Shown: positions 1-64,000 of the stretch, one piece after another
Layout: each line of letters opens with the position of its first letter
Position numbering within the stretch: position 1 is the stretch's first letter
DNA from: Escherichia phage EC6
Direction: 5' to 3' (one strand)
Sequence record: JX560968
DNA: 64,000 nucleotides
Notes under the pieces: model-generated
The model's input: the letters and a program-made list of their open reading frames with translations, nothing else
Databases searched by the model: none
Told to the model about the DNA's origin: nothing
Program-made: the position numbers and the translations under genes

Positions 1-14
1 TAGGAGATTCTAAA

Positions 15-512
15 ATGAACAAATTTCAAGCTATCAACTATATTCGTTCCGTCAATGTCATGTCTAAACCTGTTAAAGATACCTACGAATTTCGCTGCAA
101 TGGTGTACACTTTGCAACCATCACCAAATCAGAAAACGGGGTTTATTACGTTCACCGTCGTAATGTTGCAACCGTTGTAGTCCGTCACTTTATGCAAGCT
201 GTCGCGGAACTTCTCCCGATGTTTTTGGGTCTTTACTTGGATGAGTGTAAAAACGTTCGTAACCACGTTAAAAGCCTTTTAAACGGTTATAAAATGGCTT
301 ATGAGCGTTCAATCAAGTACTTAAACAAGTTTTATAAAGCCCCTGTAAACACTGTTTCAATGGCTTATGATGCAACTGGTGATTGGGTTAACCTATCCGA
401 TGTGGAAAAGATTAAACTACATGACCAGCGTCCTGAAGGTTACTGTAAGGCTCTCGGTGAAGGTTTGACTTTCAATATCAAGAACCTAGAAAAAACCTTT
501 AAAAGATATTGA
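15..512 (+). CDS. hypothetical protein (165 aa)
   Basis: Intact ORF preceded by AGGAGA RBS; leader TAGGAGATTCTAAAATG is identical to the one at 601-617. No recognisable motif. Confidence 0.5.
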   Translation: MNKFQAINYIRSVNVMSKPVKDTYEFRCNGVHFATITKSENGVYYVHRRNVATVVVRHFMQAVAELLPMFLGLYLDECKNVRNHVKSLLNGYKMAYERSIKYLNKFYKAPVNTVSMAYDATGDWVNLSDVEKIKLHDQRPEGYCKALGEGLTFNIKNLEKTFKRY

Positions 513-520
513 AAAAGATA

Positions 521-549
521 TTGACGAGACAATCAAAAATCTGTAAATT
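521..549 (+). promoter_or_regulatory. sigma70-like promoter (TTGACG-N17-TAAATT)
   Basis: -35 TTGACG at 521-526, 17-nt spacer, -10 TAAATT at 544-549, upstream of the 615 ORF. Confidence 0.4.
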
Positions 550-614
550 GTCAATCAACGGGGAGGTAATGACCTTCCCCACTAAGTAAAGCCCTTAAAC
601 TAGGAGATTCTAAA

Positions 615-863
615 ATGGCAACTATCCGCGCTACTGTAAATGCTTATGGCTGTTATACTCTGGACGTTAAATTTGATATCGGTGGGACTGATGAATGTTT
701 TTCCTTAGTGAAGACAGTTATCAAGCAAGTTATCCCAGATTATAACCCTACTGATGACTTCTGGAAAGATGCCGTAAAAGAGGCGTTAAACGATGAGTAT
801 CACTATCATTACTGGGGTGATTTGATTGTCTCCCTGTACTACAATAAACAAGGTTACAACTAA
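615..863 (+). CDS. hypothetical protein (82 aa)
   Basis: ORF with the same RBS/start context as the ORF at 15; followed by a terminator hairpin. Confidence 0.45.
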   Translation: MATIRATVNAYGCYTLDVKFDIGGTDECFSLVKTVIKQVIPDYNPTDDFWKDAVKEALNDEYHYHYWGDLIVSLYYNKQGYN

Positions 864-901
864 TCGACGCAACGGGGCTAAATAGCCCCAGATACCTTCA
901 C

Positions 902-925
902 AGCCCCATTTAAGGGGCTTTTTTA
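902..925 (+). terminator. rho-independent terminator
   Basis: Hairpin AGCCCC/GGGGCT followed by T6; a second GGGGCT..AGCCCC palindrome lies just upstream at 874-889. Confidence 0.5.
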
Positions 926-1387
926 CGTCTATGTAATAGCCTCTATACAATCCCTTCCCTTTCCTTTCCTTTCCAGAATCTTACTAGACCTTAAAAGCAA
1001 TAACTCTATAGCTTACTCTATAACCTCTTATCAAATCAACTTAAATAAAAGCCAATAACCCCAGAAAGGGGATGGCCCATTTAAACGCTCTATAAAGCCC
1101 TATAACAGCCTTATCAACCTAACTTAAGGGATTGCATTAACTCACCTTAAAAAGCTCTTTACAGGGCTTTATAGAGGCTTAAAAGAATCTTATAAGGGTG
1201 TAAGCTTTATCATCTCGTTAGCTATCTTGTGAACTACTAAACAAGCCCCTTGTTAGTGTCTTAAAAGTATGTTATAGGGGCTATAAAGTTGCTTAAAAGT
1301 TACGTAAAAGTGGCTATAAAGTTACGTAAATGCTAGCCCCCTTAACATTTTCTTAACAATTTCTTAACAATCCCTACATAGTTATGC

Positions 1388-1431
1388 TTGTTAGTAGCTT
1401 GTTAGTAGCTTGTTAGTAGCTTGTTAGCCCC
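1388..1431. repeat. tandem direct repeat (CTTGTTAGTAG x3 plus partial)
   Basis: Read directly: cttgttagtag cttgttagtag cttgttagtag cttgttagccc. Confidence 0.8.
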
Positions 1432-2526
1432 TTGTTAAATCTCTGTTAATACCACGTAAAAACCTTGTAAGAGTCTTTGGCATAGCCTTAAAAGCCCCTG
1501 TAAAGCCCTATAAAGAGCTATCCATACAGTTGAGGGGTAAATACTAGGAAGATGCTTAAAAGAGCCTATAAAGAGTTATAGAGAGCTTTTAAGAGGTATG
1601 TTTAAGGAATCACTAAGAAAGGAAAGGGAATGATAAGACCAGAGATAGTGACCATGTTAATAGCTTGTTAAAAAGATTAAGCACTTGTTAGGAACTTGTT
1701 AATTATCTTAACAAAATAACTCTTTAAAATTAACTTGTTAGCTCTTGTTAGCCATCTGTTAAGCATCTGTAAAGACTATTCAGCACTTGTTAAGAAACTG
1801 TTACAGCCTTGTTAGTTCTGTTAAGAATCTGTTAAGACCTCTGAAGAGATGTTAAGAAGATGTAGTAACTGTTAAGAGATTGTTAATGATATTTTAAAAT
1901 TCTGCAAAGGGGGTGTTAAGGAGCTGTTAAGGGCTACCAAGCAGATATACATCTTCTACAGATATTTTTCAGTTCCTTCAAAGACCCTAAAAAACGACTT
2001 GATAGTCCTATTTTATAAAAATTTTAAAATTCTGAATAATTACCTAGACAGTCTTTTAAAAATACAGGCATAAACAGGCTTATAAGATACCTTGTTAGTA
2101 CCGTGTTAGACCTTGTGAGATAAGGTCTGTAAAGATATTCCTGTTAAGTTTGTTAAAACAGTCTATATAGAGGCTTAGTAATACCTAGTGAACACCTATA
2201 GAGGGTAACATAGCTAACCTAGAGATTAAGAGGTGTATAGGAGCTTCTAAGAGGGTGTAGAGGTATGGTTAAGGTGATTGTATAGGTTGTTAAGAAGGCT
2301 TGTTAGAAGAGTGTTTAGAAGGGCTATACAGAGGGGCTATTAAGACCACTAGATAGATACTAAGATACTATATAGTACTATATAACTATATAGAGAGTAA
2401 GATTAAGGAGGTTGTTAAGAAGGATAGATATTTTATTCACATATGATGGTGACCCAGAGGTTGGGACAACCGATAAAATTTTATAAAAATTAAAAAGCCC
2501 CCAATTAAGGAGGCTCTTAAGATATT

Positions 2527-3120
2527 TTAAATCAGTGTTTCCAGAACTGTTTTTAGTGATGACTTGGTTGTCTGATAAAAATGAGTAAATCCATTGTTAT
2601 TATCGAATACCTGCATCATGATATCATCACCCTTGATTGGGTAAACTCGAATATCGTAGTGAAAACCATTAAAGACACAAGAACCACTACAGAATGCTCT
2701 AAAGTCATCCACTGAGATATACTCTTCATGGCCTGTGATTTTTATACAAACACCTTTACTCGGTCTCTTAGGGTTGATATCTTCCATCACAGACATACTC
2801 TGCCCACCAAGAGAGACCATAGTGACCACTTTACGGTTCTTCTGTCTAAAGTACATCTTAACTTTCTGTAAAGTGTCTTCATAGAACGGATAAGACCTTT
2901 CTACAAAGATTCCTTCAAGTGGCTCTTTACCATTTTCAACTTCTCGGTTATGCCGTACTGCAAAGATAATTTGTTGGAACCAGTCAAGATTTTCTTCGGA
3001 GAGTCCTTCCCGAATATCATTCCAGTCAAGGACTAGATAGTTACCTTCAACTTCTTTTAAGTTGTCTTCTTTCATAACTATCACACCATTATCGTAAAAC
3101 TTGGTAAGCTGGAACTGCAA
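2527..3120 (-). CDS. hypothetical protein (197 aa)
   Basis: Long ORF in the minus-strand gene block; no recognised motif. Confidence 0.5.
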   Translation of the reverse strand: MQFQLTKFYDNGVIVMKEDNLKEVEGNYLVLDWNDIREGLSEENLDWFQQIIFAVRHNREVENGKEPLEGIFVERSYPFYEDTLQKVKMYFRQKNRKVVTMVSLGGQSMSVMEDINPKRPSKGVCIKITGHEEYISVDDFRAFCSGSCVFNGFHYDIRVYPIKGDDIMMQVFDNNNGFTHFYQTTKSSLKTVLETLI

Positions 3121-3553
3121 ACTTGTTGCTGTTGTTCTTAATGAGGTCTTCTTCTGTTACTAAGAATGTAATCCCACATAAGTGTGTGTAGTGGCTATCA
3201 TACTCAAATATTTTAAATAAGTATTTACCATCGTGATAAACAGATTCTACTACACCTTTTGCAACAATCTTTCCAGTCTTGAAGTCTTTAAGGTGGTATA
3301 CATTACCAACTTTAGGAACTGTTTTCATCTCAGGTTCTTTTAGCTCCTCACCAGCTTCTACATCGCCTAGTAAGTAAGAACTCTCAAACGCTACATATTG
3401 CATATAAGCTTCTGAACATTCCCAGATAAAACAATGTACAAGAACCTTAGCAGCATGTCTTGAGCAATTCAACTCATCACAGATTTCTTTGTACATTTCA
3501 TCTTTAGTTGAATTGGTAAGCATTGCTTTTCGAACTGTTTCTTTAATTTTCAT
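3089..3553 (-). CDS. hypothetical protein (154 aa; start may be internal)
   Basis: ORF overlapping neighbours on both sides; Cys/His-containing N-terminus. Confidence 0.4.
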   Translation of the reverse strand: MKIKETVRKAMLTNSTKDEMYKEICDELNCSRHAAKVLVHCFIWECSEAYMQYVAFESSYLLGDVEAGEELKEPEMKTVPKVGNVYHLKDFKTGKIVAKGVVESVYHDGKYLFKIFEYDSHYTHLCGITFLVTEEDLIKNNSNKFAVPAYQVLR

Positions 3554-3971
3554 AAGCTCTCCGAATAACCCTATTAAGCATCTCTAAAGTCAGCTTTCCA
3601 GATTCTAAATGTGGCATAATGAGCTTTAAAGCTTCTTCAACATCATGCACAACATCTATTATACCTTCTTCATAGGCTTCTACAAGGATATCTTTTACAT
3701 TTTGTGATTTACCTTTTTGTGGTATCACTAGACGCATATCAAACTCATTTGCTTGAGGATGGTTCTTACCTTGCCAATAACCGTCTTTGTTAAAGCTGAT
3801 GTAGTCACCATGATAAAAGTGTACACCATTAGCTTTAAACTTTTCCAGCACAAGGCATTGAATGGGGTATTCAGTATTCCAATCCCTAACTCCTATAGCC
3901 TTCACTGTTGCGATATACTTCTGTGTTTTTGCATCTACGATGTCAAGTTCTTGACCAGCAATGATTTGCAT
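3543..3971 (-). CDS. hypothetical protein (142 aa)
   Basis: ORF in minus-strand block. Confidence 0.5.
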   Translation of the reverse strand: MQIIAGQELDIVDAKTQKYIATVKAIGVRDWNTEYPIQCLVLEKFKANGVHFYHGDYISFNKDGYWQGKNHPQANEFDMRLVIPQKGKSQNVKDILVEAYEEGIIDVVHDVEEALKLIMPHLESGKLTLEMLNRVIRRAYEN

Positions 3972-4025
3972 ATTCGCTACCTTCTAAGTTTCTATAAAGG
4001 GGCTATCAAGTAACCCCTCAAGTTA

Positions 4026-4250
4026 CTACTCAGACTTTTCAGCCTTCTTATCGGATTTCTTACTAGTCTTCTTCTCAGCTTTCTGCTCAGGTTCCTTTTC
4101 AGAAGTTGCCTTGATAACCATATCAAGAAGCTCTGATAAGTCACTCTTCAGCAAAGTAACAGGCTGCTCATTGTAGAAGTTTTTGTCAAGATAAACTTTG
4201 AACTCTTCTATAGAAGGAAATCCAAAAATTGGTACAGGTGTCTTAATCAT
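4026..4250 (-). CDS. hypothetical protein (74 aa, Lys/Glu-rich C-terminus)
   Basis: Small ORF in operon context. Confidence 0.4.
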   Translation of the reverse strand: MIKTPVPIFGFPSIEEFKVYLDKNFYNEQPVTLLKSDLSELLDMVIKATSEKEPEQKAEKKTSKKSDKKAEKSE

Positions 4251-4326
4251 TACTTAGTCTCTCCATAGGCATCTTTCAAGATTGCCTTGTTAATCATTTC
4301 AGCGATTGCAAAACGAACACATACAG

Positions 4327-4830
4327 CTATAATTGTAGGTTGCATTCTTTACTTACCTCTTCAAGTTTAACCTCAGAATCCTTAAGTCGTTTCTTATGAA
4401 CTCTGAATCTTATTAGTGAGATGATGATACCAACTAAAGGGACAACATACAAGTACCAAACATCATATACCTTTGCAGTAATCTGTGTAATGGTCAAGTC
4501 TTGAGCTATGTAGCTGATTGCTGAGACGGCTAGTAATGTTGCTAAGAAGAAAACCAGTATCATAACAATATTCAGACAACCTCTGGCATGGTATTCATGC
4601 TTAATGCACTTATTCTTCTCTTCAACAACCCTGTTGTAGTCATTTGTAAAGTCTCTGTAGAAAGCTTTCAAGTATTCTTGACTGTAGCCTTCAAAGCAAC
4701 CTGTACCGTACCAATAATCACCACCGAAATGTGCTATGATACCAGTATCTCCATTTGGTTTGGTTACTTTCAAAGAAGTATGATGGCGAGTGTCCTGATA
4801 ATCTATCTTATATCTTTCTTCGTAAATCAT
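4327..4830 (-). CDS. predicted membrane protein (167 aa)
   Basis: Two hydrophobic helix-like segments (VMILVFFLATLLAVSAISYI, YLYVVPLVGIIISLI) after a soluble N-terminal domain. Confidence 0.45.
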   Translation of the reverse strand: MIYEERYKIDYQDTRHHTSLKVTKPNGDTGIIAHFGGDYWYGTGCFEGYSQEYLKAFYRDFTNDYNRVVEEKNKCIKHEYHARGCLNIVMILVFFLATLLAVSAISYIAQDLTITQITAKVYDVWYLYVVPLVGIIISLIRFRVHKKRLKDSEVKLEEVSKECNLQL

Positions 4831-5045
4831 TTTTCAATCCCTCTCAATCGTTTGTTCCACTCAAGGTCAACAAGTCTTTGCAGGACTTTCCCTCTAGGTG
4901 TTACACCTTTTAAATCTGCATCGTAACAATGGTAAAAATCACCTTCAGCATGTCTACCATAGCATTTTCTGATGTTCTGACTTCTACGATACTGCTCTAA
5001 TAGGGACAGTTTGTAGTAATCTTCAACTGTAGTTAGTTTTTTCAT
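4827..5045 (-). CDS. hypothetical protein (72 aa)
   Basis: Small ORF; stop overlaps the downstream start. Confidence 0.4.
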   Translation of the reverse strand: MKKLTTVEDYYKLSLLEQYRRSQNIRKCYGRHAEGDFYHCYDADLKGVTPRGKVLQRLVDLEWNKRLRGIEK

Positions 5046-5384
5046 TCTTTCACCACATATCTTCTCAAGAAACTAAAAAGGGAACTACCTCTCGATAGCT
5101 CCCATCATAGTTAATGTTGTATATTCGGTCAAGAGTATTTTTTAGGCAGTAATGCACTGCGCTTGTTGCTCTCTTCACTCAATAGTGCGATAAACTCATC
5201 ACCTTTCCCTTTCCACGGGCTGAATGTAGGGATGTGCTCCCTGATAGCATCAATCACTGTTTTCAGGGCGTTGTTCTTTAACCACCAATCAGACACTGCC
5301 GAAGCTACAATGTAGTAAGCACCGTCATCTGTGAAGATTGGCTCAGAGATACATGGTGAAATCATAGTGGTAATGATAGAACCA

Positions 5385-5711
5385 TTATTCATGTAGTATG
5401 TTCTTTTTTTCAACCTTATCAAGAAGCTTATGAAGGTCTGCAAAGAGACTTACCACCTCTTTATGGTCAATATCTTTTTCAAGATTTGCCCTGTATTTCA
5501 ATAGTGCAGCATCAACCTCTTTATCATTGAATTTGAAGTATTGGACTTCTTCATTCACACATACACTGATATTGTTGGTGTTTATCGTCAATTTGCACAG
5601 TTTGACTGGAGAATTGATGTTGGTCTGAAAAAGTGCTACACAGCCTTCTACATTCCCGAAATGTTTGACTAATGTAACTTCTGGTTGGATATGTTCATGC
5701 TCTTCTGACAT
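5385..5711 (-). CDS. hypothetical protein (108 aa)
   Basis: ORF in minus block; the overlapping ORF 5129-5443 may be a separate short gene with an internal start. Confidence 0.45.
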   Translation of the reverse strand: MSEEHEHIQPEVTLVKHFGNVEGCVALFQTNINSPVKLCKLTINTNNISVCVNEEVQYFKFNDKEVDAALLKYRANLEKDIDHKEVVSLFADLHKLLDKVEKKNILHE

Positions 5712-5989
5712 TATAGTTTCCTCATTAAATACTTTTTAAGTTGTGTGTTAGGTTTCTCAAAAACTTCTATAGAAGATATCTTGACAGACTCACCACGCAT
5801 ACCTGTATGTTTAAATATGTAATACTCTAACATCCCTATGTACTTTGCTGGTAAGTCATGTTTGACATAGACTGTTACAGAATCTTCAAATTCAACAACC
5901 TTTGTACCATCCTTGTAGTTAAACTCTCTAGGGTGGTTGTAGTTATCAATGTCATACATTAAAAACGAGTCTTTTCCGTTGCATGTCAA
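5711..5989 (-). CDS. hypothetical protein (92 aa)
   Basis: ORF in minus block. Confidence 0.45.
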   Translation of the reverse strand: MTCNGKDSFLMYDIDNYNHPREFNYKDGTKVVEFEDSVTVYVKHDLPAKYIGMLEYYIFKHTGMRGESVKISSIEVFEKPNTQLKKYLMRKL

Positions 5990-6048
5990 GCTTATTGGTT
6001 AAAGACTCTTTGATGTCTGAGAAGTTTTTGTACACTGTGACATGGAGC

Positions 6049-6342
6049 TTATTCATCGTTAAACTCTCTGACGAAGAAATAGTTGACTTTATTATTACCT
6101 ACCATAAGGTCAAAGCAGGTATTCTCAAAAGGTTTGTTGTAGGCATCGTATGAAGTGTACGTATCAGCTACTTGTTTAGTATTGAGCTTTTTACTTGATG
6201 GGTTTAAGAGGCCACCATACAGTTTCTTGATAGCCTCTTCTACAACAGACCAGATAATTTCGTCAGTAATTTCTTCGTACAGGTCAAGTTCACGCTCTAG
6301 TGAGAAGTCACAAATAGGGAAGATAACCTGTACTTTGCTCAT
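6049..6342 (-). CDS. hypothetical protein (97 aa)
   Basis: ORF in minus block. Confidence 0.45.
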   Translation of the reverse strand: MSKVQVIFPICDFSLERELDLYEEITDEIIWSVVEEAIKKLYGGLLNPSSKKLNTKQVADTYTSYDAYNKPFENTCFDLMVGNNKVNYFFVREFNDE

Positions 6343-6737
6343 TAACGAATAACCTGTGAAACTTGAATTGCTTCAGTTACAGACAAATCACCAACTTTCT
6401 CTTCTTTGATGAAAGTAAAGGTGAGTTCAACAGGTTCTTGCTCTTCTTGCTCAACTGGAATACCGTTAAGCTCATCAAAGATTGATTGGGTAGTCCAGTC
6501 TTCTCCACCATCTGGATAGTGGATGGCATAAAGAGGAAACTCTAAATTATACCAAGCAAAAACAGGACAACCGTCTGCATCATCTCGGCATCTGTGGAGG
6601 TACGTATTTGTACCTTCAAAATGCAAATGAAGATTGCCATTCTTCTCAAATAGAAGAGCATCTCGCAGGTCTAGTTCCTTATTTTCGCTGTAACGACTGA
6701 CATCAACTTTAACGTGGATATGACTGTTATTATTCAT
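6342..6737 (-). CDS. hypothetical protein (131 aa)
   Basis: ORF in minus block. Confidence 0.45.
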   Translation of the reverse strand: MNNNSHIHVKVDVSRYSENKELDLRDALLFEKNGNLHLHFEGTNTYLHRCRDDADGCPVFAWYNLEFPLYAIHYPDGGEDWTTQSIFDELNGIPVEQEEQEPVELTFTFIKEEKVGDLSVTEAIQVSQVIR

Positions 6738-7128
6738 AAAAACCTCTCTCTGCTTGTTCGATTTTTGCTCTTAAAGTTTCGCAATGCTGTAAATGGTAGT
6801 TAGCTTCTTGTTCATGTGTTGCTAACTGCCTTTCAAGAACAGTTTTATAGTAACCTGCAAGTTGCTCTTTTGTCAATGGGTGCTCTGAAATAATATCAAG
6901 TCCACTTTCACCAAGAGGATTGAATTGTCCATGCTCATTGACATTGTAAGTCTCAAACTTGAACATACCATTGTTCACAGACTCAATAGGTGACAGTTCA
7001 ACAAGCTCTACAGTAAACCGTGTATACACCTTGTCACCTCTTGAAACTACATTGTTTCCAATGATGCGTACAAGTGAACCGTTACGAGTGTACTTAAAAG
7101 CCCCAAAGTCACTAGCCCAAAGTTTCAT
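6730..7128 (-). CDS. hypothetical protein (132 aa)
   Basis: ORF in minus block. Confidence 0.45.
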   Translation of the reverse strand: MKLWASDFGAFKYTRNGSLVRIIGNNVVSRGDKVYTRFTVELVELSPIESVNNGMFKFETYNVNEHGQFNPLGESGLDIISEHPLTKEQLAGYYKTVLERQLATHEQEANYHLQHCETLRAKIEQAERGFYE

Positions 7129-7145
7129 AGTTTTCTCCTTAGAAA

Positions 7146-7170
7146 ATAAAAAAGGCTCCCGAAGGAGCCT
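7146..7170 (-). terminator. rho-independent terminator (minus strand)
   Basis: Hairpin GGCTCC-cgaa-GGAGCC; the plus-strand A-run just upstream gives a U-run after the hairpin on the minus transcript, directly downstream of the lysozyme gene. Confidence 0.5.
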
Positions 7171-7179
7171 ATGAAGATA

Positions 7180-7644
7180 TTACTTTGGATATACACTGTC
7201 AAGATAAATGTCAGCTTCCATTCTACGTCTGTTTTTCAAGCCGTTTGAAGTGACCTTCTTACCTTTGACTGTAATCTTGTTCCACCACTGCATAGCTTCT
7301 GCACAACCTACCTTATTACCAGCATTGTGGCGCTTGATAAATGTAGAATCCTGCATAGCTGTGATACCGATGTTGTATGTTTCACTTACAAGTGCATCGA
7401 ACTCATTCTGAGAAGTTGGAACCTTGATAGCTTTGTTCACTGCTGCAACAAACTTTTCAACATCTGCGAGAAGATACTGTTCAGCTTGTTCAGCCGTGAT
7501 TTTCATACCCATCTTAACAGGTTTTCCGTCAATACGGATTGTACCATACCCAATTGTTGGGATTCCGGCAGAGTCTTTGTAAGCCTCTAACTTCAGACCT
7601 TCAAAGAACTTAATAGCTTCTAAACCTTTTCTTGAGAGTTGCAT
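7180..7644 (-). CDS. lysozyme / endolysin, GH24 (T4 E-like) family
   Basis: N-terminal motif EGLKLEAYKDSAGIPTIGYG matches the catalytic Glu/Asp/Thr region of T4-type lysozymes; 154 aa. Confidence 0.7.
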   Translation of the reverse strand: MQLSRKGLEAIKFFEGLKLEAYKDSAGIPTIGYGTIRIDGKPVKMGMKITAEQAEQYLLADVEKFVAAVNKAIKVPTSQNEFDALVSETYNIGITAMQDSTFIKRHNAGNKVGCAEAMQWWNKITVKGKKVTSNGLKNRRRMEADIYLDSVYPK

Positions 7645-8276
7645 TATGCCCCTCCTGCTGGGTTAACTGTAACTGTTGCTGCATTAGATGTTACAGAGCC
7701 ACCTGCACCAGTTACTACGCAAGTGTAGCTTCCTGCATCAGCAGTAGTTGCACCTTCTTTGGTGTAAGTTGCAGTCGTTGCGTCTGGGATGTCTTCCTCA
7801 CCCTTCTTCCACTGATATCCAGTGGCGTTAGTTGCGATAACGCTTAAGGTGAGCGTGCCACCCTCATTGACCGTTTGGTTTGTTGGTTGTTGAGTAATTG
7901 CTGGTGGCTTAATAGCATCCTTCAGCTTAGCATTCAACATTGAGAAAGGTTTAACTCTTGCCAGCCATTCACAGTAAATTGTGTCAACATCTTTACCGTT
8001 GATGATTGCATACTGTAAATCCATGAAGAAATCAGCAGTCCTCATCTGTGCACCAACACTGTAAAGGAGCTCATCACTAAAAGGGACTTTGTAGTCTGGT
8101 TTGTAGTCAAACTTCTCAACCTCTGCAATATCAGCTTCAGGCCAATATGAGCTATAGGTGAGTGGTAAAATAGCTTCTTGATATGTTCTAAAATCATATC
8201 TCTTACCAGCCTTTACATTTGCAATGAAGCCCTTTACAAATTCTTTGAAGTCTGGATAAGTCTTTGCTTTAATCAT
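7644..8276 (-). CDS. hypothetical protein with C-terminal Ig-like domain (210 aa)
   Basis: C-terminal GGTLTLSV...YQWKK...DAGSYTCVV pattern typical of Ig/I-set-like domains; N-terminal 130 aa is paralogous to the next gene. Confidence 0.5.
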   Translation of the reverse strand: MIKAKTYPDFKEFVKGFIANVKAGKRYDFRTYQEAILPLTYSSYWPEADIAEVEKFDYKPDYKVPFSDELLYSVGAQMRTADFFMDLQYAIINGKDVDTIYCEWLARVKPFSMLNAKLKDAIKPPAITQQPTNQTVNEGGTLTLSVIATNATGYQWKKGEEDIPDATTATYTKEGATTADAGSYTCVVTGAGGSVTSNAATVTVNPAGGA

Positions 8277-8644
8277 TTCTTTTTAGCCTCTAAACGTGCG
8301 TTTAATCTGAAATAGCCTTTATGTTGTGGAGATACATCACCAACAACAATACCTTCAACTTTATAACCCTTACCAATTACATACTGGATATCCATAAGAA
8401 ACGTACCAAGCCCAACAATGTGGAACATTGGGTATAGTAACTTATCTGAATCTGGGAGTTTAATGTCTGGGTTATAGGTAGGTTGCTCGGCAGTTGGTGT
8501 AATATCCTCTTCAGGCCATCTACTCATTCTCCATGTTAAAGGTGATGAAATAACATCGTTAAGATTGTATTTTTCACCATTCTCCACGGAGCGGATATAG
8601 GATTGTAGGAAGCAATAAAAGTCTTTTGCACTCTTAGCCTTCAT
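8273..8644 (-). CDS. hypothetical protein, paralog of N-domain of the 7644-8276 product
   Basis: Shared blocks: RWPEEDI vs YWPEADI, DxxLLYxxxxxxxxxFxMDxQYxI. Confidence 0.5.
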   Translation of the reverse strand: MKAKSAKDFYCFLQSYIRSVENGEKYNLNDVISSPLTWRMSRWPEEDITPTAEQPTYNPDIKLPDSDKLLYPMFHIVGLGTFLMDIQYVIGKGYKVEGIVVGDVSPQHKGYFRLNARLEAKKK

Positions 8645-8691
8645 TAAATATCCTTATAAATAGATAAAGGGGCGTTAGCCCCTGTTTACAC

Positions 8692-9282
8692 TTAAGCTTT
8701 GGTCTTAAGTAGGTTCTTAAGCTTTTTGAGATTCATGCTCTCATCAAACTTAAAACCAAATCCATTGACATAATCAATGAACTCGGATTTCTTACTAAGT
8801 GATAGTGCGTAACTCATATCGAAGTTATTACTTGTTTCTGCGTCTGGACTAGAGTTCACATCAAATGAAATTTCTGTAGGTTCTTGTTTGCTGCTTCTCA
8901 TATTATCAATCAATAGACAGGTATAGTTTGCCGGATAGAAGTTAACACTCCCATCAACATACCCATACTTATTATTGTGAATGAGGCTGGAAAATACCTT
9001 AAGAAATGTTTCTGCGTCGTGGCATACAAGTTTGAATTGACTGCATTCACCAAGAGCCACTAAAGAGTAAGGGCTTTCACTATCAATGTCATAATTCGGA
9101 TTTGATGTTGTAACCGTCACACGCATCAGGTTATTGGCGATAGTCTTCTGCTTAAAAGAATTTGGAACATAGTGAAGACCTCTGTCACACTGATTAACTA
9201 ACTCTTTCAATAGGTCGTTTGCATATGGTGAATTAATTGATACAGAGCCATCACTATTGTAATTAAAACTTACTGTTAACAT
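8692..9282 (-). CDS. hypothetical protein (196 aa)
   Basis: ORF in minus block. Confidence 0.45.
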   Translation of the reverse strand: MLTVSFNYNSDGSVSINSPYANDLLKELVNQCDRGLHYVPNSFKQKTIANNLMRVTVTTSNPNYDIDSESPYSLVALGECSQFKLVCHDAETFLKVFSSLIHNNKYGYVDGSVNFYPANYTCLLIDNMRSSKQEPTEISFDVNSSPDAETSNNFDMSYALSLSKKSEFIDYVNGFGFKFDESMNLKKLKNLLKTKA

Positions 9283-9509
9283 TTTTCAGTTCTCCTGCGA
9301 TTTATAATTTTGCTGCAATAGAGAAACGAAGTAAACTCACTGGAAGAAACCATTAAGTGTTGTTCACTAGATTGAGCCATTGCCCTGAAATACATTCCAG
9401 TCAAAGCATCATAGTGACTATTCTTTCCAATTGAGGTTATATAGCCATGACTCTTTGCAGTTTGATATAAATCTATAATATCTGCGATTTCTAATTGGGA
9501 ACTACACAT
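9276..9509 (-). CDS. hypothetical protein (77 aa)
   Basis: Small ORF. Confidence 0.35.
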   Translation of the reverse strand: MCSSQLEIADIIDLYQTAKSHGYITSIGKNSHYDALTGMYFRAMAQSSEQHLMVSSSEFTSFLYCSKIINRRRTEKC

Positions 9510-15916: not shown

Positions 15917-15995
15917 GCTCCATTACTCCAATTGGCAGAGAGGCCAGACTTAAAATCTGTGTTATGTATCGGTTCGAATCCGATATGGAGTACCA
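15917..15995 (+). tRNA. tRNA with anticodon TAA (Leu-type anticodon) on a class-I-length scaffold
   Basis: Acceptor GCTCCAT/ATGGAGT, anticodon loop CTTAAAA, 6-nt variable loop, perfect T-arm ATCGG-TTCGAAT-CCGAT, CCA encoded. Confidence 0.45.
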
Positions 15996-16000
15996 AATTT

Positions 16001-16076
16001 AGCGGTATAGCATAACTGGCAATGCAGCAGTCTCTGAAGCTGTCTTATTAAGGTTCAAATCCTTATGCCGCTGCCA
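16001..16076 (+). tRNA. tRNA-Gln (anticodon CTG)
   Basis: Acceptor AGCGGTA/TGCCGCT, D-stem GCAT/ATGC, anticodon loop CTCTGAA, T-arm TAAGG-TTCAAAT-CCTTA, CCA encoded. Confidence 0.55.
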
Positions 16077-16107
16077 CTTCTAAGGATTCTTACGAGAGTC
16101 CTTAAAT

Positions 16108-16183
16108 GTGGCCTTATCATAAATGGTAATGACCCATGCTGTGAACATGGTCTATACGGGTTCAAATCCCGTAGGTCACCCCA
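16108..16183 (+). tRNA. tRNA-His (anticodon GTG)
   Basis: Acceptor GTGGCCT/AGGTCAC, anticodon stem CCATG/CATGG with loop CTGTGAA, T-arm ACGGG-TTCAAAT-CCCGT, CCA encoded. Confidence 0.6.
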
Positions 16184-16188
16184 ATTTA

Positions 16189-16265
16189 TAGTCCAAGTAG
16201 CTTATATGGTTAAAGCGCGTGTCTGAAAAACATGAGAAGAGGGTTCAAATCCCACTGGACTACCA
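16189..16265 (+). tRNA. tRNA-Phe (anticodon GAA); ends approximate
   Basis: D-stem GCTT/AAGC, anticodon stem CGTGT/ACATG with loop CTGAAAA, T-loop TTCAAAT; the acceptor register is ambiguous by 1-2 nt. Confidence 0.5.
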
Positions 16266-16281
16266 ATTTCAAAGGTGCTTA

Positions 16282-17016
16282 ATGAAAGAGATGACAGAAC
16301 AAGGTAAGGAGATTTTTAATCTCTTAAAAACTGGTAAAGGGTTTTCTAACCCCCTTATTACTGGTGCAGCAGTTCTCGGTGGAACCGTAGCTGCCTCTAC
16401 ATCACTTGTAAGCTCTATTAGCTCTGTATCAGACCCTACAGTAAAGGATAAGCTTGTTGCTGCTGGACTTACAACAGTTCTGCTTAACAGCTTTACCACG
16501 AGTCTGACAAGCACTACATCAACTACCAAAACACTGACAGATTACGGTCAAAAGTCCATTGATGAGTTTTCATCACGTATGCAGGTAGCAAAAGGTTATT
16601 CTAATGTTATGGGTGCAGCAGGTGAACAAGTTGGCTGTACACCGTTTAGTGGTATTATGGGTGTTGCTACAGAATATGGTCAAAAAGCTATTGACACAAT
16701 TAACAGTGCACTAGACGGTGTTAATGATGTATTAAGTGACTTACAAGACGCTATTGACAAAGGTCTTGATACTATTTCTGATTTAGCTAACCAAGCTGTT
16801 AGTAAGATTAATGAAGGTATCTCGAAGATTACAGCTTATGCAGATGAAGTTGTGCAGATGATTGAAGAAGAAGCTGCCCTTATTGCAGAGTACCTTAAAA
16901 CGAATATCAATGGGTTCTTAGCAGGTATCTTACCAGACTGGTTTGATGATGCTTGTAAAACTGGTGTAATTGACACTATTGCAACACCAGAAATGAAGAG
17001 CGCATTACAGAAATAA
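16282..17016 (+). CDS. hypothetical protein (244 aa)
   Basis: ORF in the tRNA cluster; the ATG at 16282 with an AAAGG RBS is preferred over the upstream in-frame start, which overlaps tRNA-Phe. Ser/Thr-rich N-terminal region. Confidence 0.45.
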   Translation: MKEMTEQGKEIFNLLKTGKGFSNPLITGAAVLGGTVAASTSLVSSISSVSDPTVKDKLVAAGLTTVLLNSFTTSLTSTTSTTKTLTDYGQKSIDEFSSRMQVAKGYSNVMGAAGEQVGCTPFSGIMGVATEYGQKAIDTINSALDGVNDVLSDLQDAIDKGLDTISDLANQAVSKINEGISKITAYADEVVQMIEEEAALIAEYLKTNINGFLAGILPDWFDDACKTGVIDTIATPEMKSALQK

Positions 17017-17037
17017 TGGAAGATTAACCCTAAAAGG

Positions 17038-17130
17038 TAAGGGAGCAGTTTGCTAAACTGCCAGTAGCTGAGAAATCGGTGTACCAGTTCAAGTCTGGTA
17101 TCTTCCTCCAATTTGAATCCGTGACAGAAA
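17038..17130 (+). tRNA. tRNA-Ser (anticodon GCT), long variable arm
   Basis: Perfect acceptor GGAAGAT/ATCTTCC, 3-bp D-stem CCC/GGG, anticodon stem GCAGT/ACTGC with loop TTGCTAA, ~21-nt variable arm, T-arm ACCAG-TTCAAGT-CTGGT, CCA encoded. Confidence 0.65.
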
Positions 17131-17134
17131 TGGC

Positions 17135-17210
17135 TATGTACCTGTCTGCAAAACAGGTTTATAAGGGTTCGAGTCCCTTCGGATTCTCCAAGTTATTTTA
17201 CTCTCTCTCA
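17135..17210 (+). tRNA. tRNA-Cys (anticodon GCA)
   Basis: Acceptor GAATCCG/CGGATTC, anticodon stem CCTGT/ACAGG with loop CTGCAAA, T-arm AAGGG-TTCGAGT-CCCTT, CCA encoded. Confidence 0.6.
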
Positions 17211-17227
17211 ATTAAAATAATAATAAT

Positions 17228-17287
17228 GCCCTGCTATAAGTATTCTTCCTTTCGCTACCGAAGAGTATTTTTAGACAGGGCTTTTTT
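17228..17287 (+). terminator. rho-independent terminator after the tRNA cluster
   Basis: Long imperfect hairpin GCCCTG...CAGGGC followed by T6. Confidence 0.5.
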
Positions 17288-17352
17288 ACAGAGTTATACT
17301 TTATAAGAAGACTTATACAGTATGTCTCTGACGTACATTGTGGTTTCTCCTT

Positions 17353-17376
17353 GACGGTCTCTGTACCGTCTTTTTT
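17353..17376 (+). terminator. rho-independent terminator
   Basis: Perfect hairpin GACGGT-ctctgt-ACCGTC followed by T6. Confidence 0.55.
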
Positions 17377-17412
17377 AAGGAGAAACATGGTTAATTATTT
17401 GGAGAAAACATA

Positions 17413-17613
17413 ATGAGCGAGACCGTTTATAAAGAACTTTATGAAGCTAATAAGAAGCTAGAATTTATGCAGAACACTATCATGGCAATTGCAGACAGAT
17501 TATCTGTAGCAACAGGTATTGATATTAAAGAAGCATCTATGGATGCACTTCTTGATGCTGTTGATGCAAAGTTCGAAGTTAAGAGAGAAGAGACTGCTAC
17601 AGACTCTGAATAA
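17413..17613 (+). CDS. hypothetical protein (66 aa), first gene of morphogenesis block
   Basis: Small ORF with RBS immediately upstream of terminase; a small-terminase role is possible but unsupported. Confidence 0.4.
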   Translation: MSETVYKELYEANKKLEFMQNTIMAIADRLSVATGIDIKEASMDALLDAVDAKFEVKREETATDSE

Positions 17614-17634
17614 TTCTATTTGCGGAGGCGCTTA

Positions 17635-19235
17635 ATGGACTTAAATGCTGTTAAGCAGAAGCGAGTGGAAGATGTTAGGAAAGTCCTAGCTGGAGAGTTG
17701 GGGCTTTCTGATGAAGTAAAAGAAATTATCAAATCATTCGGTAAAGACCCCTCTAAATTCCTTCCAACTCAAATTCTGACTTTATTAAGATACACCCCAG
17801 ACCAAGTTAGACTTATCTTCAAATTGATGACTGATAAGAACTATGTAGCCCCTCAGCCGGGTTCTCAAGAGGTCTTTTTAAATACTAATGCTGACTTGGT
17901 TCTCTATGGTGGTGCTGCGGGTGCTGGTAAGACTGCTGCATTGTTGATGGACTCTTTAAGATTTATTGAAGACCCTAACTATAATGCTGTGTATTTCCGT
18001 CGAAACACAACACAGTTACAAGGTGGTTTATGGCCTGCTGCAAAGAAACTATTTGGTAAGTTTGGTGGGGTTCCTCACGAGCAGAAGATGACTATCACAT
18101 TCCCTTCTGGGGCAACTATCAAGTTTACCTACCTAGAACTTGAAAAGCACGCTGAAGGTCATCAGGGTATTGAATACTCAGCTATTTACTTTGACGAAGG
18201 TACTCACTTCTCTGCTTCACAGATTTCATACCTACAGACTCGTCTGCGTTCTGGGGCTGAAGGTGACTCATACATGAAGATTTCCATGAACCCAGACAGA
18301 GACCACTTTATTTACGATTGGGTAGAACCATTCTTAGATGAAGAAGGTTACCCAGACCCTGAAAAGTGTGGTCGTATTCGTTGGTATGTAATGAATGATG
18401 GTGTTATGGTTTCTGATTGGGAGAGAGACAAGATTCTTGAAATGTTTCCTCTTGAGATTCCTCAAACATATACATTCATCTCTGGTACGATTGATGATAA
18501 CCCAATCCTTGACTTCTTGGAACCTAAATATCGTGGTAAGTTGGAAAACAACACCCCTGTAAACGTTGCAAGACTTCGTTTCGGTAACTGGAAGGCTCGT
18601 GCAGAAGGTTCAAACTATTGGCAAAGACAATGGTGTGAGATTGTTGATTCACTCCCAGAAGATGTGTTTGATGTCAGAGCATGGGACTTAGCAGCAACTT
18701 TACCATCTGAAATTAACCCTAACCCAGACTGGACAGCGGGTGTTAAGATGGGTAAATCTAAAAAGACGGTTGCTATTATATCATTGATGTAGTAAGATTT
18801 AGAGATAGACCCTCTGGAGTTGAAACACAAATTAATTTGACTGCTGAAAGTGACGGTAAGCGAACTGGTATTTTTATCCCTCAAGACCCAGGCGCTGCTG
18901 GTAAATCCTATGCAACATCCCTCATCAGGAAACTTGCCGAGAAAGGTTATCGCGCAAGAGCTAAACCAACAAATAAAGATAAAGTTACCCGCTTTGCGGG
19001 ATTTTCTGCTGCTTCTGAAGCTGGACTTGTAAAAGTCTTGAGAGGCAGTTGGAACGAAGCTTACTTTCAAGAACTTGAAGGCTTTTGTGGTGATGGTAAA
19101 ACTAAAGATGACCAAGTGGATGCTACCAGTGATGCTTTCAACAGTCTTAACGAAGTTAAATTATTCAAGCCACCATCAATGGGTGCTCACACAGACTTAG
19201 TGAGAGGAAACCCATATGAGGGGCTTAGACGTTGA
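17635..19235 (+). CDS. terminase large subunit; reading frame interrupted at A5 run 18760-18764
   Basis: Walker A YGGAAGAGKT in the N-terminal ATPase domain; nuclease-domain motifs (WDLA..DWTAG, then YYIIDVVRFR and DDQVDA) continue in the -1 frame from ~18762 to 19235; the ATG at 17635 has a GGAGG RBS. Confidence 0.7.
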
Positions 19236-19251
19236 TAGCTAGGTGAGAAGA

Positions 19252-20717
19252 ATGGCAGAAATTACAGAAACACAAGAAAGCTTACCACCATTTAGAATGG
19301 GTGAAGTAGGTTCTTTGGGTCTGAAGGTTAAGAATGGTAGAATCTATGAAGAACCTCGTCAGGCACTAAGGTTCCCTGAAAGTATTAAAACTTTCCAATT
19401 AATGATGCGTGACCCTGCTGTAGCAGCATCTGTAAATATTATTAAGATGTTTGTTAGAAAAGTCAACTGGAGATTCGTACCTCCAAAGGGAAAAGAGCAA
19501 GACCCTAAAATGCTTGAAAGAGCAGACTTCTTTAATTCTTTAATGGATGACATGGAGCATGATTGGGCAGATTTTATTAACTCTGTAATGTCATTCTGCA
19601 CTTATGGGTTCTGTGTTAACGAAAAGGTTTATAAGAAACGTCAGGGTAAAAAGGAAAGTACCAGTCAAAATTTGATGATGGTCTAATTGGGTGGGCTAAA
19701 TTACCAATCAGAAACCAATCGACACTTGATAAGTGGTATTTTGACGAAGACTTTAGAAAAGTTACTGGTGTTAGGCAGAATCTGAGAAATGTTTCACATA
19801 TTGCTGGAGCAATTAATCTTGGAGAAAGACCACTAACAAGAAAACTCCCACGAGCTAAATTCATGTTGTTTAAGTATGATGACGAATATGGAAACCCAGA
19901 AGGTCGTTCACCATTACTTAATGCCTATGTACCGTGGAAGTATAAAGTACAGATTGAAGAGTATGAAGCTGTTGGTGTTTCAAGAGACTTGGTAGGTATG
20001 CCAAAGATTGGTTTACCACCAGATTATCTGGATGAAAATGCAGAACCTGAAAAGAAAGCTTTCGTACAATACTGCAAAACTGTTGTTAATGATATGATTG
20101 CAAATGACAGAGCAGGTTTAATCTGGCCTAGATATATCGACCCAGATACTAAAGAGGATATTTTCGAGTTCTCATTAGTCTCTAGACAGGGTGCTAAAGC
20201 ATACGACACAGGTTCTATTATTGACAGATATTCCAAGCAGATTATGATGGCATTTATGTCAGATGTTCTTGCTATGGGTCAGTCAAAATATGGTTCATTC
20301 TCTCTTGCAGATTCTAAGACAAGCTTACTAGCAATGTCAGTAGATATTCTGCTGAAGCAAATTAAGAACGTAATTAACCGTGATTTAGTTGCACAGACTT
20401 ATGCTCTTAATATGTGGGACGATGAAGAACATGTACAAATCACATATGATGATATCGAAACTCCAGACCTTGAAGCAATTGGTTCTTATATTCAGAAAAC
20501 TGTTGCAGTAGGTGCTTTGGAAGTTGACAAAGAGCTATCTAACAAGCTTAGAGAGCATATTGGTCTTCCTCCTGCTGATGAGTCTCAGCCAGTATCTGAA
20601 AAGCTTTCTCCAAACAGTCAAAGCCGTTCAGGAGATGGTTATAAGACCGCTGGAGAAGGTACTGCAAAGACACCTTCAGCAAAAGACCCAAGCACAGCAA
20701 ATAAGGCAAATAAATAA
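19252..20717 (+). CDS. portal protein; reading frame interrupted at A5 run 19648-19652
   Basis: Position directly after terminase; the N-terminal 135 codons (frame 1) and the C-terminal ~355 codons (frame 0) are separated only by a -1 shift at GGTAAAAAGG; the combined ~490 aa is typical of portals. Confidence 0.55.
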
Positions 20718-21217
20718 TGGCTGAAGTTATCTCTATTTCAAATGCTACACGAGTGCATTCGTATAGAGGTGTTCTTATTATCACTGACAAATTATCTGTA
20801 GAGGCTGGCTCAAGGGTCAGCCTTTCAGGTTATGTAAGTGATGGTGGAACCTCTGACGTTTTAACTATTTGCAGGTTACTTGATGCTCCAATGAGTGGAA
20901 AACCGTTTATTTCAGGAAATTGTAGTGAAATTGTTAAAATTCCATTTGACAGTTCATGCCTTTTGGGTGTAAAGTTATATAACTGCGAGAATAAACGTAT
21001 CAATGTTAATAGCATTGAAGCCGCTTTCATTACCCTCGACACTGCATTTCAATCCCCAATGACAGTTAATAAAGAAACAAACAGACTTGAATACATTTTT
21101 TCACAAAATGATTACAAAGTAATTGTCAAAGGCAAAGTATATGATATGATTGTAAATGTGGTAGATGAATCTGGTAACCATTCAACAGTCCTTAAACAAA
21201 AAGTAAGGTTTAATTAA
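20717..21217 (+). CDS. hypothetical head-morphogenesis protein (166 aa)
   Basis: ORF between portal and protease; start overlaps the portal stop. Confidence 0.4.
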   Translation: MAEVISISNATRVHSYRGVLIITDKLSVEAGSRVSLSGYVSDGGTSDVLTICRLLDAPMSGKPFISGNCSEIVKIPFDSSCLLGVKLYNCENKRINVNSIEAAFITLDTAFQSPMTVNKETNRLEYIFSQNDYKVIVKGKVYDMIVNVVDESGNHSTVLKQKVRFN

Positions 21218-21549
21218 TGGGAACATTAACTATTGATGGTAAGAATAAAATCCTCGCCACGCTAACCCCAACGACTATTATTTTACACAATGTAGACCCA
21301 ACGGCAGACCCTACAGCAAATAAGGTTACTCAGCCAGTGGCTATTTATTTTTCTGAACCGGATAATGGCTTAATTGCCTCAGAAGACACAGTTAACATTA
21401 CTGTTCCAGCTTCTGCAACGGTCTCACACTATAGCTTGTGGGATGCTAACGATAAATGCGTGGCAACTGGTGCTCTTAGCAAACCTCAATTCTTTGCTGA
21501 AGAAGGTATCTATGTTATCTCTTCAGTTTCTGTAGATTTAAACAAATAG
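21217..21549 (+). CDS. hypothetical protein (110 aa)
   Basis: ORF in the head module. Confidence 0.4.
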   Translation: MGTLTIDGKNKILATLTPTTIILHNVDPTADPTANKVTQPVAIYFSEPDNGLIASEDTVNITVPASATVSHYSLWDANDKCVATGALSKPQFFAEEGIYVISSVSVDLNK

Positions 21550-21560
21550 GGTGAGTAAAA

Positions 21561-22907
21561 ATGAGTTCGAATATCTTCAGACTTGCTGATAGATTGTTCA
21601 ACCAACCTTTACTAGCCACTGAATCATTAGCTCACTCAGCAGCAACCTATGTGAATAACAGATTGCTGGGTGATGTCCAAGCAGCAGTAAACTTTGATAA
21701 ACCCAAAGGTGAAGCAAGAAGTCTTTAAAAAGTAAAAGATGACATTGCTATTATTCCTATTATGGGTGGTTTAACTCATCGTATGACATTCATTGATGCA
21801 ATGTGTACAGGTGGTTTAAGCTCTTATGAAGGTTTACGCAGAGGCTTTGACGAAGCTTTAGCAGATGAGTCAATTAAGACTATTGTTCTGCATATTGATT
21901 CTGGTGGTGGTGAAGCTTCAGGTTGCTTTGAATTAGCACGTCACATTATGGCTTCAAGAGGCCAAAAGAAAATTATCGCTTATGTAGATGAGTTCGCTTG
22001 TTCCGCTGCATATGCTCTTGCATCTTCTGCTGAAGAAATTATTGCATCACCAGATGCAGATGTTGGTTCTATTGGTGTAATTATGGTTCATCAGGAATTA
22101 ACTAAGGCATTTGAAAAGAATGGCGTAACAATTAACGTCATCAAAGCTGGTGAGTTTAAAGGTATGGGTTCACCATTCCAAGCACTTTCAGAAGAAAGCA
22201 AAGAAAGACTTCAAAAGAGAATTAATGATACCTACGCAACCTTCACAGGTTTTGTAGCTGAATCTCGTAATCTCTCTGAAGAAGCTGTAAAGAATACTGA
22301 GGCGAATGTTTATTCTGCTCAGGAAGCTCTTGAACTTGGTTTAATTAACTCAATCATGTCTCAAGATGATTTCTTAAATTACTTACAAGGTTCTGAAGAG
22401 GCTCCTGTAAGTTTAAACGTTAACAATTCAGGTGAAGAAATGACTGAACAAGAAAAGCAAGAACTAGAAGCTTTGCGTCTTCAGGTTGCTCAAATGAAAG
22501 CTAAAGAACAGGAAGCTGCTTTGTCAGATTTGACTAATAAGATTTCTGCTTCTGCTGAAGCTTTTGGATTTGATGCAAAAGAAGCTGCAACGACTATTTT
22601 AGGTGCTGGTCTTGATAACCCTCTGAGTGTTCTGTTTATGAATGCTATGGAAGGTGCTAACCAGAAACTTAATGAAACTATCGCATCCCATGCTTCTGCA
22701 ATGGAAGAAAAAGAATCAGAAATTACCAAGCTGAAAGAAACTGCTGGTGCTGTTCTTGAACATTCCAATGCTATGGAAGAAGTGGGTAATGACGGCGAAG
22801 CTGATTTGGTTGAAGAAGAAAAAGAACCAGCTAAGAATGCTTCCGAAGACACCGCTGAACAACGCAAACTGGCTCTCCAGAACGCTCTAAAATCTCTTAT
22901 CAAATAA
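21561..22907 (+). CDS. prohead protease (S49 / lambda gpC-like) with C-terminal scaffold-like region; in-frame TAA at 21726-21728
   Basis: N-terminal FNQPLLATESLA resembles lambda C FNEPLMLEPAYA; the S49-like core (IVLHIDSGGGEASG...) follows; the conserved ARS-x-KV...IAIIP block spans the in-frame TAA; C-terminal E/K/A-rich helical tail. Confidence 0.6.
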
Positions 22908-22918
22908 GGAACACAATA

Positions 22919-23296
22919 ATGGCATATCAAGGTTTTACTAAGTTAGGTAAAAGAGAACCTCTGAATGATATCATTCTTTGGGAACAGATTACCCCAACAG
23001 GCCACTCTCGTAAAGAGTACACACCGGTTGCTTCAACAGAATACCGTGTAGGTGAAGTTCTGAAAGCAGATGGTACTAAGGTTACAGCAGGGCAAGAAGC
23101 TCAGGCTGACTCTGTATGTATCGTTAACTTTTATGCAGACTCACAACTGTCTTATCACGGTCAGTTGAAAGTTGTAGGTATCTACCGCGATGCAGAACTG
23201 AAAGACATGCTGACTCTTGAGTCTGGTGTTGATGCTGCCGCAGTCAAGACAGCTCTGGCTGCTAAAGGTATTGATTTCGTACCAACTGGCCTGTAA
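22919..23296 (+). CDS. head decoration protein (lambda gpD-like position and size)
   Basis: 125-aa ORF between protease and major capsid gene, matching the lambda C-D-E order. Confidence 0.45.
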   Translation: MAYQGFTKLGKREPLNDIILWEQITPTGHSRKEYTPVASTEYRVGEVLKADGTKVTAGQEAQADSVCIVNFYADSQLSYHGQLKVVGIYRDAELKDMLTLESGVDAAAVKTALAAKGIDFVPTGL

Positions 23297-23329
23297 TAAC
23301 AATAATAAGACATTCTGGAGAATTTTACA

Positions 23330-24433
23330 ATGTTGACTAATTCTGAAAAAAGCAGATTTTTCCTTGCTGACCTGACTGGTGAAGTCCAGTCTATCCCAAA
23401 TACTTATGGGTATATTTCCAACTTAGGTCTGTTCCGTTCAGCACCAATCACCCAAACTACTTTCCTTATGGACTTGACTGATTGGGATGTTAGCTTGCTT
23501 GATGCGGTAGACCGTGATAGCCGTAAAGCAGAGACTAGCGCACCTGAGCGTGTTCGTCAAATCAGCTTCCCAATGATGTACTTCAAAGAAGTTGAAAGCA
23601 TCACTCCTGATGAAATTCAGGGTGTACGTCAGCCAGGCACTGCAAACGAGCTTACTACTGAAGCTGTAGTACGTGCTAAGAAGCTGATGAAGATTCGTAC
23701 CAAGTTCGATATTACTCGTGAGTTCCTGTTTATGCAAGCTCTGAAGGGTAAAGTTGTTGATGCTCGTGGTACTCTGTACGCTGACCTGTACAAGCAGTTC
23801 GATGTTGAGAAGAAGACTGTTTACTTCGACCTTGACAACCCTAATGCTGATATCGACGCTTCTATTGAAGAACTGCGTATGCACATGGAAGATGAAGCTA
23901 AGACTGGCACTGTAATCAACGGTGAAGAAATTCACGTAGTTGTTGACCGTGTGTTCTTCAGCAAGCTGACTAAACATCCTAAGATTCGTGACGCTTATCT
24001 TGCACAGCAGACTCCGCTGGCTTGGCAACAGATTACTGGTTCTCTGAGAACTGGTGGTACTGACGGCGTTCAGGCTCACATGAACACTTTCTACTACGGT
24101 GGTGTTAAGTTTGTCCAGTACAACGGTAAGTTCAAGGACAAGCGTGGTAAGGTTCACACTCTGGTGAGTATTGATAGTGTAGCAGCAACTGTTGGTGTAG
24201 GTCACGCTTTCCCTAACGTTTCTATGCTGGGTGAAGCAAACAACATCTTCGAAGTGGCTTATGGTCCATGTCCTAAGATGGGTTATGCAAATACACTTGG
24301 TCAGGAACTGTATGTATTCGAATACGAAAAAGACCGTGACGAAGGTATTGACTTTGAAGCTCACTCTTACATGCTGCCATACTGTACTCGTCCTCAGTTG
24401 CTGGTAGATGTTCGTGCTGACGCTAAAGGCTAA
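23330..24433 (+). CDS. major capsid protein (lambda gpE-like)
   Basis: 367 aa; QALKGKVVDARGTLY block resembles lambda E AVLKGKYTMTGEAF; synteny after protease and decoration genes. Confidence 0.65.
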   Translation: MLTNSEKSRFFLADLTGEVQSIPNTYGYISNLGLFRSAPITQTTFLMDLTDWDVSLLDAVDRDSRKAETSAPERVRQISFPMMYFKEVESITPDEIQGVRQPGTANELTTEAVVRAKKLMKIRTKFDITREFLFMQALKGKVVDARGTLYADLYKQFDVEKKTVYFDLDNPNADIDASIEELRMHMEDEAKTGTVINGEEIHVVVDRVFFSKLTKHPKIRDAYLAQQTPLAWQQITGSLRTGGTDGVQAHMNTFYYGGVKFVQYNGKFKDKRGKVHTLVSIDSVAATVGVGHAFPNVSMLGEANNIFEVAYGPCPKMGYANTLGQELYVFEYEKDRDEGIDFEAHSYMLPYCTRPQLLVDVRADAKG

Positions 24434-24454
24434 TATTCTTAAGGAGGGTTATGA

Positions 24455-24904
24455 ATGTGTTATACAGGCGACCCAGCCAATAACCCTCTTGATAGAGTAA
24501 GAATCCTCTGCACAGACACCAATAATGATGAAATTCTTATTGAACAGTCTGTGCTAGAGTGGTTCTATCTAGAATCTGGAAAGGATGAAAAGAAAGCAGC
24601 CATCAAAGCTCTTAAATATTTACTCTTTCAAGTAGCCAAGATGGGAGATGAGAAAGTTGGTGGTGTTTATTTACGTAACTCTTCCAGATTCAAATCTCTG
24701 AAAGCTGTTTATGACGACCTTGTTAAAAGCTCTGTTTCAGGACTACCCTATGCAGGTGGTATTAATCAGTGTGATATTGACATGCGTCGTCATAATCCTT
24801 GCTCTGTCAAGAAATACACAGAATATGGTGATGCTGCCAGATACGAAGGCAGAGATTACTGCAACCGTGTTAATGGCGTATTTATTATCGAGCGAGATGA
24901 ATAA
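24455..24904 (+). CDS. hypothetical head-tail joining protein (149 aa)
   Basis: Position between capsid and tail genes. Confidence 0.4.
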   Translation: MCYTGDPANNPLDRVRILCTDTNNDEILIEQSVLEWFYLESGKDEKKAAIKALKYLLFQVAKMGDEKVGGVYLRNSSRFKSLKAVYDDLVKSSVSGLPYAGGINQCDIDMRRHNPCSVKKYTEYGDAARYEGRDYCNRVNGVFIIERDE

Positions 24905-25386
24905 TGGTTAAAAGGGTTATTCACCCCGCTAGAGCAAAATTAGTCGGGGCTATGAAGAACTTGCAAACGGCTAATGCTCAAGTTGGGTATTTTCAAGAAC
25001 AAGGTCAACATAGCTCTGGTTTTTCTTATCCTGCTTTAATGTATTTACAAGAAGTTATTGGGGTTCCTTCAGCTTCTGGTAAAGTATATCGTAGGTTGTT
25101 TGAAATCACTATGATGCTAAACAAACAGACCTTGTTAGAGCAGACTAAGAAGAATCTATATAAGCAACTTAGCAGTCTCAACACAGACCCTTCAAATACC
25201 TTAGAAGCATTTGCAAAGAATACTCAAAAGGCAATTAAAAGGGGTTTTGGTAATTCTGCTATCCTCCCTCCTAACGCACCTTCCACAGTCAAGAAAAAAG
25301 GCTTTAACGCACCTCTTGTTGAGACAGGTGACTTAAGAGATAACCTTGCTTATAAAATTTCTACTAAGAAGGGTATTAAGAAATGA
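24904..25386 (+). CDS. hypothetical head-tail joining protein (160 aa)
   Basis: Position; overlapping start/stop coupling. Confidence 0.4.
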   Translation: MVKRVIHPARAKLVGAMKNLQTANAQVGYFQEQGQHSSGFSYPALMYLQEVIGVPSASGKVYRRLFEITMMLNKQTLLEQTKKNLYKQLSSLNTDPSNTLEAFAKNTQKAIKRGFGNSAILPPNAPSTVKKKGFNAPLVETGDLRDNLAYKISTKKGIKK

Positions 25387-25784
25387 GACTCTTAAACAGA
25401 CACAGCTTTGTAGTAAAGCGTAAAGTCTCTGAAGACGGTTATTATAATGATGATGGTGATTGGGTAGCTTCACAAGATATTGTAGAGGTTAACTGTAAAG
25501 GTAATATCCAGCCGTATATCAAAGGTTCTGTAAAGAATGGTACACAGATTGCTTTACCGGAAGGTATTAGACTTACTGATACAAGAATCCTGTATACCAC
25601 ATATAAACTTAGAACTTCAGATGATGTAGAGTGGAATGAGTCTGATATTGTTATGATTGATGGTCATGAGTATGAAGTATTTATGACTATGGATTGGTCA
25701 CAGCAATTAGCCCATACATCCCATTATGAGTATATCATTATTAGAAGGGATAAAATGAATGCAGTTAGAAACAGCAGAACTTGA
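25383..25784 (+). CDS. hypothetical head-tail joining protein (133 aa)
   Basis: Position; translational coupling. Confidence 0.4.
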   Translation: MRLLNRHSFVVKRKVSEDGYYNDDGDWVASQDIVEVNCKGNIQPYIKGSVKNGTQIALPEGIRLTDTRILYTTYKLRTSDDVEWNESDIVMIDGHEYEVFMTMDWSQQLAHTSHYEYIIIRRDKMNAVRNSRT

Positions 25785-26358
25785 AAAAGGTCTAGTTAGA
25801 ACCTTAGTGGATGTTATTGGTCACAGACTAGCTCGTGATAAAAATAATAGACCAAATGTAATTAGAGCTTACCCTTCTGATAACTCAAATGACAAAGGTT
25901 TAAAACCTGACCAGCCATTTATTACCGTATATTGTCAAGACGCTGCAACACCTTATGGTTGGGTTCTTGATAAGTTTGTTGAGGATGATGTAGTTTGCTA
26001 CAGAATTGCTTTTCAGATTCCAGTATTAATTACGGTAAATGGTAAAGGTGCTCACAGTATTATGCTTGAGCTTAAACAACGATTAGAGATGAGTTCAGTC
26101 AGAGATTTAATTCTTGAAGAGACAGGAGCTACAGTTTTAGACACTGGAGCTATCCCAAATGACTACACTTATCTTAATACAGATTTCGAAAATTCTGCAC
26201 CTCTTGTTGTAACTCTTGTAAAAAATTCAGTCCTGAAAGATGAACGTGGAAGTATTATTGAGCGTGTCATTGTTGATGGTGAATTAGTTTACGAAGAAGG
26301 ACAAGAGCCACCAGAATATACTATCCATCTAGATGTAGACTCCAAAGGGGTAAAATAA
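25759..26358 (+). CDS. hypothetical tail-completion protein (199 aa)
   Basis: Position directly upstream of the sheath gene. Confidence 0.4.
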   Translation: MQLETAELEKGLVRTLVDVIGHRLARDKNNRPNVIRAYPSDNSNDKGLKPDQPFITVYCQDAATPYGWVLDKFVEDDVVCYRIAFQIPVLITVNGKGAHSIMLELKQRLEMSSVRDLILEETGATVLDTGAIPNDYTYLNTDFENSAPLVVTLVKNSVLKDERGSIIERVIVDGELVYEEGQEPPEYTIHLDVDSKGVK

Positions 26359-27711
26359 ATGTGGAATCCAATTGTTAATGTAGATATTACATTGAACACC
26401 GCAGGAACTACAAGAGAAGGTTTTGGGCTGCCACTATTTTTAGCTTCAACAGATAACTTTGAAGAAAGAGTCCGTGGTTACACTTCCTTAACTGAAGTTG
26501 CTGAAGATTTCGATGAAAATTCTGCTGCATATAAGGCTGCTAAACAACTTTGGAGTCAGACTCCTAAAGTAACTCAGCTTTATATTGGTAGACGTGCTAT
26601 GCAGTACACTGTATCAATTCCTGATGAGGTTACTGAGAGCACCGACTATTCTTTAACTGTAGCTGTGAGCGGTGGAGTTTCTCAGCCATTCCAGTACACT
26701 TCACAGTCAGAAGATACTGCTGAGAAGGTGCTACAGCAGCTTAAAACTCAGATTGAAGCAGAACCTTCTGTAAAAGACCTTGTTACTGTCAATGTAACTG
26801 GTGCTGGCGGTTCAGCAACAATGGTAATCACCAAAGCTGGTGTCAACGACTTCGTGAAGGTTACTACTACAGCACAAACAGTGTCAATTGCAAGCACAAC
26901 TGCTGACACAGCATCGACTGCTCTGGCAGCTATTGAAGCGTATTCAACTGACTGGTATTTCATTGCAGCAGAAGACAGAACTCAACAGTTTGTCTTAGCA
27001 ATGGCTTCTGAGATTCAAGCTCGTAAGAAGATTTTCTTTACAGCTAACTCCGATGTAGCAGCACTGCAAGGTACAGAATTAGCGAGTGCAAATGATGTTC
27101 CAGCACAGCTTGCTAAGAATCAGTACACTCGTACAGTTTGCTTGTGGCATCACACAGCAGCAGAAGACTATCCAGAAATGGCTTATATTGCTTATGGTGC
27201 TCCGTATGATGCAGGTTCAATTGCTTGGGGTAACGCACAGCTAACTGGCGTAGCTGCTTCTCTACAGCCATCTAATCAGAGACCTCTGACAAGTATTCAG
27301 AAGTCAGCTTTAGATGCACGTCACTGTAACTTTATTGACCTTGATGGTGGTGTTCCAGTGGTTCGTAGAGGGATTACTTCTGGTGGGGAATGGATTGATA
27401 TCATCCGTGGTGTTGACTGGTTAGAATCAGACCTGAAAACTTCTCTGAGAGACTTGCTAATTAACCAGAAGGGTGGTAAGATTACTTATGATGATACTGG
27501 TATTACCCGTATTCGTCAAGTCATTGAAACCTCTCTGCAAAGAGCAGTCAACAGAAACTTCCTGTCATCTTACACAGTTAATGTTCCTAAAGCCTCTCAA
27601 GTTGCTTTGGCAGACAAGAAAGCTCGTATCCTGAAAGATGTTACCTTCGCAGGTATCTTGGCAGGGGCTATCTTGGATGTTGACTTGAAAGGTACAGTGG
27701 CTTACGAATAA
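26359..27711 (+). CDS. tail sheath protein (putative)
   Basis: 450-aa ORF followed by a ~150-aa tube gene, two small chaperone-like ORFs and a tape measure gene: the canonical contractile-tail order. Confidence 0.5.
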   Translation: MWNPIVNVDITLNTAGTTREGFGLPLFLASTDNFEERVRGYTSLTEVAEDFDENSAAYKAAKQLWSQTPKVTQLYIGRRAMQYTVSIPDEVTESTDYSLTVAVSGGVSQPFQYTSQSEDTAEKVLQQLKTQIEAEPSVKDLVTVNVTGAGGSATMVITKAGVNDFVKVTTTAQTVSIASTTADTASTALAAIEAYSTDWYFIAAEDRTQQFVLAMASEIQARKKIFFTANSDVAALQGTELASANDVPAQLAKNQYTRTVCLWHHTAAEDYPEMAYIAYGAPYDAGSIAWGNAQLTGVAASLQPSNQRPLTSIQKSALDARHCNFIDLDGGVPVVRRGITSGGEWIDIIRGVDWLESDLKTSLRDLLINQKGGKITYDDTGITRIRQVIETSLQRAVNRNFLSSYTVNVPKASQVALADKKARILKDVTFAGILAGAILDVDLKGTVAYE

Positions 27712-27726
27712 TAGAGGTAAATTGGA

Positions 27727-28173
27727 ATGGCTATGTATCAGCAATATTCCCCTAAAGACGTTGTGTGTAGCTGGAATGGTATTGCCATTGAAGGCTTTGC
27801 CCCAGACTCATTCTTACGTCTACAGAGAACATCACCACTTGTGACACCAGTTGTAGGTGCAGGTGGTCAGGTTGCTCTGACAAGAAGTGCAGACAAGACA
27901 GGTACTATTGAGATTGAGCTAATGCAGACTTCTCTCTCTAATCAGATGCTTTCTGCAATTCAAGCTAAACAAGACAATATGGAACTTGAAGAAGATATCT
28001 CTTCTAACTTCGTAATCTACGACCCATCAGGCTCTGTTCTGGCAACTGGTATTAATGCTTGGTTGCAGGAATTACCACAGATTGAACTTGGTCGTGACCA
28101 GAACTCTAAAACTTGGATTTTTGGTTGTGAGAAGCTAGACTACACTTCTACAATTCCAGCGTCAAGTGTTTAA
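27727..28173 (+). CDS. tail tube protein (putative)
   Basis: 148-aa ORF immediately after the sheath gene, followed by a terminator. Confidence 0.5.
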   Translation: MAMYQQYSPKDVVCSWNGIAIEGFAPDSFLRLQRTSPLVTPVVGAGGQVALTRSADKTGTIEIELMQTSLSNQMLSAIQAKQDNMELEEDISSNFVIYDPSGSVLATGINAWLQELPQIELGRDQNSKTWIFGCEKLDYTSTIPASSV

Positions 28174-28185
28174 TAAATCCTATAA

Positions 28186-28217
28186 GGGGGAGACTTTAAA
28201 AGGTCTTCCCCTTTTTG
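28186..28217 (+). terminator. rho-independent terminator
   Basis: Hairpin GGGGGAGAC...GTCTTCCCC followed by T5 after the tube gene. Confidence 0.5.
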
Positions 28218-28245
28218 TTTCTTTTAAAAGTATTAAGGAATCACA

Positions 28246-28644
28246 ATGAAAACAGAATCTAGAGTAATTAACGGTAAGAAAGTAAATATCGTTCTGCTTG
28301 GGGCAAGAGATGGTATTAAGATGTCTATGAAGTTGGGTAAAATTGTTGTTCCAACATTTGCACAGATGCTGTCAAGCCTGACTGATAAAGATAAGAAAGA
28401 AGCTCCAATGGTTCCATTTAAAGAACTTGTTGAAGCTTGTTTTGACAGAATTGAAGAAATTAACCTTGAAGAAATGGCTACCCTGTTATTTCAAGGTGCA
28501 ACTGTTGATGACTTCCCACTTAATATTGATACATACTTCCAAGCAAACTACGGTGAATTTATTGATTACTTAGCATTTGCGCTGGAGGCAAACTTCGGAA
28601 GTTTTTTCGAAGCAAGCATTTTCAAAAGCCTAACTTCTCAGTAA
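28246..28644 (+). CDS. tail assembly chaperone (putative)
   Basis: 132-aa ORF directly upstream of the tape measure gene. Confidence 0.45.
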   Translation: MKTESRVINGKKVNIVLLGARDGIKMSMKLGKIVVPTFAQMLSSLTDKDKKEAPMVPFKELVEACFDRIEEINLEEMATLLFQGATVDDFPLNIDTYFQANYGEFIDYLAFALEANFGSFFEASIFKSLTSQ

Positions 28645-28646
28645 AC

Positions 28647-28885
28647 ATGGGTAACACTCTACAGACACCACTGACTGATGCTGCTGTAGAGGCAACCTAT
28701 GAAGAAGCAGACGAGATGAAATTTGTGCTTGCTATTTATGGTATGGAAGGGTGTAAAGAAACACTTGACCAACTCTTTGCTATGACATTCTCTGATTTAT
28801 TATCATTGAGACAATTTCTTGAGATTCAGAGGTCGTATAAAGAGGAAATTGCTTACAACGAACTTAGAAGAGCAGGAAAAATGTA

Positions 28886-28886
<1 letters not shown>
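28647..28886 (+). CDS. hypothetical protein (79 aa), possible second tail chaperone
   Basis: Small ORF between chaperone and tape measure; stop overlaps the tape measure start. Confidence 0.35.
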
Positions 28887-34285
<5,399 letters not shown>

Positions 34286-34286
<1 letters not shown>

Positions 34287-35755
34287 TGGCAGGACTAACT
34301 ACAACAGGATTACAAACTCTAAGATATCAGGAGATTTTTGATAATATCAAATCAAGACTTCTTAGAGATATTTCACCAAACCTTGACGTTTCTGAAGATA
34401 GTCAATTAGGACTCTTCCTAGCTTCAATTGCAAGGTCTTTAGCAGATACCCATGAGATTCTATCAGAAGTCTATGACGGTGGAACAATTGACAAGGCCGA
34501 AGGCTTTAACCTTGATGATATTACAGCTTTAAATGCTGTATATAGATATGTTGCTCAGGCAACAAGAGGTCAGGTAGAGTTTACTGGAACGACTGGTGCT
34601 ACCATTCCTTCAACAACAAGACTAAGAAGTACTGCCGGAAATATCTTTTATCCAGTTAACAACATTACCCTAACCCCATCATATTGTGTTGAAGCTGTCC
34701 TTGAAGTTAACTCTTTACGAACTGATGCAGATTATGTTATTATTATTGATAACGTCATTTTCTCATATAAACCAACCTCATCAGACACAATCACCACACT
34801 TCTAACAAAATTAGCAGAAGCTATTAATGGTGGTATTGTAGCAAAGGCAGAAGTCATTAATGATGGAGCATCATTAAGAGTCTATAAAGATGAGGGTGAT
34901 ATCATTGCCAGAACAAACCCTATGGTTGTCACTGCGACAACGTTTCTGACCTTTACAAAAATTACAACTATTTCAGATGTAGTAGCTGAAGAGGTGGGTG
35001 CTACTCCTGCTTTGGCTGGTACACTTATTGAGATTGAGACAACTGTTGATGGTCTTGACAGTATTTATAACAGGTATGACTTAACAACTGGTAGAAACGA
35101 AGAAACTGACACAGAACTTAGACAGAGATATTTAGAATCCTTAGCAGTTACTGGTGTAGGGACTTTAGATGCAATTGTAGCTGCTGTTAAAAGAGTTCAA
35201 GGTGTCTCAGATGCTTCAGGTGTTGAAAATGATACTGAAGAGACAAACTCAGAAGGTCTTCCACCAAAATCTTTTAAGATTGTCGTAGTTGGTGGTCAAA
35301 ATGATAATGTAGCTCAGGCAATCTGGGATACAAAACCTGCTGGTATTAGGGCTTATGGCTCAATTTTTGGTACAGCCTATGATTTAGGTGGTTTGGCACA
35401 TAATATCTATTTTAGCAGACCAACACCAAAATACGCATTTGTTAAGGTGTCTTACTCACTATATGATGAAGAAAGCTTGACAATCCCTGAAGAGGATATC
35501 AGAGACAGTATTGTACAAGGTATTAATGCCTACGGAAGAACTCTTAAGGTTGGTAATGACGTTATCCCTAACAGAATCTATGGATATATCTATGACGTAA
35601 TTAAAGGTATTGAGATTAATGAAGTTAAAGTAGCATTATCAAACAGTCAATCAGTTCCACCTAGTGACGGACAATATACTACAGCAAGAATTACTGTTGA
35701 CGGTGACCAATATACTGTTTGGGAAAGCAGCCAGTATACCATCACTAAGGAGTAA
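34286..35755 (+). CDS. baseplate J-like protein (putative)
   Basis: 489-aa ORF in the canonical W-J-I order. Confidence 0.45.
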
Positions 35756-35757
35756 TA

Positions 35758-36612
35758 ATGTTTGAAAAGATTGATAGTGTTTATTACAAAACACTTGATG
35801 AACGAACTGTAACACAGTTTAAAGATAAGTTTATCTACACAAGCATCTTGAAAGCAATCACTGATGAGTTACAAACACTAGAGGATGTTTGCTGGCAGAT
35901 GCACACAGAGAGAAATATCAGGACATCAGTAGGTCAACAACTTGATAATATTGGCTCACTGATTAAAGTTCCTAGACCTTTAGGTGCTGATGATGAAACA
36001 TATAGAGCTATGCTTTATATCCAAATCTTCCTAAGACGCTCTGACACTACTCCAACATTCTTGCAAAAAGCAATTATGACACTGTATGGTGCAACTTTCT
36101 CTCAGATTTTTGAGCATATTACCCCTAAGACTGGGGGTATCGTTATCCGTATCAACACTAGGAAAAGTGTTCTAGATGCTGCATATACACTGTCAAAGAT
36201 TTCTGCAACAACTACTGGCTCCGCTGTTATCTTAAGAGATGTTACTTTAAAAGGAACTGCTTGGACTCCTGTAGAGGTTGCTGATTCATCACTTGCTATT
36301 GTTGATGATAAAGAGAACTGGTTTGTAACTGACGCTAACAGAGGTCTTGTCACAAATAACACTGGTGGCTCTCTGGAGTCCAACATAGTAGGGAGCCTTG
36401 CAGATGCTGGTGTTATTGATGGTTACTTTAAGGTTGACAGAACAGCAAACTCACAGAGTGATGATTATATGACTGTAGATAGGTCTAATAACAGTGGATA
36501 TTTCATCGTTGGTAAAGAAGCTATCGCAGGTGGTGCATACGGAATCATGGCTGAGGTTGCACAAATTGTCAAAGGCAGAAAAGATAAATCACAACAAGAA
36601 GGAAATTCTTAA
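35758..36612 (+). CDS. baseplate/tail-fibre-associated protein (putative)
   Basis: 284-aa ORF following the J-like gene. Confidence 0.4.
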
Positions 36613-36914
36613 TGGCAGTTTTAAATTGGTCTACAAATGAAGTAGATACTGATGGTAATCAGTTAAAAGTTTTACCACCACCGGAAATTCAAGAGACAGG
36701 TCTTTTAAAGGGTGAGCCTATGGGTAGACAGTGGTTCAACTATATTATCAACTACCTGCTGAATAAAGTAAACGGCACTGTCGGTGAAGTTCGCTCATAT
36801 GCAACTGAGCAACCAGATTTAGTGGCTAATGGCTGGAATCTGATTAAGTCTGAGACAGGGACTGCATCAACAAGTACAAGAAACCTTTACACATATGAAT
36901 ATGTAGGAGCTTAA
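36612..36914 (+). CDS. hypothetical protein (100 aa)
   Basis: Small ORF upstream of the tail fibre gene. Confidence 0.4.
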
Positions 36915-36916
36915 TA

Positions 36917-38092
36917 ATGGCAGTAGGTGAAATTCAAATTAGTGCCTTGCCACAAGCGGCCTTACCAGTTGATTTAAGTGATATCTTCCACCTTAAGCAA
37001 GGTGTTGAAGATAAAAGATGTACGCTTGAACAGTTGTTAGCACCTCACGCATCTCTGAGGAATAACCCTCATGGTGTAACTAAATCACAAGTTGGTCTTG
37101 ATAATGTTATTAACTCTCTTCAATTAGTTGCAGCTAATAACTTATCAGACATTGTGAATGTTGCTGAGGCAAGAGCAAATCTACAAATTATGTCGTCAGA
37201 GGAAGTGAATAACTTAATTCAGCAACATATTGACGACAAAAGTAACCCACACAATACAACGAAAGCACAGGTTGGTTTAAGTAATGTTCAGAACTGGACA
37301 ACATCTAATCTGTACAATGAAGATGCTGATAAGTATGCTACCGCGAGAGCAGTGAATAATTTATACAAAGCTATCCAAACATCATATCCAGTAGGGACTA
37401 TTCATCTATCTGTTAACTCTGCTAACCCGTCCACTTACTTGCTTTGTGGAGGTACTTGGGAGTTAGTTTCTAAAGGTAGGGCGCTTGTTGGTTATGATAC
37501 AGAAGCTAGACCTGTTGGTTCAACGTTCGGTTCTCAGACTGTAGCATTAACAAATAATAATTTACCAGCACACACCCACTCTATCTATTTAACAGGTGGT
37601 GGTCATACACACTCTGCAAGTGTATCTATCTCTAGTTTTGATTATGGTTCAAAGAGTACATCAACTTTTGACTACGGTACGAAGGCAACTAACAGTGCTG
37701 GTGCTCACACCCACACATTTAGTGGAACGACAAGTAATGAGGGTAACCACAACCATAGAGTACCTCTGAGGGGTAATGATAGAAGTGGGTTAAATGCTAT
37801 TACCGCATCTGCTGATGCTGGGGTTGGTAATGCTTCGTATACTGATTTAGCTGGTGCTCACACCCATAGCTTCTCAGGTACAACTGCATCATCTGGTGCT
37901 CATAGTCATACTGTTGCAATTGGTGCTCACAGCCACACTGTTAATATTGGTTCACACAGTCATACGGGCACTGTTACTGTTTCTAGCTCTGAGCATACAC
38001 ACTCAGGGACATCTGGTTCTGTTGGTGGTGGTCAAGCTTTCAGTGTTGAGCAGCCATCTTTTGTAGTATATGTGTGGCAGAGAACAGCTTAA
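36917..38092 (+). CDS. tail fibre protein with His-x-His repeat tip domain
   Basis: Repeated NPHGVTKSQVGLDNV / NPHNTTKAQVGLSNV fibre motifs; C-terminal run of HTHS, HSHT, HNHR motifs resembling the metal-binding tips of T4-type long tail fibres. Confidence 0.65.
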   Translation: MAVGEIQISALPQAALPVDLSDIFHLKQGVEDKRCTLEQLLAPHASLRNNPHGVTKSQVGLDNVINSLQLVAANNLSDIVNVAEARANLQIMSSEEVNNLIQQHIDDKSNPHNTTKAQVGLSNVQNWTTSNLYNEDADKYATARAVNNLYKAIQTSYPVGTIHLSVNSANPSTYLLCGGTWELVSKGRALVGYDTEARPVGSTFGSQTVALTNNNLPAHTHSIYLTGGGHTHSASVSISSFDYGSKSTSTFDYGTKATNSAGAHTHTFSGTTSNEGNHNHRVPLRGNDRSGLNAITASADAGVGNASYTDLAGAHTHSFSGTTASSGAHSHTVAIGAHSHTVNIGSHSHTGTVTVSSSEHTHSGTSGSVGGGQAFSVEQPSFVVYVWQRTA

Positions 38093-38102
38093 TTTCTTTA
38101 CA

Positions 38103-38122
38103 GGGGCTTTATAGCCCCTTTT
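38103..38122 (+). terminator. rho-independent terminator
   Basis: Hairpin GGGGCTTTATAGCCCC followed by TTTT. Confidence 0.55.
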
Positions 38123-38138
38123 AAGAGGAAAATTTATA

Positions 38139-39764
38139 ATGGCAGATTACAAATTGAGTCAATTAAACTCAATCGACACAATTCGTTCAGAAGACCTATT
38201 GCACATCAGAGTTAAGAAAAGACCTGAAATGTTGGGTGACGAAGACCGTAGAATGACCTATCAAGACTTCTTAGCTTCTTTCAAACTAGAAAGGTTTGTT
38301 CAGATTGCTGGGAGCACTATGACGGGGGATTTAGGTATTGTCAAGTTACTTTACGGTGGTAAGGTAGTATTTGACCCTACAGATTCTTCTGAGATTACTC
38401 TTGGGGATATTTTAAAGACTTTTAAAATCAACTCAAATGGGCTTAAACTCACTATTGCAGATGCCACAAGGTCAGCAACTGTTTATCATACTTTGAATAA
38501 ACCAAGTCCTAATGAACTTGGCATGAGAACTAATGAAGAGAATGATGCAAGATATTCAAGGCTTGCTGTTACAAATAACTTCAGTATTAGGCAAGCAATT
38601 GTAACTGATGGTGAGCAGTTAACTCTTAAGAAGGCAACCAATACAGGTGCTTCATATATTCAAGGTAGAGATGCTAATAACCAGCAAACTTGGTATGTTG
38701 GACAGGGAAATGCAAACAGTACTAATGTTTATTTGTACAATCATGCTACTGGTGCAATGTTAACCCTTGATGCAACAGCAGCATTTAACAAGTCACTTAG
38801 AATCGTTGGTCAAGTTCAACCTTCGGATTTCTCTAACTTAGATGCTAGATACTTCACTCAGACAGTCGCTAATCAGAGATTTGCACAGTTAGCTGGCAAT
38901 AATACTTTTACAGGTGCTAATACATTTAATAACTATATCAGTGTGAACTCTAATGCTGCTGCTATCGTGCTAAAAAATAAGTCTGCTAATGAGTCTTTGT
39001 ACATCCTAGCAAAAGATGTTGAAAACAATAATCTGTGGTTTATTGGTAAAGGTAGTGCAAATGACAATATCACATTTTATGATTACAAGGGCAATACTTC
39101 TATTGTATTAAACTCGTCTGGTGCTGCATTCAGCAAGACTGTAAAAATCACTGGTCAAGTCCAACCTTCAGATTGGACTAACATTGACTCTAGATATATT
39201 CCGGCAGCTACTTTGAGCAATCTTGCTAAAATTAATGTAGCTAACACATTTACCTCCCAGCAAATTATCCAAGCAAATGGTGAAGCTATTAGGCTAAAAA
39301 ACTCTTCTGAGAACTCACCATTGTATATCAGAGCACAGGACAACACTGGTGCTTATAGGTGGTATGTAGGTAATGGCTCGGGGGGTGATGATGTCACCAT
39401 CCGCAATCACAAGACAGATTGTGAGGTTATCCTATCTAGTGTCGTTGCTATTAATAAAACATTAAGCATCACTGGTCAAGTTAAACCCTCAGATTTCTCT
39501 AACTTAGATGCTAGATATTACACGCAATCTACCGCAAACTCTAGGTATATGCTTGCTTACTCTTCTGGCAGTGGTACAGAGGTGGGTGAGAGTGATGGTA
39601 TTGTTTGGAATGCTAAAACTGGTCTGTATAATGTGTATGATAAATCTGGTGGCGCAACACAGCTAGTCTACCATATGTATCAGGGTGCAAGTTCTACACC
39701 ATCTGCACAGTTTAAGTTTATCTACAGGAATGGTGGTAGTTTTTTACAGGACAGCACGAGATAG
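38139..39764 (+). CDS. tail fibre protein with three internal repeats
   Basis: 541 aa; three copies of ITGQV(Q/K)PSD(F/W)(S/T)N(L/I)D(A/S)RY plus repeated LYI(R/L)A(Q/K)D motifs. Confidence 0.6.
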   Translation: MADYKLSQLNSIDTIRSEDLLHIRVKKRPEMLGDEDRRMTYQDFLASFKLERFVQIAGSTMTGDLGIVKLLYGGKVVFDPTDSSEITLGDILKTFKINSNGLKLTIADATRSATVYHTLNKPSPNELGMRTNEENDARYSRLAVTNNFSIRQAIVTDGEQLTLKKATNTGASYIQGRDANNQQTWYVGQGNANSTNVYLYNHATGAMLTLDATAAFNKSLRIVGQVQPSDFSNLDARYFTQTVANQRFAQLAGNNTFTGANTFNNYISVNSNAAAIVLKNKSANESLYILAKDVENNNLWFIGKGSANDNITFYDYKGNTSIVLNSSGAAFSKTVKITGQVQPSDWTNIDSRYIPAATLSNLAKINVANTFTSQQIIQANGEAIRLKNSSENSPLYIRAQDNTGAYRWYVGNGSGGDDVTIRNHKTDCEVILSSVVAINKTLSITGQVKPSDFSNLDARYYTQSTANSRYMLAYSSGSGTEVGESDGIVWNAKTGLYNVYDKSGGATQLVYHMYQGASSTPSAQFKFIYRNGGSFLQDSTR

Positions 39765-40509
39765 GTATGGTTTTGAGCAGGCATGGGCTAAAATCTATAC
39801 AGACCAAGATAAACCAACCCCTTCAGAGATTGGTGCATACACTAAAGCTGAAACTGACCAGAAGATTGCAGAAGCAATCAGTGACTCTACAGACTTGAAT
39901 AAAATCTATCCAGTAGGTATTGTAACGTGGTTTAACAGTAATGTTAACCCTAATACAGCACTTCCTGGTCTAACTTGGACGTACCTGAATAATGGTGTTG
40001 GTAGAACTATCAGAATTGCAGCAGCAAATGGTTCAGATGTTGCTACAACTGGTGGTTCAGACTCTGTAACGTTATCTGTTGGTAACTTACCTTCACATAC
40101 GCATAGCTTCTCTGCTACCACTTCATCATTTGATTATGGTACTAAGACTTCTAGTACAACTGGTAACCATAACCATAACAGAGGTACTATGGAAATCTCA
40201 GGTGCATTTGGTTGGTTCAGAAGTGACAATAGTTCATTCTACACTGCGAGTGGAGCATTCGTGATGGGGAGCAGTCAGGCTTCGCATGGCTTCACAGGCT
40301 CTAACTTCACTTATGGTGCTCCTGTTGATTTCCACGCGTCAAGAACTTGGACAGGTGCAACCAACACAACAGGTAACCATAGCCATACTGTAGGTATTGG
40401 TGCTCACAGCCACACAGTTAGTGGTAACACAGGTGGTACTGGTTCTGGTTCAGCATTTAGTGTTACTAACCAGTTCTACAAGTTAATGGCTTGGGTAAGA
40501 ACTGCTTAA
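39685..40509 (+). CDS. tail fibre tip-domain protein (His-x-His repeats); may be fused to the upstream fibre via the T6 run at 39740-39745
   Basis: C-terminal ~230 aa is paralogous to the tip of the 36917 product (LPSHTHSF...GNHSHTVGIGAHSHTV...AFSVTNQ); the frame is open back into the upstream gene with no good RBS or ATG of its own. Confidence 0.45.
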   Translation: MQVLHHLHSLSLSTGMVVVFYRTARDRYGFEQAWAKIYTDQDKPTPSEIGAYTKAETDQKIAEAISDSTDLNKIYPVGIVTWFNSNVNPNTALPGLTWTYLNNGVGRTIRIAAANGSDVATTGGSDSVTLSVGNLPSHTHSFSATTSSFDYGTKTSSTTGNHNHNRGTMEISGAFGWFRSDNSSFYTASGAFVMGSSQASHGFTGSNFTYGAPVDFHASRTWTGATNTTGNHSHTVGIGAHSHTVSGNTGGTGSGSAFSVTNQFYKLMAWVRTA

Positions 40510-40588
40510 TCCCTTGTTGACTGATTGTTAAGATGGTGTTAATATTCTTTATGGGTATTCTCACCATCTTGGCTGATGAGGTGATTAA

Positions 40589-40786
40589 ATGCCTACAATC
40601 CTAGCAATTCTTCTAAAAAATCTAGGTAGCTTCTTCTGGAAACTCATTTTATCCCTTCTAAGTGAATACATGATTGAGAAAGTGTTCTTTAGACTTGCAA
40701 GATACCTTGCGAGTAAAACAGACACACCTATTGATGATGAGTTCGTAGATAACTTAGAAAAAGCTTTTAAGGGGGAGAATAAATGA
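40589..40786 (+). CDS. small membrane protein (65 aa), holin-like candidate
   Basis: One hydrophobic helix (LGSFFWKLILSLL) and a charged C-terminus; location after the tail fibres. Confidence 0.3.
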   Translation: MPTILAILLKNLGSFFWKLILSLLSEYMIEKVFFRLARYLASKTDTPIDDEFVDNLEKAFKGENK

Positions 40787-41154
40787 AGTGGCTAGAGGAA
40801 GCTTTTAAAAATAATATTGGTGCAATTGTAGTTGGTATTTTTAGTGTTATTGGGATGTATACCACCATGCAAGTTTCGGATGGTAAACAAGAAGTGTCTA
40901 TCACAACAAAGTTACAGCAGTTAGATAATTATTCCAAAAGTAATTATTCAGCTATTCGTGATTTACAGTCTGATATGAGGCTGCTTCAGCTAGGGATGGA
41001 GAACCAGAAAGTCCAGTTAGAGAATGTTAAGGGTGAGAACGCAAAACTTACTAAGACTCTTGATAAATTCTCTGATAGTGTAAACAATCTGGCTCAATCA
41101 GTATCAGCCCTCCAAGCTATTACTGAAAAGAACACAAAGAATACTGAAAAGTAA
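40783..41154 (+). CDS. membrane-anchored coiled-coil protein (123 aa)
   Basis: N-terminal TM segment (IGAIVVGIFSVIGMY) then a heptad-like helical region; spanin- or holin-associated role is speculative. Confidence 0.3.
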   Translation: MKWLEEAFKNNIGAIVVGIFSVIGMYTTMQVSDGKQEVSITTKLQQLDNYSKSNYSAIRDLQSDMRLLQLGMENQKVQLENVKGENAKLTKTLDKFSDSVNNLAQSVSALQAITEKNTKNTEK

Positions 41155-41161
41155 AGTTTAA

Positions 41162-41190
41162 GGCTCCTTTTTACGGGAGCCTTTTTGTTT
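41162..41190 (+). terminator. rho-independent terminator at convergent junction
   Basis: Hairpin GGCTCC-tttttac-GGGAGCC followed by a T-run, between the plus-strand late block and the minus-strand block. Confidence 0.55.
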
Positions 41191-42089
41191 TATTTACCTA
41201 CTGACAAAGGTGCTTCAATCTTTCCTGCATGTTGATAGTTGCTAATACCACCAATAAAGTCACTTGCAGTGAGATGTTTTAAGTCACTTAAAGTGTTAAG
41301 TGGGATACCAATCTCAAAAGTTGGTGCATGGAACTCTTCATTGTTCATCAGTTCATAAACCTGCTTCATGTGGTTCTGATAAATCTGAGTATCTCCAAAG
41401 ACACCTATCAAATATCGTGGAGTGTATCCAGTCATCTTACAAAGAACTTCCAGAATAAAACCATAAGATGCAATATTAAACGGAAGTCCTAAAAAGGTGT
41501 CTACAGAACGCTGATACCATTGTAAGTCAACTTCACCCTCGTTAGTGATATAAATCTGAAACAGAACATGACAAGGTGCTAGAGCCATTGAGTTTGCTGC
41601 AATATCTGCTGCATTCCAAGCATTAACAAGCATGTAACGGTCTGTGATATCACCCTTCATCTTCGTTACTAAGGTCTCTAACTGGTCTACAACACAACCA
41701 TTATGACCTTCAAAGTTTCTCCACTGAACTCCATAGATTCTTCCACCTGCATCTTCTAACCAATCTTGTTCAGAAGAATAATTAGAGCTTAACCAACGTT
41801 TAAAATCATCTGACCAGATAGTCCAGCGTTCCCCATCATTTTCACTCCAAGTACGATAACGGAGTTCACCCAGTTTATTCTCACCGTTCAGGAACCATAA
41901 AGCTTCCCCAATAACTTGCCGTGTAAACACCTGCTTAGATGTTAAGAGCGGGAAACCAGTTCGCATATCAAAACGAAACTGAGGTGGAGCAAATGCAGAG
42001 ATAACATCTCCAGTTCGTGTAGTACGTAGTTCACCAACTGATAAAACATGGTTCAGGATATTTTTGTAACTTGAATCTGCTTGTGACAT
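41190..42089 (-). CDS. thyA: thymidylate synthase (ThyA-type)
   Basis: 299 aa; active-site context ALAPCHVLFQ, plus conserved TTKxxxxRxxxxELLWF-like and DLGPVYG-like equivalents. Confidence 0.85.
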   Translation of the reverse strand: MSQADSSYKNILNHVLSVGELRTTRTGDVISAFAPPQFRFDMRTGFPLLTSKQVFTRQVIGEALWFLNGENKLGELRYRTWSENDGERWTIWSDDFKRWLSSNYSSEQDWLEDAGGRIYGVQWRNFEGHNGCVVDQLETLVTKMKGDITDRYMLVNAWNAADIAANSMALAPCHVLFQIYITNEGEVDLQWYQRSVDTFLGLPFNIASYGFILEVLCKMTGYTPRYLIGVFGDTQIYQNHMKQVYELMNNEEFHAPTFEIGIPLNTLSDLKHLTASDFIGGISNYQHAGKIEAPLSVGK

Positions 42090-42090
42090 A

Positions 42091-42636
42091 TCAAAAGTGT
42101 CCTTTTACTTGTGGAACATAAATTTCAAAGGTTGCTTTACCATCCTCTGATGGTTTTGACTGTACCTTTGTAAATACACGACCATCATACAACTTCTCGA
42201 AGAAGTTTTCAAAAGGTAAATGCACAGTGACCTCTTCAGTAACTTTATGAAAGACTGTATGGAACACTACATCAGCATACGGTAAAGCATTGACAAGGAC
42301 ACCTGCACCACCAATTACAAAGACATCTTCATCAATAGAGCTATCAAGATACTTCAAAAATGCTCCAAATGACTCTTTACTGGCTTTAGCATACATTACA
42401 CCATCTTTGCCAAAGTCTATGCCTAAGTATGGTACAGAGTTTGTTAAGATGAGGTTTGCACGTTCTGGTAAAGGTTTACTACCCAGAGTCTTAAAAGTCT
42501 CATTACCCATTACCACTAAGTTGTTTTTAGTGAGTCTCTTAAACTCTTGCATGTCCTGTTTATGTCGAGGCCACGGCATACCAGTTGGAGTACCAAACTC
42601 ACCATTTTCACCACTTGCAAAGATTAATTTAATCAT
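42091..42636 (-). CDS. folA: dihydrofolate reductase
   Basis: 181 aa; GMPWP, VVMGNETFKTLGSKPLPERANLIL and VIGGAGV motifs; directly upstream of thyA. Confidence 0.75.
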   Translation of the reverse strand: MIKLIFASGENGEFGTPTGMPWPRHKQDMQEFKRLTKNNLVVMGNETFKTLGSKPLPERANLILTNSVPYLGIDFGKDGVMYAKASKESFGAFLKYLDSSIDEDVFVIGGAGVLVNALPYADVVFHTVFHKVTEEVTVHLPFENFFEKLYDGRVFTKVQSKPSEDGKATFEIYVPQVKGHF

Positions 42637-42893
42637 TTTGTAAACCCTCTCTTAATGAACCAGTTGATAACAGTCTTCACAGCTTTATTACTATGGTAGA
42701 TTAAGTGTGGTGTAGGTTGGTATGAACCATAAGCCCAGAAAGCAATGATTTCACTACACCCTGTACACCTTGTACTCTCTTCAGCAATATGACCGTTGAC
42801 TATCTCACTCACCTCACCTTGCAAGTCTGTACACCCACAATGTGGACAACGTATAGGTGTTCCATCAGACTCATAGCAGTGTTCAATTTTCAT
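42633..42893 (-). CDS. hypothetical Cys-rich protein (86 aa), zinc-ribbon-like
   Basis: CPHCGC...CTGC cysteine pairs. Confidence 0.4.
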   Translation of the reverse strand: MKIEHCYESDGTPIRCPHCGCTDLQGEVSEIVNGHIAEESTRCTGCSEIIAFWAYGSYQPTPHLIYHSNKAVKTVINWFIKRGFTK

Positions 42894-43409
42894 TTATTTA
42901 ACCTCAAAAACTGGCTCAAGAGCCAATATAAAGTCTACACAGTCATCTTCTTCATCCAGAATACCATCAAAGTTTTTAGGAACGAAGTCGAAGAGGCTCA
43001 TAACAAAACAGTCAGAAGTAACCCTAATAGTTCCTCCCATATTCTCTACAGTCAACACTGTACGACTTTCTTTTACCTCTCGCAGAAGATTGCTCACAAA
43101 GTCATCTAAGAAGTACTTCATCAGTGACTTAAAACCTTTAGGGTAATCTGTACCAGAGTATGTTTCAATCTGAGGTACAAGCTTAACATTTATACTAGTC
43201 TTTGTTAAGAACGTGCTAGAGAACATGCTATCAGGTAATTTACAAACAATCTTTCCAGTGCCTTCATGCTCAATCTCAACAAAACCAGCTTCATCGCCAC
43301 ACGTAACTATTTTAAAAGATGCTTCATTCTCATACTGTGAAGCCATAAACTTTTTAAGCATTTCTTTAAGGAAATCTGCATGAGCATCTTGTAAGTAGAT
43401 ATCAATCAT
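42894..43409 (-). CDS. hypothetical protein (171 aa)
   Basis: ORF in minus block. Confidence 0.45.
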   Translation of the reverse strand: MIDIYLQDAHADFLKEMLKKFMASQYENEASFKIVTCGDEAGFVEIEHEGTGKIVCKLPDSMFSSTFLTKTSINVKLVPQIETYSGTDYPKGFKSLMKYFLDDFVSNLLREVKESRTVLTVENMGGTIRVTSDCFVMSLFDFVPKNFDGILDEEDDCVDFILALEPVFEVK

Positions 43410-43422
43410 AATTCATCACCTA

Positions 43423-43782
43423 TTATGGGAACAGACACTTAATGTCATCGTTTTTGAAAACGAAGCTTGTGTAGTTGTGACCGTCAACATCCAGCCAAAC
43501 AGCCTGAACATCTACACCATCAAGATTGTGGTAAAGCTCTTTGATGAAGAGGTCTTTCACAATCTGGCTGCTAGTTGTTTCCAGCTTAATGTTTGAGATT
43601 GCTGAACCTACAGCCATATAACCCATTACACGTTTCTTCTCAGTATTCTTAATCTTACCATCTTTGTAAGTCATAATGAGATTGGAAAGAATCTTCACAC
43701 CATAATACTTCTCAAGGTGAGTAGGTGCACCATAAAAGCCTAATGCGAAGTTTTCAGAGTGGATAATGTTTTCACGTTTCAT
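43423..43782 (-). CDS. hypothetical protein (119 aa)
   Basis: ORF in minus block. Confidence 0.45.
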   Translation of the reverse strand: MKRENIIHSENFALGFYGAPTHLEKYYGVKILSNLIMTYKDGKIKNTEKKRVMGYMAVGSAISNIKLETTSSQIVKDLFIKELYHNLDGVDVQAVWLDVDGHNYTSFVFKNDDIKCLFP

Positions 43783-43783
43783 A

Positions 43784-44113
43784 TTAATCTGCCAACCTTA
43801 AGTTAAAATTAACACCAAATTTTTCGCATACTTCCAACATAAACTCAAGAGAGACATTACCAGTGAGATTGATTATGTTGGATACACGAGCCTGAGAGAT
43901 ACCACAAATTTTAGCAACTTGCTCTTGAGAAAGACCTCTGGATTTAATCTCTCTCTTAAAACGATGTGCAACGAAATCTCTCATTTCGTCTACATCCATT
44001 GGACAAATATAACTCTCCATTTCAGCTTCTCTGTCAGCCTCCCAATCATCTTGTGGAGCATAAGGGTCAAAAACCTCATTCATCTTTCTTCTTCCGTTTG
44101 CGTGAAGTGTCAA
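43784..44113 (-). CDS. helix-turn-helix DNA-binding protein (109 aa)
   Basis: HTH-like segment GLSQEQVAKICGISQARVSNI. Confidence 0.45.
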   Translation of the reverse strand: MTLHANGRRKMNEVFDPYAPQDDWEADREAEMESYICPMDVDEMRDFVAHRFKREIKSRGLSQEQVAKICGISQARVSNIINLTGNVSLEFMLEVCEKFGVNFNLRLAD

Positions 44114-44289
44114 TCAATGAATCTATGCTTGTAGCCCTAACCTTTTCACGTTCATCGTTAAGATAATCATCAAGAGCCTTTTCAATCTGTGAATCATCTT
44201 GGCAGATAACTGTAAAGACTGTAAAGCCGTCTGTATCATCAATTATCTTACCATAACCGCTTCTGGGATGTAACTTTTTAAGAGCCATA

Positions 44290-44673
44290 TCAAATACCTG
44301 TGCAGCTTCTGTTTTCTAAGAAATACTCAACGCCATACATAGCTTTTTGCATCAAATCTTCTTTAAACTGGATGCGATGATTGAGCATAGCCTGTACATC
44401 AATATCATCATGGTGCTTCTCTTTAATATTTGCAGATTGCAGGAAATACTCTGCAAGAACACGATACTGATAGTCAGTCACCTTATCAGTCATCTCTGTC
44501 AAAGACTCTTCAGAGATTGGTTTAAGTAACTCACCATTAGCTAAAGCAACACCTTTAACAATCTGGCAAGTGTCTTCTGGAACACCTGATAAGTCCACAT
44601 TTGGGAGTTCTGTTGCATTGACTGGTAAATTCATTGCCATAACCATTGCAGCAGCTAATAAAATCTTTTTCAT
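44290..44673 (-). CDS. secreted protein with signal peptide (127 aa)
   Basis: N-terminal MKKILLAAAMVMAMNLPVNA resembles a Sec signal peptide. Confidence 0.45.
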   Translation of the reverse strand: MKKILLAAAMVMAMNLPVNATELPNVDLSGVPEDTCQIVKGVALANGELLKPISEESLTEMTDKVTDYQYRVLAEYFLQSANIKEKHHDDIDVQAMLNHRIQFKEDLMQKAMYGVEYFLENRSCTGI

Positions 44674-44946
44674 AATGACCTCAAAGCTATATTAAATTTT
44701 GTATTACGTTGAGTATAAAAATAAGCTATAACACCTGACTTGTCAACAGATTTTATAGCTTATTTGGCAGATTTTTTATAAGGCTACTGCCATCCTTCCA
44801 TACCTTACACTACAAGACCCAACAGCACCGAGCCACACACTACCTCACTTAAAAACCCTCTTAGAAGACTCTTAAGTGATGCTGGTGAGTACCCGTTGGT
44901 TTATGCTGCTCAGTATACTCACCAAATTATCTATGTCAACAACTTT

Positions 44947-46050
44947 TTATTCATAATCCCTAATAACTAGCCCAACAGGGAACTGTAAAGAACCCTTACG
45001 AGTCATCTTCTGGAACTGAACCGTTAGAGGTTTCCCGATAAACTCTTCAGGATGCTCAGCAAGATACTGTTTCTTCTCATGAGTAGTCTTCCATGAGACA
45101 TCTACAAAGACGTTAGGAAGAGTCTCTACAACGAACTTGCCATGACCACGCTTATCAGTCTTTACACCAGTCACTTTAAACTCTTCAGTGTGCATCTTCT
45201 TGTGCTTAATCAAGAAGTATGAACGGTGACAACACTCATAGAAGGAGTCTTCAGAGATTGAACGGTACATTGCACCTTCAAACTTAGCTTCAACCCACTT
45301 ATCATGAGCTTCATCAAACTCTTCCCAAGAATTTACACGACGAGACTTAACAGGAACAACTTTACAGCCGTCTCTGAAGTCATTCAATGGTGAAGTCTCA
45401 ATGATATCTCTACGCTCAGGCCACGTCTTAGTACTATCACAGATATCGTACCAGTAAAACTTGAGTAGGTGTCGGTCAGGATTGTCTTCATTTTTAATCA
45501 TAGAGACAATATCTTCTAAGTCCCACCCATGAGCATAAATCTCACCATCAAACTCATCAACATCTTTGTGGAGCCTTAACATTGCCATAATGTCAGGTAT
45601 TAGTTCAGTAGGGATTTTGTAAACAGTATTCTCACGAGAGTATGCTGTAAATACACTGCCAATGCTCAAGTTCCTTGAAATCCTACAACGTACACCATCA
45701 AGTTTCGGTTGAGCATCAGCAGGGAACTTCAGATACTTTGTATGGCTAACCTTTGCAGCATCATGAGCAAGCTGTACACCTACCTTCTCAGTATTCTGTG
45801 CAGACTCTTTTGTGTAAGCATAACCTTTGCGGTCAACCTGCTTTTTATACTTTGCAGCAACTTCAAAGAGAGCTTGCTGTTCAGCGTTACGCTCATTCTT
45901 TTTACCAATGTTTTTAGGTTCTGCTGTATACTCTTCAAACATCATCTTGCCATTTTCTTTACCGTAGGTTGTAATAACTTTGTCACCTACAGCAACGCAT
46001 GACCAGACGTTGAAAGAGCCATCTTTATTTTGTTTGTACAGTATTGTCAT
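44947..46050 (-). CDS. ATP-dependent DNA ligase
   Basis: Adenylation motif I KLDGVRC and downstream nucleotidyltransferase motifs (EGAMYRS, FLIKHKK); start placed at the internal Met with the upstream ORF abutting. Confidence 0.6.
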   Translation of the reverse strand: MTILYKQNKDGSFNVWSCVAVGDKVITTYGKENGKMMFEEYTAEPKNIGKKNERNAEQQALFEVAAKYKKQVDRKGYAYTKESAQNTEKVGVQLAHDAAKVSHTKYLKFPADAQPKLDGVRCRISRNLSIGSVFTAYSRENTVYKIPTELIPDIMAMLRLHKDVDEFDGEIYAHGWDLEDIVSMIKNEDNPDRHLLKFYWYDICDSTKTWPERRDIIETSPLNDFRDGCKVVPVKSRRVNSWEEFDEAHDKWVEAKFEGAMYRSISEDSFYECCHRSYFLIKHKKMHTEEFKVTGVKTDKRGHGKFVVETLPNVFVDVSWKTTHEKKQYLAEHPEEFIGKPLTVQFQKMTRKGSLQFPVGLVIRDYE

Positions 46051-46051
46051 T

Positions 46052-46243
46052 TTATTCCTCTGAGTGATACCAAGTATTGCAAGCATTACATGCGTAAAGC
46101 TCTAAGTCATTTTTATCTGGTTTATGGAAACAGTTTGCTCCGCAGTGGCAACGAAACGGCTTTCCACCAACTGTCAGGATGAAGGATTGAACCTTTCCAT
46201 CAGGAGTTCGTACAGCATTTTTATGCTTATCTTCTTTGTTCAT
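46052..46243 (-). CDS. small Cys-rich protein (63 aa), paralog A
   Basis: FRCHCGANCFHKPD...YACNAC; paralogous to the 46568-46771 product. Confidence 0.4.
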   Translation of the reverse strand: MNKEDKHKNAVRTPDGKVQSFILTVGGKPFRCHCGANCFHKPDKNDLELYACNACNTWYHSEE

Positions 46244-46322
46244 TTATCTCTTGCCTCACAAGCTATGCAGCCTTTTGAGTAGAAGGAGTGCCAAGCGTGT
46301 ACACCAAAGTCTTCTTTGATAA

Positions 46323-46571
46323 TTAAATTGAATTTATAGCTTCCATGTGTTTTTCGTAGAAATCTAAACATTTTTCATCTTGCTCCTTTATGTAACTATC
46401 ATAAAATTCAGGTGATTCTGGTCTTTCGCCAAAAGAAATAACCTTCAGGTAGTACTTCCCATATGTGGAGTTATCTAACCAAGAGTCAAATAGTAATTTC
46501 TTAGTATTAGTCTTTGGAGGGATTACCAAGCTTTTCTCATACAATTCCTTCATCTCTTGAGTTATCTTCAT
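46323..46571 (-). CDS. hypothetical protein (82 aa)
   Basis: ORF between the two Cys-rich paralogs. Confidence 0.4.
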   Translation of the reverse strand: MKITQEMKELYEKSLVIPPKTNTKKLLFDSWLDNSTYGKYYLKVISFGERPESPEFYDSYIKEQDEKCLDFYEKHMEAINSI

Positions 46572-46771
46572 TGCATATCCTTAATCTTACCTAAGAACCT
46601 TACACCACAACTATTACACTCGTATATGTCTAAATTTGTGTTATCAGGTTTATGGAAACAGTTTGACCCACAACGACACCGGAATAGTTTACCATCAACA
46701 CGGAGAATGAATGTTTCAAGCTCACCATCTTCTGTAAGAACTGCATTCTTAAATTTATCTTCTACAGTCAT
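46568..46771 (-). CDS. small Cys-rich protein (67 aa), paralog B
   Basis: FRCRCGSNCFHKPD...YECNSC; shares the N-terminal M-x-EDK-KNAV-T-DG block with paralog A. Confidence 0.4.
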   Translation of the reverse strand: MTVEDKFKNAVLTEDGELETFILRVDGKLFRCRCGSNCFHKPDNTNLDIYECNSCGVRFLGKIKDMQ

Positions 46772-46974
46772 TTTCTCTTACCACCAATCTCTACGTCGAT
46801 AACTTGAACATCACCAGCAACATCAAACTTATGAATGATGCTTCCCACAGTGTAAGTCCAACCCTCTATGCGAACCAACTCACCTTCTCGTGGGACGATT
46901 GGATTACGTTGAGCTACGGTTGTAGTGGAGTGAACAACATCATAACAATAGATATAGTTTACTAGGACTTCCAT
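46768..46974 (-). CDS. hypothetical protein (68 aa)
   Basis: Small ORF, translationally coupled. Confidence 0.4.
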   Translation of the reverse strand: MEVLVNYIYCYDVVHSTTTVAQRNPIVPREGELVRIEGWTYTVGSIIHKFDVAGDVQVIDVEIGGKRK

Positions 46975-46983
46975 ATCTTCACC

Positions 46984-47238
46984 TTAAAAGAATAAGTCAG
47001 ATGCTTTTGGGTTGATTAAACTCATGCAGTTTTGAAGCATGGCTTCATTGTATCCATCTTGGCAAACTGCGTAGAGTTTATCGAAAGTTTCTTTTGATAC
47101 GGGGGAGACTGATAACTCTTGGCATACACTAAGATACCATTCGTAATCTAAGCCTCTGCTCCAAGCGTCAGCGATTATGGCTGTAGCTTTGTCTTTGCTT
47201 CTGATAACTTCATCAGACTTTCCAATTTTACTGTTCAC
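46984..47238 (-). CDS. hypothetical protein (84 aa)
   Basis: Small ORF. Confidence 0.4.
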   Translation of the reverse strand: MNSKIGKSDEVIRSKDKATAIIADAWSRGLDYEWYLSVCQELSVSPVSKETFDKLYAVCQDGYNEAMLQNCMSLINPKASDLFF

Positions 47239-47400
47239 GATGTTCTACCTCTCTGTACGTTCGTCGATAGTTTATAATAAGCTGTGCTAACTCGTTACTT
47301 TTAACATCTGAACGTAGCAGTTGCCAATCAAAACCTTTACCGACTCTCCCATATAAACTAAATAATTTTACTTTGCGTTTCATTTTGATGTTTCCAATAC

Positions 47401-47613
47401 TCAGAGGTCAATACTAATACGTTCACCCTTAAGAACACCTGTGCGGTCTCTTGCAATCTTTCCGTCAATGATAATGATATGCGCAGACATTAAGGAATCA
47501 CGATTAAAACCTTTTACGAACTTACTAGGCATCACCACAATAAGCATCTCTTGAATCAACTCTGGAGTGTAGCAGTTGTTGTGAAGTTGCTGAATAACGT
47601 CTGAAAGTGTCAT
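47401..47613 (-). CDS. hypothetical protein (70 aa)
   Basis: Small ORF downstream of the DNA polymerase. Confidence 0.35.
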   Translation of the reverse strand: MTLSDVIQQLHNNCYTPELIQEMLIVVMPSKFVKGFNRDSLMSAHIIIIDGKIARDRTGVLKGERISIDL

Positions 47614-47674
47614 ATAACCTCCTATATAAGATATTGTATAAGGTACTCTTCCATGAGCACCTTGTCAATACTAA

Positions 47675-48231
47675 TTAGTGTACTTCAAGCCAGCTTTTAC
47701 CAACCTTACCAGTACCTGTAACAAGCGTTTCTTTCTTAAGACCTAAGTTTTTAGAAGCTTGCCCATAATACCAGTCAGTAACTGCTTTCACTTCTGCCGT
47801 CATACTTTCTGGACATTCCCAACTCGTCTCGTCGTGATAGGAGCACAATAAACGAGCACCTATAGCTGGTTTGCGACCGTTCAACTTCATCAAACCTTCG
47901 TCAATCATACGACGGCAAGCAAGGTTAATTGCTTCATTCTGAACCTGCGCCTCACTACCCATTAGGGTATAGTTTAATAGTTTATGCGGTGATTTACACC
48001 ATAACCACGCCCCAGCGACCTGAATGTACCCACCCTTAGCGATTGCAGCACTCTTGCCGAAAACCTCTTCTAATGCCTTCTTAGTGGCCTTAAAATCGGC
48101 TTCTAAGTTATCAAGTAGTTTCTTAATCTTTGGTAGACGCATATAGTAGGTCTGCTTAGTTAATGCACCTTCCTCTGTAGAAGCTGCCTTAATGGTCTTG
48201 GCAAACTTCTCATCACCTGCACCGAACAATA
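47675..48231 (-). CDS. DNA polymerase (family A), 3-prime exon / C-terminal part
   Basis: Begins LFGAGDEKFAK, the second half of Pol A motif B (compare T7 YGFLYGAGDEK), and contains motif C LLCSYHDE; no independent ATG (the frame enters via TTG). Confidence 0.65.
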
Positions 48232-49036
48232 CATCTGGTCAATACACTCGCAAGGTGTACCAGTTCTCTTATGAACTTCTCCGCATTTCTACGGAGTGTC
48301 GGACTATATCACGCAGTAGTAATACTACCGTTGCACTTGGGAATGGTCATTAGCTTACCACCCTACTCTACTCAGTTCATACATTAAGTATGCTTTTCGA
48401 TAGTCTCTGAACGTTTCTCTGTTAGGAACTCTAAAATACTATTATTTACTAAGGTATGCAATTGCTCTCTTCATGTTCTCTATACTATCTGAGAACAGCC
48501 CAAGACCTCTGTTACAGTTGTGACACAGCATACCTCTTACCTGTCCTGTTTTGTGGTCATGGTCAACAACCAGCTTGGCTTTATGTCTTGAACCATCCAT
48601 GATAAAACCTTCACCACCGCAGATTTGACACTTGTGACCACACTTACTTAGTAACTCTTCGACCTCTTCTCTTTCTAAGCCGTAAGTCCTTAAGTAATAG
48701 TTCTTTACCCTTCCCTTTTCTCCACAAGCAGAACTGCAATACGTCTGTCTTGCTGTTCTAGGTGTAAACTGGTTATTGCAGCTTGGACATATTTTCTCTA
48801 TGACACGACTTGCTGCTCTTCTGTCTACTTCAAGAACGCAGTTTCTACAACGTTTTTGATTGTACTGATATGGCTTAAACTCTTCGCCACATCTGGAACA
48901 AACTCTTTCTTTATAACCTGCCATTGTCTCTCTCCCATTTCTACTATAGGAGTCCTAACAGAGACTTCGCTGCTGATTACCATATCTTTACAGACTTAGG
49001 CTTCCAGCAATTCACAACGTTTTACATGCGCCACTG
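48232..49036 (-). mobile_element. intervening sequence in DNA polymerase gene (group I intron-like) carrying an endonuclease ORF; boundaries approximate
   Basis: Splits Pol A motif B between RKKAKNGIYA and LFGAGDEK; an in-frame stop follows 17 codons into the insert; contains a free-standing Endo VII/HNH ORF; the proposed junction obeys the exon-U / intron-terminal-G rule. Confidence 0.5.
48442..48924 (-). CDS. HNH-superfamily endonuclease (Endonuclease VII-like), intron-encoded homing endonuclease candidate
   Basis: Signature VVDHDHKTGQVRGMLCHNCNRGLG plus two N-terminal Cys4 zinc-ribbon-like motifs; lies wholly inside the polymerase insertion on the same strand. Confidence 0.65.
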   Translation of the reverse strand: MAGYKERVCSRCGEEFKPYQYNQKRCRNCVLEVDRRAASRVIEKICPSCNNQFTPRTARQTYCSSACGEKGRVKNYYLRTYGLEREEVEELLSKCGHKCQICGGEGFIMDGSRHKAKLVVDHDHKTGQVRGMLCHNCNRGLGLFSDSIENMKRAIAYLSK

Positions 49037-51179
49037 ACGCATAGATACCATTCTTAGCCTTCTTACGGCCTTTAGTTATCTCGTGAAGAAGTTCTTCATC
49101 CTGAGTTTCTCTACAACGAATAATGTCATCCTCTTTGTTCAATGCAAAGTAGATGCTGTTAAGCGTATGTGCATCAGTACCTGTATACACCTCATATAAG
49201 TCATTATCCATATCGTAACGACAATACTTGTCAGTCTCTGGATTGAGGTACTTGTCAAGATGTTTGCAGTAGTACCGTCCATCATCCTGTTTAGTGAACT
49301 CGACAAACTCTTTACCTTCAGTTACTGCTTTAGTGAACTCTTTATCACCCATAAAGTTACACAGTAAAACAAGCTGTGCAGAGTTCTGGTCAACTGAAAC
49401 GATGTTAGTCCCTTCCTCACAAATCCACACCTCCCTCATAGGTGCTCCATAGACAGCAGCACCAGATGGTACGTTTACAATACCATACTGCGTCATACGT
49501 CCAGTTGAAGTACCAAACACCATTGCACCAGCACTAAGGCGACCATCTGGACGAATCTGGTTCAACCAACCTTTTTCATCATCCTTTGAGTTCTCAATAG
49601 TTCTGCGTCGGTGCATCAAAGTATAGTACTTAGCAATCTTCTGTCCAAGTTCACCTTCAATCGTATCATAAGATGATTCAGTAAGTTTTGGTGAAGTACG
49701 GATTAAGCAAGGCTCAAGCAAATCTGTGTACTTCTTCACAGACCAGTTATGCTCAATGTACTGTACACCTTCATGTTCAACATAACTCAAACCACACCGC
49801 TCAACCATTTCCTGCCACTTAGGATGCTTTGTAATCATCTTTTTATTGTCTTTGAAACGACAAACTTTGACAGGGTGACCATCTGAGTCTTTCTTGTAGT
49901 TCCAGTCATCTGGAATCCAACCAACTGATTTCAAGTAGTCTTTAACAACTGCTACCTGAGTCATACGAGAAACTTCAAACTCAATTGGTGTATATGGTGC
50001 ATCAATCAAACCTGTGTAGCGACTTGACTCAAGTTCAAAGTGGTTAACAACGTGGCTGTTATAGTACTTCACAGTTTTGACTGTTTTTACTGGCTTCCAG
50101 TCTTTGCATTTCTTACCAATCTTTGCATTCAACTCATTGCAAATTGCACGAGCATCCTTCATTGCTACAAAGCCTTCCTTGTACTCTTCACCAGTTACAG
50201 AGTTGGTTGGTGTATAGCAATTTCTCTTTTCAATGTTAAAAATCTTTGTAGTTGGCTTACCAAATGGCTTGATTTCGTATGTCTGCATCTCACCGTTACG
50301 TACCTGCTGACGATACTTTGTCTTAGGATACTTGGTAATCCTCTTCAGTCCATCTGCATGACCAAATGTTTCAACATACTCATTCCAAGCTTTTGCAAAC
50401 TCTTCTCCAGTGACTTTACCTTTGGTCTTAATAGTTGGAGGAAGATGTGGTTCAACCTCTGAAGCAAGCTCATTAGTCAACTTGTCAAGTTCCTTTACAT
50501 GGAACTCCATAAGCTCTTTATCAGCTTTCCAACCATTGATAGCTTGTTGACTCATCCAGAAAGATGTTTCTTTAGCTCGCATGTAAGTTTCATAAGTGTC
50601 TATACCACACTTCTTAAGCTTGAGATACTCGTTATCAAGTGCCCGTTTAGTTTTGGCGTTAATACGGATATCTTCTACAACACGAGTGAAGATTTCTGCA
50701 TTCCACACACCCCAATGTTCAATCTCTGGTTTACGAACACCAACACGAGCACCCCATGCAGCCAAACCATGAGCACCTTTATAACCCTTTGGAGTTGGTC
50801 TATCCATCCACTGAACACGAGACTGGATAAGAGAATCCTGAAAGAAATTACTCCACGGTTTACACTTTGGATTATCAAAGTTCCATAAATCAGGTGCAAT
50901 GTGATTGAAAACCCACCAGTCATAACCGAGACCGTTGTGGATGCAAAGACGTTTTGCCTTTAACGCAAACTCAATACCTTCACGTAAGCCACCCTTGATG
51001 TACTTGGTATACTTGTGACCGAGGATAGGCTCATCTGTAAAGACCCATACAGGTGGCTCTTCATCATCAGATTTATAGTCTGCGAAAGCCATTACGTGCA
51101 CTTTAGTGAACTCAAGGAGTAAACCATCAGTTTCTGTATCACCAACTAAATGTAAGTTTTTAAAATCTACGTTTTCCAT
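49037..51179 (-). CDS. DNA polymerase (family A), 5-prime exon with 3-prime-5-prime exonuclease domain
   Basis: Exo I motif VGDTETDG; palm motif A-like SVDQNSAQL; ends in the first half of motif B (GRKKAKNGIY); the internal ATG at 51179 has a GAGGGAG RBS and is preferred over the annotated 51209 start. Confidence 0.7.
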
Positions 51180-51236
51180 TTTTACTCCCTCTAAAATCAT
51201 TAACCTCATACATTACTGCAAAAAATTATAAAAAGC

Positions 51237-51262
51237 AAGTTGACAATGCACTTGACAAGGTG
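51237..51262. promoter_or_regulatory. conserved tandem TTGACA element (GTTGACAAnGnACTTGACAAGGTGT), copy 2
   Basis: Near-identical to the element at 9749-9774; lies in the divergent region between the polymerase and the plus-strand block. Confidence 0.5.
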
Positions 51263-51436
51263 TTAATCTTTGCGAAGTGGGTTTTTACTTAAAAGGTTAC
51301 TTAACAGTTTAACTATACAGATACTTTAAAACTCTTAAAAGATTATTTAATAGCTTTTAAAAAGCTTTAAAGTATAACGTATAGAATACGTTAAGATAAA
51401 AGATTAAAACTTAATAGTTACTTAAAAGAGGCTTAC

Positions 51437-51859
51437 ATGCAGAAAATGTTTGCTCACCCAGACATAGCTGACTTTGTTAGAGCTTTGCAGAAGTTGGAAG
51501 AACTTGACATTGCTGCTCAACGGGAATATGCTCACCATCACAGGAGAATGGTTGATATACAACATGAAATAGAGTTGTCTGAAAACTATGAAGATGACTT
51601 AAAATGCTCTGTATTTGAGCATATGAAAGATGTTGCTACAGCGAGACGCAAAGCTAAAGACACAGTTGCTTTACTAGATTCTCTTAAAAAGAGGTTGCAA
51701 AGTGGTACAGACCTGTGTAATCTAGCGTCACTGATTAACGATGTTGAAACTTCTTGGGATAGGCACTATTATCCACGTTCTGAAAAGACACTTGACTTTT
51801 CTTCATCCGAAAACTTAAAATGTTCTAGAAAGAAACTTAACCAACTGAGAGAGAAATAA
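51437..51859 (+). CDS. hypothetical protein (140 aa)
   Basis: First plus-strand ORF after the divergent region. Confidence 0.45.
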   Translation: MQKMFAHPDIADFVRALQKLEELDIAAQREYAHHHRRMVDIQHEIELSENYEDDLKCSVFEHMKDVATARRKAKDTVALLDSLKKRLQSGTDLCNLASLINDVETSWDRHYYPRSEKTLDFSSSENLKCSRKKLNQLREK

Positions 51860-51860
51860 T

Positions 51861-52124
51861 ATGAATATCGATGTAGAAAAGATGCTTGAAGAGAAAGGTG
51901 TTGATGAAGCATTCTTAATCAATGCCGTAGAAAGCATGGCTATGATTCTTCGTGGTAATAACTACACAGAACAGTTTATGCCTGCAAGCTATAACTTGCC
52001 TGAAGACAAGTCTGATAACGGTGCTTTTGCAGAACAGGTTAATATGATGTTGACAGACACTACACTTGCTCTGGCATCTATTGCGGTTGGTGTTGATGCA
52101 CTTGCTGAGTTCAGTTTTTTATGA
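51861..52124 (+). CDS. hypothetical protein (87 aa)
   Basis: ORF; may continue into the next ORF across the T6 run at 52115-52120. Confidence 0.4.
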   Translation: MNIDVEKMLEEKGVDEAFLINAVESMAMILRGNNYTEQFMPASYNLPEDKSDNGAFAEQVNMMLTDTTLALASIAVGVDALAEFSFL

Positions 52125-52671
52125 AATGCAAAAGAATGACTATATCAGGATGTCAGACGAAGATAAGGAACTGTTGCTGACTAAGGACACTGATTTCATT
52201 ATTGATACACTTATCTCATCAACAAGTGCTGTTATGGCTGTTCTTGAGAAGCGTATGGAAGAGAAACTTTCACGATATGAAAAACTTGATTGGGGCGTAG
52301 AAGAATTAAACCCACGAATCAAAGAGATTATCCAGCAAACTAAAGAGTCTTTGGAAGAAGCTGTTGAAAATGACTCTGTAGCTGACATTGAACCACTTCA
52401 GGTGAAAGTTGCACTGATGATTCCAGCTATCTCTACGATGATGAATATCGTTGCACTAATCCAACTGTCACAGATGATGGGTGTGAGTATTGAGTTCATT
52501 GAGGAAATGACTGGTGGCGTTAGTATGCAAGCAATCAATGATGTTTTGGTGAACATTGGTGCTTCAATCATTGAAGAGAAACTACGCATTAACTTCGGTG
52601 ATGATTTTGTGAAGCAAATCTCAGCTATGGCTGAAAAGAGTCTGCTGAGCAACTGCACTAAGTCTTTATAA
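52066..52671 (+). CDS. hypothetical protein (201 aa; start uncertain)
   Basis: Frame overlaps the upstream ORF by ~60 nt; the first in-frame ATG downstream lacks an obvious RBS. Confidence 0.4.
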   Translation: MLWHLLRLVLMHLLSSVFYEMQKNDYIRMSDEDKELLLTKDTDFIIDTLISSTSAVMAVLEKRMEEKLSRYEKLDWGVEELNPRIKEIIQQTKESLEEAVENDSVADIEPLQVKVALMIPAISTMMNIVALIQLSQMMGVSIEFIEEMTGGVSMQAINDVLVNIGASIIEEKLRINFGDDFVKQISAMAEKSLLSNCTKSL

Positions 52672-52681
52672 ATCTTACAAG

Positions 52682-52705
52682 CCTCCTTAGTTGGGGGCTT
52701 TTTAG
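52682..52705 (+). terminator. rho-independent terminator-like hairpin
   Basis: AGCCTCC...GGGGGCT followed by T5. Confidence 0.4.
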
Positions 52706-52722
52706 TAATTAAGGGAGATAAA

Positions 52723-53466
52723 ATGAGTAATATTATCGCATTTACTGGAAAGGCACGTTCTGGAAAAGACACCTCATGTTCTATTGTGAAGAACATCTTA
52801 GAGGATGAGTATGGCTACAATGTTGCTGTAATGGCCTTTGCAGACAACCTTAAACTATCTGCATCAAAGATATTTGACTTGACTTGGAATGACCTGTACG
52901 GTGAAACTAAAGAGACTCCACAGGTATTTGACTTATCATATTATGAACTGATGTTTAAAGTTACGGAAGCTATGGAGTTCACCTTCAGAGATGAACGTTA
53001 TCATATGGACTTCAAGCTTATGTCAGAGTTAACCGGACGATTAATCATGGAGCTTAAGAAGGTTGCTAAACCTACCATACTAACACGTCTGGGATTTAGT
53101 AAAAAGTATAAATTCTCATCAAGACAAATTCAACAAATTTGGGGTACTGAAGTTGTCCGTAAGGTAATGGGCGACAAGTTCTGGTCTAAAGACCTTGAAA
53201 AAAGAATGGTTAGATTCCATGAAATGTGCTCACTTAGAAATCAGTATGGTTTTGTCTTAATCAGTGATTTAAGATTTGACTCTGAAGCTGAATGGCTGAG
53301 TAGATTTGCACACCAAACTATTGAAGTAAAAAGAGACAATGTGGACAAAGTTTCATCACATGTTTCAGAAAATGGGATTTCTACAAAATATGAGCGTGAC
53401 ATTATTCATAATAATGGTACTCTTGCAGACCTTGAGAACAAGCTAAGAGCCATCATTAAAGTTTAA
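52723..53466 (+). CDS. deoxynucleoside monophosphate kinase (T4 gp1-like)
   Basis: P-loop FTGKARSGKDT at the N-terminus and C-terminal NNGTLADLENKLRAII resembling T4 dNMP kinase. Confidence 0.65.
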   Translation: MSNIIAFTGKARSGKDTSCSIVKNILEDEYGYNVAVMAFADNLKLSASKIFDLTWNDLYGETKETPQVFDLSYYELMFKVTEAMEFTFRDERYHMDFKLMSELTGRLIMELKKVAKPTILTRLGFSKKYKFSSRQIQQIWGTEVVRKVMGDKFWSKDLEKRMVRFHEMCSLRNQYGFVLISDLRFDSEAEWLSRFAHQTIEVKRDNVDKVSSHVSENGISTKYERDIIHNNGTLADLENKLRAIIKV

Positions 53467-53474
53467 AAGAGAGA

Positions 53475-53675
53475 ATGAAGATGAGAGTAAAAGACAATTT
53501 TAAAGTTATTGACCACCGTTTAGTGGAACTCTCATCTCTTTCCAATGAGGTAATGATTGAACGTCTTAAGAGAGTTGAATCACGAAGGAAAGAGATTGCA
53601 GATGAAATTCATGAACTGGACAAGATTGAAAATGGATTGAAGGCAGAACTACAACGAAGAGGTGCTAATGTCTAA
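53475..53675 (+). CDS. hypothetical protein (66 aa)
   Basis: Small helical ORF upstream of primase-helicase. Confidence 0.35.
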   Translation: MKMRVKDNFKVIDHRLVELSSLSNEVMIERLKRVESRRKEIADEIHELDKIENGLKAELQRRGANV

Positions 53676-55653
53676 AGGTCGTAAATTGAAAGAGGCTGGT
53701 CAGTTTGTTGGTCATTGCGCATGTCCACGTTGTGGTTCATCAGATGCTGGTTCAATCTACCATCATGACGATGATTCTTATTCAATGACTTGCTTTAGCT
53801 GTAACAAAGGTTTCCCAGAGTGGGATTTTGATAAAGGACAAATCGTGAGCACTTATTCTACTGGTTCAGATAATAAAAACCGTACTTTTCGTGGAATGGA
53901 TTTAGACGATGTAAAAGAAAACCTAGAAGCGATGGACTTGAAAGACAGGAAGATTCCTGCAAAAGTTCTTGAGCGTTTGGGTATTAAGGTTGACATTGAC
54001 AGTGATGGTGAAATTGACGCGCATTTCTACCCAACTTACAAACGCAATGAAGATGGCAAGCTAGAGCATGTTGGCTACCGTGTTCGTCACCGTTACCCAG
54101 AAGACCATCCAAAAGAGCACCTACGAGGTAAGTTAAAAGACTTTTCTGGTGGTGTTGGAGACATTAAAGGTGAACTGGCAATGTTCGGTTCATGGATTGC
54201 TCCAGAAGGTGGTAACCGTCTATTCATCTGGGAAGGTGAGATGGAATGTGCGACAGCAATCTATATGACTTCTCTTGCGATTAAGGACAAATCTCGTCGT
54301 AAGAATTACTGTCATGTATCTGTTCCGTCAGGTGCAAACATCAAGTCTATCAAAGATAACTATCAGTACATCACATCATTTGATGAAATTTACTTGTGCT
54401 TTGATAACGATGAAGCAGGTGCTAAAGCTACCAAAGAGGCTGCTGGTATCTTACCTATTGAGAAAGTTCGTTTATTCCAGTATCCAGAGGGTGTAAAAGA
54501 CCTTAACGAATGGTGGACAAAGTTCTATAAAGAGAAAGACACAGTTCTGGAAGGATTTAAGCAGCGTATCTACAACGCACCTCGTTATTGCCCTGCTGGT
54601 ATCAAGAACTTTGCAGATGGTTTTGAGGCAATGAAGAACCGTGGTCAGATTCCATTGATTCCTTTCCCAGAATCTTTCGGGGATTTGAACAGACTGACTT
54701 ATGGTGGTTACGGTTTAGGCGAGATTACGACTATCGCAGCACCATCTTCAGTAGGTAAGTCAGCTTACACTCGTGAGATGATTTATTCAGCTTGGAAAGA
54801 AACTGATTATAATATCGGTGTAATTCCTGTAGAAGATACCTATGAAGAGTTGATGGAGATGCTCTGTGCAATCCACCTAAGCAAGCAGATTTCTGAGATT
54901 CCTTATGACGAACGTGATTGGGATGAATTGAAGGAAGCACACGCAGAGCTATCTAAAGGTCGTCGTATCCATATCGTTGACCATCAAGGGGCAATTGACC
55001 AAGATAACCTGCTGGAGTTTGTTGACTATCTTGTTAATAGCTTAGACTGTAAGATTATTATTCTTGACCCTATTACGTTGGCTCTGTCACGTTCTGATAC
55101 GGATGAAGAGGAAGTTTTGTCTGAGCTATTGCGTCGTTGCAAACGCTACCAGTATGCGCAGGTAAACGTATGTCACGTTCGTAAGAGTGCAGGTGGTCAG
55201 AAAGCCAACTCTGAAGGTGGAGATATCTCTGAAGAGGATATTAAGGGTTCTGGTGCATACTTCCAGATTTCTATGAACAACATTCTGTTAATGCGTAACA
55301 AGGTTGACCCAGACCCTGTTAAGAAAAACTTGACAAAAATCAAGTTAACTAAGTGTCGTCGTCATGGTAAGTCAACAGGTATTGCTGGCCATACTTGGTA
55401 CAATCCAGATACAGGACGTCTCATCAAAGCTTCTGGATGTGGTGTTGACATTGATGGTGCAGCAGAAAATATTCGGCAACAGTTTGGTATTGGTGAAGCT
55501 GAAGACCATTACGATGACTCTTTACCTCATTATGAGGATGAAGTGTTTGACCGTGAGACTGGTGAAGTCTATACTGAAGAACAGCGTCAAAGCTCAACGA
55601 TTCCACCTGTATTAATTGAGGATGCAGATGACTGCCCGTTTGAAACTGAGTGA
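53668..55653 (+). CDS. bifunctional DNA primase / DnaB-like helicase (T7 gp4-like)
   Basis: N-terminal zinc-binding motif CxxC...CxxC (GHCACPRCGS...CFSC), central TOPRIM-like region, helicase Walker A APSSVGKSAY and downstream helicase motifs. Confidence 0.75.
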   Translation: MSKGRKLKEAGQFVGHCACPRCGSSDAGSIYHHDDDSYSMTCFSCNKGFPEWDFDKGQIVSTYSTGSDNKNRTFRGMDLDDVKENLEAMDLKDRKIPAKVLERLGIKVDIDSDGEIDAHFYPTYKRNEDGKLEHVGYRVRHRYPEDHPKEHLRGKLKDFSGGVGDIKGELAMFGSWIAPEGGNRLFIWEGEMECATAIYMTSLAIKDKSRRKNYCHVSVPSGANIKSIKDNYQYITSFDEIYLCFDNDEAGAKATKEAAGILPIEKVRLFQYPEGVKDLNEWWTKFYKEKDTVLEGFKQRIYNAPRYCPAGIKNFADGFEAMKNRGQIPLIPFPESFGDLNRLTYGGYGLGEITTIAAPSSVGKSAYTREMIYSAWKETDYNIGVIPVEDTYEELMEMLCAIHLSKQISEIPYDERDWDELKEAHAELSKGRRIHIVDHQGAIDQDNLLEFVDYLVNSLDCKIIILDPITLALSRSDTDEEEVLSELLRRCKRYQYAQVNVCHVRKSAGGQKANSEGGDISEEDIKGSGAYFQISMNNILLMRNKVDPDPVKKNLTKIKLTKCRRHGKSTGIAGHTWYNPDTGRLIKASGCGVDIDGAAENIRQQFGIGEAEDHYDDSLPHYEDEVFDRETGEVYTEEQRQSSTIPPVLIEDADDCPFETE

Positions 55654-55722
55654 TAGTTATAAAAGAGAGGGGTTCATACCCTTCTTTGAAGAAAAAGTTT
55701 AAATGAATTTCAGGAAGAGTGT

Positions 55723-55751
55723 TTGACAAAGGTTGATAGGTTCTATAGAAT
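55723..55751 (+). promoter_or_regulatory. sigma70-like promoter (TTGACA-N17-TAGAAT)
   Basis: Consensus -35 with 17-nt spacer to TAGAAT. Confidence 0.5.
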
Positions 55752-55904
55752 GCTCTACATGAAATGTGATGGAGGCGTTGAGGTAGAAGAAAAGTTCCAT
55801 CACAGTATAATAACAGTCACTATTACTATACCTCGACATAATATTGGTTGGCTGTTTATAATTAAAGAAAATGTGTTTGAATATCAAGTATATCGGAGAA
55901 TATC

Positions 55905-56054
55905 ATGAAACACTCTAAAGCATTTGAAAAAGTTTTTGGGGATTCCTTAAAAGCCACTGCTGGTAAACCAGCAAAATACTATGAAGAGAAGCGTGTAAGA
56001 ACTGGAAAAACTGCACGTAAAGCAGCTTCTAAAGATAAGCACAACTTCCAGTAA
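55905..56054 (+). CDS. small basic protein (49 aa)
   Basis: GGAGA RBS 7 nt upstream of ATG; Lys/Arg-rich; sits between two consensus promoters. Confidence 0.35.
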   Translation: MKHSKAFEKVFGDSLKATAGKPAKYYEEKRVRTGKTARKAASKDKHNFQ

Positions 56055-56061
56055 TTAATGT

Positions 56062-56090
56062 TTGACAATAGAGTATCAACAAATTAGAAT
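56062..56090 (+). promoter_or_regulatory. sigma70-like promoter (TTGACA-N17-TAGAAT)
   Basis: Consensus -35 and -10 with 17-nt spacer upstream of the SSB-like gene. Confidence 0.5.
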
Positions 56091-56126
56091 TGGTACTCTT
56101 CATAAATTGAGATAGAGGTTTAAATA

Positions 56127-56984
56127 ATGTCTAAAGTTGTTAAAATGAAAGCTCCGGTAGAGAAGTACAATGGTACTGAGCGTCAAACTCTGCGTTACCT
56201 GTTGAAAGATGTTTGGTTTTATTACCTGAACACTTCACCACGTCCGGCAAAAGGTAAATCCATTGATAAGAAATTCCCAGGAAAAGATTGTAACTACAGT
56301 GTTTCAATTCTGGCAGAAGATGGTAACAAACTATTTAAAGAGTTTACTAAGTCTAAGAAAAACCCAGAAGGTTGGGATAAAGTTACTACTGAAGCAGTTG
56401 ATGCAGATGACTTCGAAGAGAAGTTTGGTTGCAAACCACCATTTGAAGCAGACACTTACCACATCTTGAAAGTAAGTCGTGCAGCAGCTTATAAAGATGG
56501 TGCTGTGTGGACAGCTAAACAGTCATTCCCTGTGATGCTGATTGAAGAAGTAAATGGTAAGCGTGTAGCTGTTAAACAGCCGATGAAGAAAATCAAAGCT
56601 CAAGCATCTGACAAACATGAAGATGACAAGAACTATGATGTAATTCATCCAGATATTGCAGTTGGTAACGGTTCTTTTGGTAGTGTGATTCTTTCTACTC
56701 ACTTCTACACTTTTGAGAACAATGTTCTGACAAAACCTATTCAGGAACAGTTTATCATTGATACTCTTGTACCTTACACTGGTGGTAACGGTGCTAATGG
56801 CGAACCTGAACTGGATGAAGACGAACTGGCTATGCTTGGTCTTGATGGTGTTGAAGATAACGGTGAAATCACTGAAGAAGACGCAAAAGACCACAAACCT
56901 TCGAATGATTCTGATGATGGTGACGATGAAGACTTGCCAGACCCAGATGACGAAGAAGATGAAGACTTCGATACAGAAGACTAA
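56127..56984 (+). CDS. ssDNA-binding protein-like (acidic C-terminal tail)
   Basis: 285 aa ending in DDGDDEDLPDPDDEEDEDFDTED, resembling the acidic tails of phage SSBs; in the replication cluster. Confidence 0.45.
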   Translation: MSKVVKMKAPVEKYNGTERQTLRYLLKDVWFYYLNTSPRPAKGKSIDKKFPGKDCNYSVSILAEDGNKLFKEFTKSKKNPEGWDKVTTEAVDADDFEEKFGCKPPFEADTYHILKVSRAAAYKDGAVWTAKQSFPVMLIEEVNGKRVAVKQPMKKIKAQASDKHEDDKNYDVIHPDIAVGNGSFGSVILSTHFYTFENNVLTKPIQEQFIIDTLVPYTGGNGANGEPELDEDELAMLGLDGVEDNGEITEEDAKDHKPSNDSDDGDDEDLPDPDDEEDEDFDTED

Positions 56985-57003
56985 TCTCTAAAAGTTACTT
57001 TAA

Positions 57004-57030
57004 AGCCCTGTACTTAGTATGGGGCTTTTT
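57004..57030 (+). terminator. rho-independent terminator
   Basis: Hairpin AGCCC...GGGGCT followed by T5. Confidence 0.5.
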
Positions 57031-57046
57031 CATATGGAGAGTCACA

Positions 57047-58094
57047 ATGGAGAAGTACACATTAAAAAAACCTTCCCGATTCAGTTACACATGTTTTTAT
57101 CGACTCTGACAGTATTGCCTATAAAGGGGCTTGTGTAGTTGAGAAAGCAAAATATAAATACGTCAATAAACTCACAGCAGAAGAGTCTGAACCATTTGAT
57201 AATGCAAAAGATGCTGCAAGATGGTTAGCAGACCAGAGAATCCTTGTGGAAGAGCTTGGCCTAGCATTTGATGAAGATGAATGGGAAAGACAGACTTGGA
57301 AAGAAGCTAAGAGTGAAAAAGAAGCTATCATGGCTACTCAACAGGTGCTTCAGGAATGGCTTAAGGTTGTTGGTAAAGAAAGAACTTGGGTAGGTTATTT
57401 AACAGAGAAAGGTGTGCATAAACATAAAGACATTAAAGGTCTTGAGCACCAATATCAAGGTAACCGCAAAGATGCTGTCACACCAACACACTTAGTTGCT
57501 TGTCGTGAATATCTTCTGTCAAGACCAGAGTTCAAACTAATTCTTGATGGATTTGAAGCTGACTCTATCGTGATTGCTAAAGCTGAAAAGATGGGTAAAA
57601 AGGCTGCCTTAATGAGTATTGATAAAGACCTTCGACAAGCTGAAGGTACTTACTGTATTGATATGACTTATGAAAAGTCGCCTTTGATTTTCATTGCTGA
57701 TAACAACGTTGGTGAAATTTGGGATTGTCCAATAAAATCGACACCAAAAGCTAAGAAGACAGTTGGGGTAGGTTTTAAATTTCTTTGCTATCAAGCCGTG
57801 GCTGGTGATAATGCGGATAATTATTTCGGTTTAAAGGGTGTTGGTAAGGTTACTATAATGAAAGCCCTTGAAGGTAAAACCACTTACAAAGAGTGTCTTG
57901 ATGCAATTTATGAGCTTTATGCTAAGAAAGAGTCATACACTTATGTCTCGTGGGATGGTCAAACAATTACCAGAACACCTTTAGAGTTAATGCAGCAACA
58001 CTTTTTCTTAGCTTATCAGGAAAGAAACAAGAAAGATGATTTCACTTTTGATAAGTATGGGTGGACACCAAATGTTAACTCAACAAACTCTTAA
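57047..58094 (+). CDS. flap endonuclease / 5-prime-3-prime exonuclease (RNase H-like); reading frame interrupted at A7 run 57064-57070
   Basis: ATG at 57047 (MEKYTLKK) then a +1 frame change into HVFIDSDSIAYKGA (compare T4 RNase H ICLIDFSQIAL) and the later helix-hairpin-helix motif AGDNADNYFGLKGVGKVT. Confidence 0.6.
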
Positions 58095-58563
58095 AGAATA
58101 CCTACACTATGACCCCGAAACAGGGGTCTTTACTTGGATTAAGAAGTCTGCTAAGCACACAAAAATTGGTTCTGTTGCAGGTACAAACTTAAAAGGTTAC
58201 ATCCGAATTTACTTGTTTGGTAAAGGGTACTATGCGCATTCATTAGCTGTCCTATATATGGATGGTTATCTTCCTGAGTGTGTTGACCACAAGAACCATG
58301 TAACTCTAGACAATCGTTGGTTAAATCTGAGGGCATGTACACTATCAGAGAACCAATGCAATAGGTTGCTTAACAAAAACAATAAATCCGGTGTCAAAGG
58401 TGTGTACTACAACAAGAGGTATGGTAAGTGGTCTACACAGATAACTTTTCAGAAGAGAGTTTACTTCTTCGGCAACTATGACACGATTGAGGAAGCAGCA
58501 GAAGTTGTGAATAGAGAACGTCAACGTTTACACAAAGAGTTTGCTAATAAAGGTGATGAATGA
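58072..58563 (+). CDS. HNH homing endonuclease with AP2 DNA-binding domain
   Basis: HNH_3-type motif GYIRIY...HSLAVLYMDGYLPECVDHKNHVTLDNRWLNL and AP2-like GVKGVYYNKRYGKWSTQITFQKRVYFFGNYDTIEEA. Confidence 0.6.
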   Translation: MLTQQTLKEYLHYDPETGVFTWIKKSAKHTKIGSVAGTNLKGYIRIYLFGKGYYAHSLAVLYMDGYLPECVDHKNHVTLDNRWLNLRACTLSENQCNRLLNKNNKSGVKGVYYNKRYGKWSTQITFQKRVYFFGNYDTIEEAAEVVNRERQRLHKEFANKGDE

Positions 58564-59061
58564 GAAAAATTAAAGGTTTTGGTAATTGCCCTGAGTATGG
58601 ACATTGGATTTCACTTTGTGGGGAAATTGACCCAGCAAAGCATTTTGGTTTTGTCTACCTAGTGTACTGCAAAAAGACTGGGCAGTACTATTTGGGTAAG
58701 AAACAGTTTAACAGTGTGACCAAAAGAAAAGTTGCTGGGAAGACTCGGAAGAAGGTAGTCACTAAGGAGAGTGATTGGATGACTTATGAGACTTCTTCTG
58801 AGTATATTAAAAAACGATATTGAGAGCTTTGGAAAAGAATTTTTTGACTTTTACATTATTCAAACCTACTACACAAAAGGTGGCCTAGTCTATGGTGAAG
58901 CAAACCTTCAACATAAATTCGATGTAATGACAAAAAGGATTGACTCTAAGCTCAGACTCTTCTACAATGCCAACATTGCAGCAATTAAGTTTATCACTAA
59001 AGAAACTTATGAAGATGCTGAAAAAAGAATCCATAAGGTAATGAAAGCAAATTGTGCTTGA
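58560..59061 (+). CDS. GIY-YIG endonuclease-like gene, frame broken at A6 run 58809-58814 (possible pseudogene)
   Basis: GIY-YIG-like GFVYLVYCKKTGQYYLGKK at the N-terminus; the downstream frame (+1) carries the rest of the domain. Confidence 0.4.
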
Positions 59062-59067
59062 TAACTA

Positions 59068-59331
59068 TTGAGAGAGAATAAAATGTTTAACAAAAGTAAA
59101 GCTGTGAGTCATGTAGCAAAGGTTGACAGCAAGATTGAAGAACTTGAGCGCATCCTTGCAAATGCCAGAGAGTCAATAATTAAAGAAGTTGAAGCTGTTG
59201 AATCTCAAATGCAGCACCTAATGCTTAAACGCCAAGAGCTACGTGAGCATCTAGAATATATTGAAACACGAGAGCTAAAAGTTAACAGATATTTTAAGGA
59301 GTCCGAATGTTTAACTCAAGAGAATCAGTAA
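59068..59331 (+). CDS. hypothetical coiled-coil protein (87 aa)
   Basis: Heptad-like helical sequence. Confidence 0.4.
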   Translation: MRENKMFNKSKAVSHVAKVDSKIEELERILANARESIIKEVEAVESQMQHLMLKRQELREHLEYIETRELKVNRYFKESECLTQENQ

Positions 59332-60062
59332 AAAACTGGAACCTTCGTTGTGGAAACACTCAAAAGCAACCTTACAGTAATGAGTATTGGGAATCTTTAA
59401 AATCTCAATCTCTGTGTATGCTTGAAGAAGCAAAAGAGCTTGTAAAAGCAATTGAAGAGAAAGACCCCATTGAGACACTGGATGCTCAGGCAGATTTGCA
59501 ATATGTTCTTGACGGTCTGATTTATCTGTCACAGCATGACCATAATGGTGCTATGAAAGCTGTTTGCCATAATAATGACCTGAAGTACACAGATGACTAT
59601 GAAGAAGCTTTAAAACGTCTTGCAGATATTGAGAAGCGTACTGGTCAAGAGTGTATTATCAGAATGTCAGTGGTTGATGGTAAAGAGTGGTATGCGATTG
59701 TCCGTGCAGCCGATGGGAAGATTATGAAGCAATCAAATCTCCCTAAAGTACAGCTTGGTGAATACATTGTAGAGCTTGAAAGCCAAGAACTTTTTGTGGT
59801 AGTATCTGATACATGCGTTATCTGCAAAGGTATTGTAGGTAGCTTAAAGGATTTGGGTGTAGATGGTTTTGTAGAAGTTAATCCAATTACCTCTAAAGCA
59901 GATAAAGATTTCTGTAAAGAGAATGGACTATGGATTGCAGATATTGTCTACTACGATGGTGAGCAGTTCCATGTAACCTCATACCCGAAACTGAATTATG
60001 ATGCTAATAACCTGAAGTGCTGGTTAAAAGGGGTTGGTTATAATGGATTCACAGAACATTAA
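59307..60062 (+). CDS. MazG-like nucleotide pyrophosphohydrolase domain protein
   Basis: N-terminal EEAKELVKAIEEKDPIETLDAQADLQYVLDGL resembles the all-alpha NTP-PPase EExxE/D core; unrelated C-terminal domain. Confidence 0.45.
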   Translation: MFNSRESVKNWNLRCGNTQKQPYSNEYWESLKSQSLCMLEEAKELVKAIEEKDPIETLDAQADLQYVLDGLIYLSQHDHNGAMKAVCHNNDLKYTDDYEEALKRLADIEKRTGQECIIRMSVVDGKEWYAIVRAADGKIMKQSNLPKVQLGEYIVELESQELFVVVSDTCVICKGIVGSLKDLGVDGFVEVNPITSKADKDFCKENGLWIADIVYYDGEQFHVTSYPKLNYDANNLKCWLKGVGYNGFTEH

Positions 60063-60366
60063 TAAAGAAGGTGTGGCTCAGAAGAGCCACTTCTCAAACT
60101 ATAATATTTCTATGACGGTGTTTATGTATGACCCGTTACTTGAGAAGTATGGTGAGACTCCAGATACACTTCTGGATAATGAACAAGTTTTAAAAGCAGT
60201 CCTGTACAAATATGGGATTGATATTGAGAAAGAGTATTCCTTTGAAATCTGCCAACACAGAAATACTTTTGGTAAGGTTGTGATGGCTCCACTCTTTATG
60301 GGTGTAGAAAGGACTGACTACGGTTGGTTATATCTAAAAAGAAACTTGGAGAAATACCGTGTCTAA
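60034..60366 (+). CDS. hypothetical protein (110 aa)
   Basis: ORF. Confidence 0.4.
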   Translation: MVIMDSQNINKEGVAQKSHFSNYNISMTVFMYDPLLEKYGETPDTLLDNEQVLKAVLYKYGIDIEKEYSFEICQHRNTFGKVVMAPLFMGVERTDYGWLYLKRNLEKYRV

Positions 60367-60694
60367 AGTAAAAAAGCTATCTTATGATGACATTATCTCA
60401 GGTGCTAAGTTAGGTGTTGATAGTATAGGACAAGATATCAAGCACGGAGACACAGTTATGTACTGTGATGACCGAAGAGGAAGAAGTGCAATCTTGTTTG
60501 GAAGAATTGTTTGCAAGATACGAGGCAATTACGTTGTTGCAGACATGTGTGAGAACACTACACAAGAGCTTGAAGCAATTATGAATGGCAACACATCATC
60601 GTGGTTCCTGGATTGTATGCACACTTCTTCAGTCACAAAAGTAAGTGATAAGTTTTACGATATGTGGCAGAATGAGCAAATTTTCAAGATTTAA
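60359..60694 (+). CDS. hypothetical protein (111 aa)
   Basis: ORF followed by a terminator. Confidence 0.4.
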   Translation: MSKVKKLSYDDIISGAKLGVDSIGQDIKHGDTVMYCDDRRGRSAILFGRIVCKIRGNYVVADMCENTTQELEAIMNGNTSSWFLDCMHTSSVTKVSDKFYDMWQNEQIFKI

Positions 60695-60700
60695 ACTAGG

Positions 60701-60722
60701 GAGCCTCTTCGGAGGCTCTTTT
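60701..60722 (+). terminator. rho-independent terminator
   Basis: Perfect hairpin GAGCCTC-ttcg-GAGGCTC followed by TTTT. Confidence 0.6.
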
Positions 60723-60740
60723 CACCTGTAGGATTTAAAA

Positions 60741-62975
60741 ATGATTAAGACAATTAAAAAATCAAACGGTACAGTAGTAAGCTTTGACCCAGAAAGACTG
60801 AATAAGTGGGCATCATGGGCAGATAAGCGTGGTATTATTTGGTCAGAAGTCACTATGGAAGCCATGAAACGTGTCTATGAAGGTTGCACTACAAAAGAGA
60901 TGCACCAAGCTATGATTGATGTTTGTGTTGATAAACAAACTCAAGAGTACTCAGACATGGCTGGACGGCTACTTCTAGGGATTATCTACAAAGAAGCCTT
61001 TGGAGGCTTTACTAAGGTTCCTACGCTGGTTACCTTCGTTAAAAATATGGAGAGAGCAGGACTTTGGGAGAAGATGGACTATTCTCAGGAAGAGCTTGAA
61101 TACCTGCAAGGATACATTGTGCACTCAAAAGATATCTCTTATGGTTATGCAGTCCTGAAACAGTTCAGAGATAAATATGGAATCCGTGATATTAAAACGG
61201 GAAGACTTTTTGAGTCACCACAATTTATGTTTATGGGTATGGCTATGAAAGCCTTTGAGAAGCAACCAAAGCACCGTAGACTACAAGATGTTATTAAGCT
61301 GTACACTTACCTATCTGACCTGAAGATTAATGCTCCTACGCCTTATCTGAATGGTTTAAGAGCTACTAAATCAGGTTATGCGTCATGCTGTTTGATTAAA
61401 GCGAATGATACTGCTGAATCTCTAGGTATTGCCGCAAAGGTTGCCTATGACATGACCACAAAGCAAGCTGGTATTGGTATGCTGATGGAGACTCGCACTA
61501 TTGGTGATGGTATCCGTCAAAATACTATTGAGCATATGGGTAAACTGCCTTATTACAAGCTTGTACGTTCATCTGTAGAGGCAAACAAACAGAAGAGCCG
61601 TGGTGGTTCAGCTAACAACTTCTACACTGCTCTAGACCCGCAGATTGAAGATTTACTGCGTTTGAAGCACCCTACAACGGTTCCTTCTAAACGTATTAAT
61701 GAGATGGACTACTCATTCGGTACAAATGATTATTTCTGGCAGTGTGTTCAATATGATACAGACTGGTTGCTATTCTCTTACAAGGATGCACCAAAGCTCT
61801 ATGACATGTTCTACACAGCATCTGCTGATGAGTTTGCTATGGCAGTTGGTCACGCAGTACATTCAGGTGTTAAGCACAGACGGGTGAAGGCTCGTGAAAT
61901 TGCTAAACTGTTTATCCAGCAGCGTTATGCAACAGGCCGTGTGTACCCATTCTTTACGAATAATGCAAACACACATACACCATTTAAAGAACCTTTGAAG
62001 ATGTCAAATCTTTGTATGGAAATTGTGTTGCCAGTGTACGGCTTTGAGAAAGAGACAGACCTTTACAGAGACGCTGCTGTGAAAGAGGATGGTGAGGTAG
62101 CTCTTTGCTTCCTAGCTAGTTTGGTTGCAGGGAGAATTTCAGAAGATGAATACGCTGACGTTGCTTATTATGCTCTTGCAATGGTTGACTCCGTTATTGA
62201 CCTTATGGATTATCCGTATCCGTCGATGCGCAACCATGTTCAGAAGCGTCGTTCTGTTGGTATTGGCCTTACAAATGTGGCTCATTACCTTGCAAAAAAC
62301 TACGTGAACTACTCTTCAAGAGCAGGTAAGACGAAGCTTCATGAGCTTGCTGAAATGCACTCTTACTACTTACACGAAGCTTCTTTAAGGCTTGCTAAAG
62401 AACGTGGTGTGCCTGAGTATATGCAGTTCACTAAGTATCCTGAAGGTTGGGTTCCTCCGAAGACAGCTAACAGGAAGATTGATGAGAAGCATGATGCAAA
62501 ACTAAGATATGATTGGGATGACTTAGCACAACGTATTAAAGAAAATGGTGGAATCCGCAACTCTGTATTAGAAGCTTACATGCCTAATGAGAGTTCTTCA
62601 CTGGCAACTAATACGACAAACGGCTTGTACCCAATTCGTGACTTTATTTTAACTAAAAAGTCTGCAACTGGTAACGTGCTGTTTATTGTTCCAGATTATG
62701 AAGAGTTGAAGTATGTCTATGAAATTGCTTGGGGTATTGACACCTTTGACCTGATTGATTGTTATGCAATTGTTCAAAAGTTCACTGGTCAAGCTATCTC
62801 TTCAGATTTCTATGTTGACTACGCAAAAGCTAAGAAGGTATCATTGGCTCAAGCTTTGAAGTACATGATTTATGCCAACTCAGTAGGTATGAAAACCATG
62901 TACTACCTTAACAGTCGCATCGGTGTAGGTAAATCTGCACTGCAAGATGCTTATTGCGAGGGTTGTGGTGTTTAG
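60741..62975 (+). CDS. nrdA: ribonucleotide reductase class I large subunit
   Basis: 744 aa; N-terminal ATP-cone-like IKTIKKSNGTVVSFDPERLNKW, active-site region NLCMEI, C-terminal Cys pair CEGCG. Confidence 0.8.
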   Translation: MIKTIKKSNGTVVSFDPERLNKWASWADKRGIIWSEVTMEAMKRVYEGCTTKEMHQAMIDVCVDKQTQEYSDMAGRLLLGIIYKEAFGGFTKVPTLVTFVKNMERAGLWEKMDYSQEELEYLQGYIVHSKDISYGYAVLKQFRDKYGIRDIKTGRLFESPQFMFMGMAMKAFEKQPKHRRLQDVIKLYTYLSDLKINAPTPYLNGLRATKSGYASCCLIKANDTAESLGIAAKVAYDMTTKQAGIGMLMETRTIGDGIRQNTIEHMGKLPYYKLVRSSVEANKQKSRGGSANNFYTALDPQIEDLLRLKHPTTVPSKRINEMDYSFGTNDYFWQCVQYDTDWLLFSYKDAPKLYDMFYTASADEFAMAVGHAVHSGVKHRRVKAREIAKLFIQQRYATGRVYPFFTNNANTHTPFKEPLKMSNLCMEIVLPVYGFEKETDLYRDAAVKEDGEVALCFLASLVAGRISEDEYADVAYYALAMVDSVIDLMDYPYPSMRNHVQKRRSVGIGLTNVAHYLAKNYVNYSSRAGKTKLHELAEMHSYYLHEASLRLAKERGVPEYMQFTKYPEGWVPPKTANRKIDEKHDAKLRYDWDDLAQRIKENGGIRNSVLEAYMPNESSSLATNTTNGLYPIRDFILTKKSATGNVLFIVPDYEELKYVYEIAWGIDTFDLIDCYAIVQKFTGQAISSDFYVDYAKAKKVSLAQALKYMIYANSVGMKTMYYLNSRIGVGKSALQDAYCEGCGV

Positions 62976-63030
62976 TTTTAACAACTATGAGGGTCGTAAA
63001 AGACCCTCTAAAAATAACTTTGGAGAGACC

Positions 63031-63288
63031 ATGAAAGATTTAATAGAAAAACATGAGCGACCTATATACTTGCTCCATAAGCCTCGGAAAACGATGTACT
63101 ATGTGAGTAGCACAGACATGATGATAAAACAAAATGATGACTCATGGGTTGCTGGTATCTCTTACATCTCTACAGCAGATGGTAAAATCTACGCAAGACC
63201 TTATGAGATGTTTAACAAAGAAAACTGGGAAGTTTTAGACAGAAAACAAGCCTTAGAAATGATAAAGAAAGGAGAAATCACGCTATGA
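63031..63288 (+). CDS. hypothetical protein (85 aa) between nrdA and nrdB
   Basis: GGAGAG RBS before ATG 63031; stop overlaps the nrdB start. Confidence 0.35.
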   Translation: MKDLIEKHERPIYLLHKPRKTMYYVSSTDMMIKQNDDSWVAGISYISTADGKIYARPYEMFNKENWEVLDRKQALEMIKKGEITL

Positions 63289-64000
63289 TTAACCAGCACC
63301 CAATCTTTTTAGGTGGTGAGAGAAAAACTTTTGACTCACTTAATAAACACTACCCAAAAATCTTTGAGCTTTATAAGCAACAAAAAGCACAAGACTGGTC
63401 AGAAGATGAGTTCCCTTTTGAACAATCACGTCTTGATTTTGAGAGTGTCCCAGCATCAATGTCAGGTGTAATGCTTGAGATTCTTAAGTGGCAATGGGAA
63501 GCAGATACCCAAGTTGCTAAGAGCTTGGCATTCGCCTTTGCACCATTCATCTCTGATGACATCTATGCAACTGCAATTATGAAGCAGTCTGAGATTGAAA
63601 ACCTACATGCTCTTACTTACTCAGAGATTGTAAGGCAATGTATTAAAAATCCTGAAACAATCTTAGATGAGATTAACCAGAATGTTGCTGTGCAAGACCG
63701 ATTAAAAACTGTGAATCGTGTTCTTGAAGAATTACTGGATGAAGGTATAAACTATCGTCTGAGTTATGTGCGTGATTCACTTCTGGACAAAGACCCTTTA
63801 CACTTCCATAAAGTGATTCTGAAAGGGCTGTTTGCAGTGACTGCGCTTGAAGGTATATCTTTTATGGCATCCTTTGCATGTACTTTTGCACTTGATGCTC
63901 AAGATAAATTTCAGGGTATTGCTCAAGCTGTCCAGAAAATTATGCTTGACGAAATCCTTCACACTAAAATTGATATTGAAGTTTTAAAAGAAACTTTAAG
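63285..64000 (+). CDS. nrdB: ribonucleotide reductase class I small subunit (partial, runs off window end)
   Basis: AGGAGA RBS; iron-ligand-like motifs IENLHALTYSEI and DEILHTKI, and LEGISFMASFA; no stop before 64000. Confidence 0.7.
   Translation, partial: MINQHPIFLGGERKTFDSLNKHYPKIFELYKQQKAQDWSEDEFPFEQSRLDFESVPASMSGVMLEILKWQWEADTQVAKSLAFAFAPFISDDIYATAIMKQSEIENLHALTYSEIVRQCIKNPETILDEINQNVAVQDRLKTVNRVLEELLDEGINYRLSYVRDSLLDKDPLHFHKVILKGLFAVTALEGISFMASFACTFALDAQDKFQGIAQAVQKIMLDEILHTKIDIEVLKETL

What the first reader, a model, noticed from the sequence alone, without database searches (positions are those of the whole stretch)
47675..51209. Family-A DNA polymerase gene split inside motif B by a ~0.8-kb insertion carrying an Endo VII/HNH endonuclease (group I intron candidate)
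The upstream exon ends in RKKAKNGIY and the downstream ORF begins LFGAGDEK: together these rebuild the Pol A O-helix motif B (RxxxKxxxYG...YGAGDEK in T7). An in-frame stop follows 17 codons into the insert, and the downstream part has no ATG or RBS of its own. A junction with exon 1 ending at the T at 49037 and exon 2 starting at 48231 satisfies the group I rule (exon ends in U, intron ends in G) and gives RKKAKNGIYALLFGAGDEK with T7-like spacing. The insert encodes a 160-aa Endo VII-type HNH protein. The alternative is a polymerase expressed as two polypeptides around a free-standing homing endonuclease.
Basis: partly seen in the sequence, partly recalled or inferred. Interest (0 to 1): 0.65.

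Follow-up and report, generated by a model that had tools for sequence, protein, structure and literature searches.

The report
Self-splicing intron in phage DNA polymerase
The DNA polymerase gene of this Felix O1-like phage is interrupted by an ordinary mobile group I intron that carries its own homing nuclease gene; the same element has already been noted in sister phages, so it is real but not new.

Summary
The window comes from a Felixounavirus, 97% identical to phages Barry, Tribble and SPT-1. Its family-A DNA polymerase gene (minus strand) is interrupted at 49036..48232 by an 805-nt insert.

- About 57 related phages carry the same insert without the nuclease gene (268 or 311 nt). These natural versions pass the Rfam group I intron threshold (61.7 and 62.3 bits; cut-off 50).
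- Across 22 family members including the window, 94.5% of the modelled pair cells are paired, against 30-47% in slid controls, with many compensatory changes.
- P1 (with U.G at the 5' splice site), P10 and the terminal G are all present.
- The 160-aa ORF loops out of P6a. It is an Endo VII-motif ('DHHRN') homing endonuclease with intact catalytic residues.

The ribozyme parts are 92-99.5% conserved where the flanking exons are only 75-78% identical.

Fang et al. 2018 already listed the nucleases of sister phages (FSL SP-010, JH2, EC6) as intron-encoded. Splicing itself has not been tested. The one modest point of interest is that three phage groups carry related introns at three sites within 11 nt of motif B.

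The parts
49037..51179 (-). Polymerase exon 1: exonuclease domain and polymerase motifs up to the first half of motif B, ending ...RKKAKNGIYA plus the first base of a Leu codon. The ORF finder's first ATG is at 51209; ATG 51179 with the SD GAGGGAG is the likelier start.
48232..49036 (-). Group I (IA2-type) intron, 805 nt. It begins CAGUGG... and ends ...CCAGAUG with the terminal G at 48232.
   Evidence: Exactly absent from wV8 and Felix O1 alleles. ORF-less alleles pass Rfam RF00028. Covariation.
47675..48231 (-). Polymerase exon 2: the rest of motif B (L)LFGAGDEK through motif C to the stop codon. It has no ATG or SD of its own.
49026..49042 (-). P1. Exon bases AUGCGU (49042..49037) pair with the internal guide GCGCAU (49031..49026), giving a U.G wobble at the 5' splice site. 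The loop CAGUG (49036..49032) can pair with exon 2 UAUUG (48231..48227) to form P10.
   Evidence: Read directly from the sequence. All 12 intron-containing alleles share GCGT|TATTG.
48971..49019 (-). P3 5' strand CGUUGUG (49019..49013). P4 UGCUGG/UCAGCA (49009..49004 with 48976..48971). P5/P5a with a GUAA tetraloop (49000..48980).
   Evidence: Rfam partial hit on the window, 22.9 bits, E = 0.0037. Covariation.
48416..48970 (-). P6 (GC 48970..48969 with GU 48412..48411) and a 12-bp P6a stem, UCUCUGUUAGGA (48964..48953) with UCCUAACAGAGA (48427..48416). The stem encloses the endonuclease gene.
   Evidence: P6/P6a covariation. REP10 has a compensatory U-A to C-G change.
48442..48924 (-). Homing endonuclease gene, 160 aa. 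The N-terminal half has two Cys4 zinc-finger-like repeats (C9/C12/C26/C29 and C46/C49/C63/C67). The C-terminal half is an Endo VII-motif (DHHRN) nuclease domain with C99xxC102, D121, H122, H124, R130, C134xxC137 and N138. The SD-like GGGAGAG lies at 48936..48930.
   Evidence: Pfam PF02945, E = 6e-20. Closest solved structure is the Hpy99I nuclease domain, E = 2.5e-7. Residues.
48301..48407 (-). Catalytic core, 3' half. P7 GAGACUA (48407..48401) pairs with UAGUCC (48306..48301) as a pseudoknot with a bulged A. P7.1 (48392..48378), P7.2 (48363..48339), P3 3' strand UGCAACG (48335..48329) and P8 UAGUA/UACUG (48327..48314).
   Evidence: P8 has a compensatory U-A to C-G change in VpaE1.
48232..48296 (-). 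P9 with a GAAA tetraloop (48296..48279), the P9.1 hairpin GUUCAUAAGAGAAC (48276..48263), P9.2 (48262..48236) and the terminal G (48232).
   Evidence: The P9.1 sequence is shared with Jarilo and Yersinia-phage polymerase introns.

Best explanation
The insert is a mobile group I intron of the phage IA2 type.

Splicing (inferred). The polymerase gene is transcribed as one pre-mRNA. The intron RNA folds into the P3-P9 catalytic core. P1 presents the U.G pair at 49037, and an external guanosine attacks there. The freed exon-1 3'-OH then attacks after the terminal G at 48232, with exon 2 held by P10. The ligated mRNA encodes an uninterrupted family-A polymerase of about 899 aa with an intact O-helix (motif B).

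Homing (inferred). The 160-aa protein encoded in the P6a loop is a homing endonuclease with an Endo VII-type catalytic motif. In mixed infections it would nick or cut intron-less polymerase alleles near the insertion site. Repair from the intron-bearing genome would then copy in the intron together with a few flanking exon bases.

What is shown here: the exact boundaries, the folded core with covariation, the restored reading frame, and the population pattern. That pattern includes intron-less alleles, an intron with an intact nuclease gene, an intron with a frameshifted nuclease gene, and an intron with the nuclease gene deleted.

What is inferred: splicing itself and nuclease activity.
For: 1. 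Boundaries. Intron-less alleles (wV8, Felix O1 and 16 others) differ from the window by exactly the 805 nt at 49036..48232. They read Y-A-L-L-F-G across the site.

2. ORF-less versions. Of 260 Felixounavirus-type records, 96 carry the insert and only 39 carry it at full length. The rest keep just 268-311 nt of ribozyme.

3. Rfam. These ORF-less alleles differ from the window at only 7 positions in the 264 nt compared (78 nt at the 5' end, 186 nt at the 3' end). They match Rfam RF00028 over the full model at 61.7 and 62.3 bits, against a gathering score of 50. The window's own P3-P6 domain matches at 22.9 bits, E = 0.0037.

4. Family. The J6/7-P7 motif UUCAGAGACUAUCGAAA occurs in at least 120 viral contigs.

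5. Covariation. In a 22-sequence alignment including the window, RNAalifold recovers P3, P4, P5, P6, P6a, P7.1 and P9 de novo. With P7 added, 94.5% of cells are paired against 30-47% when partners are slid. The covariation score is 0.556 against 0.09-0.14, 23 of 38 pairs show double changes, and 0 of 500 shuffles reach the observed values.

6. Splice-site elements. P1 AUGCGU/GCGCAU with U.G, P10 CAGUG/UAUUG and the terminal G are present.

7. Restored protein. The spliced product aligns without a gap to T7 gp5 residues 517-638.

8. Conservation pattern. Ribozyme segments are 92-99.5% identical between lineages whose flanking exons are 75-78% and nuclease genes 70-76% identical. VpaE1 has a compensatory change in P8 and a 22-nt frameshifting deletion in its nuclease gene.

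9. Exon flanks. All 12 intron-containing alleles have the flanks GCGT|TATTG, and none of 18 intron-less alleles does. This fits P1 constraint and co-conversion.

10. Nuclease. It matches PF02945 and keeps the DHHRN catalytic residues.

11. Literature. Fang et al. 2018 list the homologous proteins of FSL SP-010, JH2 and EC6 as intron-encoded.
Against: - There is no RNA evidence of any kind for splicing in this phage or in any Felixounavirus examined here.
- The window's own intron does not reach the Rfam gathering score. The 525-nt insertion in P6a splits the match.
- The single-sequence folding energy of the ORF-less intron is not unusual (z = -1.49).
- P7 and most of P4 are invariant, so they give no covariation signal. 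The alignment members were also collected with a P7-region motif.
- No P2 helix is evident.
- Nuclease activity and its target site are unknown.
Confidence: 0.93

Rival explanations
1. Split polymerase. [quoted passage not shown] The two parts are translated separately and assemble into an active enzyme without RNA splicing, as reported for some phage ribonucleotide reductase genes.
For: GenBank records of relatives annotate two 'DNA polymerase' CDSs plus an endonuclease. An in-frame TTG exists at 48229. No splicing data exist.
Against: About 57 related genomes keep a 268-311-nt insert with no endonuclease gene at the same site. That insert matches the group I model above threshold. Exon 2 has no Shine-Dalgarno sequence. 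The break falls in the middle of the O-helix, between residues that contact the incoming nucleotide. The non-coding flanks of the insert are more conserved than the coding sequence around them.
Confidence: 0.03
2. Dead intron or pseudogene. The insert derives from a group I intron but no longer splices efficiently, so the polymerase gene is inactive or only partly active in this phage.
For: Splicing is untested. The homing-cycle model predicts eventual decay, and decay of the nuclease gene is seen in VpaE1.
Against: The same intron sits in dozens of independently isolated, plaque-forming phages. Its core is 92-99.5% conserved and shows compensatory changes. No second polymerase gene was noticed near the locus.
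Confidence: 0.03
3. Protein-level or translational solution. The insert is an intein, or it is bypassed by the ribosome.
For: None beyond the fact that the gene is interrupted inside a conserved motif, which is a typical intein site.
Against: The exon 1 frame hits a stop 13 codons into the insert. The nuclease ORF is in its own frame with its own start. No intein motifs were found by Pfam. 805 nt is not a multiple of three.
Confidence: 0.005

Closest known systems
The same intron in sister Felixounaviruses (FSL SP-010, JH2, EC6, '2 JES-2013'), listed as carrying intron-encoded Endo VII-motif endonucleases by Fang et al. 2018 (PMC6083498)
   Same: It is the same element. The FSL SP-010 locus is 95% identical over the whole 3.5 kb, and the JH2 insert is 81% identical. 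Same host gene, same site, same nuclease family.
   Different: The main text and the supplement passages searched only label the proteins 'intron-encoded'. No structure, boundaries, host-gene site or splicing test for them was seen there. The GenBank records sampled annotate two polymerase CDSs and no intron.
Pseudomonas phage LUZ24 DNA polymerase group I intron with an Endo VII-type ORF (Ceyssens et al. 2008, as cited in PMC6083498)
   Same: Family-A polymerase and motif B. The nuclease is homologous, sharing a zinc finger and the C-terminal Endo VII motif. The IA2-like core has GAGACUA...GAUAUAGUCC.
   Different: The deduced LUZ24 splice site lies inside the Tyr codon (ATCT|ATGCG), 6 nt upstream of the Felixounavirus site. 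The host is a podovirus. The window's nuclease has an extra N-terminal zinc finger.
T7-like (Berlin-type) polymerase introns, seen here in Pectobacterium phage Jarilo and a Yersinia phage
   Same: Motif B. The Endo VII-motif nuclease is homologous (46% identity for the Yersinia phage; by eye about 65% over the C-terminal nuclease domain for Jarilo). The P9.1 hairpin GUUCAUAAGAGAAC is shared.
   Different: The deduced site lies inside the Phe524 codon (T7 numbering), ACGUU|U, 11 nt upstream of the Felixounavirus site. The internal guide sequence is different.
Group IA2 introns of T7-like phages PhiI and W31 (Bonocora and Shub 2004; details as quoted in PMC3428280 and from my own recollection)
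   Same: IA2 subgroup, nuclease ORF inserted in P6a, family-A polymerase gene of an enterobacterial phage. Self-splicing was shown experimentally for those introns.
   Different: The insertion site is different: position 881 in E. coli Pol I numbering, against about 763/764 here (my alignment of motif B). The nuclease I-TslI is described as classical HNH.
SPO1, SP82, Bastille and Pf-WMP3 polymerase introns with nicking HNH endonucleases (I-HmuI, I-HmuII, I-BasI, I-PfoP3I)
   Same: Group I introns in conserved motifs of family-A polymerase genes, mobile through a beta-beta-alpha-metal nuclease. The Pf-WMP3 intron also lacks P2 and has its ORF in P6a.
   Different: The site is 674 in E. coli numbering. 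The nuclease is of the classical HNH subfamily. The hosts are Gram-positive bacteria or cyanobacteria.

Membership tests
Group I intron (Rfam RF00028) | Sequence and structure match to the catalytic core P3-P9 at or above the curated threshold | tested here: met
   Natural ORF-less alleles of the same insert score 61.7 bits (REP10) and 62.3 bits (Mushroom), against a gathering score of 50. The window copy alone gives only a partial P3-P6 hit (22.9 bits, E = 0.0037), because the 525-nt ORF-bearing loop in P6a splits the match. Over the 264 nt compared (78 at the 5' end, 186 at the 3' end) the window differs from REP10 at 7 positions.
Group I intron (Rfam RF00028) | Helices supported by compensatory base changes | tested here: met
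   94.5% of cells are paired against 30-47% in slid controls. 23 of 38 pairs have double changes and 0 of 500 shuffles reach the observed values. P3, P6, P6a, P7.1 and P9 covary. P7 and most of P4 are invariant and so uninformative.
Group I intron (Rfam RF00028) | 5' splice site after a U that forms a U.G pair in P1 with an internal guide sequence; the intron ends in G; P10 is possible | tested here: met
   AUGCGU|/GCGCAU with U49037.G49031. The terminal G is at 48232. CAGUG can pair with exon 2 UAUUG.
Group I intron (Rfam RF00028) | Removal restores an uninterrupted, conserved host gene | tested here: met
   Intron-less alleles differ by exactly 805 nt. The spliced product aligns without a gap to T7 gp5 motif B.
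Group I intron (Rfam RF00028) | Guanosine-initiated self-splicing | not testable with these tools
   Needs RNA from infected cells or in-vitro transcription.
Subgroup IA2 | Extra hairpins P7.1 and P7.2 between P7 and the 3' strand of P3 | tested here: met
   Hairpins at 48392..48378 and 48363..48339. Their basal pairs covary. There is no P2, as reported for the Pf-WMP3 IA2 intron.
Endo VII-motif (DHHRN) homing endonucleases (Fang et al. 2018) | Endonuclease_7 domain with CX2-4C, D-H-(D)-H, R, CX2C and N, placed at the C-terminus | tested here: met
   PF02945 at 71.4 bits against a cut-off of 23.6, covering residues 79-159. C99xxC102, D121, H122, H124, R130, C134xxC137 and N138 are present. It aligns to the Hpy99I nuclease domain.
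Endo VII-motif (DHHRN) homing endonucleases (Fang et al. 2018) | Site-specific cleavage of the intron-less allele and homing | not testable with these tools
   There is only indirect support: the patchy distribution and the intron-linked exon flanks.
Classical HNH homing endonucleases (I-HmuI type) | Match to an HNH-family profile with the central Asn | tested here: not met
   The Pfam scan at E <= 0.01 returned only Endonuclease_7. Fang et al. separate this motif from HNH. Both belong to the same beta-beta-alpha-metal superfamily.
Intein | Insert in frame with the host protein, with no stop codons | tested here: not met
   There is a stop 13 codons into the insert, and 805 nt is not a multiple of 3.
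[quoted passage not shown] | Each gene half has its own translation signals, and nothing lies between the halves except the nuclease gene | tested here: not met
   Exon 2 has no SD or ATG. About 320 nt of conserved structured RNA flank the ORF, and that RNA persists where the ORF is deleted.

The most novel reading that the evidence does not exclude
The Felixounavirus site lies inside the Leu codon that follows Y-A of motif B, about position 763/764 in E. coli Pol I numbering. It has not been described as a polymerase intron site; the paper consulted names 674, 676 and 881. Together with the LUZ24 site (6 nt upstream) and the Berlin/Jarilo site (11 nt upstream), it forms a cluster of three sites within 11 nt, each occupied by a related IA2 intron carrying a homologous Endo VII-motif nuclease. 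This would be a natural series for studying how an intron, its guide sequence and its nuclease re-target between adjacent sites of one conserved DNA stretch.
Probability: 0.35. Interest if true: 0.35.

Novelty: already known. Interest (0 to 1): 0.15.

Why it matters
The main value is for annotation. The public records of related phages that were sampled here list this locus as two polymerase genes plus an endonuclease. One record (Barry) even labels the endonuclease 'DNA polymerase I'. The correct description is a single spliced gene.

The intron-less, intact-nuclease, frameshifted-nuclease and nuclease-deleted forms within one phage genus give a clean snapshot of the homing-endonuclease life cycle.

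Biologically this is a textbook case of a mobile group I intron in a conserved motif of an essential phage gene. It does not open a new question.

Tried and rejected
- Rfam on the window itself. The gathering mode finds only 23 tRNAs. The permissive mode finds only the P3-P6 half of the intron, below threshold. I therefore relied on the natural ORF-less alleles.
- Single-sequence folding of the 268-nt allele recovers most helices, but its energy is not unusual (z = -1.49). It is not used as evidence.
- The promoter and terminator scan found nothing inside the intron, so I make no claim about separate transcription of the nuclease gene.
- A possible second intron was suggested by P4-like motifs on the + strand at 7896 and 8030. 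I rejected it: there is no Rfam hit even at E <= 1, and the region is filled by minus-strand ORFs.
- I considered building my own covariance model and dropped the idea. RNAalifold plus pair counting on the MAFFT alignment already gave a clear answer. P8 and the inner parts of P5, P7.1 and P7.2 were left out of the counts because MAFFT misaligns those variable hairpins.
- The Bonocora and Shub 2004 paper could not be fetched. Its content is cited second-hand from PMC3428280 and from memory.
- Literature searches for a dedicated description of a Felixounavirus polymerase intron found none. They found only passing mentions.
Full report
**What the window is.** The 3.5-kb region matches 260 phage records. 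Nearly all are Felix O1-like myoviruses (Felixounavirus) of Escherichia, Salmonella, Shigella and Citrobacter. The best hits are phages Barry, Tribble and SPT-1 at 97% identity. The gene lies on the minus strand.

**Checking the observation.**
- A long ORF ends ...GRKKAKNGIYA and then reads into the insert.
- A 160-aa ORF follows at 48924..48442.
- A third ORF starts (L)FGAGDEK and runs to 47675.
- Pfam assigns both outer ORFs weakly to DNA_pol_A and the inner one clearly to Endonuclease_7 (E = 6e-20).

Three details need correction. The in-frame stop is 13 codons into the insert, not 17. Exon 2 has an in-frame TTG at 48229 that annotators use as a start, but it has no Shine-Dalgarno sequence. 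The polymerase most likely starts at ATG 51179, behind GAGGGAG.

**Exact boundaries from natural alleles.** The related records fall into coverage classes.
- About 39 have the full 805-nt insert.
- About 57 keep only its two ends (268 or 311 nt).
- The remaining roughly 164 lack it.

Aligning the window with wV8, Felix O1, REP10 and Mushroom shows that the uninterrupted genes read TAT GCA C|TG CTG TTC GGT or TAC GCC C|TG TTA TTT GGA, that is Y-A-L-L-F-G. The window has GCG T|[805 nt]|TA TTG TTC GGT. Moving the boundary by one base either way would give A-V-L or A-S-L. So 49037/48231 is the only junction that restores the conserved sequence. It also puts a U at the end of exon 1 and a G at the end of the insert. 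The spliced protein aligns without a gap across the junction to T7 DNA polymerase residues 517-638, the O-helix motif RDNAKTFIYGFLYGAGDEK.

**Is the insert a group I intron?**
- On the window itself, Rfam finds only the P3-P6 domain (22.9 bits, E = 0.0037). The nuclease gene sits inside P6a and splits the match.
- The natural ORF-less alleles differ from the window at only 7 positions in the 264 nt compared, 78 at the 5' end and 186 at the 3' end.
- They match the whole RF00028 model at 61.7 bits (REP10) and 62.3 bits (Mushroom). The gathering score is 50.
- The J6/7-P7 motif UUCAGAGACUAUCGAAA occurs in at least 120 viral metagenome contigs. The surrounding sequences show the same conserved blocks: AAUUGCUGG, AAUCAGCAG, GAGUAGAGUA and GAUAUAGUCC.

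I aligned 22 compact cores, including the window with its ORF-bearing loop replaced by GAAA. RNAalifold recovered P3, P4, P5, P6, P6a, the base of P7.1, and P9 without guidance. I then added the P7 pseudoknot and P7.2 and counted pairs.
- 94.5% of cells form standard pairs, against 30-47% when the 3' partners are slid by 1-3 columns.
- The covariation score is 0.556, against 0.09-0.14.
- 23 of 38 pairs show changes on both sides.
- No shuffle out of 500 reaches the observed values.
- P7 and most of P4 never vary, so they say nothing either way. The family was also collected with a P7-region motif.

**Anatomy in window coordinates.**
- P1: exon AUGCGU (49042..49037) pairs with GCGCAU (49031..49026), with U.G at the splice site.
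- P10: the P1 loop CAGUG can pair with exon 2 UAUUG.
- P3: 49019..49013 with 48335..48329.
- P4: 49009..49004 with 48976..48971.
- P5/P5a: carries a GUAA tetraloop.
- P6 and P6a: a 12-bp P6a stem (48964..48953 with 48427..48416) holds the nuclease gene in its loop.
- P7: GAGACUA/UAGUCC with a bulged A.
- P7.1 and P7.2: both present, which places the intron in subgroup IA2.
- P8, P9 (GAAA tetraloop), P9.1 and P9.2 follow, then the terminal G at 48232.
- I see no P2, as was also reported for the IA2 intron of cyanophage Pf-WMP3.

**Evidence from variation within the genus.** I compared the window with the VpaE1, BPS15Q2 and LNA6 lineages.
- Ribozyme segments are 92-99.5% identical.
- The 300 nt of exon on each side are only 75-78% identical.
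- The nuclease gene is 70-76% identical.
- VpaE1 has a compensatory U-A to C-G change in P8 and a 22-nt deletion that frameshifts its nuclease gene.
- REP10 has a compensatory U-A to C-G change in P6.
- Mushroom's 311-nt form still carries the last bases of a VpaE1-type nuclease gene.

Among 30 alleles sampled from isolates and IMG/VR, all 12 intron-containing ones have the exon flanks GCGT|TATTG. None of the 18 intron-less ones does. They have GCA CTG CTG, GCC CTG TTA and similar, and one has GCG TTA CTG. This fits the need for U.G in P1 and co-conversion during homing.

Taken together, the genus shows every stage of the homing cycle: empty site, intron with an intact nuclease gene, decaying nuclease gene, and nuclease gene lost.

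**The nuclease.** The C-terminal half (residues 79-159) is an Endo VII-type domain. Its closest solved relative is the nuclease domain of restriction enzyme Hpy99I (E = 2.5e-7); T4 endonuclease VII is a weak match. The residues that Fang et al. 2018 showed to be essential in this family (D, H, H, R, N and the two CxxC pairs) are all present. The N-terminal half has two Cys4 repeats, presumably for DNA binding. No classical HNH Pfam family matched. Homologues at 46% identity or more sit in polymerase introns of T7-like phages.

**Comparison with what is known.** Fang et al. 2018 (PMC6083498) state that the Endo VII-motif proteins of the myoviruses JH2, EC6, FSL SP-010 and '2 JES-2013' are intron-encoded. 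They place them in their new 'DHHRN' homing endonuclease family. FSL SP-010 and JH2 are among the hits to this very locus. Other literature:
- The Felix O1 genome paper reported no introns, which is correct, because Felix O1 has the empty site.
- Moreno Switt et al. 2013 noted endonuclease genes inserted into genes of Felix O1-like phages.
- One phage description lists 'two introns' without detail.
- I found no paper that gives the structure, the site or a splicing test for this intron.
- None of the GenBank records I sampled annotates it as an intron.

Known polymerase intron sites are 674, 676 and 881 in E. coli numbering. By reading the split genes directly I deduced three sites in motif B.
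- Jarilo and a Berlin-like Yersinia phage: inside the Phe524 codon, 11 nt upstream of the Felixounavirus site.
- LUZ24: inside the Tyr526 codon, 6 nt upstream.
- Felixounavirus: inside the next-but-one codon, which is Leu.

All three carry homologous nucleases. This clustering is the only mildly novel point.

**Rivals.** A polymerase made as two polypeptides is contradicted by three observations. The nuclease-free 268-311-nt inserts sit at the same site. Exon 2 lacks translation signals. The break falls in the middle of the O-helix. A non-splicing relic is unlikely, given the many viable isolates and the tight conservation of the core. An intein or translational bypass is excluded by the reading frames.

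**Verdict.** This is a real, correctly interpreted and ordinary feature: a mobile IA2 group I intron with an Endo VII-motif homing endonuclease in the polymerase gene of a Felixounavirus. The same element has already been flagged in the literature. Splicing and homing remain inferred, not shown.

Noticed in passing
L006 (Erwinia phage MIF8, PP700702) 2955-3202, + strand of the locus: An unannotated group I intron (RF00028, 94.4 bits) with a core homologous to the window's intron. It starts right where the annotated 'RNAP2-like protein' CDS ends, in ...ITVHDA, which I recognise as the catalytic HD motif of T7/N4-type RNA polymerases. It is followed by a 220-aa ORF with an HNH-like motif. The RNA polymerase gene of this N4-like phage is probably intron-split.
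   Followed up: partly
L005 (Jarilo) 2680-3340; L130 (Yersinia phage) about 2320-3000; L152 (LUZ24) 19125-19815: Three phage groups carry related IA2 introns with homologous Endo VII-motif nucleases at three different sites within 11 nt of polymerase motif B. Jarilo and the Yersinia phage split inside the Phe codon, LUZ24 inside the Tyr codon, and Felixounavirus inside the Leu codon.
   Followed up: partly
L127 (VpaE1, KM657822) 409-869: The intron's nuclease gene has a 22-nt deletion and is annotated as two overlapping ORFs ('hypothetical protein' and 'endonuclease VII'). The ribozyme parts are intact, so this is a decaying homing endonuclease gene.
   Followed up: yes
L136 (IMG/VR 2706796096_000001), polymerase junction: This intron-less allele reads GCG TTA CTG. 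It has the intron-type bases GCGT|TA on the exon 1 side, unlike the common GCA CTG CTG. It could be a product of precise intron loss or a partial co-conversion tract.
   Followed up: no
L004 (Felix O1) 4672-5715; also L002 and L003 downstream of the polymerase gene; window 47401..47674: In Felix O1-type phages the polymerase gene downstream of the intron site is too diverged for megablast. A free-standing HNH (AP2-domain) endonuclease gene also overlaps or follows the polymerase stop codon. The window has no such gene there, only a 70-aa ORF. This may be a second, independent homing element acting on the 3' end of the same gene.
   Followed up: no
Public record LR880803 (phage Barry) 62663-63142: The intron's nuclease ORF, 100% identical to the window's, is annotated there as 'DNA polymerase I'. 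The related records I sampled annotate two separate polymerase CDSs and no intron.
   Followed up: partly
window 11934-17187, + strand: A cluster of 23 tRNA genes, typical of Felix O1-like phages.
   Followed up: no
L037, L044, L047, L079 (IMG/VR contigs): These contigs each carry two copies of the IA2 core motif UUCAGAGACUAUCGAAA within a few kb. They are phage genomes with several introns of this family close together.
   Followed up: no
window 7896 and 8030, + strand: P4-like motifs AATTGCTGG and AATCAGCAG lie 134 nt apart and looked like a second intron. There is no Rfam match at E <= 1 and the region is covered by minus-strand ORFs, so I take this as chance.
   Followed up: yes

What the first reader, a model, noticed from the sequence alone, without database searches (positions are those of the whole stretch)
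57047..57110. Flap endonuclease/RNase H gene requires a +1 frame change in an A7 run
The only ATG with an upstream context (57047, MEKYTLKK) is in a frame that stops after 21 codons. The conserved FEN N-terminus HVFIDSDSIAYKGA is in the +1 frame, which has no start codon of its own after the stop at 57063-57065. The switch point is the A7 run at 57064-57070.
Basis: seen in the sequence. Interest (0 to 1): 0.45.

Follow-up and report, generated by a model that had tools for sequence, protein, structure and literature searches.

The report
Sequencing-error frameshift in phage exonuclease gene
The broken start of this phage's flap-endonuclease gene is almost certainly a one-base sequencing error next to a run of A's in an old 454-based genome assembly (phage EC6), not a programmed frameshift, so it is ordinary.

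Summary
The sequence facts are right. ATG 57047 has a GGAG ribosome-binding site, and its frame stops at TGA 57107-09. The exonuclease frame opens after TAA 57063-65 and has no ATG/GTG/TTG before GTG 57246. An A7 run lies at 57064-70.

The biological reading fails. The window is a Felixounavirus and matches Escherichia phage EC6 (JX560968), which was sequenced with 454 plus Illumina. Relatives encode one intact 346-348 aa exonuclease from the same ATG. This holds for 254 phage records by similarity, for every record whose annotation or sequence I inspected, and for 11 independent contigs.

The nearest relatives also carry A7, in frame (TTAAAAAAACTTCCC). The window's extra base is therefore a C (57071/57072) just after the run, not an extra A. 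The CC variant was found in no collection scanned.

The same window has about eight more one-base indels next to A/T runs that no compared relative shares. They break the terminase large subunit and the portal, among other genes. Both homopolymers of 7 nt or more in the window have such an insertion beside them. A near-identical independent contig lacks the three nearest indels.

Verdict: assembly artefact (about 0.9). A real mutation rescued by slippage is a small residual possibility.

The parts
57003..57031 (+). Hairpin followed by a T run (AAAGCCC...GGGGCTTTTT) after the upstream SSB-like gene. It is a likely intrinsic terminator and separates the exonuclease gene from the gene before it.
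   Evidence: Sequence. It is invariant in the alignments. Several relatives annotate a 'terminator' under the 81-nt match (H58, H91, H93, H94). The simple scanner did not flag it; its loop looks longer than the scanner's 3-8 nt limit (my reading of the sequence).
57036..57039 (+). GGAG Shine-Dalgarno sequence, 7 nt upstream of the true start codon.
   Evidence: Sequence. Conserved in all relatives aligned.
57047..57070 (+). True 5' end of the exonuclease gene: ATG plus codons 2-8 (MEKYTLKK). The same start codon is annotated in relatives.
   Evidence: Relatives annotate one CDS of 1047 or 1041 nt beginning at the homologous ATG. Ten further contigs have a 346-348 aa gene called 63 nt after the SSB-like gene's stop.
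57064..57070 (+). A7 homopolymer. This is the normal length in the nearest relatives. It is probably the cause of the sequencing miscall in the next flow.
   Evidence: P54, LF110P4, UAB_Phi87 and Sl26 all read A7 followed by a single C. It is the only A run of 7 or more in the window.
57071..57072 (+). CC doublet, one C of which is surplus. This is the frameshifting insertion. Relatives have a single C.
   Evidence: Alignments. All 60 listed hits of the 81-nt query span 80 nt or fewer. The CC 30/32-mer has 0 exact matches in IMG/VR, metagenome contigs and genome contigs. The single-C 31-mer has 3 matches in IMG/VR.
57071..57109 (+). Out-of-frame tail of the 20-codon ORF (PSRFSYTCFYRL, then TGA). 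This is a product of the insertion, not a real peptide.
57072..58094 (+). Remainder of the 5'-3' exonuclease (FEN) coding sequence, codons 9-348 plus the stop. It is 98.8% identical in protein to the VSe11 exodeoxyribonuclease.
   Evidence: tblastn (aa 9-348 map to 57072-58091 in a single frame). Translation. PHROG 107 'exonuclease' at E 4.4e-66. Matches to the Taq polymerase 5'-nuclease motifs GFEAD, DKDL and GDxxDN..GVKGVG.
57246..58094 (+). The truncated 282-aa ORF (GTG start) that the GenBank record of phage EC6 annotates as '5'-3' exonuclease'. It is an annotation work-round for the frameshift. It lacks the N-terminal strand that carries the FIDSD aspartates.
   Evidence: ORF 57246..58094. 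(exact match to AFU62417.1 / YP_009151328.1 of Escherichia phage EC6, on one contig of 86,231 bp).

Best explanation
The window is the published genome of Escherichia phage EC6, a FelixO1-like Felixounavirus. Its 5'-3' exonuclease (FEN, T7 gene 6-like) gene is an ordinary uninterrupted gene that starts at ATG 57047. The apparent frameshift comes from one spurious C (57071 or 57072) written into the assembly just after the A7 run. Flow-based (454) sequencing typically produces this kind of homopolymer-linked miscall.

The real phage most probably reads ATG GAG AAG TAC ACA TTA AAA AAA CTT CCC..., giving MEKYTLKKLPDSVTHVFIDSD... and a 348-aa enzyme. No recoding is involved.

Shown: the insertion was absent from every relative inspected, and similar errors are spread through the record. 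Inferred: the error arose in base calling or assembly rather than in the phage.
For: 1. Relatives are intact.
- 254 phage records match this region.
- Every annotated record inspected has one intact CDS from the same ATG.
- So do 11 independent metagenomic or isolate contigs.

2. The surplus base is a C, not an A.
- The nearest relatives read A7 followed by one C, in frame.
- All 60 listed hits of the 81-nt query are at least one base shorter, and none of the 217 matching records reaches 100% identity.
- The CC variant is absent from IMG/VR, metagenome contigs and genome contigs. The single-C variant is present in IMG/VR.

3. The same window holds eight more isolated one-base indels inside conserved genes.
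- Each is absent from VSe11, FelixO1 and UAB_Phi87, and each lies next to an A/T run.
- Sites: 5411, 5966, 18765 (terminase large subunit), 19650 (portal), 52114, 52634, 55692 and 58815.
- Terminase and portal are each split into two ORFs. A plaque-forming phage is not expected to survive both breaks. In the Felixounavirus Bas63, structural and replication genes score mostly as essential (PMC11482910).
- The same ORF test between relatives shows no breaks in these genes.

4. Both homopolymers of 7 nt or more in the window (A7 at 57064, T7 at 5404) have an adjacent window-specific insertion.

5. A near-identical independent assembly lacks the neighbouring indels. Logan contig ERR13731452_3521 has an identical primase. 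Over 52225-56086 it differs from the window by one substitution and two one-base A-run indels (52634, 55692). It also lacks the insertion at 52114, just upstream of that stretch. In all three places it agrees with the in-frame relatives.

6. The source is identified and used 454.
- The truncated 282-aa product is an exact match to phage EC6 protein AFU62417.1.
- The EC6 genome announcement states 454 plus Illumina sequencing, Newbler and CLC assembly, and manual merging (PMC3569278).
- 454 errors concentrate at and near homopolymers (PMC2323236).
- Four of the five coding insertions are a C placed directly after an A run of 5 or more on one strand. This fits the 454 flow order T-A-C-G, which I give from my own knowledge.
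Against: - No raw reads were available, so the error is inferred rather than observed.
- The authors say they remapped reads to correct errors.
- No near-identical independent assembly that spans the exonuclease start itself was found. L028 stops about 960 nt short, and L029 is only 94% identical.
- An inserted C after an A run is a less classic 454 error than a miscounted homopolymer.
Confidence: 0.9

Rival explanations
1. The extra C is a real, recent mutation in the EC6 stock. The exonuclease gene is then either inactivated, with host DNA polymerase I 5'-nuclease substituting, or expressed at a low level by chance slippage. That slippage could be RNA polymerase dropping one A in the A7 run (giving MEKYTLKNLPDS...). 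It could also be tRNA-Lys slipping +1 on AAA-AAA-C, which would give exactly the wild-type MEKYTLKKLPDS...
For: - The sequence as deposited has the insertion.
- An A7 run immediately 5' of the surplus base is a plausible low-efficiency slippage site (general knowledge of transcriptional slippage at A/T runs).
- Skipping one base there restores the exact protein of relatives.
- Some phage 5'-nucleases are dispensable. T4 rnh is one (own knowledge), and T7 gene 6 is less essential in some hosts.
Against: - The insertion was seen in no relative or contig inspected.
- It sits in a record with about eight other homopolymer-linked frameshifts, including terminase and portal, which cannot all be real.
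- Three neighbouring indels are contradicted by a near-identical independent assembly.
- 454 data were used.
Confidence: 0.07
2. A programmed, selected +1 recoding event (ribosomal frameshift or transcriptional slippage) that regulates exonuclease synthesis. This is the reading the finding's title suggests.
For: - A good start codon and SD lie in one frame and the conserved enzyme in the +1 frame, with a homopolymer at the junction.
Against: - There is no conservation. Relatives are in frame at this spot, and many lack the A7 altogether, reading AACAAAAC instead.
- No stop or rare 'hungry' codon occupies the A site.
- No SD-like stimulator lies about 3 nt upstream. The only GGAG is 12 nt before the run.
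- No stable downstream RNA structure is predicted: -9.6 kcal/mol, z = +0.6 against shuffles.
- The 20-codon zero-frame product has no homologue or evident function.
Confidence: 0.02
3. The exonuclease is made from an independent start codon in the downstream frame, such as the GTG at 57246 used in the GenBank annotation or a non-canonical start.
For: - GenBank and RefSeq annotate a 282-aa product from GTG 57246.
Against: - No ATG, GTG or TTG lies between 57066 and 57246.
- A start at 57246 removes 66 residues, including the first beta-strand with the FIDSD aspartates. I line this strand up by eye with LLVDGHHLAYR of the Taq 5'-nuclease, from memory of that sequence. The motifs that one search aligned lie further downstream.
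- All full-length cluster members listed are 346-355 aa.
- The homologous GTG is internal in every relative.
Confidence: 0.01

Closest known systems
Exodeoxyribonuclease / 5'-3' exonuclease of FelixO1-like phages (FelixO1 gene '6', NP_944975.1; VpaE1 AIW02364.1; UAB_Phi87 AFQ96130.1)
   Same: Same gene at the same position, between the SSB-like gene and the homing-endonuclease genes. Same ATG and GGAG. Protein identity is 98.8% over residues 9-348.
   Different: The window has one extra C after codon 8. That breaks the frame. Relatives are uninterrupted at 346-348 aa.
FEN / 5'-nuclease family (Taq and E. coli Pol I 5'-nuclease domain, T5 D15, T4 RNase H, T7 gp6)
   Same: Shared acidic motifs and the helix-3-turn-helix segment (GFEAD, DKDL, GDxxDN..GLKGVGKVT). 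PHROG 107 'exonuclease' at E 4e-66.
   Different: Very divergent. Pfam scores only the C-terminal SAM-fold domain, at 21 bits against a cut-off of 40. No structure prediction was run here.
Programmed +1 frameshifting (E. coli prfB) and transcriptional slippage recoding (Thermus dnaX A9, IS-element A-runs)
   Same: Two overlapping frames are joined at a slippery-looking homopolymer, and the downstream frame has no start of its own.
   Different: Those cases are conserved across orthologues and carry stimulators (an in-frame stop plus an upstream SD for prfB, or longer runs for slippage). Here the arrangement was seen in this record only, and the stimulators are absent.
Homopolymer-linked indel errors of 454 pyrosequencing (Huse et al. 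2007, PMC2323236)
   Same: One-base insertions and deletions at or next to A/T runs, more frequent at longer runs, scattered through coding and non-coding sequence alike. The EC6 genome was built partly from 454 reads.
   Different: No real difference. The one gap is that the reads themselves could not be inspected.

Membership tests
FEN / 5'-3' exonuclease family | Significant sequence match to a family profile | tested here: met
   PHROG 107 'exonuclease' at E 4.4e-66, covering residues 2-345. The protein belongs to a 1110-member cluster named exodeoxyribonuclease or 5'-3' exonuclease.
FEN / 5'-3' exonuclease family | Pfam 5_3_exonuc domains above the gathering score | tested here: inconclusive
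   Only PF01367 (the C-terminal SAM fold) matched, at 21.4 bits against a cut-off of 40. The N-terminal domain PF02739 was not reported.
FEN / 5'-3' exonuclease family | Conserved acidic metal-binding motifs and the H3TH motif | tested here: met
   phmmer aligned GFEADSIV, SIDKDLRQ and AGDNADNYFGLKGVGKVT to residues 108-148 and 180-214 of Taq polymerase. The N-terminal FIDSDSIAYK resembles Taq LLVDGHHLAYR. That comparison is by eye, from memory of the Taq sequence.
Programmed +1 ribosomal frameshift (prfB type) | The out-of-frame arrangement is conserved among orthologues | tested here: not met
   All relatives inspected are in frame.
Programmed +1 ribosomal frameshift (prfB type) | Slippery P-site codon followed by a stop or slow codon, with an SD-like stimulator a few nt upstream | tested here: not met
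   The codons after the run are CCT TCC CGA, with no stop. The nearest GGAG is 12 nt upstream of the run. No stable downstream structure is predicted (z = +0.6).
Transcriptional-slippage recoding | A long A/T run at the frame junction, conserved together with the frame offset | tested here: not met
   An A7 run is present, but relatives with A7 are in frame and many relatives have AACAAAA instead. Slippage efficiency could not be measured.
Flow-chemistry (454) homopolymer sequencing error | The indel is unique to one record and sits at or next to a homopolymer | tested here: met
Flow-chemistry (454) homopolymer sequencing error | Many similar indels in the same record, including in genes the phage cannot lose | tested here: met
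   Nine coding indels in all. Terminase and portal are split. A near-identical contig lacks three of them.
Flow-chemistry (454) homopolymer sequencing error | The record was produced with such a platform | tested here: met
   The window's truncated product equals EC6 AFU62417.1. The EC6 paper states 454 plus Illumina with Newbler (PMC3569278).
Flow-chemistry (454) homopolymer sequencing error | Raw reads or Sanger traces disagree with the deposited base | not testable with these tools
   No read data were accessible.

The most novel reading that the evidence does not exclude
The EC6 stock really carries A7CC. It then keeps a working exonuclease only through low-level +1 slippage at the run. 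This could be tRNA-Lys shifting on AAA-AAA-C, which would recreate the exact wild-type protein, or RNA polymerase dropping one A. That would make it a freshly arisen frameshift rescued by decoding infidelity.
Probability: 0.03. Interest if true: 0.4.

Novelty: not a real feature. Interest (0 to 1): 0.05.

Why it matters
The value is mainly housekeeping. The deposited EC6 genome (JX560968 / RefSeq) carries a truncated '5'-3' exonuclease' (282 aa) and several other split genes: terminase large subunit, portal, a GIY-YIG endonuclease and others. These look like sequencing errors.

Anyone mining this record for recoding events, pseudogenes or protein families would be misled. A scan for frameshifts should first ask whether the record has many homopolymer-linked breaks.

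If, against the odds, the insertion were real, it would be a small natural example of a frameshift mutation rescued by slippage at an A run.

Tried and rejected
- **Independent start in the exonuclease frame.** None exists before GTG 57246. That start would delete the catalytic N-terminus.
- **Programmed-frameshift stimulators.** No stop or hungry codon, no SD at the right spacing, and no downstream structure (z = +0.6).
- **The CC variant elsewhere.** Exact 30/32-mers gave 0 hits in IMG/VR, metagenome contigs and genome contigs.
- **A near-identical independent assembly across the exonuclease start.** Exact look-ups of three versions of the HNH endonuclease found nothing. The primase look-up gave a near-identical contig that ends about 960 nt before the site. 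The MazG-like look-up gave a contig only 94% identical.
- **Literature.** No paper found mentions frameshifts in EC6 or in Felixounavirus exonucleases.
- **Automated ORF-versus-genome frame test.** It needed manual filtering. Antisense ORFs, overlapping loci and the endonuclease-split DNA polymerase produce false 'frame changes'.
- **Site 5411.** It lies in a locally divergent stretch, so its exact nature is less certain than the other sites.

Full report
**What is in the sequence.**
- A hairpin followed by a T run (57003-57031) closes the upstream SSB-like gene. A GGAG at 57036-39 follows, and seven bases later comes ATG 57047.
- That frame reads MEKYTLKKPSRFSYTCFYRL and stops at TGA 57107-09.
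- The frame one base to the right opens after TAA 57063-65 and runs to 58094. It encodes ...LPDSVTHVFIDSDSIAYKGA... and the rest of a 5'-3' exonuclease.
- It has no ATG, GTG or TTG before GTG 57246.
- The junction holds an A7 run (57064-70), the only A run of 7 or more in the window.

**What the gene is.**
- The repaired protein (MEKYTLKK + LPDSV...) matches PHROG 107 'exonuclease' at E 4.4e-66.
- It matches the Pfam 5'-3' exonuclease C-terminal domain only weakly, at 21 bits against a cut-off of 40.
- It aligns to the GYEAD, DKDL and GDxxDN..GVKGIG motifs of the Taq polymerase 5'-nuclease.
- It is a divergent FEN-family enzyme. Relatives annotate it as exodeoxyribonuclease (gene 6).

**Where the window comes from.**
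- The region matches 254 Felixounavirus (FelixO1-like) phage records at 80-97% identity.
- The 282-aa product from GTG 57246 is an exact match to AFU62417.1 / YP_009151328.1, '5'-3' exonuclease [Escherichia phage EC6]', seen on one 86,231-bp contig.
- The window is therefore the EC6 genome (JX560968).
[quoted passage not shown] Assembly used Newbler 2.6 and CLC, with manual merging of contigs (PMC3569278).

**How relatives read the same spot.**
- FelixO1, VpaE1, CRP22, P54, UAB_Phi87, Sl26, FSL SP-107 and VSe11 all annotate one uninterrupted CDS of 1041-1047 nt from the homologous ATG.
- Ten independent contigs that encode an identical SSB-like protein each have a 346-348 aa gene called 63 nt downstream of it. 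An eleventh contig shows the same.
- In alignment, the closest relatives read TTAAAAAAA-CTTCCC, which is A7 followed by one C, in frame, giving MEKYTLKKLPDS. Others read TTAACAAAA-CTTCCC. The window reads TTAAAAAAACCTTCCC.
- The surplus base is therefore a C immediately after the run, not an extra A. The A7 is the ordinary in-frame state.
- All 60 listed hits of an 81-nt query across the site are at least one base shorter than the query. None of the 217 matching records reaches 100% identity.
- The CC-containing 30/32-mer is absent from IMG/VR, the metagenome contigs and the genome contigs. The single-C version occurs three times in IMG/VR.

**The rest of the window.**
I aligned the whole 64 kb to VSe11 and re-checked each site against FelixO1 and UAB_Phi87. 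Eight further isolated one-base indels lie inside well-conserved genes. Each is absent from all three relatives, and each touches an A/T run.

| Window position | Change in the window | Gene affected |
|---|---|---|
| 5411 | insertion next to T7 | vse11_028 homologue |
| 5966 | C inserted after A5 | vse11_029 homologue |
| 18765 | A6 shortened to A5 | terminase large subunit |
| 19650 | A6 shortened to A5 | portal |
| 52114 | G inserted before T6 (a C after A6 on the other strand) | ORF98 homologue |
| 52634 | A5 shortened to A4 | ORF98 homologue |
| 55692 | A6 shortened to A5 | ORF102 homologue |
| 58815 | C inserted after A6 | ORF107 homologue (GIY-YIG endonuclease, labelled 'NAD synthetase') |

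- Terminase is split into 390 + 132 aa ORFs, and portal into 147 + 284 aa ORFs.
- Both homopolymers of 7 nt or more in the window (A7 at 57064, T7 at 5404) have such an insertion beside them.
- The same ORF-versus-genome test between relatives gives no breaks in these genes (after discarding antisense ORFs, locus-overlap artefacts and the endonuclease-split polymerase).
- A phage that forms plaques cannot plausibly carry frameshifted terminase and portal genes. In the Felixounavirus Bas63, structural and replication genes score mostly as essential (PMC11482910).

**A near-identical independent assembly.**
- The exact EC6 primase is also encoded on Logan contig ERR13731452_3521.
- Over window 52225-56086 that contig differs from the window by one substitution and two one-base A-run indels (52634, 55692). 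It also lacks the insertion at 52114.
- In all three places it has the in-frame length seen in every relative.
- Three indels alongside so few substitutions in coding DNA is not how real divergence looks. It is how base-calling errors look.
- The contig ends about 960 nt before the exonuclease start, so that site itself is not covered.

**Mechanism of the artefact (inferred).**
- 454 errors cluster at and near homopolymers, as miscounted runs and as single-base insertions nearby (PMC2323236).
- The window shows both kinds: four shortened A runs and several insertions beside runs.
- Four of the five coding insertions are a C placed directly after an A run of 5 or more on one strand.
- In the 454 flow cycle T-A-C-G (my own knowledge), C is the flow that follows A. 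A large A signal bleeding into the next flow would add a C, or turn C into CC as here.
- This detail is suggestive, not proven.

**Recoding considered and rejected.**
- A programmed +1 frameshift or slippage site should be conserved with its frame offset. It is not.
- No in-frame stop or hungry codon follows the run.
- No SD-like element lies a few bases upstream. The only GGAG is 12 nt before the run.
- The 70 nt downstream fold no better than shuffled sequence (z = +0.6).
- A start at GTG 57246, as in the GenBank annotation, would delete 66 residues, including the FIDSD strand.
- If the extra C were real, low-level slippage on the A7 run could still leak some full-length enzyme. Skipping one base at AAA-AAA-C would recreate exactly the wild-type MEKYTLKKLPDS. 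Loss of one A in the mRNA would give K8N. I keep this as a small residual possibility.

**Verdict.**

| Explanation | Confidence |
|---|---|
| One-base assembly error in a 454-era record (observation correct, recoding interpretation not) | about 0.9 |
| Real but isolate-specific mutation | about 0.07 |
| Programmed recoding | about 0.02 |
| Independent downstream start | about 0.01 |

Interest is low. The practical outcome is that JX560968 should be treated as carrying several homopolymer errors.

Noticed in passing
window 17620-19235: The terminase large subunit is split into two ORFs (17620-18792 and 18837-19235) by an A6-to-A5 deletion at about 18765. Relatives have one 533-aa ORF.
   Followed up: yes
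window 19243-20717: The portal protein gene is split (19243-19686 and 19863-20717) by a one-base deletion at about 19650 in an A run. Relatives have one 488-aa ORF.
   Followed up: yes
window 51861-52671: The homologue of FelixO1 ORF98 (266 aa, labelled 'minor tail protein') carries a +1 insertion at 52114 (before T6) and a -1 deletion at 52634 (A5 to A4). A near-identical Logan contig (L028) has neither.
   Followed up: yes
window 55628-55908: The small gene overlapping the 3' end of the primase gene (FelixO1 ORF102, 93 aa) is broken by an A6-to-A5 deletion at 55692. It is intact in L028 and in all relatives compared.
   Followed up: yes
window 58560-59061: The gene that relatives label 'NAD synthetase' (ORF107, 165-166 aa) is split into 87-aa and 91-aa ORFs by a C inserted after A6 at 58815. 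Precomputed Pfam hits on its intact homologues are PF19835 SegE_GIY-YIG, so the 'NAD synthetase' name in GenBank records looks wrong. It is probably a GIY-YIG homing endonuclease.
   Followed up: partly
window 5132-6056: Two small minus-strand genes (homologues of vse11_028 and vse11_029) each change frame. One break is next to the only T7 run in the window (5404-5410) and the other is after an A5 run (5966). The 5411 site lies in a locally divergent stretch and is less clear-cut.
   Followed up: partly
window 58036-58563: The HNH/AP2-type endonuclease gene overlapping the 3' end of the exonuclease gene is far more divergent than its flanks (157 differences in one 500-nt bin against 10-35 elsewhere, versus L029). 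It is absent from many relatives, where the exonuclease gene is followed directly by the GIY-YIG gene. This is typical of a mobile homing endonuclease.
   Followed up: partly
window 47678-51209: The DNA polymerase coding sequence is in two pieces (about 49038-51209 and 47678-48232, minus strand) separated by roughly 800 nt. The same holds in VSe11, where an endonuclease gene sits in the gap. UAB_Phi87 and FelixO1 have one continuous 909-aa gene.
   Followed up: partly
window 37900-40200: The tail-fibre region is only about 75% identical to VSe11 and has many indels, while neighbouring structural genes are 93-99% identical. This is the expected host-range hot spot. The EC6 paper's remark that tail-fibre genes are 'lacking' is probably an annotation issue.
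   Followed up: no
window 4018, 9932, 11891, 28212, 41160-41191, 44717, 46050, 56993: Further one-base length differences in A/T or C runs occur in intergenic or terminator sequence relative to VSe11 or L029. They may be more sequencing errors or real variation. Without reads the two cannot be told apart.
   Followed up: no
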